Positions 1 to 64,000 of a stretch of DNA of 64,000 nt are shown here, in pieces. The DNA lies in NCBI GenBank assembly GCA_036493955.1, contig DASXOW010000042.1, positions 2,996 to 66,995 of the forward strand. Reading direction: 5' to 3'. The position numbers were made by a program, and so were the translations under genes. The DNA is from Gaiellaceae bacterium (GTDB taxonomy: Bacteria > Actinomycetota > Thermoleophilia > Gaiellales > Gaiellaceae). Position 1 is the first letter of the stretch. Each line of letters begins with the position of its first letter. Below the pieces are notes generated by a model, which saw only the letters and a program-made list of their open reading frames with translations, had not been told where the DNA came from and ran no database searches.

Positions 1-2
1 CA

Positions 3-458
3 GTGCCGAAGGAAACGTTCAACATCTTCCACGGCGACACAGACGCGGTCCCACCGGGCGCGCCCGGCGATCGTGGTCGTGCGGCACGTGTCGGATCGAA
101 GATCGGCGGCGAGCGACTCGGGATGAGCGTCTACGACCTGCCGGCGGGTGAGGCGATCGGCCCGTACCACGTCGAGTTGACGGACGAGGAATGGCTGATC
201 GTCGTGCACGGTGAGGTCACAGTTCGAACGCCCGACGGCGAGCGAACGCTGACGGCCGGAGACGTGCTCTGCTTCCCCGTTGGGCCTGACGGTGCGCACG
301 TCGTGCGGAACGGGAGCAACGACGAGGCGCGCGTCGCGCTCATCTCGACAAAGAACGAGTTTTGCATCGTCGAGTATCCAGAGGACGGGAAGCTGCAGCT
401 CTGGGCAGGCGACGCCCACTACATGCTCGACCATCCAACCGCGACCACTGATGCCTAA
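3..458 (+). CDS. cupin domain protein
   Basis: 151-aa ORF with a cupin-like beta-barrel core (GPYHVELTDEEWLIVVHGEVTV...GDVLCFPVGPDGAH). It starts 2 nt from the window edge, so the true start may lie upstream. Confidence 0.7.
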   Translation: MPKETFNIFHGDTDAVPPGAPGDRGRAARVGSKIGGERLGMSVYDLPAGEAIGPYHVELTDEEWLIVVHGEVTVRTPDGERTLTAGDVLCFPVGPDGAHVVRNGSNDEARVALISTKNEFCIVEYPEDGKLQLWAGDAHYMLDHPTATTDA

Positions 459-495
459 CGGAAACCGTCGTGTTGCAGGCCGCTCGAGAGCCCCT

Positions 496-1116
496 TCAGG
501 ACGGGCAGTGGCGAAATTCGACGGCGAAGCCGTGGACGATCGCGTATTCGGCGTGATCGAGCGGTCGGCGATCGTTCCAGCGGTACACCGGGAGTCCGAC
601 AGAGCCTGGATTGACATAGACCGCCTCTCCCAGGCGGGTCGTCCACTGGAAGTGCGTGTGCCCGCCGACGAGTAGCGCGTGGCCGTCGGCCTGCCAAGGC
701 GAGGTGTCCTCGGTATCTGGCAGCAGGACGTCCTCGAAATGGCGAGGCGATCCGTGGAACGCGAGCACTCCGTCGCGCTCGTACGTCGGGTGAAACGACC
801 GGATCTGGTCGAGGTGACGCTCTGCGAGTTTCGAGAGAGACCATTTACGCCGGCGCAACTGTTCGGCGGTGATCACTTCGTTCGTGTGCGTCGGCACCTC
901 GAGCAGGAGGTGATCCGCGTTGCCCAAGATCACCGGCCAGCCAAGGTCAGCTAGGCGGTCGAGGACGGCTGCCGGCTCGTCACCACCCTGCGCCACGTCA
1001 CCGAGGACGATTCCGTCGTCGATCCCGAAGCGCTCCAACTCGGCAAGGACGGCGTCGAGGGCGCGCGCATTGCCGTGAATGTCCGAGATAAGCGCGTACG
1101 GAGCACCCGGACTCAC
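496..1116 (-). CDS. metallophosphoesterase (calcineurin-like phosphoesterase family)
   Basis: 206 aa with GTG start. Carries the motifs SDIHGN, LGDV, GNADH and GHTH typical of the family. Confidence 0.85.
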   Translation of the reverse strand: MSPGAPYALISDIHGNARALDAVLAELERFGIDDGIVLGDVAQGGDEPAAVLDRLADLGWPVILGNADHLLLEVPTHTNEVITAEQLRRRKWSLSKLAERHLDQIRSFHPTYERDGVLAFHGSPRHFEDVLLPDTEDTSPWQADGHALLVGGHTHFQWTTRLGEAVYVNPGSVGLPVYRWNDRRPLDHAEYAIVHGFAVEFRHCPS

Positions 1117-1162
1117 ATCAGGAACGATAACGACCGTCTATCGAATCGCGGGGCGGTCTCAA

Positions 1163-1360
1163 TCAGCTGTGCAGCGCCCGGCGGAGCGTCAGATAGAGCG
1201 TCCCGGAAACCGCGACCGGCATCAGCCACCAGCTCGGGACGTTGGTGGATGCGATCGCGGCCGTCGCCGCGATCGCAGCCACGACGCAGACGGCAGCGAT
1301 CCAGTCGTCCCCGACCACGAAGTCCCACCAGAAGAACCCGAACGCTTTGAGGCGCCTCAT
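1163..1360 (-). CDS. small membrane protein (65 aa)
   Basis: MRRLKAFGFFWWDFVVGDDW followed by two hydrophobic segments. Its ATG overlaps the stop of the upstream gene (ATGA), suggesting coupling. It is the C-terminal part of the 1163..2320 track ORF. Confidence 0.5.
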   Translation of the reverse strand: MRRLKAFGFFWWDFVVGDDWIAAVCVVAAIAATAAIASTNVPSWWLMPVAVSGTLYLTLRRALHS

Positions 1361-2109
1361 CCCCCCGCCGCCACGTTCCTTGTCAGCGCGCCTCCACGGC
1401 GGAGCGCGACGACGAAGACGGCGGAGATTCCCCCGACGAAGGCAAGGAGGGCGAGCAGCGCCAGATCCGAGCCGGGCCAGTCCGCGCCCGCCCCCTCGGT
1501 CGACCAGAAGGTCCCGAACGTCGTCAGCATGATCCCCACGGCGAACTTGATCGCGTTCTCGGGCACGCGCGTGAGCGGCGCCCTCAACGCGACGCCGACC
1601 GCAACGACGAGCACGAAGGCCGCTGCCGCCCCGAGCGCCGCGAGCGGAACGCTTTGCTGAGCACTGCCGAACGTGAGAACAATGAACGCGACCTCGAGCC
1701 CTTCGAGAAACACGCCCTTGAACGCCAGCACGAACCCGTACGCGTCGATGCCGTGATCTACGGGAGCTCCGTCCGCACGCGCGTGCTCGAGCTCCCGCGC
1801 GAAGATCGCATCCTCGTCGTGCAACGACTTGTGCCCGCTGGCCCGCAGGATCGCCTTGCGGAGCCACTGCAGCCCAAAGGTCAGCAGCAGTCCGCCCACA
1901 ACGAGTCGAAGAGCGTTCAGCGGGATTGATGTGATCGCAGGGCCAAGTGCTGCGACGACGACTGCGAGCGCGAGAGCCGCCGCGGCGGCGCCCGCGAGAG
2001 CCGAACGCCACCCACGGGCAACTCCCGCGGCGAGCACGATCGTCAGCGCTTCCACCATCTCGACCGCGCTCGCCAGGAACGCGGACGAGAACCCGAAGAT
2101 CGAGCTCAT
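1357..2109 (-). CDS. polytopic membrane protein with internal duplication (COG4280-like, putative cation transporter)
   Basis: 250 aa, about 6 TM. Repeated acidic motifs VEMVEALTIVLAAG and FLEGLEVAFIVLTFG. The family assignment is from memory only. Confidence 0.65.
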   Translation of the reverse strand: MSSIFGFSSAFLASAVEMVEALTIVLAAGVARGWRSALAGAAAAALALAVVVAALGPAITSIPLNALRLVVGGLLLTFGLQWLRKAILRASGHKSLHDEDAIFARELEHARADGAPVDHGIDAYGFVLAFKGVFLEGLEVAFIVLTFGSAQQSVPLAALGAAAAFVLVVAVGVALRAPLTRVPENAIKFAVGIMLTTFGTFWSTEGAGADWPGSDLALLALLAFVGGISAVFVVALRRGGALTRNVAAGG

Positions 2110-2264
2110 CAGCGAAGAATGCCCGGTGTGGCCAAGCGCGGTCGGATTGCGTCCGTCGGTCTACGCGACGCGGAAAAGCACGTCGACTGCCAGCAACGCC
2201 GCGAGGAGCCAGAGGAGTCGCGCGGCGCGCGGCAGCGAGAGAAAGCGCATCAACGCGCGGTGCA

Positions 2265-3068
2265 TCAGACGTCGCGGCGGAGCAGCAAGACTGCAGCGAC
2301 GACAGTAGCCGTGACCGCATAGGCGCACAGAACGGCGAAGCCTTGCCATGGACCGAGCGTTCCGCCCTGGAGCTGCAGGACGCGCTCGCCGGCCTGTAAC
2401 GGCAGGTAGGGCGAGATCGCGTTGTTCCAGCTCAACGGCAGAACGTTCATCAGCGGCGGCAGCACGAACATGATCGCGGCGAACGCCGCGATGCCACCGG
2501 CAGTGTTCCGGACGATCGCGCCGAGACTAAGACCGAAGAGACCGATCACCGTCAGATACAGCCCGGCTCCGACAATTGCGCGCACGACGCCGTGCGCGCC
2601 GAGGGCGACGGCTTCGTGGCGGCCCTGCAGAACCGTGTGACCGATGAAGAAGGCGACGAACGCGGCGGGCACCGTCAACGCGAAAACAGTGGTGCCGTAG
2701 ACGATCAGCTTCGCCCACAGCACGGGCAGCCGGCGCGGCGCGGCAGCCATCGACGCGCGGATCATCCCCGTTGCGTACTCGCCGGTGATGACGAGGACTC
2801 CGAGGACGCCGACCGCGAGCTGCGCGATCTGGACGCCGCCGAAGGTCAGCTCGAGCGGGTTGTCGATGTGCTCGCCTGGCCGCAGGTGGTGGATGCGCAC
2901 CTCGGGCACGAGTACCGACAGACCGACGATGAAGACGACCGCAACGAGCAGCGACCAGACGGTCGACCGAACCGAGCGGAGCTTCGTCCACTCGGAGACA
3001 ATCAGCCGCGGCAGCGTGACACGGCCGGTGTGCGGGAGCCGCGGGATCGAGATGACGGAGACGGTCAT
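2265..3068 (-). CDS. ABC-2 type transporter permease
   Basis: 267 aa from MTVSVISIPRL, 6 TM, with the SEWTKLRSVRST motif typical of ABC-2 permeases. ATGA overlap with the ATPase stop at 3065. Confidence 0.8.
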   Translation of the reverse strand: MTVSVISIPRLPHTGRVTLPRLIVSEWTKLRSVRSTVWSLLVAVVFIVGLSVLVPEVRIHHLRPGEHIDNPLELTFGGVQIAQLAVGVLGVLVITGEYATGMIRASMAAAPRRLPVLWAKLIVYGTTVFALTVPAAFVAFFIGHTVLQGRHEAVALGAHGVVRAIVGAGLYLTVIGLFGLSLGAIVRNTAGGIAAFAAIMFVLPPLMNVLPLSWNNAISPYLPLQAGERVLQLQGGTLGPWQGFAVLCAYAVTATVVAAVLLLRRDV

Positions 3069-4006
3069 GCGACTCCTGCGAGATCTTGCGAAGTGCGTCC
3101 CGAGAATTCGAGCTCGCCTTGCGTGATGTCCATGAACGCCTCTTCCAGTGTCACCTGCTGCGGGGTCAGCTCGTACAGGGTGTAGCCCTTCGCGGATGCG
3201 ATCTCCCCGATGTGTTCCGCGGTGAGCCCGTGCACCTCGAGAACGCCGCGACCGAGCGACGTGACTGACACAGAGTCCTGTGAAAACTCGGACACAAGCT
3301 GATCCGAATGCGGAGAGCGGACGCGAACGACGTTCTTCGAATGACGGCGAAGGAAGTCGTCGACCGATGCGTCTGCGATCAACCGGCCGCGGCCGATCAC
3401 GATCAGATGGTCTGCGGTCATCGACATCTCCGTCATCAGGTGCGAGGAGAGAAAGACCGTGCGGCCCAAGCCGGCGAGGCCTTTCATCAGATCGCGCATC
3501 CACCGGATGCCGTCCGGGTCGAGCCCATTGACCGGCTCGTCCAGGATCACAACGTCGGGATCGCCAAGCAACGCGGCGGCGATGCCGAGTCGCTGCCCCA
3601 TGCCGAGCGAAAACGTGCCGGCCCGCTTGCGTGCCACGCTCTCGAGCCCAACGAGCTCGATCAACTCATCGACGCGCCGCCGCGGAATGCCATGCGTCTG
3701 AGCGAGCGCTCGTAGATGGTTGTACGCGGATCGGCCCGTGTGAATCGAACGAGCCTCGAGCAGCGCGCCGACCTCGTGGAGCGGAGCCGGGAAGTCCACA
3801 TAGCGCTTGCCGTTGACGGTGACGATGCCCGCATCTGGCGCGTCGAGGCCCAGGATCAACCGCATCGTCGTGGACTTGCCCGATCCGTTCGGCCCAAGGA
3901 AGCCCGTGACGACTCCCGGCTCGACCGTGAAACTGAGATCGCTGACGGCGGTCTTATCGCCGTAGCGCTTCGTCAGATTGCGGGCTTCGATCACGCATCG
4001 GATCAA
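3065..4006 (-). CDS. ABC transporter ATP-binding protein
   Basis: Walker A GPNGSGKST, signature FSLGMGQRL, Walker B VVILDEP. Confidence 0.92.
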   Translation of the reverse strand: MIRCVIEARNLTKRYGDKTAVSDLSFTVEPGVVTGFLGPNGSGKSTTMRLILGLDAPDAGIVTVNGKRYVDFPAPLHEVGALLEARSIHTGRSAYNHLRALAQTHGIPRRRVDELIELVGLESVARKRAGTFSLGMGQRLGIAAALLGDPDVVILDEPVNGLDPDGIRWMRDLMKGLAGLGRTVFLSSHLMTEMSMTADHLIVIGRGRLIADASVDDFLRRHSKNVVRVRSPHSDQLVSEFSQDSVSVTSLGRGVLEVHGLTAEHIGEIASAKGYTLYELTPQQVTLEEAFMDITQGELEFSGRTSQDLAGVA

Positions 4007-4018
4007 ACCAACCGAACC

Positions 4019-5416
4019 TCAGCCGAGGCTGGGCGCAGGCTGGGAGTTCGCCGAGAATCGAGCGGGTAGCCGCAACTCGAATACGAGCCCGTGCGGGACA
4101 ACGGGCCGTGCCTCAACCGATCCGCCGTGTGCGCTGACGATCGATCGGACGATCGCCAGACCAAGCCCGGCACCGCCACTGTCGCGGTGGCGGCCCGGGT
4201 CGGGTCGAACAAACCGGTCGAAGATCCGGTCGCGCAGTTCCTCCGGGATACCTGGCCCGTTGTCCTCGACGAGTAGGACGATCTCGTCGCCCTTCCGGGT
4301 CGCCGTAACGAAGACGGCGCTGCCGGCTGCCGTGTGCTGTCGCACGTTGGCGAGCAGATTGTCGAGCACCTGTCTGAGCCGACGCTCGTCTCCGTCGGCG
4401 ACTAGCGCGCTGGTTCCGAGCTCATAGCCGTAGCTGCGCGAGTGGTCGACGACCCGGGCGGCATCGACAGCGTCGTCGATCAGACGGCGAAGATCGACGG
4501 GCTTGCGCTCGAGAGGCCGCGCTTCGTCGAGCCGCGCGAGAAGCAGCAGGTCTTCAACCAGGCGGGACATTCGCTCCCCTTCGTTCTCGATTGCCGCCAT
4601 CGCCTTCGCGAGATCGACCGGATCCCGGTCGGCGCCTCGCCGGAACAGCTCGGCGTAGCCCCGGATCGACGTGAGCGGGGTCCGCAGTTCGTGCGAAGCA
4701 TCGGCGAGGAATCTACGCAGCCGCTGCTCGGTCGCATCACGCTGTGCGAACGCCGACTCGATCTCCTCGAGCATCCGGTTGAGCGCGCTCGACACACGCC
4801 CGATCTCCGAACGCGGAGGGGCGGCCGGCACGCGTTCCGCGAGGTTGCCGCCTGCGATCGCATCCGCGGTCGACGCAATGCGGAGCAACGGCCGGAGGCT
4901 TCGTTTCAGGATGAATGCAGCAACCACCGCGAGCGCCGACAAGACCACCACGGCAACCCACAGGTTGATCGCGAGCAGATGCCGCAAGGTCTCCTTCTCG
5001 GCGGACAGCGAGATCACGGCGACGACCACGTGGCCATGCTTACCGTCCACAGCGATCGCCTCGTAGCTCGCCGGCCCGTCGCCCTTCTCGACGGCGCGCG
5101 GCCGATCGAGTGCGTCGGTGAGATCCGAAGGAATCAAGCTCGCATCCGCGACGGAGCCGATCCGCTTGAGGACTGTTCCTCCCCGGGAACGGATTTCGAC
5201 GATCACCGGCCGATCCGTGCCGGAAAAGAGGTCGAAGCTCAAGGGCGTCCCGCTCGCACTCGCCGATCCCGCCGTCTTGGCGACGGCCCGAACGCTGCTC
5301 GCGGCGCGACCGTCGACATACCGTCGTAGCAACATGAAGCTGGCGACGTCGGCGGCGCCGACTGCGATCGCCGCGATGGCGACTGTCGCGAGCGTGGTGC
5401 GGAGCCGGATCGACAT
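4019..5416 (-). CDS. sensor histidine kinase (HAMP-HisKA-HATPase)
   Basis: Two TM segments, H-box ASHELRTPLTSI, N-box LDNLLANV, G-boxes EDNGPGI and GGAGLGLAIV. Confidence 0.9.
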   Translation of the reverse strand: MSIRLRTTLATVAIAAIAVGAADVASFMLLRRYVDGRAASSVRAVAKTAGSASASGTPLSFDLFSGTDRPVIVEIRSRGGTVLKRIGSVADASLIPSDLTDALDRPRAVEKGDGPASYEAIAVDGKHGHVVVAVISLSAEKETLRHLLAINLWVAVVVLSALAVVAAFILKRSLRPLLRIASTADAIAGGNLAERVPAAPPRSEIGRVSSALNRMLEEIESAFAQRDATEQRLRRFLADASHELRTPLTSIRGYAELFRRGADRDPVDLAKAMAAIENEGERMSRLVEDLLLLARLDEARPLERKPVDLRRLIDDAVDAARVVDHSRSYGYELGTSALVADGDERRLRQVLDNLLANVRQHTAAGSAVFVTATRKGDEIVLLVEDNGPGIPEELRDRIFDRFVRPDPGRHRDSGGAGLGLAIVRSIVSAHGGSVEARPVVPHGLVFELRLPARFSANSQPAPSLG

Positions 5417-5422
5417 TGGAGC

Positions 5423-6121
5423 TCAGTCCTCGGGATGGCGAAGGACGTAGCCAACGCCGCGCACGGTCTGGATCAGCGGCACTGCGTCGGCGTCGACCTT
5501 CTTACGGAGATAGCTGATGTACGTCTCGACGATTCGGCCGTCGCCGCCGAAGTCGTACTGCCACACGTGATCGAGGATCTGCGCCTTCGACATCACGCGC
5601 CTGGCGTTCACGAGCAAGTACCGGAGCAGCACGTATTCAGTCGGGCTGAGGTCGATGCGGCGGCCCGCGCGCCGCACATCGCGCGTCCCCTCGTCGATCT
5701 CGAGATCGAAGTAGCTGATCCGTTCCCGCGACGCGTCCTCGGGCTGCGTGCGGCGAAGAACCGCGCGCACCCGGGCTACGAGCTCGTCGATGCTGAACGG
5801 CTTCGTGAGGTAGTCGTCGCCGCCGAGCGTCAAGCCGCGCACCCGGTCCTCGACGGTGTCGCGTGCCGTCAGGAAGAGGACGGGGACGCGCCGGCCGTCG
5901 CGCCGGAGCCGCTCCTGGACGGCGAAGCCGTCGACGTCCGGAAGCATCACATCCAGGACGACGAGCTGAGGGCTCCACTCTCGAACCGCGTCGACCGCCG
6001 TACGTCCCGTCGCCTTGGTCTGGACGTCGAACCCCTCATAGCGCAGCGCGGTCGCAACAAGATCGGCGATGTTCGGCTCGTCGTCGACGACGAGGATCCG
6101 CGTGCCTTCGCTTTCGTGCAC
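5423..6121 (-). CDS. OmpR-family response regulator
   Basis: Receiver ILVVDDEP...DVMLPDVDG...TKPF plus a winged-helix C-terminus (VETYISYLRKK, RGVGY). Start placed at the GTG giving VHESEGTRILVV; the track ORF extends further 5'. Confidence 0.9.
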   Translation of the reverse strand: MHESEGTRILVVDDEPNIADLVATALRYEGFDVQTKATGRTAVDAVREWSPQLVVLDVMLPDVDGFAVQERLRRDGRRVPVLFLTARDTVEDRVRGLTLGGDDYLTKPFSIDELVARVRAVLRRTQPEDASRERISYFDLEIDEGTRDVRRAGRRIDLSPTEYVLLRYLLVNARRVMSKAQILDHVWQYDFGGDGRIVETYISYLRKKVDADAVPLIQTVRGVGYVLRHPED

Positions 6122-6162
6122 AGAGGCAGTCTGCTCTGGCGTTTCTGAGAGAAACCTGAGAG

Positions 6163-7017
6163 TTGCGCGAGAGCGACCGAAATTCGACGGCGTCGTGGCT
6201 ACCGTCCCTCCCCGTGGGAGTCGTGCGCACCCCCGCCGCGCTGAAGGTCCCAGCCCGGATCGCCGCAATCTTCTGGGCGATCAAGCTCCTCACCACGGCA
6301 TTCGGCGAGTCGACGTCGGACTACCTGGTCCACAACGTCAATCCGTACCTCGCTGTCATCGGCGGCTTCGTGGTCTTCATCATCGCGATGACGCTCCAAC
6401 TGCGAGCCGACCGATACATACCGTGGGTGTACTGGCTCGCGGTCGCGATGGTCGCCCTCTTCGGAACGATGGCCGCCGACGTCCTGCACGTCGAGTTCGG
6501 AGTCCCATACATCGCCTCGACCATCCTCTTCGCTTCTGCGCTGGTCGCCGTCTTCTGGCTGTGGTCGCGGGCGGAGCCCACGCTCTCAATCCACAGCATC
6601 ACGACCGAGCGGCGCGAGCTCTTTTACTGGGCCGCCGTGCTCGCAACGTTCGCGATGGGCACCGCGCTCGGCGACCTCGCCGCCTACACGCTGAACCTCG
6701 GTTTCCTCGCTGCCGGGATCGTGTTCGCCGTGCTCTTCGCGCTCCCAGGCCTCGCGTACGCCCGGTTCCGCGTCAACGCGGTGCTTGCATTCTGGAGCTC
6801 CTATGTCATGACGCGACCTCTAGGTGCTTCCTTCGCCGACTGGACCGGCAAGAGCCGACACGACGGCGGTATCGCCATCGGAGACGGGATCACAGCCTTC
6901 GTCCTCGCTGCCTTCATAGTCGCAGGCGTGGTCTATCTCACCGTCAGCGGCAGCGATCGGCTCGGTGAGCCCGGCCGGGGCACCCTCGACCCGGCTTTCG
7001 CAGACGACTTTCCCTGA
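6163..7017 (+). CDS. membrane protein with duplicated 4-TM module (COG4705-like)
   Basis: 284 aa with repeated segments (IFWAIKLLTTAFGESTSDYL and FYWAAVLATFAMGTALGDLAAY). The start is uncertain. Confidence 0.65.
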   Translation: MRESDRNSTASWLPSLPVGVVRTPAALKVPARIAAIFWAIKLLTTAFGESTSDYLVHNVNPYLAVIGGFVVFIIAMTLQLRADRYIPWVYWLAVAMVALFGTMAADVLHVEFGVPYIASTILFASALVAVFWLWSRAEPTLSIHSITTERRELFYWAAVLATFAMGTALGDLAAYTLNLGFLAAGIVFAVLFALPGLAYARFRVNAVLAFWSSYVMTRPLGASFADWTGKSRHDGGIAIGDGITAFVLAAFIVAGVVYLTVSGSDRLGEPGRGTLDPAFADDFP

Positions 7018-7027
7018 GTCGCGAGCG

Positions 7028-7225
7028 CTACGGCTTGAACTCGTCGTCGACGAGGCGATTCGGGTCGACCCCGCCGAGACGCTCCTCGACGCGCGCGTCC
7101 GCGGCCAGCCCTTCGACGCCTTCATCAACAATGTGCCGCTCGGACTCAGTCTCGACCTGCGCGTCCTCGGCGCGGTGGGCTGCAGCAGCGTCGCGGCGTC
7201 CCATCAGTTTTTTCCAAAAGCTCAT
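7028..7225 (-). CDS. small acidic hypothetical protein (65 aa)
   Basis: MSFWKKLMG... preceded on the minus strand by a strong Shine-Dalgarno (GGAGGAGG, read from 7232-7239), directly downstream of the HAD gene. Confidence 0.55.
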   Translation of the reverse strand: MSFWKKLMGRRDAAAAHRAEDAQVETESERHIVDEGVEGLAADARVEERLGGVDPNRLVDDEFKP

Positions 7226-7240
7226 TGCGTGTACCTCCTC

Positions 7241-8020
7241 CTACGTCAGCTCGTCGACGAGATCAGCGATTGAATCGACAATGCGTGACGGCCGGTACGG
7301 AAACCGCTCGGCCTGCTCCCGGGTCGTCGAACCGGTGAGTACGAGAACGGTATGCATTCCGGCTTCGAGCCCGCTGACCACGTCGGTGTCCATCCGGTCA
7401 CCGACCATCGCGGTCGTCTCTGAATGCGCTTCGATTGCATTCAGCGCCGAGCGCATCATCAACGGGTTCGGCTTACCGACGAAGTATGGCTCGACCCCGG
7501 TGGCGCGACTGATCAGCGCCGCGACCGAGCCGGTAGCGGGCAGTGGGCCTTCCGGCGTCGGCCCCGTCGCATCGGGGTTCGTCGCGATGAACCGAGAGCC
7601 ACGCGCGATCAAACGGATCGCTTGCGAGATTCGCTCGAAGCTGTATGTCCGCGTTTCGCCGAGAACGACGTAGTCGGGCGCGCGTTCGTTCACGGTGTAG
7701 CCCGCATCGTGGAGCGCGTTGGTCAACCCGGATTCCCCGATCACGAAAGCCGTGCCTCCCGGCCGCTGGTCGTCGAGGAAGCGTGCGGTGGCGAGCGCCG
7801 ATGTCCAGATCGCCTCCTCCGGCACCTCGAGGCCGGTCAACGCAAGCCGCGCGGAGAGATCGCGCGGGGTGTAAACCGAGTTGTTCGTCAGGACGAGAAA
7901 CGACCGTTCCAGCTCGCGGAGCCGGGCGATGAATTGATCCGCACCTGGGATCGCGTGCTCCTCGTGAACGAGCACGCCGTCCATGTCCACCAGCCAAGAC
8001 TGGATCTCACGCTTGCGCAC
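7241..8020 (-). CDS. HAD-IIA family hydrolase (NagD-like)
   Basis: DMDGVL motif I, LTNNS motif II, and the C-terminal GKP...GDRMDTD motifs. Confidence 0.85.
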   Translation of the reverse strand: MRKREIQSWLVDMDGVLVHEEHAIPGADQFIARLRELERSFLVLTNNSVYTPRDLSARLALTGLEVPEEAIWTSALATARFLDDQRPGGTAFVIGESGLTNALHDAGYTVNERAPDYVVLGETRTYSFERISQAIRLIARGSRFIATNPDATGPTPEGPLPATGSVAALISRATGVEPYFVGKPNPLMMRSALNAIEAHSETTAMVGDRMDTDVVSGLEAGMHTVLVLTGSTTREQAERFPYRPSRIVDSIADLVDELT

Positions 8021-8177
8021 GCCCAGATCCTCTCAGCTCAACGGTCGACCGCGACGTCCCGGCTGCTCACAGTCTCCGGACTTCAAGACGCACGCGGGCC
8101 CGGCTCCGCGCCCGCGCAGCCGGCAGTTAGTCGACGATCGCCCGAGGCGACCGTGCTGGAAGCTACCGTGCACGTTG

Positions 8178-9176
8178 ATGGCCGTCGCCGAAATCGATGC
8201 GCCCCGCTCATGGCGTGGTGTATTCGACCCGTATGCGATGCCCCGGCTCAAGCGGAGCCTCCTGGATCTCGCGACCTCGGTCATTCCATATCTCGTTCTG
8301 CTTGTCGCGATGTTCCTCGCGTTGCGCGTGTCCGTATGGCTCTCGCTCGCTCTCGTCGTGCCGACGGCGGGCTTCCTGATCCGCACGTTCATCGTCTTCC
8401 ACGACTGCACGCACGGATCGTTCTTTCGCTCACGGCGTGCGAACAATCTGCTCGGCGCGGCGACCGGGTTGCTTGTCTGGCTCCCATTCCGCGGGTGGCA
8501 GCACGAGCACGCTATCCATCACGCGACCGCCGGCGATCTCGATCGACGCGGCGTCGGCGACATCACGACTCTGACCGTCGCCGAATACCAGGCGCTCTCC
8601 TTCATACCGCGCATCGGCTACCGCCTGTTTCGAAACCCGGCAGTGATGTTCGGGCTCGGCTGGCTGCTCGTGCTCGTGCTCAAGCCTCGCTTTGTCTCCC
8701 GCGGCGCGCGTCCGCGCATTCGAAACAGCGTGCTTGGCACGAACGTCGTGCTCGCCGTCCTGGTTGCGGTGCTCTGTCTGACGGTCGGTTGGCGCAGTTA
8801 TCTCCTCGTCCAAGGCCCGGTCTTCGTCGTCGCCGGCGCGGTCGGGATCTGGCTGTTCTATGTGCAGCACCAATTCGAGGACACCTACTGGCAAGCGCAT
8901 GCCGATTGGCGGTACGACCATGCCGCGCTCGAAGGGAGCTCGTATCTGAAGCTGCCGCGCCTCCTTCAGTTCTTCACGGGCAACATCGGCTTCCACCATG
9001 TGCACCATCTCAGCGTCGGGATCCCGAACTACAACCTGCAGCAGGCTCATGAGAAGACCGACGGCCTGCAGGAAGTGCCGGAGTTGACGCTGCGAGACGC
9101 GTTGCGCGCGCCCCGCTTGAAGCTCTGGGACGAACGCGAAAAGCGACTCGTAACGTTCCGCGAAGCGCGCGGCTAG
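8178..9176 (+). CDS. membrane fatty acid desaturase
   Basis: Three histidine boxes (HDCTHG, HEHAIHH, HHVHH). Start taken at MAVAEID (ATG 8178) inside the 7983..9176 track ORF. Confidence 0.85.
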   Translation: MAVAEIDAPRSWRGVFDPYAMPRLKRSLLDLATSVIPYLVLLVAMFLALRVSVWLSLALVVPTAGFLIRTFIVFHDCTHGSFFRSRRANNLLGAATGLLVWLPFRGWQHEHAIHHATAGDLDRRGVGDITTLTVAEYQALSFIPRIGYRLFRNPAVMFGLGWLLVLVLKPRFVSRGARPRIRNSVLGTNVVLAVLVAVLCLTVGWRSYLLVQGPVFVVAGAVGIWLFYVQHQFEDTYWQAHADWRYDHAALEGSSYLKLPRLLQFFTGNIGFHHVHHLSVGIPNYNLQQAHEKTDGLQEVPELTLRDALRAPRLKLWDEREKRLVTFREARG

Positions 9177-9182
9177 GCGTCA

Positions 9183-10454
9183 ATGGAGCTCAAGCGTCGG
9201 CGTGTCGTGGTGACGGGCCTCGGCCTCGTCACCGCCCTCGGCAACTCCGTCGAGGAGTCCTGGTCCGCGCTCCTCGCCGGACGCGGAGGCACCGGGCCGA
9301 TCTCGAGGTTCGACGCGACCGATTTCCCGGTCAGGATCGCCTGTGAGGTAGACGGGCTCGAGGTGAGCGACTACCTCGACCGAAAGACGGCCCGCCGAAT
9401 GGACCGCTGTTCGCATCTGGTCGTCGCCGCCGCCCGACAAGCCGAAGCCGACGCGTCTCTGGACGGCAACGTGCTCGGCGAGCGCGCAGGAGTCGCGATC
9501 GGGAGCGCACTCGGCGGCGTCGCGTCGTTCGAGGACACCGTGCTGCAGGTCGCCCGCAGAGGGCCGGATCGAGCCGGCCCGTTCTCGATCGTGCAGACCC
9601 TCCCGAACCTTCCAGCCGGCTGGGTCTCGATCGAGCTCGGCACCCGCGGCCCACTCCTCGCGCAGAGCACGGCATGCGCCGCCTCGAACATGGCGCTCGG
9701 TGACGGACTGGACGCCATCCGTCTCGGGCGGGCCGACGTGATGTTCTGTGGGGGCACGGAGGCACCGGTCACCGCGACAGCCGTGGCCGCCTTTGCCGCG
9801 ATGCGCGCCCTCTCCGCGCGCAACGACGACCCGTCGACCGCATCACGGCCGTTCGACCGAGATCGCGACGGATTCGTGCTGGCCGAAGGCGCCGCAGTCA
9901 TCGTGCTCGAAGAGCTCGAGCATGCGCAAAGGCGCGGCGCGCGCATCTACGCGGAGCTGGCCGGCTACGGGATCTCCTCCGACGCTCACCACGTCTCCGA
10001 CCCCGACCCGGCCGGCGTCAACCCGGCGCGCGCGCTGAAGATGGCCTTCGCTGACGCAGGCATCGACGCGGCCGATGTCGGGTACGTCAACGCTCACGGA
10101 ACCTCCACCCCCGCAGGCGACAGAGCCGAGACCCGAGTCCTGAAACTCGCGCTCGGCGACAACGCGTCGTCCCGCACCGCGGTCTCGTCGACGAAAGGCG
10201 CGACCGGCCACACTCTCGGTGCCGCGGGCGCCGTCGAAGCCGCGTTCACCGTCCTCGCGCTCCAACGCGGGACACTCCCGCCGACGATCAACCAGTACGA
10301 GACCGATCCGGACTGCGACCTCGACTACGTCGCGAATCGCGCGCGTGAACGGCAGGTCGACGTCGCCGCGTCCAACTCGTTCGGCTTCGGTGGTCACAAC
10401 ACGACGATCGTGCTCCGCCGCTGGGAAACGGCGGCGCCGGCGTCCCTTACGTAA
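9183..10454 (+). CDS. fabF: beta-ketoacyl-ACP synthase II
   Basis: 423 aa. N-terminus RRVVVTGLGLVTALG, active-site Cys context STACAAS, HGTSTP and GHTLGAAG motifs. Confidence 0.9.
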   Translation: MELKRRRVVVTGLGLVTALGNSVEESWSALLAGRGGTGPISRFDATDFPVRIACEVDGLEVSDYLDRKTARRMDRCSHLVVAAARQAEADASLDGNVLGERAGVAIGSALGGVASFEDTVLQVARRGPDRAGPFSIVQTLPNLPAGWVSIELGTRGPLLAQSTACAASNMALGDGLDAIRLGRADVMFCGGTEAPVTATAVAAFAAMRALSARNDDPSTASRPFDRDRDGFVLAEGAAVIVLEELEHAQRRGARIYAELAGYGISSDAHHVSDPDPAGVNPARALKMAFADAGIDAADVGYVNAHGTSTPAGDRAETRVLKLALGDNASSRTAVSSTKGATGHTLGAAGAVEAAFTVLALQRGTLPPTINQYETDPDCDLDYVANRARERQVDVAASNSFGFGGHNTTIVLRRWETAAPASLT

Positions 10455-10553
10455 ACTTCCTTTGCGCCTTCCGTCGCCCTGTGATCCTCAGTGGCGGGCA
10501 GCGATCTCGACTTCCCTGGCGCGAGCAGCGCGCCGGTGACGAACGGAGGTTGC

Positions 10554-10736
10554 GTGGATCCGGAAGCGTCGGATCTCTCGAATCAGGTCAGGTGTGCGCG
10601 CTGCCGGCGCGCACCGCGTGACGACGCCGATTTCGTCGGCTGGGAGGCGCTCGACCAGGGCGCCGTCTGTCCCGGCTGCCTGACGATGCACGAAGTCGCG
10701 ATGCGCCATCGACGGGACGAGCCGGCCGCCGGTTGA
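10554..10736 (+). CDS. small zinc-ribbon protein (60 aa)
   Basis: CxxC-x21-CxxC (CARC...CPGC). GTG start 4-5 nt after GGAGG. TGATG overlap with the next ORF. Confidence 0.4.
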   Translation: MDPEASDLSNQVRCARCRRAPRDDADFVGWEALDQGAVCPGCLTMHEVAMRHRRDEPAAG

Positions 10737-11197
10737 TGGCCAGGTCCCGAGAGTTCCAGTACGAAGTTGAGCTGACGACCGGCAGTGGCCGGCCTCGGAG
10801 CTTTCGCTACGTCGTATTGCAGCGACTACCGGACGGCCCGCAACTCCTTCGCTACCACTCCGACTGGTTCGTCGTGGAGACGATCGAACACCCGAAGGCT
10901 GCAACCTCCCTCGGAACGATCGCGGGCGTCGAGGTCGCGGATCTGATGCGCAACGACATGCGCGAGATAATCGCGACGGGCGAGCACTGGGACGAGGCGG
11001 CGCGTTCGCTCGCAAGGGACCGGACACGGTCGCTCCGGGGTCATTTCGTGAGGTGGTTGCTGGTGCTGCGCGACCCGCCGCTCCTGCGGATGGTCCGAGA
11101 CGATGGGACAGCGCTGCAGGAGATCCCGCTGCAAACCGACGTCGATCAGCCCGTGTATCAGGCGCTGCTCGAGGTGTCTCTCACCGCGGGCCGGTAG
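10733..11197 (+). CDS. hypothetical protein (154 aa)
   Basis: Coding-like composition and coupled to the upstream zinc-ribbon ORF. I recognise no family. Confidence 0.5.
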   Translation: MMARSREFQYEVELTTGSGRPRSFRYVVLQRLPDGPQLLRYHSDWFVVETIEHPKAATSLGTIAGVEVADLMRNDMREIIATGEHWDEAARSLARDRTRSLRGHFVRWLLVLRDPPLLRMVRDDGTALQEIPLQTDVDQPVYQALLEVSLTAGR

Positions 11198-11209
11198 GCG
11201 CCGTGGGTG

Positions 11210-11452
11210 TCACCACCGGCGCGGCTCAGCCGCGAGGGAGGTCACCACGCCGTGCTGATCGACCGAGATCACAAGCCGTTCGTCCGCCCGCCCCGGCGCC
11301 ACCCATCGCAGGACGAAGTGAAGGCGATGGCGGCGCACGATCACTGCCTGAATCCCGCTGCGCGTCTCGACCCGGAAGCCTTGACCGGCGCGGCGCGCCA
11401 GGTACGCGTCCAGCGCGGCCAACCGTGCGTCGGCAGCTTGCCCGATCGTCAT
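11210..11452 (-). CDS. hypothetical protein (80 aa)
   Basis: MTIGQAADARLAALDAYL... Its ATG overlaps the stop of the upstream ORF (ATGA). Last gene of a 4-gene minus-strand operon. Confidence 0.45.
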   Translation of the reverse strand: MTIGQAADARLAALDAYLARRAGQGFRVETRSGIQAVIVRRHRLHFVLRWVAPGRADERLVISVDQHGVVTSLAAEPRRW

Positions 11453-11838
11453 CGCTCTAGCGCTCGACCCAGTTCGCCGCCGACGAGCACGCTGATCGCG
11501 CACTGGCCGACGTGTACGACGAGCTGACCGTCGCTCTGCCAGAAGCCGCGCTCGAACTCGTCCGGTCGAATGACGAAGCCACTCTGGCGTGAGCCGACGT
11601 GGAAGAACAGCGTCTCGATCGCTTTGTCGTCCGCGCGGAGCAGCACCTCCTGGAGACGCTCGTCGAGCTCACCCCGCTCGAGCCGGCCGGCGACGATTCC
11701 GGAGATGAACGGCGCGCCGTTCGCGCCGGAGAACAGGACGAGTACCGGTCGGCCGATCAAGCTCAGCAGCGCCTCGAGCGTCTGCTCGTACCCGAGGTCC
11801 GCGACCCCCTCGAGCTCGCCGCCGCCGAACGTCGTCAC
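11449..11838 (-). CDS. hypothetical protein (129 aa)
   Basis: Coding-like ORF, overlap-coupled at both ends. I recognise no family. Confidence 0.55.
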   Translation of the reverse strand: MTTFGGGELEGVADLGYEQTLEALLSLIGRPVLVLFSGANGAPFISGIVAGRLERGELDERLQEVLLRADDKAIETLFFHVGSRQSGFVIRPDEFERGFWQSDGQLVVHVGQCAISVLVGGELGRALER

Positions 11839-12053
11839 CCAGTGTCGGCTTCTGCGTCGGCTCCTGCGTCTGCGTCTACATCTACGTCGGTGTCTGCGTC
11901 CACGTCCGCGCCGACATCCGCGTCTACTTCGGCGACCGGCTGCTCGCCGGCGTTGCGCCGCGCTTCCTTCTTGGCCTGTTTCATCTCACGCTTCTCGCGC
12001 ATCGCCTGCTCGCGCGCGCGCTTGAGGACGGACTGCGGGCTCCGTCTTCCCAT
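11835..12053 (-). CDS. small protein with a basic N-terminal helix and an acidic D-A/D-V repeat tail (72 aa)
   Basis: KRAREQAMREKREMKQAKKEARR followed by VDADVGADVDADTDVDVDADAGADAEAD. TGATG coupling to the upstream CSD-like gene. Confidence 0.5.
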   Translation of the reverse strand: MGRRSPQSVLKRAREQAMREKREMKQAKKEARRNAGEQPVAEVDADVGADVDADTDVDVDADAGADAEADTG

Positions 12054-12295
12054 CAGCGACGTCCCCGCGAACGCGCACGCCGCTCGGCGAACAGCGGTAC
12101 CACCGCGACGTTCACGGCCCGCGCCTCGACGCCGTCTGCAGCGCGATCAAAGCTCACGCGCATGCCTCGGCAGCCGTCCCCGAAGACCTGCCCGAGGGCA
12201 AACCCTTCTTCGTCGACACGCAGACGCTCGTCTTCATCTGTGCGGATGAAGCCGTGTTGCTTGCTTGGGTTGAACCAAAGCATCGTTCCTTCCAC
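12053..12295 (-). CDS. atypical cold-shock-domain-like protein (80 aa)
   Basis: MLWFNPSKQHGFIRTDEDERL resembles the CSD RNP1 region (WFN..KGFGFI). Confidence 0.6.
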   Translation of the reverse strand: MEGTMLWFNPSKQHGFIRTDEDERLRVDEEGFALGQVFGDGCRGMRVSFDRAADGVEARAVNVAVVPLFAERRARSRGRR

Positions 12296-12318
12296 TGCCG
12301 CTCCTTTCGGACGGCGCA

Positions 12319-12343
12319 GGGCCGCGAGGTAACCCCGCGGCCC
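12319..12343 (-). terminator. hairpin downstream of cspA
   Basis: GGGCCGCG (12319-12326) pairs with CGCGGCCC (12336-12343), 9 nt after the cspA stop on the minus strand. No clear U-tract. Confidence 0.45.
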
Positions 12344-12351
12344 GCACGCGA

Positions 12352-12555
12352 CTAGACGGCGACGACGCTCTTCGCCTCGGGGCCCTTTGCCCCGTCGACC
12401 GCTTCGAACTGAACCTGTGCACCCTCCGCGAGCGACTTGAAGCCCTCGCCGGAGATCGACGAGTGGTGGACGAACACGTCCTTGCCACCGTCAGCGGGGG
12501 TGATGAACCCATACCCCTTCGCATCGTTGAACCACTTCACGGTTCCGGTTGCCAT
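12352..12555 (-). CDS. cspA: cold shock protein
   Basis: 67 aa [20 protein letters not shown]...VFVHHSSI with canonical RNP1/RNP2. Strong SD (GGGGGAGGTG) upstream. Confidence 0.95.
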
Positions 12556-12680
12556 ATACAAACACCTCCCCCACCACGAAAGAACGGGCAGGGAAGCGCA
12601 CACCGCGCAACCTGTACTCGCTCAGCTAGTGCCGGAACCGTAGCAGGCGCGGGAGCGCGGCACCGCTCCAGGCCTGGGAA
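12556..12680 (-). promoter_or_regulatory. long 5' leader / promoter region of cspA
   Basis: About 125 nt of non-coding sequence between cspA and the upstream gene's stop. Long structured leaders are typical of csp genes. No promoter boxes were confidently read. Confidence 0.35.
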
Positions 12681-13325
12681 TCACGCGCCCAACACGCCGT
12701 CTGGAGCGGCTGGATCCTCGGGCGGCAGGTCGCGCGACCACTTCGGATGGTGACGCTCCGCCCAGGCCGCGTCGACCCAGCCGCGCGTCATGCCGTTCAA
12801 CGCGTGGCGGGTGCTCGGGTGGATGACGGCGAGGTAGAGATGCCCGAGAAACAGCGCGAGCGAGATCTGAGTGAGCCAGTCGTGGATCAGGATCGTCTGC
12901 GCAAAGCGAAACGTCGTGTCGCGCTCGCCGAGCCAAAGGAGTGTGCCGGTGACCGCGAAGAGCAGCGCGAACGCAGCCGTGACCGCGGCATTGATCTTCT
13001 GCCCCGCGTTGAACCGCCCCTGTGGAGCCGGTCGGCGCCGCAGCCAGTCGCGGTCGTCCTGGTCGAACACGTCGATGTCATGCAGCGTCCTTCGGAGCGA
13101 CCGGCGATCGCCGGCGAGGACGACGGCGACGATCGCCGCCGCCCAGGCCACGGCCGTGTACACGTGGATGTCCTTCAGGAGTGGGCGCCTGCCGACGAGC
13201 TCCGCGAGGCTCGGAAGATAGAGCGCGAGGCCGGTCGCGAGCAGGACGAGAAACGCCGTCGCGTGCACCCAGTGCAGCGTGCGCTCGGTCCGCGTGAAGC
13301 GAAGCAGCCGCCGCTTCTCAGCCAT
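12681..13325 (-). CDS. membrane b-type cytochrome (MsrQ/FdnI-like partner of the Mo-enzyme)
   Basis: 214 aa, 4-5 TM with conserved His residues (TLHWVHA, IHDWL, GHLYLAVIH). 8-nt overlap with the upstream Mo-oxidoreductase gene. Confidence 0.75.
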   Translation of the reverse strand: MAEKRRLLRFTRTERTLHWVHATAFLVLLATGLALYLPSLAELVGRRPLLKDIHVYTAVAWAAAIVAVVLAGDRRSLRRTLHDIDVFDQDDRDWLRRRPAPQGRFNAGQKINAAVTAAFALLFAVTGTLLWLGERDTTFRFAQTILIHDWLTQISLALFLGHLYLAVIHPSTRHALNGMTRGWVDAAWAERHHPKWSRDLPPEDPAAPDGVLGA

Positions 13326-14004
13326 AGCCGTTCGAGCCCCCCACCCAGGCGTCCTCGTCGTAACCGAGGTTCTCCCAATACCCGGTCGGCTGTTCGGCGA
13401 CGACCTCGATTCGCTCGAGCCACTTCACGCCCTTGTAGCCGTACATCTCCGGGATCACGAGTCGTGCCGGTGCTCCGTGCGGTCTCGACAGGGGCGAGCC
13501 GTCGAGGTCGAGCGCGAGCATCACGTCCGGCAGAAGTGCCTGCTTGATCGTCAGCGAGTCCTCGTAGGGATGCTCGCTCGAGACGAAGCGCAGCGCGTGA
13601 GCCGACTGCAGCGGGCCTGCGAGATCGAGGATGTGCTGCAGCCGGACGCCGCGCCAACGGACGTTGTGAACCGTCCAGCCGGTCACGCAATGGAACGTCG
13701 ATACCTGGTGTGCCTCGGGCAGGCTGCGAAGGTGGTCATAGCTGAGCTTCAACGGGCGTTCGACGAGCCCGTCGACCGTCAGCGACCAGGTGTCACGGTC
13801 GAACACCGGCATCGACCCGGAGATCGTGTAGATGCGCCAGCCGCCGACCGGGAAGACGTTGCCGAGAAGCTGCGACCCCGCCGACGTGAGCGGCGAGAGG
13901 ACCCGGCTCGCCGCCGGCGCCCACGCGAAGGACGTCAGCCCACCGGCCAGCACGCCGAGAAAGACACGGCGGCCGTAACGACGCTCCAAGCGATCACCGG
14001 CCAC
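13318..14004 (-). CDS. molybdopterin-dependent oxidoreductase (sulfite-oxidase/MsrP family)
   Basis: Tat-like N-terminus (RRVFLGVLAGG) and the Mo-domain motif FHCVTGWT...RWRGV. Confidence 0.85.
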   Translation of the reverse strand: MAGDRLERRYGRRVFLGVLAGGLTSFAWAPAASRVLSPLTSAGSQLLGNVFPVGGWRIYTISGSMPVFDRDTWSLTVDGLVERPLKLSYDHLRSLPEAHQVSTFHCVTGWTVHNVRWRGVRLQHILDLAGPLQSAHALRFVSSEHPYEDSLTIKQALLPDVMLALDLDGSPLSRPHGAPARLVIPEMYGYKGVKWLERIEVVAEQPTGYWENLGYDEDAWVGGSNGYG

Positions 14005-14052
14005 TCTGATTCGACCCTCCTTCAGCCGGGACGTTACGCGTAAGGCGGCGCC

Positions 14053-14910
14053 CTAGGCGCGGATCGCGCTCAACAACGCGACGCACAAGGCGATCATGGT
14101 GATGCCCATGACCTGGGCCAGCCGTAGCCGCTCGCGAAAGAGCACGAACGCCGCGAGCGCCGCGAAGGCCGCGAACTGCGAACCGAGCACGGCGCTGACG
14201 GCGACGCTATGACGCGCGCCGAGGGAGAACGCAGCGAAGCCCACGACCTCACAGACGCCGGAGGTGAGGACGAGCGGGACAGCCGCTGCCTCGATCTTGA
14301 CCCGCCGGGCAATGAGCAACGGCAATGCGACGACGGCGACACCGACGATCCGCGGTGGGATCACCGCCCACACGAGCGGCAGCGCGTTGGACACGCGCGC
14401 GGTCGCGAACAGACTGAGACCGAAGCTGCAAGCCGCCGTGCCCGCGAGCAGCGAGGCCTCGATCGTGTGGCCCCCGCCCCCGCCCACGCCGCCGCCGCCG
14501 GACGAACTGAGGCTTGCAAGCACCACTCCGACCGCGATCAGTCCGAGGAGAATCGCGGACGAGACGCCGAGCGCCTCTCCGGTCGCGACCGCGAGCAACG
14601 CCGCGATCGCTCCCTCCGTGGAGCTGATCGGCGCGACGATCGACACCTTCCCACGGCGCATCGCCTCGTACGCGAGCAGCAGCCCAGCCACGTTGCCGGC
14701 CCCTGCGAGGACGAACCACAGCAGCTCTCGCCCGTGGAGATCTCCGGGGATCCCCGAGAACGCCGCAATCGGCGCCGTGATCGTCAAGCCGACCAGCATC
14801 ACCCCCGCGAGCACTGACCACGCACCGATCTTCCGGCTTGCCTGCGCTGCGCACAGCGTGGCCGTCGCCCAGCAGAGCGCAGCACCGAGCCCGGCGACGA
14901 TCGCGATCAC
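14053..14910 (-). CDS. EamA/DMT family transporter
   Basis: 285 aa, about 10 TM in two EamA-like halves separated by a Gly-rich linker. Confidence 0.8.
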   Translation of the reverse strand: MIAIVAGLGAALCWATATLCAAQASRKIGAWSVLAGVMLVGLTITAPIAAFSGIPGDLHGRELLWFVLAGAGNVAGLLLAYEAMRRGKVSIVAPISSTEGAIAALLAVATGEALGVSSAILLGLIAVGVVLASLSSSGGGGVGGGGGHTIEASLLAGTAACSFGLSLFATARVSNALPLVWAVIPPRIVGVAVVALPLLIARRVKIEAAAVPLVLTSGVCEVVGFAAFSLGARHSVAVSAVLGSQFAAFAALAAFVLFRERLRLAQVMGITMIALCVALLSAIRA

Positions 14911-15121
14911 CGATTCACACTACGAGGTTGACGCGAGCCGAATCACGTGAGATGGTTGTCGCGTCGAAGCCCGTAGCCCAAAGCTCTTCGGAGTCGAGGG
15001 TCGCGGGCTTCGGCATTTCTGGCTGCGCTCTCTGAGGAACTTCGAAGGTTGTGCGAGGGTGGCGCATAGGTGTGGGAGCGACCCTGGCGGGAGATCACTC
15101 ACATCCGAGGAGCGCACCGCC

Positions 15122-16156
15122 ATGACCGACATGAACAGCATCAGCCTCATGAGACTCCCACGACGCCTCCGCGGGCTCGGTGCCGCAGCGGCCGCCGCGC
15201 TCGCGGTTACCGCGATCACCGCCGGCTACGCGCTGGGTCAGTCGCAGTCGAAGCCGCGCGGCACAGGCGTGGTCGTGATCGAGACGAACCTCGCCTACCA
15301 GGGCGCCCGTGCTGCCGGGACCGGGATGGTCCTCAGTTCCTCGGGGAGGATCCTGACCAACAACCACGTCATTCGCGGCGCGACGACGATCAAGGTCGTC
15401 ATCCCAGGCACCGGTCGCAGCTACACGGCGAAGGCGGTCGGCTACGACGTGACCGACGACGTTGCGGTGTTGCAGACCTCCGGCGCGTCGAACCTGAAGA
15501 CCGTCTCTCTCGGGAACTCGGCCGGCCTGCAGGTCGGGCAGCTGGTCAAGGCGGTGGGGAACGCGGGCGGCGGCGGGACGCTCGTCAAGGTCGCGGGACA
15601 GATCACCGGGCTCTCGCGCACGATCACCGTGAACGACGACGCCGGCGGGACGGCAACGCTGCGCAACCTGATCGAGACGAGCGCCAATGTTCAGCCCGGC
15701 GACTCCGGCGGGCCGCTGCTGAACGCCGCGGGCAAGGTGATCGGCATGGACTCGGCCGCAGCGACGTCAGGCGCCTACCGCGACATGTCGACCATCGACG
15801 GTTACGCAATCCCGATCGACCGCGCGCTGGCGATCGCCCGGCTGATCACCTCGGGCAAGGCCTCGGCCACCGTCCATGTCGGCGCGACGGGCTTCCTCGG
15901 CATCGCCTCGGCCTCCGACAGACGACCGGGTGCAGTCGTCGCGTCCGTCGTCCCCGGCAGCCCCGCGGATTCCGCCGGACTGACGGAGGGGGACCTGATC
16001 ACGGCGATCAACGGCACGAAGGTCGTCTCGCCTGACGCGGTCAGCCGGATGGTCAGGTCGAAGAAGCCGGGCTCGAGGATCACCGTCGGCTACGTCGACG
16101 CAGACGGAACCAACCGGACCGCTCGAGTCAAGCTCGCCAGCGGGCCGCCGCAGTAG
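15122..16156 (+). CDS. secreted trypsin-like serine protease with PDZ domain (HtrA/S1C-like)
   Basis: Signal/TM segment, TNNHV (His), DVAVL (Asp), GDSGGPL (Ser), C-terminal PDZ (GLTEGDLITAINGT). ATG 15122 lies inside the 15059 track ORF. Confidence 0.85.
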   Translation: MTDMNSISLMRLPRRLRGLGAAAAAALAVTAITAGYALGQSQSKPRGTGVVVIETNLAYQGARAAGTGMVLSSSGRILTNNHVIRGATTIKVVIPGTGRSYTAKAVGYDVTDDVAVLQTSGASNLKTVSLGNSAGLQVGQLVKAVGNAGGGGTLVKVAGQITGLSRTITVNDDAGGTATLRNLIETSANVQPGDSGGPLLNAAGKVIGMDSAAATSGAYRDMSTIDGYAIPIDRALAIARLITSGKASATVHVGATGFLGIASASDRRPGAVVASVVPGSPADSAGLTEGDLITAINGTKVVSPDAVSRMVRSKKPGSRITVGYVDADGTNRTARVKLASGPPQ

Positions 16157-16166
16157 CCCCGAGCCG

Positions 16167-17150
16167 TCACCGGATCGGGGCGGTGCCGAGCGCGGGGAGC
16201 CGGCGGCCGGCGATGCGGTCGACCAGCGCCCCGGCGGCCGCGAGCCCGGCCGCGATCCGGTCGTGGCCGGGCTGACCCAGCACGACGCCGGTGATCGTCG
16301 TCCGCTTACCGCCGATCCAGCGGACGGCCCGGAAGGCGAAGCATCCACCCGCCGCCGCGTCGGAGCCCGTCTTGACGCCAACGAACCCGTCATGGCCGAG
16401 CAACGTGTTGGTGTTCTCGACGGTTCCGGCGATCGGCAGGGTCGCAGCGCGCGTCGACACGATGCTCGCAAAGACGGGCAGGCGCATCGCCCGGTCGACG
16501 ATGCGGACCTGGTCGGCGGCAGTCGACACGGTCGCGTCGTCGTAGCCGCTCGGGTCGGTGTAGAGCGTGTTCGTCATGCCGAGCGACCGTGCGGTCTCGT
16601 TCATCCGGACGACGAACTGACCTGTCGACCCGGCGTCCCACCGCGCGAGCACCGCCGCGATGTTGTTCGCGGACGGCAGGAGCAACGCCTGCAGCGCCTG
16701 CCGCTCGCTCAACACTTCGCCGTCGGCGACGGGCACGACCGACTCCTCTTGCCCCCGACGCCGCTCGGTGTCGGCTTCGTCGGCGTCGGTCAATGTGATC
16801 GCCGGTCCTTCCTCGCCGAGCCCGAGCGGGTGGTCACGGAGCACGAGATACGCCGTCATCACCTTCGCGACGCTGGCGATCGCAGCGCGGTGCTGGTGTG
16901 GGCCGGCCTGCACCGCCGACTGCCCGATCTGCACGGCAGCCTGACCATAGGCCGGCCACACCGTGCCGGGGAGCGCCTTGGCCGGTGAACGTGCGGCGAC
17001 GGACGACGACGAGAACACGAGCGCTCGAACGCCGAGGGCTGCGGCGATCCCCGCGACGACGGCCAGCAGTGCCGCGACGCGGCGCTTGCGGATCCGAATC
17101 CGACGGGTGGTCGTTCGTGCGTGCCTGCTGTAGGCCACACGCCCATTCAA
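16167..17150 (-). CDS. D-alanyl-D-alanine carboxypeptidase (peptidase S11)
   Basis: N-terminal TM, SxxK (ASVAKVMT), SAN (LLPSANN) and KTG (VKTGS) motifs. Confidence 0.8.
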   Translation of the reverse strand: MNGRVAYSRHARTTTRRIRIRKRRVAALLAVVAGIAAALGVRALVFSSSSVAARSPAKALPGTVWPAYGQAAVQIGQSAVQAGPHQHRAAIASVAKVMTAYLVLRDHPLGLGEEGPAITLTDADEADTERRRGQEESVVPVADGEVLSERQALQALLLPSANNIAAVLARWDAGSTGQFVVRMNETARSLGMTNTLYTDPSGYDDATVSTAADQVRIVDRAMRLPVFASIVSTRAATLPIAGTVENTNTLLGHDGFVGVKTGSDAAAGGCFAFRAVRWIGGKRTTITGVVLGQPGHDRIAAGLAAAGALVDRIAGRRLPALGTAPIR

Positions 17151-17223
17151 GGAAGCGCCGTGTTGCAGGCGCGTCTCGCGTTTTCGATACGCCGGCGATA
17201 CGCACCGCCTCTAGCATCGGGGC

Positions 17224-17895
17224 ATGCGCGTGTTGGTCGTCGAAGACGAGCCGTACATGGCGGAAGCGCTCCGCGACGGCCTGCGCCTCGAGGCGATCGC
17301 GGCCGACGTCGCCGCCGACGGCGACAGCGCCCTCGAGTTGCTGAGCCTCAACGACTACGACATCGCGGTCCTCGACCGCGACGTTCCCGGACCGAACGGC
17401 GACGAGATCGCGAGACACATCGTGGCCTCCGGCAGCGGCACGCCGATCCTCATGCTCACCGCCGCCGACCGTCTCGACGACAAGACCTCGGGGTTCGAGC
17501 TCGGCGCGGACGACTACCTCACCAAGCCGTTCGAGTTCCAGGAGCTGGTGCTCCGGCTCAGAGCACTCGACCGTAGGCGCGCCCATAACCGACCGCCCGT
17601 TCGGGAGATCGCAGGGCTGCGGCTCGATCCGTTCCGCCGCGAGGTCTACCGCGATGGCCGCTACGTCGCACTGACCCGAAAGCAGTTCGCCGTGCTCGAA
17701 GTCCTGGTCGCCGCGGAAGGCGGTGTCGTGAGCGCCGAAGAGCTGCTGGCACGGGCGTGGGACGAGAACGCAGACCCGTTCACGAACGCCGTACGCATCA
17801 CCGTCTCCGGGCTGCGCAAACGACTCGGCGAACCGTGGCTCATCGCGACCGTTCCCGGCGTCGGCTACCGCATCGAGGACGTCGATCGTGGCTAG
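17224..17895 (+). CDS. OmpR-family response regulator
   Basis: MRVLVVEDEP...DRDVPGPNG...TKPF plus winged helix (VRITVSGLRKRL, PGVGY). Confidence 0.9.
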   Translation: MRVLVVEDEPYMAEALRDGLRLEAIAADVAADGDSALELLSLNDYDIAVLDRDVPGPNGDEIARHIVASGSGTPILMLTAADRLDDKTSGFELGADDYLTKPFEFQELVLRLRALDRRRAHNRPPVREIAGLRLDPFRREVYRDGRYVALTRKQFAVLEVLVAAEGGVVSAEELLARAWDENADPFTNAVRITVSGLRKRLGEPWLIATVPGVGYRIEDVDRG

Positions 17896-18988
17896 AGCGC
17901 CGGGCCTGAGCGTCCGCCTCAAGCTCACGCTCAGCTACGCCGGCTTCGTCGTGCTCGCCGGTGCCGTGCTGCTCACGGCCGGGTACTTCTCTCTTTCGCG
18001 GGGTGTGCACCCGGGAGTGATCTTCCTGGTGCGCAGCCACTCCGAGCTCCTGCACGACTTCGCTCCGATCGCAGCCGCCGTGCTCGGATTCCTGCTCGTG
18101 TTCGGTCTCGTCGGAGGGTGGCTGCTCGCCGGCCGCATGCTCGCTCCGCTGACGCGCATCACGGACGCAACACGTGTCGCAGCCGGCGGATCGCTCTCAC
18201 ACCGGATCGCGCTGGACGGCCGCAACGACGAGTTCCGCGAGCTCGCAGATGCGTTCGACACGATGCTCGCGCGGGTCGAGGCACACGTCGCCGAGCAGGA
18301 ACGGTTCGCGGCGAACGCATCGCACGAGCTACGCACGCCGCTGGCGATCACGCAGACGCTGCTCGACGTCGCCCGCAGCGACCCGAGCCGCGACACCGGC
18401 GAGCTCGTCGATCGCCTCCACGCCGTCAACACCCGCGCGATTGACCTCACCGAAGCATTGCTCGTCCTCAGCCGCGCCGATCAACGAGCGTTCGCCCGCG
18501 AGCAGGTCGACCTGTCCCTGATCGCGGAAGAGGCGACCGAGACCCTTCTCCCACTGGCGGAGAAGCGCGGTCTCACCATCGAAACCTCCGGCGACACGAC
18601 CCCGACCATCGGCTCGCACGCGTTGCTGCTGCAGCTGGGGACCAACCTCCTACACAACGCAATCGTCCACAACCTGCCCGAACATGGAAGTGTCTGGGTG
18701 ACGACGAGCGTTCACTCGAAGCACGTCGTGCTCACGGTCGAGAACACCGGCGAACGCGTGACGCAGCAATCGGTCGCCACGCTGGCCGAGCCGTTTCTCC
18801 GCGGCACCACCCGCATCCGCGCAGACCATGCAGGCGTCGGCCTCGGCCTCGCGATCGTCAAGAGCATCACGCAGGCACACGACGGAACCGTCGACCTCGC
18901 CGCGCGTCCCGCCGGCGGGCTACGCGTCACCGTGCAACTGCCGTCCGCGGGCCGCCTCGACGGCCCGCGGACAGAAAGCCGCTCCTAG
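17888..18988 (+). CDS. sensor histidine kinase
   Basis: 2 TM, HAMP, H-box ASHELRTPLAIT, N-box NLLHNAIVHN, G-box GVGLGLAIV. 8-nt overlap with the regulator gene. Confidence 0.9.
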   Translation: MARAPGLSVRLKLTLSYAGFVVLAGAVLLTAGYFSLSRGVHPGVIFLVRSHSELLHDFAPIAAAVLGFLLVFGLVGGWLLAGRMLAPLTRITDATRVAAGGSLSHRIALDGRNDEFRELADAFDTMLARVEAHVAEQERFAANASHELRTPLAITQTLLDVARSDPSRDTGELVDRLHAVNTRAIDLTEALLVLSRADQRAFAREQVDLSLIAEEATETLLPLAEKRGLTIETSGDTTPTIGSHALLLQLGTNLLHNAIVHNLPEHGSVWVTTSVHSKHVVLTVENTGERVTQQSVATLAEPFLRGTTRIRADHAGVGLGLAIVKSITQAHDGTVDLAARPAGGLRVTVQLPSAGRLDGPRTESRS

Positions 18989-19311
18989 CCGAGCTTCTTC
19001 TTCGCCTTTTGCAGCGAAGGCAGCGCGGACTTGGTCTTCGCGAGCACACGCGCCCGCACGTCGACCGACGCCGGCTTCGGCCCGATCGTCATCTCCTCAC
19101 CCGTTGCGGGGTTGCGACCCTGGCGCGCCTTGGTTGCGGGCTTCACCCGGACGGTGAGCTGTACGAGGTTCCCGATCTTGACCTTCTCGGCGTTACCGAC
19201 CTCGGCGAGCACGACATCCTCGAGCGCCTGGATCGCGCCCTTCGCCTGCGCGCGGGACAGGCCCGAGCGGTCGGCCACGGCGTCGGCCAGCTGACTTTGA
19301 GTAAGAGGCAT
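18985..19311 (-). CDS. hup: HU-family DNA-binding protein with a short basic C-terminal tail
   Basis: 108 aa with GRNPATGEEM arm motif and a Lys-rich end (LQKAKKKLG). Confidence 0.9.
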   Translation of the reverse strand: MPLTQSQLADAVADRSGLSRAQAKGAIQALEDVVLAEVGNAEKVKIGNLVQLTVRVKPATKARQGRNPATGEEMTIGPKPASVDVRARVLAKTKSALPSLQKAKKKLG

Positions 19312-19441
19312 CCGATTTGCTCCTTCGATTGTGACTGCGGGCGGGATTCAAGCTGGATCTGCGGACGGCAGCGCAGGGGAACCGTCGCCGGCGGGCCGCT
19401 TCGGCAGGAGCAGAGCCTCGTTGAGCGAACGTTCGCCTGAG

Positions 19442-19906
19442 ATGCCCAGCGCCTTCAGCGCCTTCGGCGAGGACGCGTTCGGCCGGCGAGCCGAGGCGGC
19501 AGCCCGCTTCTTCGGCACGCCGCAGTACATCCTCGGCCAGACCGTCATCGTCATCATCTGGATCGCGGTCAACGCGGTCGCGGTCAGCCTGCAATGGGAT
19601 CCGTACCCGTTCATCCTTCTGAACCTCGCGTTCTCGACCCAGGCGGCATATGCGGCGCCCCTGATCCTGCTCGCGCAGACACGCCAGGTCGAGCGCGACA
19701 AGGAGGCGTCCGACAAGCTCGAGGCGCACCGCGAAGAGATAACGGCGTCGGCGCAACGGCGCGAGGCGGCCCTCAAGAAGGAGACGGATGAGCTCAAGGC
19801 GCTGCTGCAGTCGAACACCGACATCACGCAGCAGGACAAAGAGCTGACCGAGAAGATCGAGGCCCTGACGCGCGAGATCCACGCGCGCCTGACCTCGACC
19901 TCCTGA
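19442..19906 (+). CDS. DUF1003-type membrane protein
   Basis: WDPYPFILLNLAFSTQAAYAAPLILLAQ motif and a coiled-coil tail. An alternative start at 19331 is possible. Confidence 0.7.
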   Translation: MPSAFSAFGEDAFGRRAEAAARFFGTPQYILGQTVIVIIWIAVNAVAVSLQWDPYPFILLNLAFSTQAAYAAPLILLAQTRQVERDKEASDKLEAHREEITASAQRREAALKKETDELKALLQSNTDITQQDKELTEKIEALTREIHARLTSTS

Positions 19907-19950
19907 TCGAACGAACGCGCGGGCCGCTGCAGTCTCCGTAGCATTGGACG

Positions 19951-20871
19951 GTGAGCGACCGCCGCGCCGCGTACGTGACGCTGCTCGCCGGGATGGTCGC
20001 TTTCGGCGGGACGTGGCCCGCCGGGAAGGTCGCGGCGGACCACGTGACGCCCGCCGTAGTCGCGGTGTCGCGGTTCGCGACCGCCGCGCTCCTGCTCTGG
20101 CTCTGGGCGCTGCTGTCCGGCCGCCCGGTGAAGCGCCCGCGACGGGCTGACCTACCGCTGGTGCTCGTGCTCGGCGCGACCGTCGTGTTCGCGTACAACC
20201 TCTTCTTCCTCTACGGCGTGCGCCACTCGACCGCCGCCGACGGCTCGGTGCTCGTGCCGGGCCTGATCCCGGTCGCGACTGCCCTGCTCGCGTGGGGGGT
20301 GCGCGGTGAGCGGCCGCCGGGGCGCGCGCAACTCGGGCTCGCCGTTGCGTTCGCCGGCCTCGTGCTCGTCGCGAGCCCGACCGGCGGCGTCGACGCCAAC
20401 CGCCTGCTCGGGGACGGGCTGTTCGTCGGCGCCGCGTTGTCCTGGTCGGTGTACACGCTCGCCGGCCGGCACGCGACCGCGCGCTACGGCTCGGTGAGCG
20501 CGAACGTCTACGCGACCGCAGCCGGCACCGTGCTGCTGCTGCCGATCACGTTCCTGGACGGCGGCTGGTCGCCGCTCTGGCACGCGCCCGCCGGCGCGCT
20601 GGCCGGCATCGCGTACCTGTCGGTGATCGGCACGGTGCTCGGGTTCGTCGCGTTCTACGAAGGGGTGCGCTTGATCGGATCGGCGCGTGCCTCGTCCTTC
20701 GCACTACTTGTCCCGATCTTCGGCGTGCTCTCGTCGGTGCTCGTCCTGCACGAGCCGCTGCGTGCGACGCTCGCGCTGGGCGGTGCGATCGTCATCTGCG
20801 GCCTGGGGCTCGCCGAGTCGGGCTCGCGCCGCGACTACGATCGAGTTGTCGTCACGAAGGAGGAGGCATGA
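19951..20871 (+). CDS. EamA/DMT family transporter
   Basis: 306 aa, 10 TM, two EamA repeats. Confidence 0.8.
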   Translation: MSDRRAAYVTLLAGMVAFGGTWPAGKVAADHVTPAVVAVSRFATAALLLWLWALLSGRPVKRPRRADLPLVLVLGATVVFAYNLFFLYGVRHSTAADGSVLVPGLIPVATALLAWGVRGERPPGRAQLGLAVAFAGLVLVASPTGGVDANRLLGDGLFVGAALSWSVYTLAGRHATARYGSVSANVYATAAGTVLLLPITFLDGGWSPLWHAPAGALAGIAYLSVIGTVLGFVAFYEGVRLIGSARASSFALLVPIFGVLSSVLVLHEPLRATLALGGAIVICGLGLAESGSRRDYDRVVVTKEEA

Positions 20872-22022
20872 CCGCCACGCGCTCGTCGACCCGTGAAGCC
20901 GTCCCGTTCCGGATTCGCACCGCCGACGGAACGACGAAGGAGCTCTCGTACTCCTCGCCGCGGCCGGCGGAGCACCACGACGAGCGTGAGGTGCTCGAGT
21001 CGCTGCCTTGGTTCGAGTCGGGCAAGCCCTTGCGCAACTACATGCTCCACGAGACCGACTTCTACGACGAGGTCGAGCAGATCTGGGGGCGACCGTGGGG
21101 CGCCGAAGGGATCGGGACGTTGCGCGAGGTGCTCGTCTCGCGCCCGACCGAGAACGAGATCCGGCCGGAGTACGCCGAGGAGTGGCAGTACTACTACTCG
21201 AGCGCGGGCGGCAACGCCGACCTCGGCCGGCTGCAGGCGCAGTTCGACGAGTACTACGCCGTCCTCGCCGACAACGGTGTCCGCGTGAACTACATCGAAC
21301 CACCGGTTCCGGCGATCGGCGCGTACGGCTGGATCAAGAACCTCGTCACACTCGCCGGCGGCGGCCTCGTCGTGCACGGCGGCGCGATCCTCCACCGCTA
21401 CGGGCTCGGCTCGTGGCAGAAGGGCCGCGAAGTGATCTGGGAGCAGACGCTCGCGGCGCTGCAGGTGCCGATCTACATGACCATCCACGGACGCGGCGTG
21501 TGCGAGCCGGGCGCGGGCCGCTGGCTCGACGAGAAGACGTTCGTCTTCAACGAGTCGGTCGTCGCCAACGAGGAAGGCCTACGACAGCTGGAGTTCGTGC
21601 TGCAGAACCTGGGCATCGAGCTGATCGTCGCCCACAGCCCGGGCTGGTACGACTCGACCGGCCACGGGAACATCGGCACGTCGCACATGGACATGGTGAT
21701 GCTGACGGTCGACGAGCGGAAGTGCCTGCTCGCCCCGCACCTCGTGAACTACGGCTTCGTGCGCGAGCTCGTCAAGCGCGACTTCACGATCATCGAGGTT
21801 CCCGTCGAGGAATATTGGGACCTCGCCCTGAACGGCGTCACCCTGACGCCGGGCAAGGTCGTGATGAACGCCGGCTCGCCGACGGTCGTGCGCGAGCTCG
21901 AACGTCACGACGTCGAGGTGATTCAGGTCGACTTCTCCGAGAGCCACAAGTTCGCGATCGCCGGGCTCCACTGCGCCACCTTGGAACTCGTGCGCGATCA
22001 GCCGCCGCGCGCCCTCGGTTAA
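20868..22022 (+). CDS. amidinotransferase-superfamily (guanidino-group modifying) enzyme
   Basis: 384 aa. C-terminal catalytic-Cys context AIAGLHCATLEL resembles amidinotransferase/arginine-deiminase-fold enzymes. ATGA overlap with the upstream EamA gene. Confidence 0.7.
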   Translation: MTATRSSTREAVPFRIRTADGTTKELSYSSPRPAEHHDEREVLESLPWFESGKPLRNYMLHETDFYDEVEQIWGRPWGAEGIGTLREVLVSRPTENEIRPEYAEEWQYYYSSAGGNADLGRLQAQFDEYYAVLADNGVRVNYIEPPVPAIGAYGWIKNLVTLAGGGLVVHGGAILHRYGLGSWQKGREVIWEQTLAALQVPIYMTIHGRGVCEPGAGRWLDEKTFVFNESVVANEEGLRQLEFVLQNLGIELIVAHSPGWYDSTGHGNIGTSHMDMVMLTVDERKCLLAPHLVNYGFVRELVKRDFTIIEVPVEEYWDLALNGVTLTPGKVVMNAGSPTVVRELERHDVEVIQVDFSESHKFAIAGLHCATLELVRDQPPRALG

Positions 22023-22071
22023 TGCCCCAGCAACAAACATCCGGCGCCGATCGGCGTCCGTAAACTCAGCA

Positions 22072-24477
22072 ATGGCGGGAGTCGAACCGATCGGCACGCT
22101 CGAATCTGCGGGTTTCTCGTCGAGCGACGAGTCGCGCGAGCTCGCGTCCGGCTGGCGCCGGCTGACCCGCGCCGCGACGTTCGTCGCCGTCCTGACGAGC
22201 CCCGCGCTGGTCGCCTTCTTCATGCGGCAGAACCACTGGCCGCTGTGGAAGGCGCTCGGGATCACGCTCCTGATCATCGTCTCGTTCCGCGGCGTCGTCG
22301 ATCTGCTGTTCCGGCGGATGATCCCGTGGCCGAGCCTGTTCGGCCTCGAGAGCCAGCAAGCGCGCGAGGACGACGTGCTCGGGCGGCGGCGCGCCTGGTT
22401 CTGGCATTTCTGGCTTCGCGTAGGCGTGGCCGTGTCGGTGTTGATCACGGTCATCTGGCTCTTCCGCGGTGGGTCGTGGTTCGGGGTGTGGGGGTCGATC
22501 ATCCACGGCGCAGGACGGGTCTTCAGCTCGCCGGGGCTTTGGATCCAGATCGTCTTCGTCTTCTTCCTCTTCATCGCGAACTTCGCGATCCTGATGGGCC
22601 CGATGCTGCTCATGAACATGTCGCAGATGCGCGCGTTCGAGCCCGGGGACACTGAGTGGGGTGTCAAGCTCGAGGACGTCCGCGGGCAGGCGGAGGCGAA
22701 AGAGGATGTACGCCGCGTCGTCACGATCTGGCAGTCGGGCGAGGCGTTCGAGCGCGCCGGCGGCAAGCGCGAACGCGGCTTGCTCTTCCTCGGCGCGCCC
22801 GGGACGGGCAAGACGATGCTCGCCAAAGCGCTCGCGACGGGGTTCAACTCGCCGTTCGTCTCGATGCCGGGATCCGGCTTCGCGGCGACCTTCATCGGGA
22901 TCGACGCGATCATCGTGCGCCTGCTTGCACGAAGAGCGAAGAAGCTCGCCCGCAAGTGGGGCGGTCAGTGCATCGTCTTCATCGACGAGATCGACGCCGT
23001 CGGCAGGCGCCGTCAGGCGCTGCAGCAGATGGCGCCCGCCACCGACCCGTACTCATGGCGCGACGTCAGCGACTTCTCGTTCTACGGCCCGTGGGGAGCG
23101 CAGAACCCGAGCGGCGACCTGATCGTCGAGACGCGGCAGTGGCGCGACCGGCTGTTCGAGCAGCGCTCGCCGAGCCGGTGGACGAACCCGATCGTCGACC
23201 GGATCGTCAACCAGTTCCCGGGCGGCATGTTCGGGGGCATGGGCGGCGGCGGCCAGCTGGCGCTCAACCAGCTGCTCGTCGTGATGGACGGGATCGACAG
23301 CCCGCCCTTCATGCGTCGCGTCCTCACGAACCGCATCAACACGCTGCTCGACGCGTCCTACCTCGTGCCGCGGCGCATCGGCAAAGTGTCACTGCGCATT
23401 CCACGCGCGCGGCCCCGCGGCGAGCAGATCTATTTCATCGGCGCGACCAACGTGCCCCTGGACTCGCTCGACCCGGCTCTCACGCGTCCGGGCCGCATGG
23501 GACGTCACGTCTCGTTCCGCACACCGACGAAGGACGACCGGAAGGACGTCTTCGACCTCTACCTCGGCAAGGTGGCGCACGATCCGGAGCTCGACGAGCC
23601 GAAGCGCCGCGACGAGATCGCACGCATCACCAACGGCTACTCGCCCGCGATGATCGACCAGGTCTGCTCGATGGCCCTGACGAACGCGCAGCACGAAGGC
23701 CGCGTCTCCTTCGGCTGGGAGGACCTCGTTCAGGCCATGACGACGCTCGAGTCCGGCACGGCGGTCAACGTCTCCTATCCCGAGCACGAGCTGCGCTCGG
23801 TGGCGATTCACGAAGCGGGCCACGCGGTCACCGCGCACGTCTACCGCCCCGACCTGGAATCGAGCCGGCTGTCGACGCGCATGCGAGGCAGTGCGCTCGG
23901 CCATCACCAGACCTTCGAGCGCGAGGAGCGGTTCAGCCGCTGGCAGCACGAGGAGATGGGAACGTTGATCCACGTGCTCGGTGCGATGGCCGCGGAGAAC
24001 GTGTTCTACGGTGAGAACACGGGCGGCGTCGGAGGTGACCTCCAGACGGCGACGGACACCGCAGCCTGGATGGTGGGCACGGCCGGCATGCGACCGCTCC
24101 GGATCGACCTCGACGGACAGGTGCCGGACGGCGAGGATCCCGATGAGTACCGCGAGCGGCTCATGAAGCGCTTCGAGCGCATCGGCCGCACGCTGATGAA
24201 CCGGACTCGTGGCAGCGCCGACTTCCACGCCGATCCGATCGCCGCGATCCTTCGCGACCCGTTCAAGAACGCGATCGCGGCGCAGATCCTCGGCCAGGCC
24301 TACGTGGTCGCCGTGAACCTGGTGGCAGCGAACAAGCCCGCGGTCGACGCGATCGCGACCCACCTGTCCGAGCGGCGCGAGCTGTACGGCGACGAACTGG
24401 TCGAGTTTCTCGACGCGCAGAAGCTCGTGAAGCCGGAGCTCGACTACACGAAGGATGAGACGTGGCCGAAGATGTAG
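22072..24477 (+). CDS. divergent FtsH-like membrane AAA+ zinc metalloprotease
   Basis: 4 N-terminal TM, Walker A GAPGTGKT, Walker B IVFIDEID, SRH-like ATNVPLDSLDPALTRPGRMGRHV, M41-type HEAGHAV. Large insertions lie inside the AAA module. Confidence 0.85.
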   Translation: MAGVEPIGTLESAGFSSSDESRELASGWRRLTRAATFVAVLTSPALVAFFMRQNHWPLWKALGITLLIIVSFRGVVDLLFRRMIPWPSLFGLESQQAREDDVLGRRRAWFWHFWLRVGVAVSVLITVIWLFRGGSWFGVWGSIIHGAGRVFSSPGLWIQIVFVFFLFIANFAILMGPMLLMNMSQMRAFEPGDTEWGVKLEDVRGQAEAKEDVRRVVTIWQSGEAFERAGGKRERGLLFLGAPGTGKTMLAKALATGFNSPFVSMPGSGFAATFIGIDAIIVRLLARRAKKLARKWGGQCIVFIDEIDAVGRRRQALQQMAPATDPYSWRDVSDFSFYGPWGAQNPSGDLIVETRQWRDRLFEQRSPSRWTNPIVDRIVNQFPGGMFGGMGGGGQLALNQLLVVMDGIDSPPFMRRVLTNRINTLLDASYLVPRRIGKVSLRIPRARPRGEQIYFIGATNVPLDSLDPALTRPGRMGRHVSFRTPTKDDRKDVFDLYLGKVAHDPELDEPKRRDEIARITNGYSPAMIDQVCSMALTNAQHEGRVSFGWEDLVQAMTTLESGTAVNVSYPEHELRSVAIHEAGHAVTAHVYRPDLESSRLSTRMRGSALGHHQTFEREERFSRWQHEEMGTLIHVLGAMAAENVFYGENTGGVGGDLQTATDTAAWMVGTAGMRPLRIDLDGQVPDGEDPDEYRERLMKRFERIGRTLMNRTRGSADFHADPIAAILRDPFKNAIAAQILGQAYVVAVNLVAANKPAVDAIATHLSERRELYGDELVEFLDAQKLVKPELDYTKDETWPKM

Positions 24478-25328
24478 CGCAGGCCCGGAGCGGTGCCGCC
24501 GCCCGTCGCGCCGCGAATCGCGCTGAGAGGGCGCGCGGCTCCGCCTACTACTTCCGGTTCAGCCTCGCTTACGCGCTGCTCGCCCTCGTTGCGACGGCCG
24601 GCATCGCCGTGCTGGTCGTCGTTCTCGCACGCCCGAGCGGCAAGAGCACACCACAGTGGTCCGCGTTCGTGCCCACGGGCTCGCCGGCGGCGAAGGCACG
24701 CCAGATCGCCACCCGCGTCTCCTCCGAATACAAGTCGCCGACGGGCGGCAAGCTCGTGACCGTAGTGGTCAGCCCGCTCCAGACGACGCGCTTCCTGCAG
24801 TCCGACGCCGGGCAGGTGAGCGTCGAAGTACCGATTTCATCACTCGCCGTGGAAGCGGATGCATCGACGGGCAAGCATGAGGAGGGCGACTTCACCCCGT
24901 ACGACGGCGCCTCGACGATCGCCTTCCAGATGTGCGGGTTCGGCAGCACCCAGCAGAACTGCGGAATCGTGTCCGGCGTGACGGCGAATCGCGGCCAGCT
25001 GCTGCGCCGCGAAGCGCTCGAGCTCGCGCTCTACACGTTGAAGTACGTGCCGGGCACCAATGCGGTGCTCACGTATTTGCCGCCGCCGGCCAACCCGCAG
25101 ACGCCGGACACGGCTGTGCTCCTCGTCCGGAGCAACCTCTCGCAGAACCTCGACCGGCCGCTGACTCGAACGTTGACGCCGAAGAAGGTCGTCCTCGGCG
25201 AGGCGCCGGACAGCGGTGCGCAGGTCGACAGCCTCACCCTGCCGCGGCTGTACACCTACGACTATCAGACGCTTCCCGGCGACGGCACAGCGATCCTCGT
25301 GCTGACGGCGGCGATCAAGGCGCAGTGA
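24462..25328 (+). CDS. single-pass membrane-anchored hypothetical protein
   Basis: 288 aa. Basic N-terminus, one TM (LAYALLALVATAGIAVLVVVL), extracytoplasmic domain of unknown family. The GTG start overlaps the FtsH-like gene end by 16 nt. Confidence 0.55.
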   Translation: MAEDVAQARSGAAARRAANRAERARGSAYYFRFSLAYALLALVATAGIAVLVVVLARPSGKSTPQWSAFVPTGSPAAKARQIATRVSSEYKSPTGGKLVTVVVSPLQTTRFLQSDAGQVSVEVPISSLAVEADASTGKHEEGDFTPYDGASTIAFQMCGFGSTQQNCGIVSGVTANRGQLLRREALELALYTLKYVPGTNAVLTYLPPPANPQTPDTAVLLVRSNLSQNLDRPLTRTLTPKKVVLGEAPDSGAQVDSLTLPRLYTYDYQTLPGDGTAILVLTAAIKAQ

Positions 25329-25657
25329 CCAACGCGCAGGTCGTCCGCGCCAAGGCGCGGCTCGACCGGCTCGACTGGTACCCGCGTCCGGTCGGCATCG
25401 GGCACGTCCGGCTCCATACCGCGCCGTGGTTCTTCCGGCTGCCCTGGCTCCGCCGTTTCGACGGCTACGCCCTGCACGGGACGATCCTGGTCCGGGACCC
25501 GGACCCGCCTGACGACCTCGTGGTGCACGAGCTCTGCCACGTCTGGCAGATGCAGCACCGGCCGATCGCCATGCCGCTCAGCTACCTGCGCCTGGGCTAC
25601 GAGAACAACCCGTACGAGCGCGAGGCGCGCGCCGCGGTCGAACAGACGGAAGAGTGA
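25325..25657 (+). CDS. small DUF4157-like putative zinc-metallopeptidase-motif protein (110 aa)
   Basis: HELCHVWQMQH (HExxH..Q), as in the DUF4157/eCIS-core N-terminal domain. GTGA overlap with the upstream ORF. Confidence 0.55.
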   Translation: MTNAQVVRAKARLDRLDWYPRPVGIGHVRLHTAPWFFRLPWLRRFDGYALHGTILVRDPDPPDDLVVHELCHVWQMQHRPIAMPLSYLRLGYENNPYEREARAAVEQTEE

Positions 25658-25791
25658 GCAGCCTCAAACCCGCTCGCAGACACGCAAACGGCCTCGTTCG
25701 CAGAGGTGTGAAACCAACCGTCAAGGTTGGCCCACCCCGTGCCGATACAGCCCGCATGATGCGGCTACTACGAAAGGACGGGGTCGAGAGC

Positions 25792-26715
25792 ATGACCGAC
25801 ACGCTCATGGACCAGACAAGCGAAGCGAAGCGGACGGCCCTCGGCACGCTCCTGATCGAACGCGGGTACATCGACCAGGAGCAGCTTGACGAGGCGCTGC
25901 GCCGCAGTGCTGCGAACGGCGAGCGGCTGGGCGAAGTCATCGTCAAGCTCGGTTGGGCCAGCGAGGACGATCTGGCCAAGGTGCTCGCGGAGCAGTGGCA
26001 TCTCCGGTACTTCGAGCGGTCGGCGATCTCCTTCGACGGCAAAGCGCTCCGGCGCATGTCGTGGGAAGACGCCTCCCGTCTCGAGGCTCTGCCGATTCAG
26101 GAAAACGACGAGGGCGCCGTTGTCGTCGCCGTCGCCGAGCCGACCGACGCGCGCCTCCTCGCGCTTCGCGAGCTGCTCGGTGACCGCATCGACTTCGTCG
26201 TCGTCGCCAGGGGTGCGATCGAGACGGGCCTCCGCAGCGAGCTGCTCGCCCGCAACGGAAGCTCTGTCGTCAGCCCGACCCCGGTCGATGAGACCGAGGC
26301 CGAGGTCACCGACGAAGCCGAGCCCGAGACGACCGACGTGGTCGATGACGGCAGCGGCCAGTTCGCGGCCTACGAGGCGATGGCGAACACGTCGCCGTTC
26401 GAGTCGCGTGCGGTCGTCGAGCCCGAAGTCACCGTCGAGCAGGAGCCGACTGCGGTCGTCGCCTTCGTCGGCGACGGCGACGAGCCGGGGGCAGGCAACT
26501 TCGACGAGGTTGCCCGCTCACTGAGCGACGGCCTGAGCTCGCAGCTCGCGTCGCTGCGGTCGATCGTCGTCGAGGCCGAGACGCGACGCGAGGCAGATCG
26601 CGTCGAGGTCGAGCGGCTGCAGGCGGACGTCGCAGAGCGCGACGAGACAATCCGCTCGATGCAGCAGCAGCTCCGCGATTTCGCGGACTCGCTCGAGCGC
26701 AACCCCTCGTTCTAA
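25792..26715 (+). CDS. T2SS-E N-terminal (MshEN-like) domain protein with acidic and coiled-coil C-terminus, no ATPase domain
   Basis: LGTLLIERGYIDQEQLDEAL...LGEVIVKLGWASEDDLAKVLAEQ is the duplicated GspE_N/MshEN helix motif. Start chosen at ATG 25792, with AAGGA about 12 nt upstream. Confidence 0.6.
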   Translation: MTDTLMDQTSEAKRTALGTLLIERGYIDQEQLDEALRRSAANGERLGEVIVKLGWASEDDLAKVLAEQWHLRYFERSAISFDGKALRRMSWEDASRLEALPIQENDEGAVVVAVAEPTDARLLALRELLGDRIDFVVVARGAIETGLRSELLARNGSSVVSPTPVDETEAEVTDEAEPETTDVVDDGSGQFAAYEAMANTSPFESRAVVEPEVTVEQEPTAVVAFVGDGDEPGAGNFDEVARSLSDGLSSQLASLRSIVVEAETRREADRVEVERLQADVAERDETIRSMQQQLRDFADSLERNPSF

Positions 26716-26730
26716 GCACGGCGCTCTTCA

Positions 26731-26766
26731 CGAGAGGGCCGCGGCACTTGCGCCGCGGCCCTCTCG
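26731..26766. terminator. bidirectional terminator-like hairpin at a convergent gene junction
   Basis: Perfect 15-bp arms CGAGAGGGCCGCGGC / GCCGCGGCCCTCTCG around a 6-nt loop, between the 26715 and 26777 gene ends. Confidence 0.7.
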
Positions 26767-26776
26767 ATTCGTTTGC

Positions 26777-27847
26777 CTAGCCGGCAGTGACCGAGCCGAA
26801 GAGGCCGTGCGCCTCGTCGGATGGGCCGGCGAGGAAGTACAGCGAGTTCGTCGGCCCGGCTGCAGAGCCGTTGCCGAACGCGATCGCCCAGAGGCCGTCG
26901 ATCTCGATCGGCGAGCCGTTGGCGTGACGGAGCTGGCCCTTGAACACCCAGGTCGCTCCCCGCTTCGTATACGCACTGATCCGCCCGTTGCCGAAGTTCC
27001 CGACGAGCAGGTCGTTGCTGAACACCGAGAAGTCGACCGGCGCGAGGGCGAGCCCCCACGGGGCGTTCAGCGGTGCGTTCTTCTTGCCGCTGTTGACGAC
27101 ACGTGCAACGAGCTGGCCTTCGGTCGTGAACTCGTCGACGTAAGCCTGCCCGGGCACCGGCACGTCGTCCTTCGCGGCGGCGTCCTGCTTCGCGAACGTC
27201 ACGAAGATGTCGCTGCCGAGGGCCTGGATCCCGAACGGCGCGAAGCCGGTCGGCACCTTGGCGTCCTTGAAGCCGCCCGGCGTGGTGATCAGCTTGAACG
27301 ACGAGTCGAACACGTCGACGCGTCCGTTATGGAAGTCGCTCGCGAACAGACGGTCGTTCGCGACCGCGAGCCCCTTGTAGACCGCACCCGCCGCGGAGCG
27401 ATCGGCGCCGGCGATGGCAGTCGTGCCGTTGACGGTCGGCGACCAGCCGAGGACGGTTCCGGCCTCGGTCGCGAACAGGAAGCGGGCGGCGCCGCTCTTC
27501 GAGTTCTGGCTCACGACGAAGTCGGTGCTCTTGCCGTTGAACACGGTGCCGGTAGGGCCGCCGGCGACGGTGACGGTCAGCGCCGCCTTCGCGCCGACAC
27601 CGCTGTAGAGCGTCGAGGTGTTGGTTCCGTTATTGGACGCCCACCACGGCGTCGTCGGGCCGGCGCTGAGGCCCCAGCCGTTGACCAGCTTCGCGTCGGT
27701 TCCCGGCGCAGGTGTCGCGGCGCTGTCGGAGACGAGTGCGTGCACCGAAAAGATGTCGTCCGTCGCCCGTGCACCGGCGCCTCCCGCCAGGACGGCGAGA
27801 ACGGCGGCCGACGCGAGCGCCAGCGCGATTGGAAAGTGATTCTTCAT
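26777..27847 (-). CDS. secreted beta-propeller-type protein (TIGR03118-like)
   Basis: 356 aa from MKNHFPIALALASAAVLAV (signal peptide). NGWGL, repeated FG/NG blade-like motifs, GLWAIAFGNG. The family name is from memory. Confidence 0.7.
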   Translation of the reverse strand: MKNHFPIALALASAAVLAVLAGGAGARATDDIFSVHALVSDSAATPAPGTDAKLVNGWGLSAGPTTPWWASNNGTNTSTLYSGVGAKAALTVTVAGGPTGTVFNGKSTDFVVSQNSKSGAARFLFATEAGTVLGWSPTVNGTTAIAGADRSAAGAVYKGLAVANDRLFASDFHNGRVDVFDSSFKLITTPGGFKDAKVPTGFAPFGIQALGSDIFVTFAKQDAAAKDDVPVPGQAYVDEFTTEGQLVARVVNSGKKNAPLNAPWGLALAPVDFSVFSNDLLVGNFGNGRISAYTKRGATWVFKGQLRHANGSPIEIDGLWAIAFGNGSAAGPTNSLYFLAGPSDEAHGLFGSVTAG

Positions 27848-27953
27848 GCCAACCCTTCTCTCTCTTGAAGATGTGTACGGCGGCAGTACGCGCGCAACGG
27901 CCCAGACGGATTGCATCTCGCGTCCCATCCGGCACGATCGCGATGCTGCGCGT

Positions 27954-28322
27954 GTGCCGACCGTGTTGATCGTCGACGACGATGCGAAGTACCGTCGCGC
28001 GCTGACGGCGTTCCTCGACGCGTCGTTCGATCTCGACGTGGTCGCGGACACCGGCTCTGCCGAGGAGGCGGTCGCCCTCGCCGGCCACCTGCGACCAGAC
28101 GCGGTCGTCGTCGACATCGCGATGCCGGTCGTGGATGGAGTCGAGCTCGCAGCCCGCCTGCGCGCAGTCCTACCTGAGCTCGCGATCGTCCTCGTCACCG
28201 GCAACGTGCGCGCAGTCGCCCCCGGGCCCGTGCAGGCGCTCGGCAACGCGACGCTCGTTGCGAAGGGCGATCCCCTCCCGGTCGAGAACGCGCTGCGGAC
28301 GCTCTCGCGTGGGCCCTCTTAG
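27954..28322 (+). CDS. stand-alone response-regulator receiver domain protein
   Basis: VLIVDDD...VVVDIAMPVVDG...LVAKG. GTG start chosen inside the 27846 track ORF. Confidence 0.7.
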   Translation: MPTVLIVDDDAKYRRALTAFLDASFDLDVVADTGSAEEAVALAGHLRPDAVVVDIAMPVVDGVELAARLRAVLPELAIVLVTGNVRAVAPGPVQALGNATLVAKGDPLPVENALRTLSRGPS

Positions 28323-28335
28323 CTCTTCAGGCCGA

Positions 28336-28368
28336 GACCACGCGGGCCATGACTCGTGGTCAGACCAG
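28336..28368. repeat. hairpin repeat copy 1 (GACCACG-N12-CGTGGTC followed by AGACCA)
   Basis: Shares CCATGRCTCGYGGTCAGACCA with copy 2. The stem arms are complementary. Confidence 0.8.
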
Positions 28369-28449
28369 GGTCACGGAACTGCAACAACCCATCCACAGCA
28401 CACGGCCGACCGCACGCCGGAGCCGCCGCTTGCGGAGCAGGACACGCCT

Positions 28450-28478
28450 CACCGCGCCATGGCTCGCGGTCAGACCAC
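28450..28478. repeat. hairpin repeat copy 2 (ACCGCG-N8-CGCGGT followed by CAGACCA)
   Basis: Same element as copy 1, with both stem arms changed in a compensatory way (A to G on the left arm, T to C on the right). Confidence 0.8.
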
Positions 28479-28497
28479 TAGACGGGGCCCCAACTAG

Positions 28498-31041
28498 CTA
28501 GGCGCCGACGGACGCGTCTTCGAGGCTCTCGACGGCCGCGGCCGCGTGCTCGGCCATCGCGACGAGGACGTCGAGCTCCTCGTCCGACGGCCGGCGGCCG
28601 CTGCGCGGCTCGCCGACGGAGAAGATGCCGAGCAGCGCGCCGTCGGATCCGTAGAACGGGACGAAGAGCTCGTCCTCCGGATGCCAGAGCCACGGGTCCT
28701 GGCCGCGCGCTGCGCCCACGACCACCCGGTCCCCTTCGAGGGCGGACCAGTCGAACTCGCCTGCGCGGATGTGGTACGCCCCGCGGCGATGGAAGCGCGC
28801 GTCGAGGAGCGGCGCCCATTCCTCCCAACCGTTCACCGAGTTCAGGAGCGCGTCGCGCACCTCATCACTCCCGTGCACGGTGACGACGTCGAACACATCG
28901 GTTCCCGGCCGGCGCAGGTTGACCACGACGGTGCCGAGGCCGAGCGACTCGGACACGGTGCGCGCGATCGCGTCCAGGACACTCGACAGCGAGCCGGCGC
29001 GGCGGACGAGACGCGTCACGTCGAGCAGGCCGCGCAGGCTGGCGATCGTCGAGAGCCGTGGCTCGACCGGGCCGACGCGCGCAGCCGAACGCTGGACGAC
29101 CGCGTCGCTCGACGTCGCGACCTCGACGAGGGCCTCGACGACTACCGGATCGAACTGCGAGCCAGAGTTGCCGCGAAGCTCACGCACCGCCTGATCGACG
29201 GGCAGCCCAGCGCAATAGGGGCGCTCGGAAAGCATCGCGTCGAACGCGTCGCACGCCGCGACCACCCGCGCCGCGAGTGGGATCTCCTCACCGGCAAGGC
29301 CATCGGGGTACCCGAGGCCGTCCCAGCGCTCGTGGGTCGAGCGGACGATCGCGCCGACGGGCTCGAGTGTCGGCACCGAACAGAGCAGGCGCTCACCGAC
29401 GATCGTGTGCGTCCTCATCAGACGCCACTCCTCCTCGTCGAGCGGCCCGGGCTTCCCGAGCACCAGATCGGGGATTGCGACCTTCCCGATGTCGTGCAGC
29501 TCCGCCGCGAGGACGACCAGGTCGACGTCGTTGACCGGCATCCCGAGCGCGAGGCCGACGGTCCGTGAAAGCGCCGACACGGCCGTGGCATGGTGGTGCA
29601 GATCGGGCCGTTGCTCCTGGACGACTGCGAGCAGCAGGTCGCGCATCTGCAGGCGCGTCGAACGCCGGTCGCGATCCTTCCGTTCGTACATCCGCTGGTC
29701 GGCGAGGGCGAGCGCCTCGCTCGCTGTCTGCGCCTCGTGGGGGATGAGCGCGACGCCGTACGAGCAGCCGACCGTGCCCGCGTCGTGCGCTTCGCTAAGT
29801 GCGGCTTCCAGTTGCGGTAGCAGCCCGTCGAGCTCGCGCGGGTCCCCCGCCACGAGCGCGCAGAACTCGTCTCCGCCGAGGCGGTACGCCGTCCCGCGGT
29901 CGGACACTGCACCTTCGAGCCGCCGTGCGAGCTGCGCGAGCAGCCGATCGCCTTCGAGATGCCCGAACGTGTCGTTGTAGTGCTTGAAGCCGTTGAGATC
30001 GAAGAGCACAAGCGCCGCAGGAGTGTCGGCAGACGCGACGGCGACCGTGCGATCGAGATCCTCGACGAGCAGGCGACGGTTGCCGAGCTGCGTCAGGTCG
30101 TCCGTCAAAGCCTGCGCGCGAGTCGCTTCGAGCCGGCCCTCGAGCGCAACGGCGTGTGCCATCCGCACGAGCGCGCACAGCAGCGTGGCGGTCGCAAGCG
30201 CAGTCGCAGCGGTGCCGATTCTGCCCGCACCGACGACAAGGAGGCCGACCGCGACGGCCGCGGACGGGACGGCGAGCACGAGGCGCCGCATGCCGCGGGG
30301 CGCTGCGGCGATCTCGACCGGAGGCGGCTCCCAGGCAGCCGCCGCGAGCATCAACAGGCCGGCAGCCCACGCGACGTCGATCACCCGTCCCGCCGTCCAC
30401 TGCGTGTTCACGTAGTCGACATCGCCGATCCCGAAGACGACGAGGCCACCGCCGAGCAAGAGCCACGTGCGGACCGGCCGCCCGCCGGTCAGGACGACCG
30501 CGCCTCCGACGAGCGCCAGCAGGATGACGTCGCCGAGCGGATAGGCGAGCTTCGTCGCGACCGAGATCGAGCCGCCGGTCGCGGCGTCGACGACCGGCCG
30601 GAACGCGAATGCAGCGCCGAGAGCGGTGGTCGCGAGCGCGGCGACGAGACCGTCGAGCCAGAGGCCCGCATCGAGCGCGACGACGCGCCGGCGGACGAGC
30701 AGGGCGATCGTCACATACGCGCCGGGGTAGAGGGCGAGCCAGAACGGATCGGCAACTGACGGCGTGGCGACGTGACGGTTCGCGAGCGTCAGCGCGGCGT
30801 AGACGACGAACCCGACCGAGTAGCACGACATGCCGACTGCGAGCGGCAGCCAGATGCGCCGCTCGCCCGGCAGGAACGTCCGCCGGATCATCAGCCCGGT
30901 CGCGCCGAAGGCCGCGACATTCGTCAGGTTCAGCCCGGCGAGGTGCGGGGCCGACCCGACCAAGAGGAAGCTGAGCGCGTGCACGACTACGAGCGCGCCG
31001 AAGCCGCCCGTCGCAGCCGAGACCCACGTGCCGCGCCGCAT
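28498..31041 (-). CDS. membrane sensor diguanylate cyclase / HD-GYP phosphodiesterase with C-terminal GAF domain
   Basis: 847 aa from MRRGTWVSA. About 9 TM, GGDEF (RLGGDEFCAL), HD-GYP (ELHDIGK, HERWDGLGYP), then a GAF-like module. Confidence 0.9.
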   Translation of the reverse strand: MRRGTWVSAATGGFGALVVVHALSFLLVGSAPHLAGLNLTNVAAFGATGLMIRRTFLPGERRIWLPLAVGMSCYSVGFVVYAALTLANRHVATPSVADPFWLALYPGAYVTIALLVRRRVVALDAGLWLDGLVAALATTALGAAFAFRPVVDAATGGSISVATKLAYPLGDVILLALVGGAVVLTGGRPVRTWLLLGGGLVVFGIGDVDYVNTQWTAGRVIDVAWAAGLLMLAAAAWEPPPVEIAAAPRGMRRLVLAVPSAAVAVGLLVVGAGRIGTAATALATATLLCALVRMAHAVALEGRLEATRAQALTDDLTQLGNRRLLVEDLDRTVAVASADTPAALVLFDLNGFKHYNDTFGHLEGDRLLAQLARRLEGAVSDRGTAYRLGGDEFCALVAGDPRELDGLLPQLEAALSEAHDAGTVGCSYGVALIPHEAQTASEALALADQRMYERKDRDRRSTRLQMRDLLLAVVQEQRPDLHHHATAVSALSRTVGLALGMPVNDVDLVVLAAELHDIGKVAIPDLVLGKPGPLDEEEWRLMRTHTIVGERLLCSVPTLEPVGAIVRSTHERWDGLGYPDGLAGEEIPLAARVVAACDAFDAMLSERPYCAGLPVDQAVRELRGNSGSQFDPVVVEALVEVATSSDAVVQRSAARVGPVEPRLSTIASLRGLLDVTRLVRRAGSLSSVLDAIARTVSESLGLGTVVVNLRRPGTDVFDVVTVHGSDEVRDALLNSVNGWEEWAPLLDARFHRRGAYHIRAGEFDWSALEGDRVVVGAARGQDPWLWHPEDELFVPFYGSDGALLGIFSVGEPRSGRRPSDEELDVLVAMAEHAAAAVESLEDASVGA

Positions 31042-31101
31042 ACCTTTTTCTCGGCGTTCCCGGGGGTCGGGACCTCCCCCATATCGGTGACTTCCGGCAG
31101 G

Positions 31102-32550
31102 ATGCTGCGGATGTGGGAACCCACCCCCGACCAGGAGGCCGCCGCGGCGGTCGGCGAGGCGCTCCGCGGGATCGGCTACGACGAGGAAGCGATCGAGCAC
31201 CGGCTCGGCGAGGACGGGATCGCGGCCGAGGGCGGTGAGGCCCTCGTCCATGCGCTCCGGCTCGACTCGGACGAGCTCGGCGACGCGATTCGCCTCCTGC
31301 TGCTCGCGCGCCCCGTCTCGCGCTCGTCGTTCGCGGCAGGCTCTGAACTCGTGCAGCTCGGCCTTGCCACCGACGAGGGCGGGCTCCTCGTGCCGCGCGC
31401 CCGCATCGTCCCGACGGAGGGCGTCTACCTGGCGTTCGACACGTTTTCGCACGGCGACAACGATCCGCCCGGCTGGGTCGCAAGCTTCACCCCGACCGCG
31501 TACTGGCTCGCGTCGCTGACGCCACGCCGCCGGGTGGCGCGCGCCGTCGACATCGGGACGGGCAACGGCGTGCACGCACTGCTCGCCGCCCGCCACGCGG
31601 GTCACGTCATCGCGACGGACATCAATCCGCGCGCGCTCGCTTTCACGGAGATCAGCGCTGCGCTGAATGGGCTAGACAACGTCGAGACCCGGCTCGGGAG
31701 CCTGTTCGAGCCGGTTGCGGGTGAGACGTTCGATCTCATCACGTGCAACGCGCCGTACGTCATCTCGCCGAAGGCGCGCTGGCAGTACCGGGACGCGGGC
31801 TACCCGGGTGACGAGTTCTCGCGGCTCGTCGTCACGACTACTGCGACGCACCTCGCGGACGACGGGTTCGCAGCGGTGCTCGTCAGCTGGCTTGCGCGTT
31901 CGGAGGACGAGCCCGACGAGCACGTCCACGAGTGGCTCGACGGCAACGGCTGTGACGCATGGATCCTCGGACTGGCCGGATCTGACCCCGTCGACCACGC
32001 CGCAGGGTGGAACGACCACCTGAGCTCCGACCCCGACGCGTACGCGGCCGCGATCGACGAGTGGACGGCGTACTTCGCCGGATTTGACGCGGGCTGGATC
32101 TCCGAGGGCGGCGTCGTCATGCACAAGCGCGCCGGCGACCGCCACATCGTGCGCGCCGACGGCGTCGACGAGGACGAGCTCGAGTTCGCGAGCGACCAGA
32201 TCGAGCGTGTGTTCACCGCGCTCGCCGCGCTCGCCCGCGACGGCGAGGCGGTGCTCGACGGACGCTTGCGGCTCGTCGAAGAGACACGGTTCGACCAGGA
32301 GCTCGACCGAACCGGGGCTGTCACATCGACCTTGCTCGTCCTCGACGAGGGAACGTGCTCCGACTGGGAGCTCACGGTCGACGAGGCCGACGTGCTCGTC
32401 GCGCTCGACGGCGCAACGACGCTCGATCAGGCGGTCGCGCGCGTCGCCCGGCGCGAAGAACTGTCCAAGAGTGAGATCGCCGAACTTCGCCGCGACGTGC
32501 ACGACCTCGCGCGCGACCTGTTCGAAGCCGGCGTTCTGGAGCTCGTATGA
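31102..32550 (+). CDS. class I SAM-dependent methyltransferase with C-terminal extension
   Basis: VDIGTGNGV (motif I) and ITCNAPYV (NPPY-like motif IV). Divergent from the GGDEF gene across a 60-bp gap. Confidence 0.75.
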   Translation: MLRMWEPTPDQEAAAAVGEALRGIGYDEEAIEHRLGEDGIAAEGGEALVHALRLDSDELGDAIRLLLLARPVSRSSFAAGSELVQLGLATDEGGLLVPRARIVPTEGVYLAFDTFSHGDNDPPGWVASFTPTAYWLASLTPRRRVARAVDIGTGNGVHALLAARHAGHVIATDINPRALAFTEISAALNGLDNVETRLGSLFEPVAGETFDLITCNAPYVISPKARWQYRDAGYPGDEFSRLVVTTTATHLADDGFAAVLVSWLARSEDEPDEHVHEWLDGNGCDAWILGLAGSDPVDHAAGWNDHLSSDPDAYAAAIDEWTAYFAGFDAGWISEGGVVMHKRAGDRHIVRADGVDEDELEFASDQIERVFTALAALARDGEAVLDGRLRLVEETRFDQELDRTGAVTSTLLVLDEGTCSDWELTVDEADVLVALDGATTLDQAVARVARREELSKSEIAELRRDVHDLARDLFEAGVLELV

Positions 32551-32614
32551 GCGTAGGCTCGACGGAGCTCATCAAAGAGCGCAGTCGCCGACATGCGCGG
32601 CGCCGGAGCGGGAA

Positions 32615-33076
32615 TTGACGACGTCTGACCTGTTCGACGAGAACCCGGGAGCGGCGTCTTGCGAGACGCAGTTCCGCCAGTTCGGCGCCGTGCGCAGCTT
32701 CTCCGGCCCGATCGCGACGGTGCGCTGTCTCGAGGACAACGTGCTGCTGCGCGCCCAGGTATCGGAGACCGGCGACGGCCGCGTGCTGGTCGTCGATGGC
32801 GGGGCCTCGTTCGCGTGCGCCCTGCTCGGCGACAACATCGCCGAGCTCGCCGTGTCGAACGGCTGGGCGGGGATCGTCATCAACGGCTGCGTCCGCGACG
32901 TCGCGGCTCTTGCCGGACTGCCGATCGGGATCAAGGCGCTCGGCACGAACCCACGTCCAAGCGGCAAGACCGGGGCCGGCGAGGTCGACGTGCCCGTGAC
33001 GTTCGGTGGTGCCGAGTTCGTGCCCGGCGCGACGCTGCACGCCGACGACGACGGCGTGATAGTGCTCGCGCCGTGA
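32615..33076 (+). CDS. rraA: RraA-family protein (RNase E regulator / HMG-aldolase fold)
   Basis: 153 aa with LFDENP...FGAVRSFSGPIATV...GDGRVLVVDGG...GDNIAELAVSNGWAGIVINGCVRD. TTG start 7 nt after GGAG. Confidence 0.8.
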   Translation: MTTSDLFDENPGAASCETQFRQFGAVRSFSGPIATVRCLEDNVLLRAQVSETGDGRVLVVDGGASFACALLGDNIAELAVSNGWAGIVINGCVRDVAALAGLPIGIKALGTNPRPSGKTGAGEVDVPVTFGGAEFVPGATLHADDDGVIVLAP

Positions 33077-33792
33077 CGTGGCTCGCCGTCCCGCTCGCAC
33101 TTGCGACCGCGGTCTCGACGATGTTGGGCGGACTCGTCGCGTTCCGCCTGCGCAAAGAGCTCGCGACGGTGATCGCGTTCACCGGCGGAATCGTCGTCGC
33201 AGTCGCGCTGTTCGACGTCCTGCCGGAAGCGCTCGACCTGATTGACTCGCCCCGCCGCGTGATGACGCTCGTCGGGGCGGGGTTCGTCGGCTTCTTCCTC
33301 GTGGAGCGCATGCTCGTCCTGCACCACCGTGACGAGCCCGAGCAGGCGCGTGCACACGCACGCGTCGGTGCGCTCGGTGCGGCGGGCCTGTCGCTACACA
33401 GCTTCCTGGACGGGCTCGGGATCGGCCTCGCGCTCCACGTGAACACGGCGACCGGGCTGCTGGTGTTCCTCGCGGTGATCAGCCACGACTTCGCCGACGG
33501 GATGAACACCGTCAGCTTCGTGCTGCGCCAGAGCGACGACGCACGGAGCGCGGTGCGGTGGCTCGCGATCGATGCCACCGCACCACTCGTCGGCGCGATC
33601 GTCGGTGCCTCGGTGGGCATCTCCGATCATGGGCTCGGCTACGTGCTCGCCGCCTACGCCGGGTTCTTCCTGTTCCTCGGCGCGACCGACCTGCTGCCCG
33701 AGGCGCACAGCCACCCGTCGTGGCGCCGCGTCTTGCTCACGATCGCCGGTTTCGTCGCGACGTTCCTCGTCGCGTATGTCGCGTCGCGCTGA
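33073..33792 (+). CDS. ZIP-family divalent metal transporter (ZupT-like)
   Basis: 239 aa, 8 TM, with HSFLDGLGIG and HDFADG motifs. GTGA overlap with rraA. Confidence 0.85.
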   Translation: MTWLAVPLALATAVSTMLGGLVAFRLRKELATVIAFTGGIVVAVALFDVLPEALDLIDSPRRVMTLVGAGFVGFFLVERMLVLHHRDEPEQARAHARVGALGAAGLSLHSFLDGLGIGLALHVNTATGLLVFLAVISHDFADGMNTVSFVLRQSDDARSAVRWLAIDATAPLVGAIVGASVGISDHGLGYVLAAYAGFFLFLGATDLLPEAHSHPSWRRVLLTIAGFVATFLVAYVASR

Positions 33793-33801
33793 AGGTTCCT
33801 T

Positions 33802-34860
33802 CTAACTCCTTGATCCCAGCGTCACGTGCACCGTCTTCGACGAGCCGTCGCGCCTGATCGTCAGCGTCAACGCGTCACCGGGCTGGTGACCGGCGATGAT
33901 CGCGCGGATTTGGGCCGAGCTCGTGATGTGCGTCGAGCCCACGGCGGTGATCACATCGCCCTGCTTCAGACCCGCGTCGGCGGCGGCAGTGCCGTTCTTC
34001 ACCGTCGCGACGCGGACGCCGTTCGCGGTGTCTGCAGGCGTCACGCCGAGGAGGGCGTGCTGCGCCTTGCCGTTGGAGATCAGCTGCGTCGCGATCGACT
34101 TGACCGTGTTCGAGGGAACCGCGAACCCGACGCCGTCGTTGCCGCCGCCCTCGCTCTGAATCTGGGACGTGATGCCGATCACGCCGCCACGCAGGTCGAG
34201 CAACGGGCCGCCGGAGTTGCCGTGGTTGATCGCGGCGTCGGTCTGGATCGCTCCTTCGATCGGCGTGTCGTCAGGCGATGCGATCTCGCGGCCGACGGCG
34301 CTGACGATGCCGCTCGTCACGGTGCCGTCGAGCCCGAACGGGTTGCCGATTGCGACGACGCCGTCGCCGACCGCGACCTTCGAGCTGTCGGCGAGCGCGA
34401 GCGGGCTGAGCTTCGAAGAAGGCGCGTTCACGTGCAGCACCGCGACGTCGGTCGCTGTGTCGGAGCCGATGACGGTCGCGGTGTACGTCGAGCCATCCGA
34501 GAACTTCACCTTGACGCTGCTCGCACCGGAGATCACGTGCTGGTTCGTGATGATGTCGCCCTTCGTGTCGTAGACAAACCCGGTTCCTTCGGCCGACTGG
34601 CTGCCGTTGTTGCCGTCCGGGAACGACTGACCGCCGCCCGGGCTAGTCGCGTCGACTTCGACAACGCTCTTCGTCGCGTCCTTCGCGATCTGGCCGACGC
34701 TCAGGTCGGAGTTCGCGACGTTTGCACTCGTATCGGCGGTGGTGACGGTGGCGGTCTTCACGGAGCCGCCGTCGTCGGCGAGCGTGACGATCGCGGCGCC
34801 TGCACCACCGCCGATGACGGCGGCTGCGGCGACCATGGCGACCATGCGGTTACTGGGCAT
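33802..34860 (-). CDS. HtrA-like serine protease with PDZ domain
   Basis: TM anchor, TNQHV (His), DVAVL (Asp), GNSGGPL (Ser), PDZ (GLKQGDVITAVG). Confidence 0.85.
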   Translation of the reverse strand: MPSNRMVAMVAAAAVIGGGAGAAIVTLADDGGSVKTATVTTADTSANVANSDLSVGQIAKDATKSVVEVDATSPGGGQSFPDGNNGSQSAEGTGFVYDTKGDIITNQHVISGASSVKVKFSDGSTYTATVIGSDTATDVAVLHVNAPSSKLSPLALADSSKVAVGDGVVAIGNPFGLDGTVTSGIVSAVGREIASPDDTPIEGAIQTDAAINHGNSGGPLLDLRGGVIGITSQIQSEGGGNDGVGFAVPSNTVKSIATQLISNGKAQHALLGVTPADTANGVRVATVKNGTAAADAGLKQGDVITAVGSTHITSSAQIRAIIAGHQPGDALTLTIRRDGSSKTVHVTLGSRS

Positions 34861-34963
34861 CAGAATCCTTTCGTTCGCGAGTTCTCCTTCCAGAGTTCCC
34901 CGCATCTCTATGTCGCCGCTGAGGACGAGCTAAGAAGTTCCTGAGAAGGCAGAGTGCCGGAAC

Positions 34964-36214
34964 GTGCTCGCGCCGCCGCCAGCCCTCCGTCACCCGGACT
35001 TCCGCCGCCTGTGGACGTCGATCCTCTGCTCGGGGATAGCGCTGCAGATGGCGCAGGTCGCGATCGGGTGGCAGGTCTACTCGATTCGGCACAACCCGTT
35101 CGACCTGGGCCTGATCGGCCTCGCCGAGTTCGCGCCGGTGCCGTTGCTCGCGCTACCCGCGGGCCAACTGGCAGACCGGTTGCCGCGTGTGGCCGTCGTC
35201 GTGGTGACGAGCATCGGCGACGCAGTCGTGGCGGGGCTCTTGCTCGTGGTCACGCTTCACGGAGCGCACGAGCTCTGGCAGTTCGTCGCGCTCGCGGCAC
35301 TGACCGGTGCGATCAGCGCGCTCGGCAGCCCTGCGCAGCGGTCGCTCGTGCCGGAGCTCGTTCCCGCCGAGCTGCTGACCGCAGCGCTCGCCTTGCGCTC
35401 GATCGCGGGCCAGGCAGCGACGATTGGCGGGCCGACGGTCGGGGGGCTCCTGTTCTCGCTCCGGCCGGAGGCCGTTTACGCCCTCGCGGCAGTGATGCTG
35501 ATCGCCTCGGCCATCGTGCTCCTGCCCGTGACGCGACCCGACACGCCGCCGATGGGCGAGCCTGCGACGGTGCAAACGCTGTTCGCCGGCGTGCGCTTCA
35601 TTCGCGGGACGCCGGTGATTCTCGGCGCGATTACGCTCGACCTCTTCGCCGTGTTGTTCGGCGGGGCAGTCGCATTGTTGCCGCTTTACGCGAAGTCGAT
35701 CCTCCACACAGGCCCGTTCGGGCTCGGCGTGCTCCGAAGCATGGTCGCGGTCGGGGCGCTCGTCGCCGGCTTCAGGCTTGCGCGCCGCCCGCTCGGCGGT
35801 CGTGCCGGCCGCACGCTGCTGCTCGTGGTCGGGACATTCGGCGCGAGCATGGTCGTCTTCGGCCTCTCGCGCTCGATCGTGCTGTCGGCCGTCGCGCTCG
35901 CAGTGAGTGGCTTCGCGGACATGTACTCGATGAACATCCGGTCGACGACCGTCGCGCTCGCGACGCCCAACTCGCTGCGCGGACGCGTGAACGCGGTCGA
36001 GAACGTCTTCATCGGTGCGTCGAACGAGCTCGGCGCGTTCGAGTCGGGCGCGGCGGCGGCGTTGCTCGGAGCGACACCTGCGGTCGTTGCGGGCGGCGCG
36101 CTCACGATCGTTATTGCGCTCGTCTGGCCGCGGATCTTCCCGCAACTGGCTCGGGTCGACCGGCTCGACGCCGTTCGACCTGAGGCCGAGACGGCCACGG
36201 AAGTCGGCGGCTAA
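34964..36214 (+). CDS. MFS transporter
   Basis: 416 aa, 12 TM, with a PAGQLADRLPR motif in loop 2-3. Confidence 0.8.
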   Translation: MLAPPPALRHPDFRRLWTSILCSGIALQMAQVAIGWQVYSIRHNPFDLGLIGLAEFAPVPLLALPAGQLADRLPRVAVVVVTSIGDAVVAGLLLVVTLHGAHELWQFVALAALTGAISALGSPAQRSLVPELVPAELLTAALALRSIAGQAATIGGPTVGGLLFSLRPEAVYALAAVMLIASAIVLLPVTRPDTPPMGEPATVQTLFAGVRFIRGTPVILGAITLDLFAVLFGGAVALLPLYAKSILHTGPFGLGVLRSMVAVGALVAGFRLARRPLGGRAGRTLLLVVGTFGASMVVFGLSRSIVLSAVALAVSGFADMYSMNIRSTTVALATPNSLRGRVNAVENVFIGASNELGAFESGAAAALLGATPAVVAGGALTIVIALVWPRIFPQLARVDRLDAVRPEAETATEVGG

Positions 36215-36346
36215 GACGCGGCTCCGCGGAACCTAGAGCGTGTTGGCGTCATTGCAAAGCCTTTTAGCCACCTCCGCTCCCGTTGTCCCTACAGATAACA
36301 GAGCGGTCGCGGCGGACGCCTGAGCCACGCGGCTAGTGTCTCCGCG

Positions 36347-36784
36347 ATGCCGAACTGCACGTTCTGCGACTTGGACGGGTTTCGGCGGGACAGCGTCGTG
36401 CTCCGCGAGAACGAACTGGCTTTATTCGGAAACCTCGAAGACGGTGGAGCGTTGAGCGGCTCCGGAGTAATCGTGCCGAAGGCTCACAAGGAGACTGTGT
36501 TCGACCTGACTGCCGACGAAATCACCGCGACGTTCGAACTCCTGCGCGACGTGCGGCCGTTACTGGAGGCGCGGTACAACCCGGACGGCTTCAACATCGG
36601 CTGGAACTGCTTCGGGGCAGCGGGGCAAGAAGTTCCCCACGCGCACATGCACGTTCTTCTTCGCTTCAGTGATGAGCCGAGGGCGGGATACGGGATCCGT
36701 TGGTGGCTGCGTCAGCCTGAGAACCGAAGGCCCGATCCCACTGCTCCAGGAACCGGGAGACGCGACTACAAGGTTTCGTACTAG
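36347..36784 (+). CDS. HIT (histidine triad) family protein
   Basis: N-terminal CTFC and histidine triad HAHMHVL. Lower-GC codon usage than the flanking genes. Confidence 0.8.
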   Translation: MPNCTFCDLDGFRRDSVVLRENELALFGNLEDGGALSGSGVIVPKAHKETVFDLTADEITATFELLRDVRPLLEARYNPDGFNIGWNCFGAAGQEVPHAHMHVLLRFSDEPRAGYGIRWWLRQPENRRPDPTAPGTGRRDYKVSY

Positions 36785-36818
36785 AGACCTGGCATTCCCG
36801 ACGCGAGTAGCTCGTGCG

Positions 36819-37286
36819 CTAGCTCTGGATTCGGCCGGGGCGAAGCGGTCGTGCGTGGGTGCTGATTTTCTCGAGTGCTCGCGTTAGGGCCTTGACGTCT
36901 GCCTGGGAAAGGTGCTTGGCGAAGTGGCGTTCGATTCCGTCGCGGTGATGGGCGCGGGCGCGTTCGAGTGTCGCGCTGCCTTTGGTGGTGGGAACGACGA
37001 GGATCGTGCGGCGGTCCTCCTCGGGGCGGACGCGACGGATGAGGCCCGCTTCTTCCATCCGGTCGACGACTCGGGTGAAGCCGCTTTTGCTGTAGAGAAT
37101 CCGGTCGGCGAGCAGGTTCATCGAGATCCCGTCGGGGGATTCCTCGAGGTGGACGAGGACGTCGTACCAACGTTGCGAGATGCCCGCATCCCGTTCGAGC
37201 TCAGCGTCGAGGATGTCGAGGAGCGCGAGGGCGCTCTCGAAGAACAGCCGCCAAGCGCGCAACCGCTCGCTCGACGGACTTGACAA
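36819..37286 (-). CDS. MarR family transcriptional regulator
   Basis: Winged-HTH core (ISMNLLADRILYSKSGFTRVVDRMEEAGLIRRVRPEEDRRTILV). TTG start inferred; the track ORF extends to 37433 over the cupin remnant. Confidence 0.7.
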   Translation of the reverse strand: MSSPSSERLRAWRLFFESALALLDILDAELERDAGISQRWYDVLVHLEESPDGISMNLLADRILYSKSGFTRVVDRMEEAGLIRRVRPEEDRRTILVVPTTKGSATLERARAHHRDGIERHFAKHLSQADVKALTRALEKISTHARPLRPGRIQS

Positions 37287-37298
37287 CGTTGATTCGAC

Positions 37299-37574
37299 TT
37301 GGGCACGCGGATGCAGCTGAAGGCCGGCTCCTTCGCGTTCGGACCGAAGGGGGTCCCGCACACCTTCTACGCGGAAGCGGGCACCGCGAAAGCGCTCGTC
37401 GGTTTCGCACCGATGCAGTTCGAGGGATTCCAACGGGACGTCGGACAGCCGGCACTCGAGCGCATCCTGCCGCCGCCCGCTGACGGTCCCCCGGACGTCG
37501 CGCGGCTCACCGAGATCGGAGCGCGCAACGGGCTAATCGTTCTTGGCCCCCCAGGTCCGCCACCCGGCTACTAG
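37299..37574 (+). pseudogene. 5'-truncated cupin-domain gene remnant
   Basis: Encodes only the C-terminal half of a cupin (LKAGSFAFGPKGVPHTFYAE...GLIVLGPP). An in-frame stop lies at 37290-37292 and the MarR start sits 12 nt upstream, leaving no room for the N-terminal half. Confidence 0.5.
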
Positions 37575-37604
37575 CCACCGCAATCCAAAATCATCACCGG
37601 TCGG

Positions 37605-37634
37605 CTGCGCCAGTGTTCCGGAATGACGCCAGAG
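37605..37634 (+). repeat. array repeat A
   Basis: CTGCGCCAGTGTTCCGGAATGACGCCAGAG, read directly. Confidence 0.9.
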
Positions 37635-37643
37635 CGAGCAGAG

Positions 37644-37844
37644 CTAACCGGCGGCTTGGTCGTCCTCGGACTCAATGGTCTCGATCACATCTGCGGCCCG
37701 AAGGCGGAGCAGGTCGGCAGCTACCTGCTCGGACGCCACGATTTCATCCCCGGCCCGAGCCGATGTCGGGGATTCATCAACGGATGAAGTGAACGTGCCG
37801 ACCATCCGCCCCGGCCGATTCCTGAGCCTAAAGCGGCGCGGCAT
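37644..37844 (-). CDS. cassette 1 ORF, hypothetical acidic protein (66 aa)
   Basis: MPRRFRLRNRPGRMVGTF...ETIESEDDQAAG is the most protein-like reading of this interval. Both strand and start are uncertain. Confidence 0.35.
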   Translation of the reverse strand: MPRRFRLRNRPGRMVGTFTSSVDESPTSARAGDEIVASEQVAADLLRLRAADVIETIESEDDQAAG

Positions 37845-37871
37845 GACCGCCACATCGTAGGCCACCTTCGA

Positions 37872-37901
37872 CTGCGCCAGTGTTCCGGAATGACGCCAGA
37901 G
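37872..37901 (+). repeat. array repeat B
   Basis: Identical 30-mer to repeat A. Confidence 0.9.
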
Positions 37902-37919
37902 CGGCGCTAGGCTGAGATC

Positions 37920-38162
37920 GTGGCGACCGGGATCGGTATTGCGGCTGCCGGTGTGGTCATGACGTTGGCGGCCCTCGCGCTCCTTACGAACTATCGCCGG
38001 TTCAGTGACAAGGCGGCGATGCTCGGCGGCTCGCTGACGTTCATGGTCGGCGGCGGCGGCGCCCTTCGCCGACCACGACGAGCCTCCGCAACCTGGGGAC
38101 TCCTGCTGCTCGTACTCGGGGTCGTGTGGGTCGTCGGCGGTCTCGTGTTCGCGTTGCGATAG
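37920..38162 (+). CDS. cassette 2 ORF, small membrane protein (80 aa)
   Basis: GTG start. Hydrophobic segments GIGIAAAGVVMTLAALALL and WGLLLLVLGVVWVVGGLVFAL. Confidence 0.5.
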   Translation: MATGIGIAAAGVVMTLAALALLTNYRRFSDKAAMLGGSLTFMVGGGGALRRPRRASATWGLLLLVLGVVWVVGGLVFALR

Positions 38163-38174
38163 ACCGTTTCTTGC

Positions 38175-38201
38175 CTGCGCCGTTCCGGAATGACGCCAGA
38201 G
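38175..38201 (+). repeat. array repeat C (3-nt shorter variant)
   Basis: CTGCGCCGTTCCGGAATGACGCCAGAG, which lacks the AGT of the consensus. Confidence 0.9.
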
Positions 38202-38226
38202 GTGGAGGTTGCTTGCCCGGGATCGT

Positions 38227-38376
38227 CTACGTGTGACGCAGGAACGTGAAGTAGAAGGCCGCGAACACGAGGACGATGCCAACGTTGACCGCTAGCCGCG
38301 CCCAGACATGGCCACGGAAGAAAAGGACGTCCACGGCGACGACGATGGCCACCATCGCCACTACGTACAGCGCCAT
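38227..38376 (-). CDS. cassette 3 ORF, 49-aa two-TM hydrophobic peptide (below the ORF-track size cutoff)
   Basis: Hand translation gives MALYVVAMVAIVVAVDVLFFRGHVWARLAVNVGIVLVFAAFYFTFLRHT. GGGAAGG lies about 9 nt upstream of the ATG on the minus strand. Confidence 0.4.
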   Translation of the reverse strand: MALYVVAMVAIVVAVDVLFFRGHVWARLAVNVGIVLVFAAFYFTFLRHT

Positions 38377-38431
38377 GGTTGCCGACCTTCCCACGAAGCC
38401 ACCGTAGCGGTCGGAGACACCCGGGACTCGG

Positions 38432-38461
38432 CTGCGCCAGCGTTCCGGAATGACGCCAGAG
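38432..38461 (+). repeat. array repeat D
   Basis: CTGCGCCAGCGTTCCGGAATGACGCCAGAG (one substitution). Confidence 0.9.
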
Positions 38462-38481
38462 CGATAACCTCGGCGGGACGG

Positions 38482-38877
38482 ATGCGCGGCTACAACGGAG
38501 ACCTTTCGGCGACAACGGAAGGCGTGTCAATCGAGCGAGGGCTGAAAGGAGCGCTCGTTCGGAAGCGGTCACCCCGGAGGGAGTCGATCCCTCGGAGAGA
38601 CATGCGAGAGGTTCTGTTTCAGCCAAGCACTGGTCGCTGGGGTTTGCCTGGTTACGTGCTGGTTGTCGATCAGCGTGACGTGCCTGCGGACTTCGTAGCG
38701 CGTGTACGCGACAGCCGTGCGGTTACATTCCTCGGGCGCTCAGAAGAGTGGCGTCGATTCGCCGAGGAATTGGCGGAGAACTACGACGTGCCGTTTCGAG
38801 AATTTCCGGCTGAGACTCGGTCGGGACGCGAGATCGCGAAAGAGCGGTCGCGGGGCAGCAGCGACCGTCGTAGCTAG
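38482..38877 (+). CDS. cassette 4 ORF, hypothetical protein (131 aa)
   Basis: ATG 38482 inside the 38308 track ORF, which reads through repeat D. I cannot assign a family with confidence. Confidence 0.5.
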   Translation: MRGYNGDLSATTEGVSIERGLKGALVRKRSPRRESIPRRDMREVLFQPSTGRWGLPGYVLVVDQRDVPADFVARVRDSRAVTFLGRSEEWRRFAEELAENYDVPFREFPAETRSGREIAKERSRGSSDRRS

Positions 38878-38885
38878 CCGCTCGA

Positions 38886-38916
38886 CTGCGCCAGTGTTCA
38901 GGAATGACGCCTGAAC
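38886..38916 (+). repeat. array repeat E (perfect-stem variant)
   Basis: CTGCGCCAGTGTTCAGGAATGACGCCTGAAC. GTTCAGG and CCTGAAC are perfectly complementary. Confidence 0.9.
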
Positions 38917-38945
38917 AGGTTTCCGCCTCGCTCTAAGATCGTTAC

Positions 38946-39434
38946 GTGGACTGGCGCCAGGTTGAGTTGCGGCGCGGGGCAGTCGAAGTCCGTGCCTCCA
39001 GCGAGACCGACGGCGACGCGATAGGAACATCCCCTCTCGATCCAGTGATAGGGAAATTCTTCGGCCGGGCGTTGAGCGGTCCGCCATTTGGCACCGAAGA
39101 CCCAGATGCGCCAGCGTTCACCGTGCTTTTCGACGATCGGCCCGTGGGTCGGATCTGGTTCCGACCCGGTGCTCGTCCATACGAAGTGGGCTACTACGTA
39201 CGCACCGAACAGTGGGGTCGAGGCATCGCCTCCACTGCACTTTCGCTCGTCTCCGAATGGTTTCTCGGACGCGTGGACGATGAAATCGTCCTGTTCACCC
39301 ACCCGGAAAACATCGGATCTCAGAAAGTCGCCGAACGAGCAGCGTTCGTGGCTGCAGGCTCAGTCGCGCGCTATGCAGAGTTCAAGGACGGCACCACGGC
39401 GGCTCTACGGTTCGTCCGACGCGTGCAGAGCTAG
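38946..39434 (+). CDS. cassette 5 ORF, GNAT family N-acetyltransferase
   Basis: 162 aa with acetyl-CoA motif-A-like QWGRGIASTAL and a RimJ/RimL-like C-terminus (HPENIGSQKVAERAAF). Confidence 0.8.
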   Translation: MDWRQVELRRGAVEVRASSETDGDAIGTSPLDPVIGKFFGRALSGPPFGTEDPDAPAFTVLFDDRPVGRIWFRPGARPYEVGYYVRTEQWGRGIASTALSLVSEWFLGRVDDEIVLFTHPENIGSQKVAERAAFVAAGSVARYAEFKDGTTAALRFVRRVQS

Positions 39435-39446
39435 TCGTGAGAGTCG

Positions 39447-39477
39447 CTTGCGGCAGCGTTCCCGGATGAGGCCAGAG
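39447..39477 (+). repeat. array repeat F (degenerate)
   Basis: CTTGCGGCAGCGTTCCCGGATGAGGCCAGAG, about 24 of 31 positions matching the consensus. Confidence 0.7.
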
Positions 39478-39508
39478 AGCGAGCCGCAGGCGTTGAAATA
39501 CTTGTGCG

Positions 39509-40012
39509 GTGACGAGCGGACCCCGGGTGGATGACTGCCCGTTCTGCTCAGTCGTAGCGGGTAGCGAGACCGACTACAACGCACAGACAGATGTCATCCA
39601 TCGCGACCAGCTAACGACTGCCTTCGTTTGCCCGAAATGGTGGCTGGCCGCCCCTGCGCACGTCCTCGTAGTACCCAACAGCCATTACGAAAACGTGTAT
39701 GCGATTCCCGACGACGAGCTTGCGGCGGTCTACGCGACAGCGAAGAAGATCGCGACTGCGATGCGTTCTGCCTATTACTGCGAAGGGACTTCGATGCGTC
39801 AGCACAATGAGCCGGGCGGAGGTCAAGATGTATGGCATTTCCACGTGCACGTCTTCCCTCGACGTCGTGATGACCGGCTCTACGAGAGGAACGCCGAGAC
39901 GCGCATGACAGCTGCCTCCGAGCGCGCACCGTACGCAGAGCGTCTCCGCTTCGCGTTGCAGAATCGGAAGAAGGTCTCGCCCTCTGCGCCAGTGTTCCGG
40001 AATGACGCCTGA
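39509..40012 (+). CDS. cassette 6 ORF, HIT family protein
   Basis: CPFC near the N-terminus and histidine triad HFHVHVF. The last ~9 codons and the TGA stop lie inside repeat G. An alternative GTG start lies at 39527. Confidence 0.8.
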   Translation: MTSGPRVDDCPFCSVVAGSETDYNAQTDVIHRDQLTTAFVCPKWWLAAPAHVLVVPNSHYENVYAIPDDELAAVYATAKKIATAMRSAYYCEGTSMRQHNEPGGGQDVWHFHVHVFPRRRDDRLYERNAETRMTAASERAPYAERLRFALQNRKKVSPSAPVFRNDA

Positions 40013-40014
40013 AT
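39984..40014 (+). repeat. array repeat G
   Basis: CTGCGCCAGTGTTCCGGAATGACGCCTGAAT. Confidence 0.9.
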
Positions 40015-40109
40015 GGTTCCGCTGCAGAGGATCAGGCAAGCGATGATTTGCGTGTCCCAATCGAGTCTCAGAGGCGAGCACTCATCCGTCGCGAGCGAAG
40101 GAGCATCCG

Positions 40110-40637
40110 ATGACGAGTAACGCAGGCTCACGTGACCGCATCCTCGGCAGCCTGAGATCGAAGGACGGCGAAGGTATCGCCCGCATGGAGGAACGGTTCG
40201 ACGCGAGCATCGACGACCTATGGTCGGCCCTTACGCAACCTCGCCGACTTGCTGCCTGGTATGGCGAAGTGAAGGGTGACCTTCATGTTGGAGGCGAGTT
40301 TCACGTGCGCCATGCCGGAGGGAAACGCGCAGGACGCGTCGATGCCTGCGAGCCGCTGCAGCACCTACGAGTCACGTTGCGCGACCCCGAGGCGAAGCCG
40401 GGCCAGCCGGAGCAGGTCGTCACGGAGGCTTGGCTAAGCGCGGACGACGGGCAAACCGTCTTGGTGGTCGAAACCAGCGGCCTGCCGCTGCCCCTCCTTG
40501 CGGCCTACGGGGTGGGAGTGCAGATCCACGTCGAAAATCTCGCAGATCACATCTCCGGTCGCGAGGCTGGCAAGGAAGAAGAACGCTGGGAGAAGCTCTT
40601 CCCGACCTACGAAGCCTTGGCGGCCGAGGTCAGCTAG
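40110..40637 (+). CDS. cassette 7 ORF, SRPBCC superfamily (AHSA1/START-like) protein
   Basis: 175 aa with IDDLWSALTQPRRLAAWYG typical of AHSA1-type SRPBCC proteins. GAAGGAG SD 6 nt upstream. Confidence 0.75.
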   Translation: MTSNAGSRDRILGSLRSKDGEGIARMEERFDASIDDLWSALTQPRRLAAWYGEVKGDLHVGGEFHVRHAGGKRAGRVDACEPLQHLRVTLRDPEAKPGQPEQVVTEAWLSADDGQTVLVVETSGLPLPLLAAYGVGVQIHVENLADHISGREAGKEEERWEKLFPTYEALAAEVS

Positions 40638-40644
40638 GCATCGA

Positions 40645-40658
40645 CTGCGCCAGCGTCC
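40645..40658 (+). repeat. array repeat H (truncated; 5' half only)
   Basis: CTGCGCCAGCGTCC, preceded by the TCGA seen before repeats B and E. The hairpin half is missing. Confidence 0.6.
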
Positions 40659-40687
40659 TCTCGCCCGACGCACAGCGTCGTCGAAGC

Positions 40688-41281
40688 TCAGCCGCCCGTC
40701 TTCGAGAAGTGCTGCCAGTCGGGCGAGCCGGCCCAGCGTCCACCCCAGAGCCAACCGACCGACGCGAAGGCACGCACGAGCACGCCGCCCGCGACGGCCA
40801 TCCCGCGGCGGTAGCGCGTGCGCTCGAGGAACGCTCGCCCTGCGGGCGGCAGCACTCGACCGCCTTCCAGGTACGGGTTCTCGACGGTGTTCACGTCGAT
40901 CGCCTCGCCGTAGGCGTGCACCGACCAGCGCCTCGGGCCGGGCGCGACGGCATAGCGGCAGTTGAACGCGGAGGTGTTGTCGGCCGCCATCGACCGATCG
41001 TCGCTCCCTGCGTAGCGCGCGGTCGGCTGCATGCGGTTGATCGGGAAACGCGCGACGTACAGTCGCCGGAAGACGAGCTCGACCTCCCGCGTCACGCGAC
41101 GGTTGACGACAAGCGTGCCCGTGTGCGCGCGACCGTCGAACCCGACGTAGCTGACCGACACGTTCCGCAGATCGGCGGGGCCGACCGGACAGCCCGCGTG
41201 CCACGACCGCCCGAGCTGTACGGCGGTGACAGTTGTGACGTGCGCGTGGAAGGGCGGCAGCGCGGGCATCCTTACCGGCAT
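40688..41281 (-). CDS. M15-family (VanY/D-Ala-D-Ala carboxypeptidase-like) metallopeptidase, apparently lacking a signal peptide
   Basis: SMAADNTSAFNCR and SVHAYGEAIDVN (zinc-ligand H..D context). The start is uncertain (M at 41281 or 41269; the track ORF runs to 41467). Confidence 0.65.
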   Translation of the reverse strand: MPVRMPALPPFHAHVTTVTAVQLGRSWHAGCPVGPADLRNVSVSYVGFDGRAHTGTLVVNRRVTREVELVFRRLYVARFPINRMQPTARYAGSDDRSMAADNTSAFNCRYAVAPGPRRWSVHAYGEAIDVNTVENPYLEGGRVLPPAGRAFLERTRYRRGMAVAGGVLVRAFASVGWLWGGRWAGSPDWQHFSKTGG

Positions 41282-41834
41282 GATCGCGCACTGCCCGCAG
41301 GTGATCCACGTCGCGGCCGCCTCGCAGACGGCGACATACGCCGTCGTCACCCTCACCTTCTGCGGCAAACGGGTCGGCGGACCGTGGCGCGCCCGTGTCG
41401 GCCGAAGCGGCCTCTCCGCCCACCACCGCGAGGGCGACGGGACGACGCCGCTCGGTCCGTACCGCATCGGGCCGGTTGTCTACGGGCTCGACCCCGACCC
41501 AGGCGTGCGCTTCCGCTACCACCGCCTGACGTGCGGCGACTGGTGGGACGAGGATCCGAGCTCACCGACGTACAACGAGTTCCGTCACGTCGCGTGCGGG
41601 AGGAGCCCGCCGTTCGGCGGCGCGAGTGAGGCACTCTGGCGCGCCGGCCTCGCCTACCGCTACTTCGCCGTGCTCGAGTTCAACACCGCGAGGATCCCGG
41701 GCCGCGGCTCGGCGATGTTCCTCCACGTCGGCACAGGGCACGCGACGAACGGCTGCGTCTCGCTGCCCCGCCAGCAGCTCCTCCGCACCCTGCGGTGGCT
41801 GCGACCGGGCGCGAGCATCCAAATCACTGCATAA
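41280..41834 (+). CDS. L,D-transpeptidase (YkuD) family protein, apparently lacking a signal peptide
   Basis: Catalytic motif FLHVGTGHATNGCVSL. The start is uncertain (ATG 41280 or 41226). Confidence 0.65.
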   Translation: MIAHCPQVIHVAAASQTATYAVVTLTFCGKRVGGPWRARVGRSGLSAHHREGDGTTPLGPYRIGPVVYGLDPDPGVRFRYHRLTCGDWWDEDPSSPTYNEFRHVACGRSPPFGGASEALWRAGLAYRYFAVLEFNTARIPGRGSAMFLHVGTGHATNGCVSLPRQQLLRTLRWLRPGASIQITA

Positions 41835-41862
41835 TTCTCAGCTGTCTGTATAGTACGCCAAC

Positions 41863-42816
41863 ATGGTCAGTACCGCGATCCTCGGCTGCGCCGGCTACAC
41901 CGGTCAGGAGACGCTCGACCGCGTTCTCGCTCACCCCGGTCTCGAGCCGGTCGCGCTCGGCTCGGACTCGCTCGCGGGGAAGCCCGCAGCCGCGCTCGAC
42001 CCACGGCTCGACGGCGAATTGCCTGCATTCACCACGAATACTGAGGCGGCCGAAGCCGGGGCAGACCTCCTCTTCCTCTGCCTCGACGGCGACGGGGCCG
42101 CTGCCTTCGAGCCGCCGCCCGGCGCGGTCGTCGTCGACCTGTCCGGCGCGCACCGGCTCGGCGACCCCGACCTCGCGCGCGCCTGGTACGGCACCGCGCC
42201 GGGCGCGTGGAGCTACGGGCTGCCCGAGCTCTATCCGCCGTCCGGGAACCTGATCGCGAACCCCGGCTGCTACGCGACGGCCGCGCTCCTCGCGCTCGGC
42301 CCGCTGGCGGGCGAGATCGCCAACGTCGTCGTCGACGCGAAGTCGGGCGTCTCGGGCGCCGGCAGGTCGCTGAAGCAGTCGTCGCACGCGGGCTTCGTGC
42401 TCGAGAACTTCTCGCCGTACGCCGTCGGCGCGCACCGTCACGCCCCGGAGATCGCCCAGCAGCTCGGCGCGCCGGTCTGCTTCGTCCCGCACCTCCTCCC
42501 CGTCCGCCGCGGCCTCCTGGCGACGTGTTACGTGCAGACCACTGCCGACGTTCGCGCGCTGCTCGAGGAGGCCTACGCCTCGTCGCCGGTCGTGCGTGTG
42601 CTGCCGGAGGGAACGACACCGGAGCTCGCGCGCGTGCAGTCGACGGACGGCGCAGAGATCGGCGTCTTCACCGACAGCGCGACGGGCACCGCGATCGTCA
42701 TCTGCGCGTTGGACAACCTCGGCAAGGGCGCAGCCGGCCAGGCTGTCCAGAACGCGAACGTCGCACTCGGTCTCTACGAGACCGCGGGGCTGCGGCTGCA
42801 CGGGGTGCCCGTATGA
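41863..42816 (+). CDS. argC: N-acetyl-gamma-glutamyl-phosphate reductase
   Basis: 317 aa with GCAGYTG NAD motif and active-site NPGCYAT. Confidence 0.92.
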   Translation: MVSTAILGCAGYTGQETLDRVLAHPGLEPVALGSDSLAGKPAAALDPRLDGELPAFTTNTEAAEAGADLLFLCLDGDGAAAFEPPPGAVVVDLSGAHRLGDPDLARAWYGTAPGAWSYGLPELYPPSGNLIANPGCYATAALLALGPLAGEIANVVVDAKSGVSGAGRSLKQSSHAGFVLENFSPYAVGAHRHAPEIAQQLGAPVCFVPHLLPVRRGLLATCYVQTTADVRALLEEAYASSPVVRVLPEGTTPELARVQSTDGAEIGVFTDSATGTAIVICALDNLGKGAAGQAVQNANVALGLYETAGLRLHGVPV

Positions 42817-43976
42817 GTGTCACCGCCGCGAAAGGCTTCGTCGCAGCCGGCGTGCACGCGGGAATCCGGCGTGACCGGAATGACGTCGCACTGTTGCACG
42901 CGTCGTCGCCCGCGACCGGCGGGGCGATGTGGACGCAGAACCGCGTGCAGGCGGCGCCGGTCGTCGTTTCGAAGGCCAACCTGGAGGTCGCACAGCCTCA
43001 GGCCGTCGTCATCAACTCGGGCGTCGCGAACGCCGCGACAGGCGCGCAGGGGATCGCCGACGCGATCGCGACCGCGGAGCACGCGGCGCAGGCGCTCGGG
43101 CTTGCCGCGAACGAGGTGCTCGTCCTCTCCACCGGCGTCATCGGCGCACCGCTTCCGCTCGACCGCGTGTGTGCCGGCATCGACGCGGCAGCTGCGCAGC
43201 TCTCGGTCGACGGAGGCGCCGACGCGGCCGACGCGATCCTCACCACCGACACCCACGCGAAGGAAGCGGTGTTCAACGGCTCCGGCTTCACCGTCGGCGG
43301 CATGGCGAAAGGCTCGGGGATGATCCATCCCAACCTCGCGACCATGCTCGCGGTCGTCACGACCGACTACCCGCTCGAGCCCGGCGAGGCGATCGACTTC
43401 CTGCGCCCCGCTGTCGACGCCTCGTTCAACTCGATCTCGGTCGACGGCGAGTGCTCGACCAACGATGCGGTCGTACTGCTCGCCTCGGGTGAAGCGGCGA
43501 TCGAGCGCACGCCCGCGACGGACGCAGAGCTCGCGCTCGCGATTCGCACCGTGTGCGCCGACCTCGCGCACCAGATCGTGGCGGACGGCGAAGGCGCAAC
43601 GCTGCTCGCGGAGATCGCGGTCAGCGGCGCGGCGAGCGCGCCCGAGGCACGTGCGATCGCGCAGCGGATCGCGACGTCGTCGCTCGTGAAGACGGCGCTC
43701 TTCGGCCGCGACGCCAACTGGGGACGCGTGCTCGCCGCCGCCGGCTCGGCCCCGTTCAACGGCGGCTACGCGCAGCTCGATCCAGCACTGATCTCCCTCT
43801 CGTACAACGGCACGCCGGTGCTCGTCGGTGGCGCGCCGCAGCACACCGAACCGCCCGTCGACGGCGGCGTCTGCACGATCGAGCTCGACCTCGGTCTCGG
43901 CGACGGCAGCGCCGGCTACCTGACGAGCGACCTGTCGTACGACTACGTGCGCATCAACGCGGAGTACCGGTCATGA
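42813..43976 (+). CDS. argJ: bifunctional ornithine acetyltransferase / N-acetylglutamate synthase
   Basis: 387 aa from MSVTAAKGF, with autoprocessing-site context GMIHPNLATMLAVVTTD. ATGA overlap with argC. Confidence 0.92.
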   Translation: MSVTAAKGFVAAGVHAGIRRDRNDVALLHASSPATGGAMWTQNRVQAAPVVVSKANLEVAQPQAVVINSGVANAATGAQGIADAIATAEHAAQALGLAANEVLVLSTGVIGAPLPLDRVCAGIDAAAAQLSVDGGADAADAILTTDTHAKEAVFNGSGFTVGGMAKGSGMIHPNLATMLAVVTTDYPLEPGEAIDFLRPAVDASFNSISVDGECSTNDAVVLLASGEAAIERTPATDAELALAIRTVCADLAHQIVADGEGATLLAEIAVSGAASAPEARAIAQRIATSSLVKTALFGRDANWGRVLAAAGSAPFNGGYAQLDPALISLSYNGTPVLVGGAPQHTEPPVDGGVCTIELDLGLGDGSAGYLTSDLSYDYVRINAEYRS

Positions 43977-44641
43977 GCAGGCTCGTCGTGAAGGTCGGCG
44001 GCGCCGTTGCGACCGAGTCGGCGGATCGGATCCTCGGCCTGCGCGAGGAGGGTCACGAAGTCGTGGTCGTGCACGGCGCCGGCCCGCAGATCACCCAGGA
44101 GATGCAGCGGCGCGGGATCCCCGTGCAGTTCGTCCACGGGCGGCGGCGCACGTCGCGGCGCGCACTCGACGTCGTGCGCGAGTCGTTCGTCACCGTCAAC
44201 GCCGACCTGTGCGACGCGCTCGGCGACGTCGCCGTGCCCGTGATCGGCGACACGGCCGGCATGCTCGCCGTGCCGGTGCCGCCGCTCGGCTGGGTCGGCG
44301 ACCCACTCCCGTGCCGGCCGAGGTCGCTCCTCGCTGCGTTGACCGCGGGCAAGGTTCCTGTCGTCGCGCCGCTCGCAGTCGGGCCGCTGAACGTCAACGC
44401 CGACGACGCGTCGGCCGCGCTCGCCCTCGGGCTCGGAGCGGAACGGCTCGTGTTCCTCACGGACGTTCCCGGCCTACTTGTCGACGACGAGGTCGTCGGG
44501 TCGATCCGCGCCGGTGAAGCCAGCCGGCTGCTCGACGCGGGCGCGTTCGACGGCGGCATCATCCCGAAGCTCCGCGCCGCCGCGCTTGCCGCCACGAGCG
44601 GCATCACGGCGCACATCGGCGCGACGGCGGTGGTCGCGTGA
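43973..44641 (+). CDS. argB: acetylglutamate kinase (short form, 222 aa)
   Basis: VVKVGG...VVVHGAGPQI motifs. ATGA overlap with argJ. Confidence 0.85.
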   Translation: MSRLVVKVGGAVATESADRILGLREEGHEVVVVHGAGPQITQEMQRRGIPVQFVHGRRRTSRRALDVVRESFVTVNADLCDALGDVAVPVIGDTAGMLAVPVPPLGWVGDPLPCRPRSLLAALTAGKVPVVAPLAVGPLNVNADDASAALALGLGAERLVFLTDVPGLLVDDEVVGSIRAGEASRLLDAGAFDGGIIPKLRAAALAATSGITAHIGATAVVA

Positions 44642-45731
44642 TCGCTCACGCTCCGCTGTTGCCGACGTACGCACGACTCGACGTCACGTTCGTCGACGGC
44701 GACGGCTCGTGGCTCTACGACGATGAGGGCAACCGCTATCTCGATCTCTTCGCCGGCATCGCCGTCGTGGGGCTGGGGCACCGCCATCCCGCACCGACCG
44801 ACGCGGCGCATGCACAGCTCGATCGCCTCTGGCACGTCTCGAACCTCTACTGGACGACGCCGATGCAGGAGCTCGCGTCGAAGTTGTCGGACCGCTTCGG
44901 TGGAGCGAGCGCGTTCTTCTGCAACTCGGGCGCGGAGGCGGTCGAGGCCGCGCTCAAGTGGGCACGCAAGGCGACGGGCCGCACGGAGATCGTCGCGCTC
45001 GACGGTTCGTTCCACGGGCGCACGTTCGGCGCGCTGTCGGTCACGGGACAGCCGGCGAAGCGCGCGGCGTTCGAGCCGCTCGTTCCGGGTGCGCAGTTCG
45101 GCCTCGAGTACGTCGGGCCGGACACCGCCGCGATCCTCCTCGAGCCGGTGCAGGGCGAAGGCGGCGTGCATCCACTCACGCACGAGTTCCTCGCCGCGGC
45201 GCGTGCGCTCGCAGACGAGCACGGCGCACTGCTCGTGTTCGACGAGGTGCAGACGGGCGTCGGCCGCTCCGGCAGCTTCTTCGCCTGGCAGGAGCTCGGC
45301 GTGAAGCCCGACGCGGTCACACTCGCGAAGGGTCTCGCGAACGGGTTGCCGATCGGCGCGCTGCTCGTGTCGGACGACGCGCCGACGGGGTTCGAGCCCG
45401 GCGATCACGCGTCGACGTTCGGCGGCAATCCCGTCGCGTGCGCGGCGGCGTGCGCGGTCGTCGACACGGTCGACGACGAGCTGCTCGCCGACGTTCACGA
45501 CGTGTCCACCTACTTGCGCGACGGGCTCGCCGCGTTCGGCGAGGTGCGCGGGCTCGGGCTCCTGCTCGCGGTCGAGCTCGACCGCCCCGCCGCGCCGATC
45601 GTTGATGCGGCCCTCGCGAACGGGCTCGTGATCGGCAGTGCCGGCGAGCGCGTTCTCCGCCTCACGCCGCCCTTGACGCTGTCGCGCGACGAAGCGGCGC
45701 TCGCGCTGAAGCTGCTGGAAGGAGCATTGGC

Positions 45732-45735
<4 letters not shown>
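44638..45735 (+). CDS. argD: acetylornithine aminotransferase
   Basis: Class-III aminotransferase with FCNSGAEA, DEVQTG and TLAKGL (PLP Lys). GTGA overlap with argB. Confidence 0.92.
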
Positions 45736-48665
<2,930 letters not shown>

Positions 48666-48669
<4 letters not shown>

Positions 48670-49562
48670 CCGCGCCGATCGCCGTGTCGCTCGCCGGGCG
48701 CGACCTGCTCTGCATCTCCGACCTCGTCCCCGCGGAGGCCGAAGCGATCCTCGACCGCGCCGTCGAGCTCCGCGCCGAGCCGAAGCAACCGCTCTTGCCC
48801 GGAGCGACACTCGGGCTCTACTTCTCCAAGCACTCGACCCGGACGCGCGTGTCGTTCTCAGCCGGCATCGCGCAGCTCGGCGGGGTCGCGATCCCGCTCA
48901 CGCCCGACGAGCTCCAGCTTTCACGCGGGGAATCGCTACACGACACCGCCCACGCGCTCTCCGGGTACCTCGACGTCCTGGCCATCCGCACGCACGCGCA
49001 CGAAGAGCTCGAAGCATGGGCCGAGCACGCGTCGATCCCGGTGATCAACGCATTGACGGGGCTCGAGCATCCGTGCCAGGCACTCGCCGACGCGCTGACG
49101 ATTCGCGACCGGCTCGGCAGCCTCGAGGGCGCACGGGTCGCGTGGGTCGGTGACGGCTCGAACGTCCTGACGTCGCTCGCGGCGCTCGGCAACCTGCTCG
49201 GCTACGAGGTCGTCGCCGCGTGCCCGCCGGGCTACGAAAGTAACAGTCTGTTACAAGCGACCGTCGCGGACCCCCGCGAGGCCGTGGCGGGTGCCGACGT
49301 GGTCGTCACGGACACGTGGATCTCGATGGGACAGGAGCACGAGCGGACGCAGCGGCTGCACGACCTCGCTCCCTACCGGCTCGACGACGCGCTGCTCGCA
49401 CTCGCGTCGCCCGACGCATTCGTGATGCACTGCCTCCCCGCCCACCCCGGCGAGGAGATCACGGCGGACGTGCTCTACGGCAGCCGCTCGGCGATCTGGG
49501 ACGAGGCCGAGAACCGGCTCCACGTCCAGAAGGCGCTGCTCACGCTGCTGCTCGGCGCGTAG
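48666..49562 (+). CDS. argF: ornithine carbamoyltransferase
   Basis: 298 aa with SKHSTRTR, HPCQ and HCLP motifs. GTGA overlap with argH. Confidence 0.92.
49240..49254. repeat. second copy of the palindrome core inside argF
   Basis: GTAACAG-T-CTGTTAC (context AAAGTAACAGTCTGTTACAAG) shares the core GTAACAGNCTGTTAC with 48584..48614. Confidence 0.9.
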
Positions 49563-50652
49563 GCGTCGTCCGAACCAGCACCGTCACGAGGAACAACGCC
49601 GCGACGACGGCGAAGCCGATCCGCCCGTTACCCGGAAGCGAGAACGTCAGCCCGAGCAGCGGCGTGCCGACCAGGATCACTACGGCCGCGATCATGTTTA
49701 CGAAGCCGACCGCGGCGGCGGGTGCGTCCGGACGCACGCGCGCCGCTCCTGCGAACGACGGCGCGAACGGGATGCCCGCCGCGAGGCCGACGACGACTGC
49801 GCCGACCAGAGCAAACGCGAACGGCGTCGCGACCGTCAACGCGACCGTCCCGAAAGCGGCGGCGACGAAGCTCGCGCGCACGAGGGCCGGCCGATCGATC
49901 AACCGTCCGCCCGCCGGCCGCGAGATGACGCCGAGGAAGAGGATCAGGCCACCCGCGATCCCCGCCGTCGCCTCCGACACGCCGCCCGCGCGGTGCAGCA
50001 GCGTCACCGTCCAGTTCCCGAGCACGACGGAGAGCCCGAACGACGCGGCGTGCCACGCACCAAGCGGCAGCAGGCGACGATCTCGCACCGTCGCCCGGTT
50101 CAGGGACCGCGCGGCACGCGCACCATCGCGCGGTGCGAGCAGCACGATCACCACGCCGACGGCGGCGACGATTGTGGCGGCGACGAACGGCGTGCGCCAA
50201 CTCGCCCACAGCGGCAACAGCGCGACTGCGAGCCCACCGCCGGCCATGCTGATCGCACCGAAGAGCCCCTGCGCCACGGGAGTGCCGATCGTCGCCCGGA
50301 CGTAGTCGCTGCCGCCGACGAACGACGCCGCCGTGCCGAACCCGGCGACGAAGCGCATCGCGATCCCGAACCACGCTTCGCGCCACCCGAGCGCCGCGGC
50401 CGACGCGACCGTGACGACCACGAGCCCGGAGGCACCGACGGCGCGCGCGCCGAGCCGGTCGCAGAGGCGCCCCATCGGAACCTGCATCGCGGCGTGCGAC
50501 AGGAAGAGGGCCGTCGTGAACAGCCCGATGACAGCGAGGCCGACGCCGTACTGCCGCGAAGCCGCGTCGGCGACCGCGCCGACGTTCGCGACGTTGAACC
50601 CGGGCGTGAACGCGAGCGCGAAGCCGGCGATGAGCGAACGATCGAGACGCAC
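49540..50652 (-). CDS. MFS transporter
   Basis: 370 aa, about 12 TM, with a GRLCDRLGAR loop motif. Convergent with argF and overlapping it by 23 nt. Confidence 0.8.
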   Translation of the reverse strand: MRLDRSLIAGFALAFTPGFNVANVGAVADAASRQYGVGLAVIGLFTTALFLSHAAMQVPMGRLCDRLGARAVGASGLVVVTVASAAALGWREAWFGIAMRFVAGFGTAASFVGGSDYVRATIGTPVAQGLFGAISMAGGGLAVALLPLWASWRTPFVAATIVAAVGVVIVLLAPRDGARAARSLNRATVRDRRLLPLGAWHAASFGLSVVLGNWTVTLLHRAGGVSEATAGIAGGLILFLGVISRPAGGRLIDRPALVRASFVAAAFGTVALTVATPFAFALVGAVVVGLAAGIPFAPSFAGAARVRPDAPAAAVGFVNMIAAVVILVGTPLLGLTFSLPGNGRIGFAVVAALFLVTVLVRTTPTRRAAA

Positions 50653-50661
50653 CGCGCGAGG

Positions 50662-51162
50662 CTACCTCGCGGTGCTTCTCCTTTTCCGATACGCGCGTGT
50701 CTTCTTGCGGTTCCCGCAGAGCTGCATCGAGCACCACGTGCCCGAGCGGTTCGGCGAGCGGTCGTAAAACGACCAGCGGCAGTTGCGACACGCCTTCAGC
50801 CGGCCCCAGCTCCCGTCGAGCATCGCCCCGAGCGCGATCGCCACTACGCGGTCGAGCGCGTCGCCGTCCGTCGTCACGGTCACCGCCCCGGTCGCGTCGA
50901 CCTGCATGGAGACACGCCGGGCCGCGGCGTTCACGGTCGCGACCGCCTCGTCGTCGAGCGGCACGCCGTTGTTCGCGCGGACGAGCGCGCGCAACGCATA
51001 GCGCAGCGCGCGGGCACGGCGCTCGGCGCGGACGAGGCCGCGCTCGGCGAGCCAGTCCGGCAGCCAATCGACCTCGTTCTCGAGGTCCTGGCTGTTCAGC
51101 AGCAACTGCACCTCGCGGAGCGGAGGGGGCGCTGCATTCGGGATGTCATATCTCGGCAACAC
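50662..51162 (-). CDS. CGNR zinc-finger domain protein
   Basis: C-terminal C..C...WCSMQLCGNRKK motif. The start is uncertain (GTG 51162 or further upstream). Confidence 0.7.
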   Translation of the reverse strand: MLPRYDIPNAAPPPLREVQLLLNSQDLENEVDWLPDWLAERGLVRAERRARALRYALRALVRANNGVPLDDEAVATVNAAARRVSMQVDATGAVTVTTDGDALDRVVAIALGAMLDGSWGRLKACRNCRWSFYDRSPNRSGTWCSMQLCGNRKKTRAYRKRRSTAR

Positions 51163-54100
51163 CGGTACACTACCCCTGGTGGTGTTGCGCAGGATCACGT
51201 TCCCGCTCCGCCTCGTCGGCGCCAGGCTCGGTGCAGGCGGCGAACGGCTCGCGCTCGTCGCACTCGGGATCGTCGCCGGCGCCGCCGTGCTGGCCGCCGT
51301 CCTCGCCGGACGGCTGGTCATGCAAGACCGCGCGCTCCAACTCGCAGTCGGGCAGCTACAGCCGGGCGACCGCACCGTGCAGGTCGTCTGGAGCGGCGCC
51401 GCGACGAGCTTCGGCCAACTCGACCCGCAGGTGACACCGAAGGTCGAGGCGCTCACCGGCGAGAAGCCGGTCGCTGCGATGCTCTTCCGCGAGGCGTCGA
51501 TCCAGCGGCGACTCGTGAACGTGCGCGCCGCCGACGACCTGAACAAGTGGGTGATCCTCGACTCGGGCCGGCTGCCGAAACCGTGCGTGCCGTCGCACTG
51601 CGAGGTACTGCGTCTGAAGGGGACCGGCCCGATCCCGGCGACGAAGGACCTGAACCTGATCGAGGTCGGACGCGCGACGTTGAAGCCGGACGCGCCGTTC
51701 GGGCCGTTCGTGCTGCCGACACCGCCGACCGAGCAGGTCGCGCGCGCCGTTCGGTACCACACGCCACAGCCGTCGCCGACCGTGATCGCGAACGGTGTCG
51801 CCGCGATCTCGAAGACGCCCGAGCTCGAGACGTTCTACCGCGCCTACGGCTGGTTCCTCCCGGTCGGGCACGGCGAGGTGCATCCATGGGCGATCGACGC
51901 GTTCGAGCAGAAGGTGCAGCGCGTGACTGCAACCCTCGAGGCAGGGTCGGACCTGTTCCAGGTCACCGCGCCGAGCGACACGCTCGTCGCGGCCGCATCG
52001 TCGTCGCGCGTAGCGGCACGGCGGCTCCTGTTGCTCGGCGGCGAAGGTGGCGCGCTACTGATCGCATTCACCGTGCTCGCGGCAGCTGCGCTGCGGCGCG
52101 ATGTGACGGAAGCGCGGCAGCGCCTGACGTGGTTCGGCGCGCGACGCTGGCAGGTGGAGCTCTTCACGCTCGCCGAGTCGACCGCCGTCGCCGGAGCTGC
52201 GACCGTGGCGGGCTGGGTGCTCGGGGGCGCGGTCGCGGCCGTGATCGCGTCACGGGCCGGCTCGCCGGCCGGCGAGGTGATCAACCACGCACTGCTCACG
52301 ACCGGAGGCATTGCCGCGGCGATCGCGATCGCGGTGTGCGCCGGGCTGCTGCTCTACGCGACCGTCCGTGCTCCGGGCGTGCAACTCGGGCGACTCGCGC
52401 TGACGCCGCTCGACATGGCCGCGCTCGGCGCAATCGGCGTCGTGCTCGTCGGGTGGGCGCGCGGCTCCGTCAGCGCGCAGCAGCTGACGAGCGGCAGCGG
52501 CACGAACGCGTTCCTATTGCTCGTCCCCGCGCTCATCGTGTTCGCCGCCGCGATCATCTCCGCCCGGCTGCTCGCCCCGGCGCTGCGCGCGCTCGGCCGT
52601 GCGGGCCGGCGCGGGCCGGTGGCGCTTCGGCTCGCGGCCGCGTCGCTCGCGCGCAACCCCGGCCACGCCGCAGTCGCGGCGACGTTCCTCGTCGCCAGCC
52701 TCGGCCTCGCGCTGTTCGCGGTCGCCTATCGCTCGACGCTCACGCAGGGCCAACGCGACGAAGCCGCGTTCGCGGTCCCGGCCGACTACGTGCTCACCGA
52801 GGACTTCAACCAGCTCGTCCCGGTCCCGCACGGCGCGCAGCACCTGAACCGCGGGTCGACGCAGGTCGTGCGCCTGTCGGGCAACGTCCCGTCGGGGACG
52901 ACGTTCGGCTTCCTCGCCTTGCCTCCGCGCGCGATCGAGACGGTCGGCGGCTGGCGCAACGACTTCGCATCGAAGACGCGCGCGCAACTCGCGGCCGTCG
53001 TCGCACCGCAGGAGACGCCGCTGAAGACCGTGGCACTTCCACCTGGCCGCACGTTGACGCTGCCGGTGACGAGCACCGGCGACGACATCGGCGTGCGCGC
53101 GTTCTTCCGCTCGGCGCTCGGCGACTACGTCGCCGTCGGGCTCGGCCACACCCGCGCCGGCCACACTGTCGAGCTGCACTGCCGGGTGCCGTTCCGCCAC
53201 GCGACGCTCGCACAGATCCGCTTCGACATCCTGAACAACGGCCGGACAACGGCGAACGCCGGCACCGGCATTCAGCCAAGCGCGAAGGGAACCGTGTCGT
53301 TCGGCACGCTGCGTGTCAACGGCAGGGCGGTACCGCTGCCGAACTGGGTCGGAACAGGCGGGATCAGCGGCAAGCCCGGCAAGCTCGGCTACCTCCTCAC
53401 GCCGGACGAAGAGCCGACCTACCGCCCGGCGCAGGTGACCGACGGGCGGCCGCTACCGGTGCTCGTCACGCCCCACGTCGCGGAGGCGGCAGGGCCGCAC
53501 GGCGTGATCCCGATCGACGTCGAGGGTGAGCAGATCGCCGCGCGGATCGTCGGAGTCGTACGGCGGTTCCCCTCGATTCAGGGCGATGCGGTGGTCGCCG
53601 ACCTCTCACAGGCGGCAACGCGACTCGACACCCGCTCGCCCGGGCTCGGTACCCCCGACGAGCTCTGGGTGTCCGGGTCGACTCCCCCACGCACCCCGGA
53701 GCTCGCGGTCGCCTCGCGCGCCGACACACTCGCGCGGCTCACGTCAGATCCGCTCGCACGCGGCGCGCTCCTCACGCTCGCAGGCACTGCCGCGGTGGCG
53801 CTGCTGCTGGCACTCGTCGGACTCGTACTCTCCGTCGTCGGCGACGTCCGAGACGAGCGCGGCGAGCTGTTCGATCTCGAAGCGCAAGGAGCTGCGCCGT
53901 CGACGATCCGCACACACCTCCGGCTTCGCGCCGGCCTCGTGGCGACGTTCGGCGTCGCGGGCGGCGTGATCCTCGGGACGATCCTCTCGACGCTCGTCAT
54001 CTCGCTCGTCTCCGTGACCGCGAGCGCGGCCGAACCGGAGCCGCCACTCGTGCTCGCGCTCGACTGGCGGCTACTCGCGGTCGCGTGCGCCGGTTACATC

Positions 54101-54181
54101 GTCGCGGCGGTGCTGCTCGTCGGCGCGGCAACGCTCCTTCGCGGACGCGCGCCGTCGCGGGCGGCTGAGGCGGCCGTATGA
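51143..54181 (+). CDS. large FtsX/MacB-type ABC transporter permease with two FtsX modules
   Basis: 1012 aa. TM clusters at about residues 270-480 and 870-1000 are separated by large soluble domains. The start may be a downstream GTG. Confidence 0.75.
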   Translation: MSYLGNTGTLPLVVLRRITFPLRLVGARLGAGGERLALVALGIVAGAAVLAAVLAGRLVMQDRALQLAVGQLQPGDRTVQVVWSGAATSFGQLDPQVTPKVEALTGEKPVAAMLFREASIQRRLVNVRAADDLNKWVILDSGRLPKPCVPSHCEVLRLKGTGPIPATKDLNLIEVGRATLKPDAPFGPFVLPTPPTEQVARAVRYHTPQPSPTVIANGVAAISKTPELETFYRAYGWFLPVGHGEVHPWAIDAFEQKVQRVTATLEAGSDLFQVTAPSDTLVAAASSSRVAARRLLLLGGEGGALLIAFTVLAAAALRRDVTEARQRLTWFGARRWQVELFTLAESTAVAGAATVAGWVLGGAVAAVIASRAGSPAGEVINHALLTTGGIAAAIAIAVCAGLLLYATVRAPGVQLGRLALTPLDMAALGAIGVVLVGWARGSVSAQQLTSGSGTNAFLLLVPALIVFAAAIISARLLAPALRALGRAGRRGPVALRLAAASLARNPGHAAVAATFLVASLGLALFAVAYRSTLTQGQRDEAAFAVPADYVLTEDFNQLVPVPHGAQHLNRGSTQVVRLSGNVPSGTTFGFLALPPRAIETVGGWRNDFASKTRAQLAAVVAPQETPLKTVALPPGRTLTLPVTSTGDDIGVRAFFRSALGDYVAVGLGHTRAGHTVELHCRVPFRHATLAQIRFDILNNGRTTANAGTGIQPSAKGTVSFGTLRVNGRAVPLPNWVGTGGISGKPGKLGYLLTPDEEPTYRPAQVTDGRPLPVLVTPHVAEAAGPHGVIPIDVEGEQIAARIVGVVRRFPSIQGDAVVADLSQAATRLDTRSPGLGTPDELWVSGSTPPRTPELAVASRADTLARLTSDPLARGALLTLAGTAAVALLLALVGLVLSVVGDVRDERGELFDLEAQGAAPSTIRTHLRLRAGLVATFGVAGGVILGTILSTLVISLVSVTASAAEPEPPLVLALDWRLLAVACAGYIVAAVLLVGAATLLRGRAPSRAAEAAV

Positions 54182-55734
54182 CTACCACCGCGATCGAGCT
54201 GCGCGACGTGTTCCGCGTCCACTCGACCCCGGAAGGTGACGCTGCAGCCCTGCAAGGGCTCTCGTTGAACATCGCCGACGGCGAGGTGCTCGCGGTGCTC
54301 GGCCCGAGCGGCTCCGGCAAGTCGACGTTGCTGCGGCTCCTGGCCGGCCTCGAGCGGCCGTCGGCGGGTGCGGTGCGCGTCTACGGCGAGGAGCTCGGGA
54401 AGCTCCCGTCCCGCGGCCTCGCGCGCTACCGCTCGACGATGCTCGGATACGCCGACCAGCACTACGCCCGGGCGCTCGCGCCCGAGCTCTCGGCGCGGCG
54501 GCTTGTCGCGCTCCAGCTTGGCCTCCGCGGCACGACCGGTGAGGAGCGGCTGCGCCGCGCCGACGAGCTGCTCGAGCGCGTCGGGCTCGCAGCGAAGCGC
54601 GACCGGCGGCCGTGGGAGCTCTCCGGCGGTGAGCAGCAGCGCGTCGCGCTCTGCGCGGCGCTCGCGCACCGGCCGCGCGTCTTCCTCGCCGACGAGCCGA
54701 CCGGCGAGCTCGACGCCGCGACCGCCGACCAGGTGTACGACGTCCTCGGCGAGCTGGTCCGCGAGCACGGCTGCACGACGGTGATCGTCAGCCACGACCC
54801 CGAGTCGTCCCGCATCGCCGATCGCATCGTCCGCATCCGCGACGGCCGCGTCTCGGAGGAGTGGTCGCGCGCGGACGGCGACACGGACACGATCGTCGTC
54901 GGCCGCGGCGGCTGGCTGCGACTGCCGGAGGAGCTGCTCCTCCGCGCCGGGATCGGTGCGAAGGCGACAGCGCGGTTCCAGGACGGCACCGTCGTCGTCG
55001 AGCCGTCGGGAGAAGCGCGCGTCGCCGAGCGAGCGTCAGACACCACGAAGGTGTCCGACACCCCTTCGGGTCGCCTGGTGCTCTCGGCAACCGGTCTGAC
55101 CCACCGCTACGGCGCGACCACCGTCTTCGAAGGGATCGGCGCCGAGCTGCACGCGGGCCGCCTACACGCGGTCACCGGACCGTCGGGCTCCGGCAAGACG
55201 ACGCTGCTGCACATCCTCGCCGGCCTCGAGCTGCCGGCCGCCGGGACCGTGACTGTCGACGGGACCGAATTGACGGCACTCGACCGCGCGGCCCGGGCGC
55301 ACGTGCGCCGCGAGAAGATCGCGTACGTCGGCCAGCAGACCGGGCTTGTGCCGCACCTCTCTGCCCTCGAGAACGTCGAGCTGGCACTCGCACTGCGCGG
55401 GCGCGACGAGACGCGCCCGGACGCGCTCGCGGCGCTCGACTCCGTCGGGCTGTCGGAGCGCGCGACCCAGCGAGTCGCCCGTCTCTCGCAGGGTGAGCGG
55501 GCCCGTGTGGCGATCGCCCGCGCGATCGCGACGCGACCGCTGGTGCTCCTTGCCGACGAGCCGACCTCCCGGCTCGACGGGGCGAACGCGATCGCGGTCG
55601 CGATCCTCCTCTCACGGCTGGCGCGGGACACGGGCGCGGCGGTGGTCTGCGCGACCCACGATCCGCTCGTGATCGAGCAATCGGACACTTCGATATCACT
55701 TGCCCACGTCCCTCGAATGGGGGAAGACCGGTGA
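54178..55734 (+). CDS. ABC transporter ATP-binding protein with two fused nucleotide-binding domains
   Basis: Two sets of motifs: GPSGSGKST / LSGGEQQRVAL / VFLADEP and GPSGSGKTT / LSQGERARVAI / VLLADEP. ATGA overlap with the permease gene. Confidence 0.9.
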   Translation: MTTTAIELRDVFRVHSTPEGDAAALQGLSLNIADGEVLAVLGPSGSGKSTLLRLLAGLERPSAGAVRVYGEELGKLPSRGLARYRSTMLGYADQHYARALAPELSARRLVALQLGLRGTTGEERLRRADELLERVGLAAKRDRRPWELSGGEQQRVALCAALAHRPRVFLADEPTGELDAATADQVYDVLGELVREHGCTTVIVSHDPESSRIADRIVRIRDGRVSEEWSRADGDTDTIVVGRGGWLRLPEELLLRAGIGAKATARFQDGTVVVEPSGEARVAERASDTTKVSDTPSGRLVLSATGLTHRYGATTVFEGIGAELHAGRLHAVTGPSGSGKTTLLHILAGLELPAAGTVTVDGTELTALDRAARAHVRREKIAYVGQQTGLVPHLSALENVELALALRGRDETRPDALAALDSVGLSERATQRVARLSQGERARVAIARAIATRPLVLLADEPTSRLDGANAIAVAILLSRLARDTGAAVVCATHDPLVIEQSDTSISLAHVPRMGEDR

Positions 55735-55761
55735 TTTGTGAAAACCGATCTTCTGTAGGCG

Positions 55762-58038
55762 GTGGCTACCGTCGACCTGCGCCAGTCCACGATCTTCTCG
55801 CGGCTCCGCGGACTGCTCGAAGTCACGCGGCTCGTTCGCACGGGCGACGAGCTTCCTGAGCTCCTCGCCGCGATCGCGCGGACCATCTCTGACTCGCTCG
55901 CGTTCCGGACTGTTGTCATCAACCTGTACCGCCGCGAGTGGGACGACTTTCTCGTCACGACGGTCTACGGGAGTGACGATGCGAAGGCGGCGCTGCTCGG
56001 CCAGGTGCAGCCGCCGTCGGAGTGGGAGCCCTTGCTCGACGCGCGCTTCCTGCAGCGCGGCGCGTACTTCCTCACCGCCGGCGAGATCGACTGGGACGAG
56101 GTCGGCGGCACGACGTACACGCCGGATCTCGTCGTCTCCGACGACCCGACCGCGTGGCATCCGGACGACGCACTGTTCACGCCGATGCGCGGGCCCGACG
56201 GCGAGCTGCTCGGCATCCTCTCCGTCGACGAGCCGCTCTCGGGACGGCGACCGAGCGGCGATGAGATCGACGTTCTCGTTGCCGTGTGCGAGCACGCGGC
56301 CTTGGCGGTGCAGGCAGCGCAGGAGGGAGCGCGCGCGCAGGCGAACCGCGATGCACTCGAGCGGCTGCTCGCGGTCTCGACGACGCTGAACGAGACATCC
56401 GACACGCCGACGCTGCTCGGGCAGGTGTGCGCCGCGATCTCGGAGGCGCTGGGATTCGAGAAGGTCGCCGTGCAGCTGCTGTCGGACGACGGGTTCCATC
56501 GCTCGGTGGCGCAGGTCGGCTTCGGCGACGGCGAGAACATGGGCGCGCCGCTCTCGGCCGACGAGCTCGAGCTGCTGCTCCGCCCCGAGTTCGACGTGGC
56601 GGGGTGCTACGTGATTTCGCACGGGGCCGCGCGCGCGACGCTTCCGGATCGCCCGGCGGGCTACAACTCGCAGCGCGACGGACGCGGCCCCTACGCGTGG
56701 AACAACCATTGGCTGTTCGTCCCGCTGCAGGGACGGCGCGGGAATCGCATCGGATATATCTGGGTGGACGACCCGACCGACCGCCTACGCCCGGACGCCG
56801 AGCGACTGAAGATCCTGCGCGCGTTCGCGAACCAGGCGACGACGGCACTCGAACAGGCTGCGCAGTACGCGGAGATCCACAACGCGTACGAGCACCACCG
56901 CGCGCTGATCGATGCCTCCCCCACCGCGATCGTGGACTTCGACCTCGACGGTCGCGTTCGCTCATGGAACGGCGGCGCCACCGAGATCTTCGGCTGGACG
57001 GCCGACGAGGCGATCGGCCGCGTAAGCCCGATCGTCCCGGATGAGGAATTGCCGGCGTTCATCGAGACGCTCGAGCGGATCGCGGCGGGCGAGAAGGTTC
57101 GCGACCTCGACGTGCGGCGCGCGCACCGTGACGGGTCGCTGATCGACACGATGATCTCCGCGGCTCCGATCCGAGAGGCGACCGGGAAGATCGTCGGCGT
57201 GATCGCGACGATGATCGACGTCACGCAGCGCAAGCGCTCCGAGCGGATGCTCGCCGCGAGCGAGGCCCGCAAAGACGCGATCCTCCGCGCGGCACTCGAC
57301 GCCGTCGTCATCGTCGACCACGAAGGCTTGATTGTCGAAGTGAATACGGCGACCGAGGAGACGTTCGGCTGGACGCGGCCCGAAGCCGTCGGCCGTTCAT
57401 TCCTCGGGCTGGTCGTTGCACCCATCGACCGCGATTCCCTCGCGGATGTGCTGACGGCGGGCAGCCCGCTGCTCGGGTCGCGCCTCGAGATCAGTGCGCT
57501 TCGCTCCGACCGCAGGTCGTTCCCGGCCGAGCTCGCAATCACGCGCGTCGACCTCCCCGGGCCGCTCCTGTTCGCGGTCTCACTGCGCGACGTCACGAAG
57601 CGCCACCAGCACGAGGAGCGTCTCCGCCAGGCGGAAGCCAAGTACCGCACGCTCGTCGAGCAGCTGCCTCTCGCGACCTACGTCAACACGGTCGGCCTGC
57701 CGTTCAAGACGACGTACATGAGCCCGCAGATCGAGCGGATGCTCGGCTATCCAGTCGAGAAGTGGCTCGAGCCGGAGTTCTTCATCACGGTGCTGCACGA
57801 AGAGGATCGCGAGCGCGTGTCGACCGAGGTGATCCGCACACACCAGACCGGTGAGACGTTCCGCATGGAGTACCGCCTCATCTCAGCCGACGGCAAGATC
57901 GTCTGGGTGCTCGACGAGACGGTCGCGGTGCGCGACGCGGAGTACCACCCGATCATGCTGCAGGGCTGCCTCGTCGACGTCACCGACCGGCACGACGCCG
58001 TGCGGTCAGCGGCGAAGCACTCGGCCGCCGCGGCCTAG
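55762..58038 (+). CDS. cytoplasmic GAF-GAF-PAS-PAS-PAS sensor protein without a recognisable output domain
   Basis: 758 aa. Two GAF-like modules, then three PAS-like repeats (FDLDGRVRSWNGGATEIFGW; VDHEGLIVEVNTATEETFGW; EYRLISADGKIVWV). Confidence 0.8.
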   Translation: MATVDLRQSTIFSRLRGLLEVTRLVRTGDELPELLAAIARTISDSLAFRTVVINLYRREWDDFLVTTVYGSDDAKAALLGQVQPPSEWEPLLDARFLQRGAYFLTAGEIDWDEVGGTTYTPDLVVSDDPTAWHPDDALFTPMRGPDGELLGILSVDEPLSGRRPSGDEIDVLVAVCEHAALAVQAAQEGARAQANRDALERLLAVSTTLNETSDTPTLLGQVCAAISEALGFEKVAVQLLSDDGFHRSVAQVGFGDGENMGAPLSADELELLLRPEFDVAGCYVISHGAARATLPDRPAGYNSQRDGRGPYAWNNHWLFVPLQGRRGNRIGYIWVDDPTDRLRPDAERLKILRAFANQATTALEQAAQYAEIHNAYEHHRALIDASPTAIVDFDLDGRVRSWNGGATEIFGWTADEAIGRVSPIVPDEELPAFIETLERIAAGEKVRDLDVRRAHRDGSLIDTMISAAPIREATGKIVGVIATMIDVTQRKRSERMLAASEARKDAILRAALDAVVIVDHEGLIVEVNTATEETFGWTRPEAVGRSFLGLVVAPIDRDSLADVLTAGSPLLGSRLEISALRSDRRSFPAELAITRVDLPGPLLFAVSLRDVTKRHQHEERLRQAEAKYRTLVEQLPLATYVNTVGLPFKTTYMSPQIERMLGYPVEKWLEPEFFITVLHEEDRERVSTEVIRTHQTGETFRMEYRLISADGKIVWVLDETVAVRDAEYHPIMLQGCLVDVTDRHDAVRSAAKHSAAAA

Positions 58039-58191
58039 AAGCTCTAACTGAATGACCGCGCGCTGGCTGGGCGAGTGCGATGCAAGGACGCAGGGCGCGT
58101 TCATATGCAGTGCACATGGGCGCGCCCGAGGACGCCGCAGCGCGCCGCTCAATGCGGTCAGACAGCCCGCCGCTCATTGAGTTAGGGCTTC

Positions 58192-59820
58192 TTAGACCGA
58201 CACTGCGCGGCGCTCACGCCACGTCGACCAGCCGCCCTCGTACGAGCGCACGTGCCCGTCCGAAACCTCGAGGATGCGGTCGGCGATCCGATCGAGGAAG
58301 TACCGGTCGTGCGACACGAAGATCGCCGTTCCCTCGAACGTCTCGAGCGCGCCCTCGAGCATCTCGACCGATTCGATGTCGAGGTGGTTCGTCGGCTCGT
58401 CGAGCAGCAGGCAGTTGGAGCCTTCAAGCATCAACAGCAGGAGCTGCAGCCGCGTCCATTCACCGCCCGACAGCGAGTCGAGCGGGCGCCGCACCTGCTC
58501 GTATCCGAACAGGAACTTCATCAGCCGTGAGACGGCCTCGCCCTCGGAGATCGGCGCCGTGCGCCGCACGAGGTCGAGTGGCGTCGCCTTCGGGTCGTCA
58601 GGGCGCCGGTCCTGCGCCAGCCGGCCGAAGCGGATCGACGGGCCGGCCTTGCGCTCACCGTCGTCCGGATCGAGCTCACCTCCGAGCAGCCGCAACAGCA
58701 CCGACTTGCCGGCGCCGTTCTCGCCGACGACGCCGACGCGCTCGCCGCGCAGCACGGTCAGGTCGACGCCTTCGAGGATCTGCAGACCGCCGAACGCGAC
58801 TCCGACACCGTCGAGCTCGACGACGCGCTCGCCGCCGCGCGCGTGCGGACGGAGCTCGAGCGCGATTTTGCGGCGTTCGAGGACGGGGCGGTCGATCTTG
58901 TCCATGCGGTCGATCTGACGCTGCTTGTTGCGTGCCTGCTTGATGTGTCGTTCGTCGGGGACGCGGGATGCCCAGTCCTTGAAGCGGCGGATCGCCTCTT
59001 CGAGGCGCGCGATCTCCTTCTGCTGCGTCACGTAGAGCTGCGACTGCCGCTGTAGCTCGAGCTCGCGGGCGAGGGTGTACGCCGAGTAGTTCCCCGGCCA
59101 CATGCGCATCACGCCGGCGGTGAGCTCCGCGATCTCGGTCACGGTCTCGTCGAGCAGGTAGCGATCATGCGAGACCGCGACGACGGCGCCGTCGAACGTC
59201 CGCATCAGCACCTCGAGACGTTCACGCGCCTCGACGTCGAGGTGCGCCTCGGGCTCGTCGAGCAGGAGGACATCGGGATCGCGCAGCAGGCACGCTGCCA
59301 GGCCGACGAGCTTGCGTTGGCCGCCCGAAAGCACGCGCGTCGGCTTGACCAGATCGTCGTCGTCGAGGCCGACGTCGACCAGGAGCGCGCGGGCGCGGCC
59401 CTCGAAGCCGGGACCGCCTGCACTCGTCCAGCGCCCGAGCACGTCCTCCTGCCGGCGGAGCAGGCGTGCGATCCGGTCGAGGTCGTCGCCCTGCTCGCCG
59501 AGCTGCCGCTCGACGTGGGCGAGCTCTTCCTCGAGCTCCGCGAGGTCGGGCCGCGCGTCGCGGAGCGTCGCTGCGGGGTCGCGCCCGTCCCCTTCGGGCT
59601 GCTGCGGCAGGAACGCGACGACGAGCCCGCGACGCTGCGTCACCTCACCGGCGTCGGCGACCTCCTCCCCGGCCAGGATTCGGAGCAGCGTCGACTTGCC
59701 GCCGCCGTTCGGCCCGATCACGCCCAGGCGGATGCCCGGCTCGATGTCGAAGTCGAGCTTGTGGAGGATCGAGCGCGAGCCGAAGCTCTTGCCGATGCCG
59801 CGTGCGGCAATCAGCGCCAT
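58192..59820 (-). CDS. ABC-F family ATPase (two NBDs, no TM)
   Basis: 542 aa from MALIAARGIGKSF. GPNGGGKST and GENGAGKSV Walker A motifs, two LSGG signatures, and an inter-domain linker. Confidence 0.9.
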   Translation of the reverse strand: MALIAARGIGKSFGSRSILHKLDFDIEPGIRLGVIGPNGGGKSTLLRILAGEEVADAGEVTQRRGLVVAFLPQQPEGDGRDPAATLRDARPDLAELEEELAHVERQLGEQGDDLDRIARLLRRQEDVLGRWTSAGGPGFEGRARALLVDVGLDDDDLVKPTRVLSGGQRKLVGLAACLLRDPDVLLLDEPEAHLDVEARERLEVLMRTFDGAVVAVSHDRYLLDETVTEIAELTAGVMRMWPGNYSAYTLARELELQRQSQLYVTQQKEIARLEEAIRRFKDWASRVPDERHIKQARNKQRQIDRMDKIDRPVLERRKIALELRPHARGGERVVELDGVGVAFGGLQILEGVDLTVLRGERVGVVGENGAGKSVLLRLLGGELDPDDGERKAGPSIRFGRLAQDRRPDDPKATPLDLVRRTAPISEGEAVSRLMKFLFGYEQVRRPLDSLSGGEWTRLQLLLLMLEGSNCLLLDEPTNHLDIESVEMLEGALETFEGTAIFVSHDRYFLDRIADRILEVSDGHVRSYEGGWSTWRERRAVSV

Positions 59821-59873
59821 ACGGCAGACGGTAGCCAGGGCGACGCGCGGTGTCGTCGTCCTCGCGGAGGAGA

Positions 59874-60431
59874 TCAGGGAAGGCGGAACGCGACTTCGCC
59901 GAGCCGCCGGTAGCCGGCGATCGACGGATGGTCGCGGTCCTCGTTGCACCACTCTGGCTTCATCCGCCCGGACGCGTCCGGGTCTTCCAGCGTGTCGTGG
60001 AACGGCAGGATCGGCACGGCGAGCTCGTGGATCAGCGCATTCAGCCTGCGGATCGGCTCCTCCTTGGCGGGCCAGCCGCCGTTCCACGGCAGAACGTCGC
60101 AGGCTGCGACGCGCAGCCCGAGCGCGAGCCCACGCTCGACCAGCGCTCGCAAGGTCGCGCCCGCGGGCTCGATCGGGCGGCCCTGCGCGATGTCGTTGAT
60201 CCCGCCCTGGACGATCAGCACGTCGGCACCTTCGACCGCCGAGTCGAAGCGCGCGGCGATCTCGTCGGTGCGCTGGCCCCAGATCCCGAAGTTGCGGAAG
60301 TCGAGCTCGGGATGCAACAGACCGGCCCAGTGCTCCCACTGCCCCTCGGGGTCGCCGGCACGCCGGCGCGAGTCCCAGTAGGGCGATCCCTCGGTGATCG
60401 AGTCACCGAGGCAAGCGACGACGGTCGGCAT
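59874..60431 (-). CDS. SGNH/GDSL hydrolase
   Basis: Block I GDSITEG, block III GINDI, block V DHPS. Confidence 0.85.
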   Translation of the reverse strand: MPTVVACLGDSITEGSPYWDSRRRAGDPEGQWEHWAGLLHPELDFRNFGIWGQRTDEIAARFDSAVEGADVLIVQGGINDIAQGRPIEPAGATLRALVERGLALGLRVAACDVLPWNGGWPAKEEPIRRLNALIHELAVPILPFHDTLEDPDASGRMKPEWCNEDRDHPSIAGYRRLGEVAFRLP

Positions 60432-60442
60432 CTCCAGCTAGC

Positions 60443-61252
60443 TCAGAAGAAGAACTGCTTCCAAGCCGTCCACCAGTCGTCGGCGCGCGAGACGATCTGC
60501 CGCGGCTCGGTGATCTCGACGCCCGGGCGAAAGCGGTATTTCTCGACGTGATCGGACGTGTTGAAGTCGACGGTGATCTCGCAAGGCACGCCCGGGTCGT
60601 ACGGCGCGACAGCGTTCAGGTCATCGAGCGCGCGCTTCGCTCCGTCCTCGATCAACTCGCGTGCCTTCGGCGCCGGCAGCTGCCGTGCGCTGAAGCGGCC
60701 CAGGCCTTTCTTCACGGCCACAGTGGTCAGACCAGAGCCGAGGAGCGCACGTCCCTCGCGGCACGATGCCTCGTCCCCGGTGACGAGCAGCACCGGACAC
60801 CCCCACGCCCCGCACAGCGCAGCGTTGATGCCGGTTTCCCCAACTTCGACGCCGTTGAAGCGGAGGCGCCACCACGACGATCCGCTGACCGTATGGGCCA
60901 GGACACCGTCGCGTGTTCCGGCCATGGCGTGCATACCTACGAACAGCGCCGCGTCCACGCCCGCTTCGAGGAACTCGGTGTACTCGGTCCATTCGTTCTG
61001 GACGACGAATTCGCACGCCGGGTCCAGCTCCTCGGGGATCAGCGAGTTGAACGTCCAGCCTTCGCCTGCGCCGTGGCAGTCCATGACGACGATTTCGGTC
61101 GCGCCGGCCGCCTTCGCGCCGCGGACGGCGGCGTTGATCTCACCGGTGTAGAGGCGGCGTCCTTCCTCGTACATCGCGTGGCCGCCCGAGGTCTGCTGCC
61201 ACTTCGTGATCCCCGAGACGCCTTCCATGTCGCTGACGATGAAGACCTTCAC
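60443..61252 (-). CDS. D-aminopeptidase, peptidase M55 (DppA-type)
   Basis: MKVFIVSDMEGVSGI N-terminus and a MDCHG motif. Confidence 0.85.
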   Translation of the reverse strand: MKVFIVSDMEGVSGITKWQQTSGGHAMYEEGRRLYTGEINAAVRGAKAAGATEIVVMDCHGAGEGWTFNSLIPEELDPACEFVVQNEWTEYTEFLEAGVDAALFVGMHAMAGTRDGVLAHTVSGSSWWRLRFNGVEVGETGINAALCGAWGCPVLLVTGDEASCREGRALLGSGLTTVAVKKGLGRFSARQLPAPKARELIEDGAKRALDDLNAVAPYDPGVPCEITVDFNTSDHVEKYRFRPGVEITEPRQIVSRADDWWTAWKQFFF

Positions 61253-62055
61253 GAGATCGACCCTACGACTTCTCCGCGGCTGTTGTGCACCTCGACCTCA
61301 CGGAACTCGTCGAGCGCGAAGACCTGCGCGAGCGCCGGTCGGAGGCCGCGGAACGCACCGTCCTCGACCTTGAACGCCCATGCATCGCTTCCGTCGGACA
61401 CGCAGAACAGTCCTTCGGCGCCGCCCTTCGCGAACCAGCCCGGGCGCGCGCGCATCAGCTCGGTGTCCGCCGAGCCTGCGCCGCCGACGAGCTCCGGCCG
61501 GGCCGCCATCGCTGCGCGGATTCGCGGCGGCGTCTGCAGGAACACCTCGCACATCCGGGAGAGGGGAAGCGCGAACGTCGGGACGCCGCAACCGTCGACG
61601 CCGACGTCGGCGTCACCGACGAGCGCGGCCACGCGCTGCTGCAGCGGATGTTCGAGCGAGCGGTATGGATGGAGCGGCCAACCGTGCGCGCGGCACGCCG
61701 CGAGCATGCCGGCGTGCTTTCCGGAGCAGTTGTGGCCGAGCTTGCCGTCCGGCCGTCCTTCCTGCAGCCCGTTCTCGAGGTCGTCGACCGACGCGCCCGC
61801 ACGTGCGAGCAGCTTCCGCGCCGCCTCGAGCTGGGCAGGCTCCGCCTGGTGCGAGGCGCTCGCGATCGCGAGCTCGTCGTCGCCGAGGTCGTCGTATCCC
61901 TCGAGCAACGGGATCGCCTGGATCGGCTTCAGCGAGGAGCGGAAGAAGCAGTGGAAGTCGTCGCCGTATGCGTCGCTCGCGGTGGAGCGCACGTGCACCT
62001 GGTGCACGGCCTCGACCGCACCTCCTCGCCGCACGGTTACCCTGATCGCGTCCAC
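61249..62055 (-). CDS. asparaginase II family (PF06089-like) protein
   Basis: FRSSLKPIQA, NCSGKHAGML and DGCGVP motifs. ATGA overlap with the M55 gene. Confidence 0.8.
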   Translation of the reverse strand: MDAIRVTVRRGGAVEAVHQVHVRSTASDAYGDDFHCFFRSSLKPIQAIPLLEGYDDLGDDELAIASASHQAEPAQLEAARKLLARAGASVDDLENGLQEGRPDGKLGHNCSGKHAGMLAACRAHGWPLHPYRSLEHPLQQRVAALVGDADVGVDGCGVPTFALPLSRMCEVFLQTPPRIRAAMAARPELVGGAGSADTELMRARPGWFAKGGAEGLFCVSDGSDAWAFKVEDGAFRGLRPALAQVFALDEFREVEVHNSRGEVVGSIS

Positions 62056-62075
62056 CGACGCCGGAGACTACTCAG

Positions 62076-62903
62076 GTGCCCGAGCTACCAGAGGTCGAGG
62101 CGTGGCGCCGTCAGCTCGATCCGCTCGTGAAGCGGTCGCCGATCGAGCAGGCGGGCCCCGCACACATCGCGACGCTGAAGACGTTCGATCCGCCGTTGAA
62201 GGCGCTCGAAGGCGAGGGGCTGCGTGGCGTCGAGCGTCGCGCCAAGCGCTTCCTGCTCCCGTCGGACGACGGTGAGCTCGTGCTGCTCGTGCACCTGATG
62301 AGCGCCGGCCGGCTCAAGTACGTACCCGCCGGCGGGAAGGGCGCGAAGCCACCCGTGTTCCGCCTGCGGTTCGTCGACGGAGGTGAGCTGCAGCTCACCG
62401 AAGCCGGCTCGAAGAAGCGCGCCGGCGTCTGGCTCCTTCGTCCAGAGGCAGTACAGGCGGAGCTCGCGCATCTCGGTCCGGAGGCGAACACGCTCGATAC
62501 TGACGACGTCGCGCGCATCCTTGCGTCCGATTCCCGGCGCCTGCATTCCCTGCTTCGCGACCAGCGCCTGATCGCCGGCATCGGGCGCGCATGGGCGAAC
62601 GAGATCCTGTGGGTCGCGCAGCTCTCGCCGTACGCGCTGTCGAGTCAGGTCGCGGGCGACGACCTCGAGCGGCTGACGGCCGCGATCCGTTCTGAGATGG
62701 ACCGCGGCCTCGAGCTCCGCCTCGCCGGTGCCAACGACGAGAAGACCCACCGCGTGCACAACAAGCTCGGCAACCCGTGCGAGCGCTGCGGGACAGCGAT
62801 CGCGCGCGTCGACTTCGAGGAGCATACGATTTACTACTGCCCGACCTGCCAGACCGGCGGCCGTGTGTTGAAGGACCGGCGGATGTCGAGACTTCTCAAG
62901 TAG
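62076..62903 (+). CDS. Fpg/Nei family DNA glycosylase
   Basis: N-terminal (M)PELPEVE catalytic Pro, H2TH region, C-terminal zinc finger CERC...CPTCQ. Confidence 0.88.
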   Translation: MPELPEVEAWRRQLDPLVKRSPIEQAGPAHIATLKTFDPPLKALEGEGLRGVERRAKRFLLPSDDGELVLLVHLMSAGRLKYVPAGGKGAKPPVFRLRFVDGGELQLTEAGSKKRAGVWLLRPEAVQAELAHLGPEANTLDTDDVARILASDSRRLHSLLRDQRLIAGIGRAWANEILWVAQLSPYALSSQVAGDDLERLTAAIRSEMDRGLELRLAGANDEKTHRVHNKLGNPCERCGTAIARVDFEEHTIYYCPTCQTGGRVLKDRRMSRLLK

Positions 62904-63078
62904 AGGAAGTCCCGGGGCAAGACGACGCGTCGGACATCGTCGTCCGGATCCAACTCGCGGGCTGACGGCGTCGCGCCTCGGTGGCGCGTAGGGATGGAGA
63001 CGTGGGGCCCGCCTCGAGCGGGCTTCACGCTTCCGTGAGCCGCCCGTCGCAGTCCGCTGATTCGGTAATGCTGCTCGC

Positions 63079-63507
63079 GTGGAGGTCGAGCGGGTCACCG
63101 AAGCGACGGACGAGCTTGTCGATGCATTCGCGCGCCTCGTCCCCCAGCTCTCGCCCGGCCGGACGGGGCCGTCTCGACTCGAGCTCACCGAGGTGCTCGC
63201 AGCGCCTGGGACGCACGTGCTCGTCGCACGCGATGGCGCCATGGTCGTCGGCACGCTCACACTCCTCCTCTACCGCATCCCGACCGGCGCCCGAGGCTGG
63301 ATTCACGACGTCGTCGTCCACGAGTCCGGGCGCGGCCAGGGCGTCGGCGCCGCGCTAGTCCACGAGGCGCAGCGGCTTGCCCAAGCGGCCGGCGTCGCGT
63401 CCGTCCACCTCACCGCGCGGGCTCACCGCGAGGCTGCGCACCGGATGTACCGGCGGCTGGGCTTCGTGGAGCACCCGTCCGAGGTGTTCGTCTGGCGCCC
63501 CCAGTAA
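63079..63507 (+). CDS. GNAT family N-acetyltransferase
   Basis: 142 aa with acetyl-CoA motif A (VVHESGRGQGVGAALV) and a YRRLGF tail. Confidence 0.85.
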   Translation: MEVERVTEATDELVDAFARLVPQLSPGRTGPSRLELTEVLAAPGTHVLVARDGAMVVGTLTLLLYRIPTGARGWIHDVVVHESGRGQGVGAALVHEAQRLAQAAGVASVHLTARAHREAAHRMYRRLGFVEHPSEVFVWRPQ

Positions 63508-64000
63508 TGTCGCGCCGCATGATTCGTACGCAACCCCACTCCGGCGGCTGGCTCGAGGTCGTCTGCGGACCGATGTTCAGCGGGAAGAGCGAGGAGCTGA
63601 TCCGGCGCCTGCGCCGCGCCGAGATCGCGGGGCAGCGCGCGCTGATCGTGAAGCCGCTCATCGACGACCGCTACGACGTCGGCCATGTCGTGTCACATGC
63701 GGGCGCGAAGATGCGCGCGGTCACCGCGTCGTCGGGCGACGAGGTGAGGCGGCTCGCAGCCGGCTACGACGCGATCGGCATCGACGAGGTGCAGTTCTTC
63801 GACGACACCGTCGTGGACGCAGTCGACGCGCTCGTCTCGGACGGAGCACGCGTCGTCGCGGCCGGGCTCGCGCAGGACTTCCGCGGGCTGCCGTTCGGCT
63901 CGATGCCGACGCTGCTCTGCGTCGCGGAGTTCGTCGACAAGCTCGAAGCCGTCTGCCACCGCTGCGGCGGCGCCGCCACGATGACGCAGCGCCTCGTCGA
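63507..64000 (+). CDS. tdk: thymidine kinase (3' end beyond the window)
   Basis: Hand translation gives (MSRR)MIRTQPHSGGWLEVVCGPMFSGKSEELIRRLRR...IDEVQFF...CHRCGG. Open to the window end; not in the ORF track. Start is 63507 (TAATG overlap) or 63519. Confidence 0.85.
   Translation, partial: MSRRMIRTQPHSGGWLEVVCGPMFSGKSEELIRRLRRAEIAGQRALIVKPLIDDRYDVGHVVSHAGAKMRAVTASSGDEVRRLAAGYDAIGIDEVQFFDDTVVDAVDALVSDGARVVAAGLAQDFRGLPFGSMPTLLCVAEFVDKLEAVCHRCGGAATMTQRLV

Follow-up and report, generated by a model that had tools for sequence, protein, structure and literature searches.

What kind of element is a run of short direct repeats that separates single small genes on an actinobacterial chromosome? The question is raised by positions 37600-40670 of the 64-kb stretch of DNA analysed here (the window), which a preliminary description, made from the sequence alone, had taken for an integron- or CALIN-like array with a non-canonical site. 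With a probability of about 0.7, we read this region as seven mobile cassettes, each with a single gene, arrayed in the chromosome and belonging to an undescribed site-specific system of Thermoleophilia (Gaiellales-like Actinomycetota) that resembles integrons and CALINs without being one. No description of such a cassette system was found in the literature searched.

The repeats themselves are real. The 30-mer matches the plus strand at 37605, 37872, 38432, 38886 and 39984 with 0-3 mismatches, where 0 matches are expected by chance, and a search with an 18-nt core recovered extra copies at 38182 and 39458. A sequence model, R1, derived from 140 sites of other genomes with the window excluded, found six copies at E = 1e-7 to 1e-14 and nothing else significant. 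All copies in the 64 kb lie on the plus strand and none was found outside the island by 30-mer, core or model searches, as had been reported; the earlier start-to-start spacings likewise agree with those measured between the sites (267, 300, 260, 454, 562 and 536). The repeat length of about 30 bp had to be corrected, as the conserved unit spans about 37 nt (cTCGsCTGsGCCAGyGTTCCGGAATGACGCCwGAGcg). The window holds seven co-oriented copies of this site and an eighth copy of a distinct terminal type (Table 1). This last copy, previously called truncated, is instead a variant, ...CTGCGCCAGCG-TCCTCTCGCCCGA, that is conserved across genomes and recurs at the 3' ends of their arrays. It occurs at 29 places among at least 120 loci, versus about 0.45 in shuffles, and in 23-24 of the 29 it is co-oriented with the array and lies beyond the last ordinary site. 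The variant reads GGGCGAG-CGTCCT-CTCGCCC, i.e., 7-bp inverted arms around 6 bp.

The array sits in an island whose GC content (0.633) is lower than that of its flanks (0.697 and 0.712), in line with the first impression. The island starts further left than the array, near 36215, and also includes a HIT, a MarR and a cupin-like gene. Weak site remnants in this left part, at 36315-36327 (R1 E = 0.51) and, by eye, at about 36787-36815, accompany these genes, which may be older cassettes with decayed sites. The island is an insertion, because in three close relatives (L136, L137 and L138; flank proteins 86-91% identical at the amino acid level) the M15 and MFS genes abut. Of the seven one-gene intervals proposed, the GNAT, HIT and SRPBCC/AHSA1 assignments were confirmed by Pfam. 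The four small ORFs are without family match, and not every assembly calls the 131-aa one (L230 does, L001 does not). The HIT gene, listed as 39509-40012 among the open reading frames, does end inside a repeat, as noted before. Homologues of the cassette 7 protein (83-84% amino acid identity) occur in other site arrays, namely L219 and L215, the latter with degenerate sites.

Table 1. Island, sites, cassette genes and flanking genes in the window.
Feature	Position	Strand	Remarks
Left flank core gene, MFS transporter	34964-36214	+	
Island, between stop codons of convergent MFS and M15 peptidase genes	36215-40687		~4.4 kb
Left part, HIT	36347-36784	+	Pfam; absent in relatives
Left part, MarR	36819-37262	-	Pfam; absent in relatives
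Left part, cupin-like ORF	37311-37574	+	Pfam; absent in relatives
Site S1, ordinary, first intact of array	37600-37636	+	R1 E = 1.4e-14
Cassette 1 ORF, 66 aa (53 aa in JGI call), acidic C-terminus	37644-37844	-	no family match
Site S2, ordinary	37867-37903	+	R1 E = 9.8e-14
Cassette 2 ORF, 80 aa, hydrophobic	37920-38162	+	no family match
Site S3, ordinary, 3-nt deletion in left part	38170-38203	+	R1 E = 1.2e-7
Cassette 3 ORF, 49-55 aa, hydrophobic	38227-38394	-	no family match
Site S4, ordinary	38427-38463	+	R1 E = 7.6e-14
Cassette 4 ORF, 131 aa	38482-38877	+	no family match
Site S5, ordinary, CCTGAA end	38881-38917	+	R1 E = 4.1e-12
Cassette 5, GNAT acetyltransferase	38946-39434	+	Pfam PF13302, PF00583
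Site S6, degenerate	39443-39479	+	3 mismatches in 18-nt core; PWM 22.8; partial R1 match, E = 1.5
Cassette 6, HIT-family protein	39527-40012	+	Pfam PF01230; 161 aa in JGI call
Site S7, ordinary, holds HIT ORF stop codon	39979-40015	+	R1 E = 5.3e-12
Cassette 7, SRPBCC/AHSA1-like protein	40110-40637	+	Pfam PF08327
Terminal site variant ATCGACTGCGCCAGCG-TCCTCTCGCCCGACG	40640-40670	+	ends array 17 nt from M15 stop codon
Right flank core gene, M15 peptidase, convergent on array	40688-41269	-	

The same site is found well beyond this locus. At least 349 sites were located in at least 120 GTDB stretches, 53 of which hold three or more. Among the matches listed, nearly all multi-copy loci belong to Gaiellaceae, Thermoleophilia or "Actinomycetes" MAGs, neighbouring sites have the same orientation in 223 pairs versus opposite orientation in 6 (n = 229), and the spacing has a median of 732 bp (interquartile range 513-1305 bp). 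Independent assemblies (JGI, ENA, Logan and GTDB) contain arrays, some of them on contigs as long as 1.5 Mb, and a genome has several arrays beside unrelated core genes. The same site underlies comparable arrays of cassettes in many soil Thermoleophilia that have not been cultured. They contain typical accessory enzymes (GNAT, HIT, SRPBCC, cupin, RibD_C, GFA, YCII and S51 peptidase). Neither ahead of the first sites nor beyond the terminal ones was a conserved sequence or gene found, which counts against the cassette reading. In favour of cassette units, gene families hold a fixed orientation to the site (119 members versus 21), the direction being constant within each of about 14 co-oriented and 16 opposite families. 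Scoring by a crude ORF caller gave 93 co-oriented intervals and 77 opposite ones. Overall, gene orientation is therefore about 50:50, unlike in integrons, and this counts against the cassette reading.

Comparisons between genomes indicate that the units bounded by these sites are shared one by one. Cassettes that are 94-99% identical occur in different species next to unrelated neighbours, with homology stopping inside the site, and where a match of high identity between genomes ends, the end is no more than 25 nt from a site in 40% of cases, versus 3.5% for random positions. For example, two loci from different species representatives (L010 and L050) have a 1151-bp cassette in common (99.3%) between flanks that are unrelated on both sides; one array has it in the interior, the other at the end. 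Another cassette is common to L037, L115 and L127, where it occurs twice. Unit-wise presence or absence, a check suggested in the preliminary description, is seen between L026, with the order X-Y, and L080, with the order X-Z-Y, Z being 450 bp between two sites. Both the sharing and this one-cassette difference are bounded at the site.

The alignments also locate the breakpoint approximately. Where only the upstream flank is common to a pair, identity is lost at site positions 5-9; where only the downstream flank is common, it starts from about position 6-10. On inspection of the alignments, the break falls in a 6-nt window in at least 8 of about 14 informative pairs (P = 4e-4 for uniform placement); the samples comprise only 13 and 11 pairs, some of which are not independent. 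Some breakpoints fall at positions 12-16 rather than at one position, which speaks against the cassette reading. Linkage in these pairs shows that most of the site moves with the DNA to its right, the crossover lying near CTCGCC^TGGGCC. In the window, the site is therefore 5' of all five ORFs on the plus strand and not behind them in the attC position, as previously proposed.

Each cassette carries about 31 nt of conserved site, TGGGCCAGTGTTCCGGAATGACGCCTGAGCG, at one end and a short CTCGCC at the other, and a circle would join both ends to form the full 37-nt site. In the mechanism proposed here, a recombinase acting in trans would exchange DNA inside the stretch CTCGCC^TGGGCCAG of the site, so that cassettes could be inserted, excised or swapped at any site, giving rise to arrays of co-oriented ordinary sites. 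The array is closed by one terminal site, CTCGCC^TGGGCGAGCGTCCTCTCGCCyGAG, beside core genes; on the opposite strand, this is where attI would sit in an integron. The comparative data suggest that the exchange is enzymatic and site-specific, and circular intermediates presumably exist. Three points count against this scheme: circular intermediates were not observed, every contig from the population of the window organism has the same array, and the scheme does not account for how the terminal variant, absent from the empty locus of relatives, comes to new chromosomal places.

No candidate enzyme for such an exchange was found nearby. As already remarked in the preliminary description, the 64-kb window has no detectable recombinase of the tyrosine, serine or IS110 type (for tyrosine recombinases, among six-frame ORFs). 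The proposed search near other copies yielded a recombinase in only 4 of the at least 120 loci: one small serine recombinase and three tyrosine recombinases that are unrelated or generic, scoring 41-72 bits on integron-integrase models with cut-offs of 265-435. Linkage of a recombinase to the arrays was not found, a further point against the cassette reading. The search did reveal IS110 elements of two families (Pfam PF01548 and PF02371) inserted in the site, with position and orientation fixed, at 10 loci, all in other genomes, with no such insertion within the window. Both junctions were seen for the first family (...CCAGTGTT|IS|...GAGTT|CCGGAATG) and the right junction only for the second. 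Their insertion point, GTT^CC, is apart from the cassette breakpoint.

These elements lend some weight to another explanation, in which the repeat is a REP-like IS110 target that gathers in flexible islands, and shuffling results from RecA-dependent homologous recombination between 37-bp repeats with no dedicated recombinase. Precise insertion of two IS110-family elements in the site is reminiscent of IS110 elements in REPs, for which ISPpu9 is a precedent (preprint 10.1101/2025.01.17.633520), and neither the missing recombinase nor the breakpoints elsewhere in the site would be surprising. We nevertheless regard this explanation as unlikely. The site is non-palindromic and has no fold (z between 0.27 and 0.45 for the consensus by itself and between -0.03 and -1.6 with window flanks added), its partial dyad shows no covariation, the arrays are uniformly oriented among the matches listed, and a conserved terminal variant closes them. 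The weakly conserved left edge (positions 5-9) holds most of the breakpoints, whereas homologous exchange would be expected in the best-conserved stretch. Moreover, the other 61 kb of the window lack the repeat, and a search of 473 kb of orthologous core regions from 80 relatives gave no significant match (all E > 0.01). It is thus not a scattered REP, and the seven genes are not an invariant syntenic block, given that the nearest relatives are without the island and units recur beside other neighbours, bounded at the site. On both counts, the initial proposal of an integron- or CALIN-like array with a non-canonical site is supported. A slightly more doubtful alternative sees each unit as a non-autonomous transposon of one gene, its left end long and conserved and its right end, CTCGCC, short. 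A transposase acting in trans would insert the units beside CTCGCC, and new copies would therefore come to lie head-to-tail behind existing ones. This would account for the co-oriented arrays, the asymmetric conservation about the breakpoint (about 31 nt versus about 7 nt), the CTCGCC kept on the left of the terminal variant and the lack of an integrase in cis. However, only IS110 transposases recur in or near the arrays, and they insert elsewhere in the site, while the unit ends lack the hairpins needed by HUH Y1 transposases. On the data at hand, this alternative is difficult to tell apart from the cassette reading.

A purely regulatory role, in which accessory genes share an operator, promoter, terminator or RNA-processing site and DNA rearrangement is not involved, is improbable. 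In the window, sites do precede the five ORFs on the plus strand by 16-94 nt, and they contain an 8-bp palindrome, TTCCGGAA, besides the partial dyad. Yet positions 36000-41000 hold no sigma-70-like promoter or intrinsic terminator, and the site has no Rfam match and no stable fold. Site orientation is constant whereas gene orientation is mixed though fixed per family, inter-genome homology ends inside the site, and a special terminal variant exists. Least probable, to the point of being barely credible, is an integron or CALIN proper whose attC sites have diverged very far. The array of small cassettes, its integron-like gene content and its lower GC would fit, but the 37-nt site has neither RYYYAAC nor GTTRRRY boxes (GTTCCGG misfits GTTRRRY) and no hairpin, and no integrase was found; outside the window, no protein scores above 72 bits on integron-integrase models, where the cut-off is 265. 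According to PMC9024848, complete integrons are lacking in Actinobacteria.

Several known systems invite comparison with the proposed cassettes. A CRISPR array was considered and rejected: CRISPRs have 24-50-nt repeats and non-coding spacers of similar length, whereas the intervals here (260-562 bp in the window, 0.3-2 kb elsewhere) hold ORFs with Pfam domains. The Xer-dependent pdif modules of Acinetobacter plasmids have 28-bp sites of 11-6-11 XerC/XerD architecture in alternating orientation. There as here, short conserved sites bound small gene modules that recur in different replicons with no dedicated recombinase in cis, a host enzyme being presumed. However, the present sites are 37 nt long, all direct and chromosomal, with a terminal variant and without recognisable dif-like arms; the 11-6-11 dyad is absent from the ordinary site, although the terminal variant does have the 7-bp inverted arms around 6 bp given above. 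REP/BIME elements, as with ISPpu9/ISPpu10 of Pseudomonas putida (10.1101/2025.01.17.633520), likewise offer a short intergenic repeat as an orientation-fixed target of IS110-family elements, but they are palindromic and dispersed genome-wide in both orientations, whereas the site described here is non-palindromic, occurs among the matches listed only in co-oriented arrays, and bounds mobile units.

Integrons and CALINs differ in their attC sites, imperfect hairpins of 57-141 nt (R''-L''...L'-R') that fold single-stranded, in place of 37 nt with no R/L boxes and no fold. They also differ in the IntI gene beside the array, which has no counterpart beside the special site here, and in ORFs that are mostly co-oriented and served by a common promoter at attI. 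Several arrays per genome beside unrelated core genes and a host in the phylum Actinomycetota set the present system further apart. IS1111 elements target attC sites, and the sites described here are hit by IS110/IS1111-type elements. The other likenesses are that co-oriented sites (223 versus 6) separate small, mostly one-gene cassettes of accessory content (GNAT, SRPBCC, cupin and unknowns), that cassettes are common to genomes in differing contexts, that the breakpoint is close to one end of the site and leaves a few nucleotides with the neighbouring cassette, and that a distinct site occupies an attI-like position at one end of the array.

The repeat array proposed in the preliminary description is real, and the reading given there is upheld with corrections. 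A 30-mer search of the window returned five plus-strand copies with 0-3 mismatches where chance predicts none, and a search with the 18-nt core picked up extra copies at 38182 and 39458. A repeat finder delineated a 37-nt unit occurring seven times, at spacings of 267, 300, 260, 454, 562, and 536 bp. Model R1, a sequence-only covariance model built from alignment A1 (140 sites, all from other genomes), matched six of the window copies (E = 1e-7 to 1e-14) and had no other significant match in the window. All copies are co-oriented (+). The degenerate copy lies at 39443, copy 38170 carries a 3-nt deletion, and neither half of the site was found again elsewhere in the 64 kb. The arrangement of one ORF per interval was borne out as well, as were, by Pfam, the GNAT, HIT, and SRPBCC/AHSA1 assignments; the four small cassette ORFs gave no family match, and the 131-aa ORF is present in the gene calls of some assemblies only. 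The GC content of the island carrying the array is 0.633, against 0.697 and 0.712 in its flanks. At the start of the window (~1-13000), GC (0.64-0.69 per kb) and third-position GC (0.71-0.87) are both below those of mid-window; this region includes five consecutive small ORFs of 72-129 aa and holds no site copies.

What had been described as a truncated eighth copy is really a distinct terminal variant, which recurs 29 times in the 120 listed GTDB stretches against ~0.45 in shuffles. It retains the left part of the site, followed by TCCTCTCGCCCGA where ordinary sites have TTCCGGAATGACGCC, and its consensus is CnCTCGCCTGGGCGAGCGTCCTCTCGCCCGAnC (alignment A2). In 23 of the 29 occurrences, the terminal variant shares the orientation of the ordinary sites and lies beyond the last one, and a 24th ends a small second array in L120 that stands tail to tail with the main array. 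Past the terminal variants lie unrelated core genes of high GC3, often convergent on the array, such as PurE/PurD-like genes, an ABC transporter, and, in the window, the M15 peptidase. The variant can be read as 7-bp inverted arms flanking a 6-bp spacer, a shape that resembles, as a likeness only, the core site of a tyrosine recombinase. A search for lone terminal sites in relatives yielded only two chance-like matches within an MFS gene. In the window, a 17-nt inverted repeat has one arm in the right portion of the terminal variant and the other at the 3' end of the M15 coding sequence.

Coordinates of the sites, arrays, and associated elements
Locus	Position	Feature
Window	37600-40015 (+)	Seven ordinary sites
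Window	40640-40670	Terminal variant
Window	40660-40676 / 40711-40727	17-nt inverted repeat, 82% complementary
Window	11210-12603	Five consecutive small ORFs
Window	11835-12603	Cluster homologous to the L135 csp cluster
L120	375-1040 (+); 1265-7552 (-)	Two arrays; terminal variants at 1017+ and 1287-, ~250 bp apart
L029	1168-2471	First IS110-family element, ~1.25 kb
L033	4061-5324	First IS110-family element
L088	3166-4410	First IS110-family element
L117	2034-3300	First IS110-family element
L091, L099, L116		First IS110-family element
L111		First IS110-family element (fragment)
L052	1886-3600	Second, unrelated IS110-family element
L073	6866-8000	Second, unrelated IS110-family element
L034	~4946	Third alternative left half
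L044	~2557	Third alternative left half
L101 (DATLXE010000022.1, 5.6 kb)		Four-site array; Gemmatimonadaceae bin
L025 (CAVPST010000003.1)	312-320 kb	Sites co-oriented with those of L086, 8 kb away
L086 (CAVPST010000003.1)	328-336 kb	Sites co-oriented with those of L025
L135	1075-1955	csp cluster of three genes (CspA-like and two small ORFs), placed precisely at the MFS/M15 junction
L217	1702-4686	SRPBCC homologue, IS4-like DDE transposase, Phage_integrase gene

The distribution of the site was surveyed by scanning one genome per GTDB species with the 18-mer GTTCCGGAATGACGCCWG, which returned at least 120 stretches. For this 18-mer in 596 Gb, ~35 chance matches are estimated, and single low-scoring matches in non-actinobacterial records are consistent with this number. 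Among the listed loci, those with at least two sites carry Gaiellaceae, Gaiellales, Thermoleophilia, Solirubrobacteraceae, Thermoleophilaceae, "Actinomycetes", or "Actinomycetota" labels, except for one Microthrixaceae contig and one Gemmatimonadaceae-binned contig (L101). The latter, in which a generic tyrosine recombinase is encoded divergently 1.7 kb upstream of the array, could reflect a binning error or else transfer outside Actinomycetota. A position-weight scan of the 120 listed stretches found 349 sites; in these stretches, adjacent sites had the same orientation in 223 cases and different orientations in 6, with a median spacing of 732 bp (interquartile range 513-1305 bp), and 53 listed loci held 3-10 sites inside 8 kb. 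Several MAGs have arrays on two to four separate contigs, and the neighboring stretches L025 and L086 suggest that a single array region extends over 24 kb or more. No real match to the site was obtained in viral contigs, PLSDB plasmids, or phage genomes, and inspection for a gradient of site decay along arrays revealed no consistent trend.

Cassettes are shared between genomes as discrete units. An all-against-all blastn comparison of the loci found many segments of 0.6-1.3 kb, 90-99% identical, between different species representatives, and 40% of segment ends fell within 25 nt of a site, versus 3.5% for random positions. One cassette is common to L037, L115, and L127, the last with two copies; L020 and L090 have 1038 bp in common at 96.9% identity. 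L010 and L050 share 1151 bp at 99.3% between flanks unrelated on both sides, the next site after this cassette being ordinary in one of the two arrays and a terminal variant in the other. A single extra cassette distinguishes L080, in which the order is X-Z-Y, from L026, in which cassettes X and Y adjoin; in L080, Z, of 450 bp, has a site at each end, and Y retains its peculiar site variant. The SRPBCC protein of the window has homologues (83-84% aa identity) in other arrays with other neighbors (L219 and L215), adjoining a HIT gene in L215. No sites lie near homologues of ~65% identity on long contigs. In L217, an SRPBCC homologue (78% aa identity to the window's) is directly followed by an IS4-like DDE transposase and a Phage_integrase gene, and site copies were not detected in that segment. 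Gene orientation relative to the site is fixed per family (119 members versus 21), both orientations being about equally common among families. The cassette genes encode accessory enzymes, including GNAT, cupin, RibD_C, GFA, YCII, and S51 peptidase proteins.

The position of exchange was read from pairs of sites sharing only the upstream flank (13 pairs) or only the downstream flank (11 pairs). In the former, identity is kept to site positions 4-8 and is at background beyond; in the latter, it is at background up to position 8 and raised from ~9 on. The two profiles place most breakpoints at the left edge of the site, CTCGCC^TGGGCC, where conservation is weak; a few fall at positions 12-16. 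Thus, ~31 nt of the site travel with the DNA on its right. By eye, at least 8 of ~14 informative pairs among those displayed break inside a 6-nt window (P = 4e-4 under uniform placement). In this small sample, the clustering supports site-specific exchange and speaks against homologous crossover, for which breakpoints would be expected in the best-conserved stretch. A first crossover model at GTT^CC, which the terminal variant had prompted together with alternative left halves, was rejected: the alternative left halves turned out to be the right ends of IS110 elements, and linkage analysis put most cassette breakpoints to the left of GTT^CC. Nor does the site behave as a hairpin, attC, or terminator, as it folds no better than shuffles. 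It contains no attC boxes, its partial dyad CTCGCC-TG-GGCSAG shows no covariation, and an 8-bp palindrome, TTCCGGAA, lies within it. Rfam gave no match in 34-44 kb of the window, and no consensus promoters or terminators were found at the site region.

As the preliminary description had noted, the window encodes no recombinase; tyrosine, serine, and IS110 types were all sought. Searches used jackhmmer with XerD and resolvase probe sequences, and matches were checked by NCBIfam. Only 4 of the 120 listed loci encode a tyrosine or serine recombinase: three are tyrosine recombinases, unrelated or generic and far under every family cut-off, the integron-integrase one included, and the fourth locus has a small serine recombinase. 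ORF clustering of the 120 listed loci found no recurrent linked gene family, and nothing recurrent was present upstream of first sites or downstream of terminal sites. The only site-linked recombinases in the listed loci belong to two IS110-family elements (10 loci), which sit at GTT^CC and always point the same way with respect to the site. The first encodes a DEDD transposase (PF01548 and PF02371), and both of its junctions are seen in the ordinary site (...CCAGTGTT|GCTCCTATGTCAA...GATGACATTGAGTT|CCGGAATG). For the second, the right junction alone was located, with the right end ...CTCCATATGAGT at the same site position. A third alternative left half, ...CAGACGGGAC..CACACTCACA joined to GTTCCGGAATGACGCC, occurs in two loci and may be another inserted element; no obvious transposase ORF lies upstream of it. 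The simple explanation that IS110 transposases recombine the cassettes was rejected, since they insert at a point other than the cassette breakpoints; the elements are therefore parasites that exploit the site, not the machinery that drives it. IS1111 elements insert in attC sites. IS110 elements insert in REPs (preprint 10.1101/2025.01.17.633520). The IS110 insertions in the ordinary site resemble both.

The island itself is an insertion. In the closest relatives (L136-L138; aa identity 86-89% for M15 and 86-91% for MFS), the order argC-YkuD-M15 / MFS-protease-ZIP is kept, and MFS and M15 abut with overlapping ends. Therefore, the stretch at ~36215-40687, comprising HIT, MarR, and cupin-like ORFs plus the seven cassettes, is an addition in the lineage of the window. 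When metagenomes were scanned with the M15 peptidase, 80 related loci (473 kb) were obtained, in which the site had no match at E < 0.01. A further close relative, L135, carries a different insert of 0.9 kb (csp genes) at the junction, and the homologous cluster in the window lies ~24 kb off it; the junction seems to be a rearrangement hot spot that does not depend on the site system. The window matches a 27-kb contig from a JGI soil metagenome. A check for strain polymorphism found the same order in every contig from the organism's own population.

We regard the locus as an array of gene cassettes that uses a new site and, presumably, a different enzyme. More broadly, we give a probability of roughly 0.55 to the reading that Thermoleophilia possess a second, independently evolved integron-like system, in which a putative trans-acting recombinase of non-integron type would act on double-strand-type 37-bp sites and a dedicated array-end site, capturing and shuffling single-gene cassettes at several chromosomal locations in each genome and carrying them from one species to another. 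To our knowledge, no general gene-cassette capture system other than the integron is well understood. If the reading is correct, cassette-based genome plasticity evolved more than once, here with an unrelated site in an abundant, almost uncultured soil class, and part of the Gaiellales flexible genome would be explained. A new type of recombination site would be defined as well and, with it, implicitly, a novel recombinase specificity open to search and application. With the site model as a handle, the cassette pool of these organisms can be amplified or mined from metagenomes, for which attC-based cassette PCR is an existing parallel.

Complete integrons have been reported as lacking in Actinobacteria (PMC9024848), and no literature was found on the motif or on integron-like systems or cassette arrays in Thermoleophilia or Actinomycetota. 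Among known systems, REPs share only the targeting by IS110. The pdif modules likewise lack a recombinase in cis, but differ in site architecture and orientation. Functionally, the integron/CALIN is the closest system, although both of its defining features, IntI and attC, are missing here. Read on the other strand, the site has the geometry of an integron cassette, lying at the cassette end with a few nucleotides past the crossover, and the terminal variant stands at the array's start, in the position of attI.
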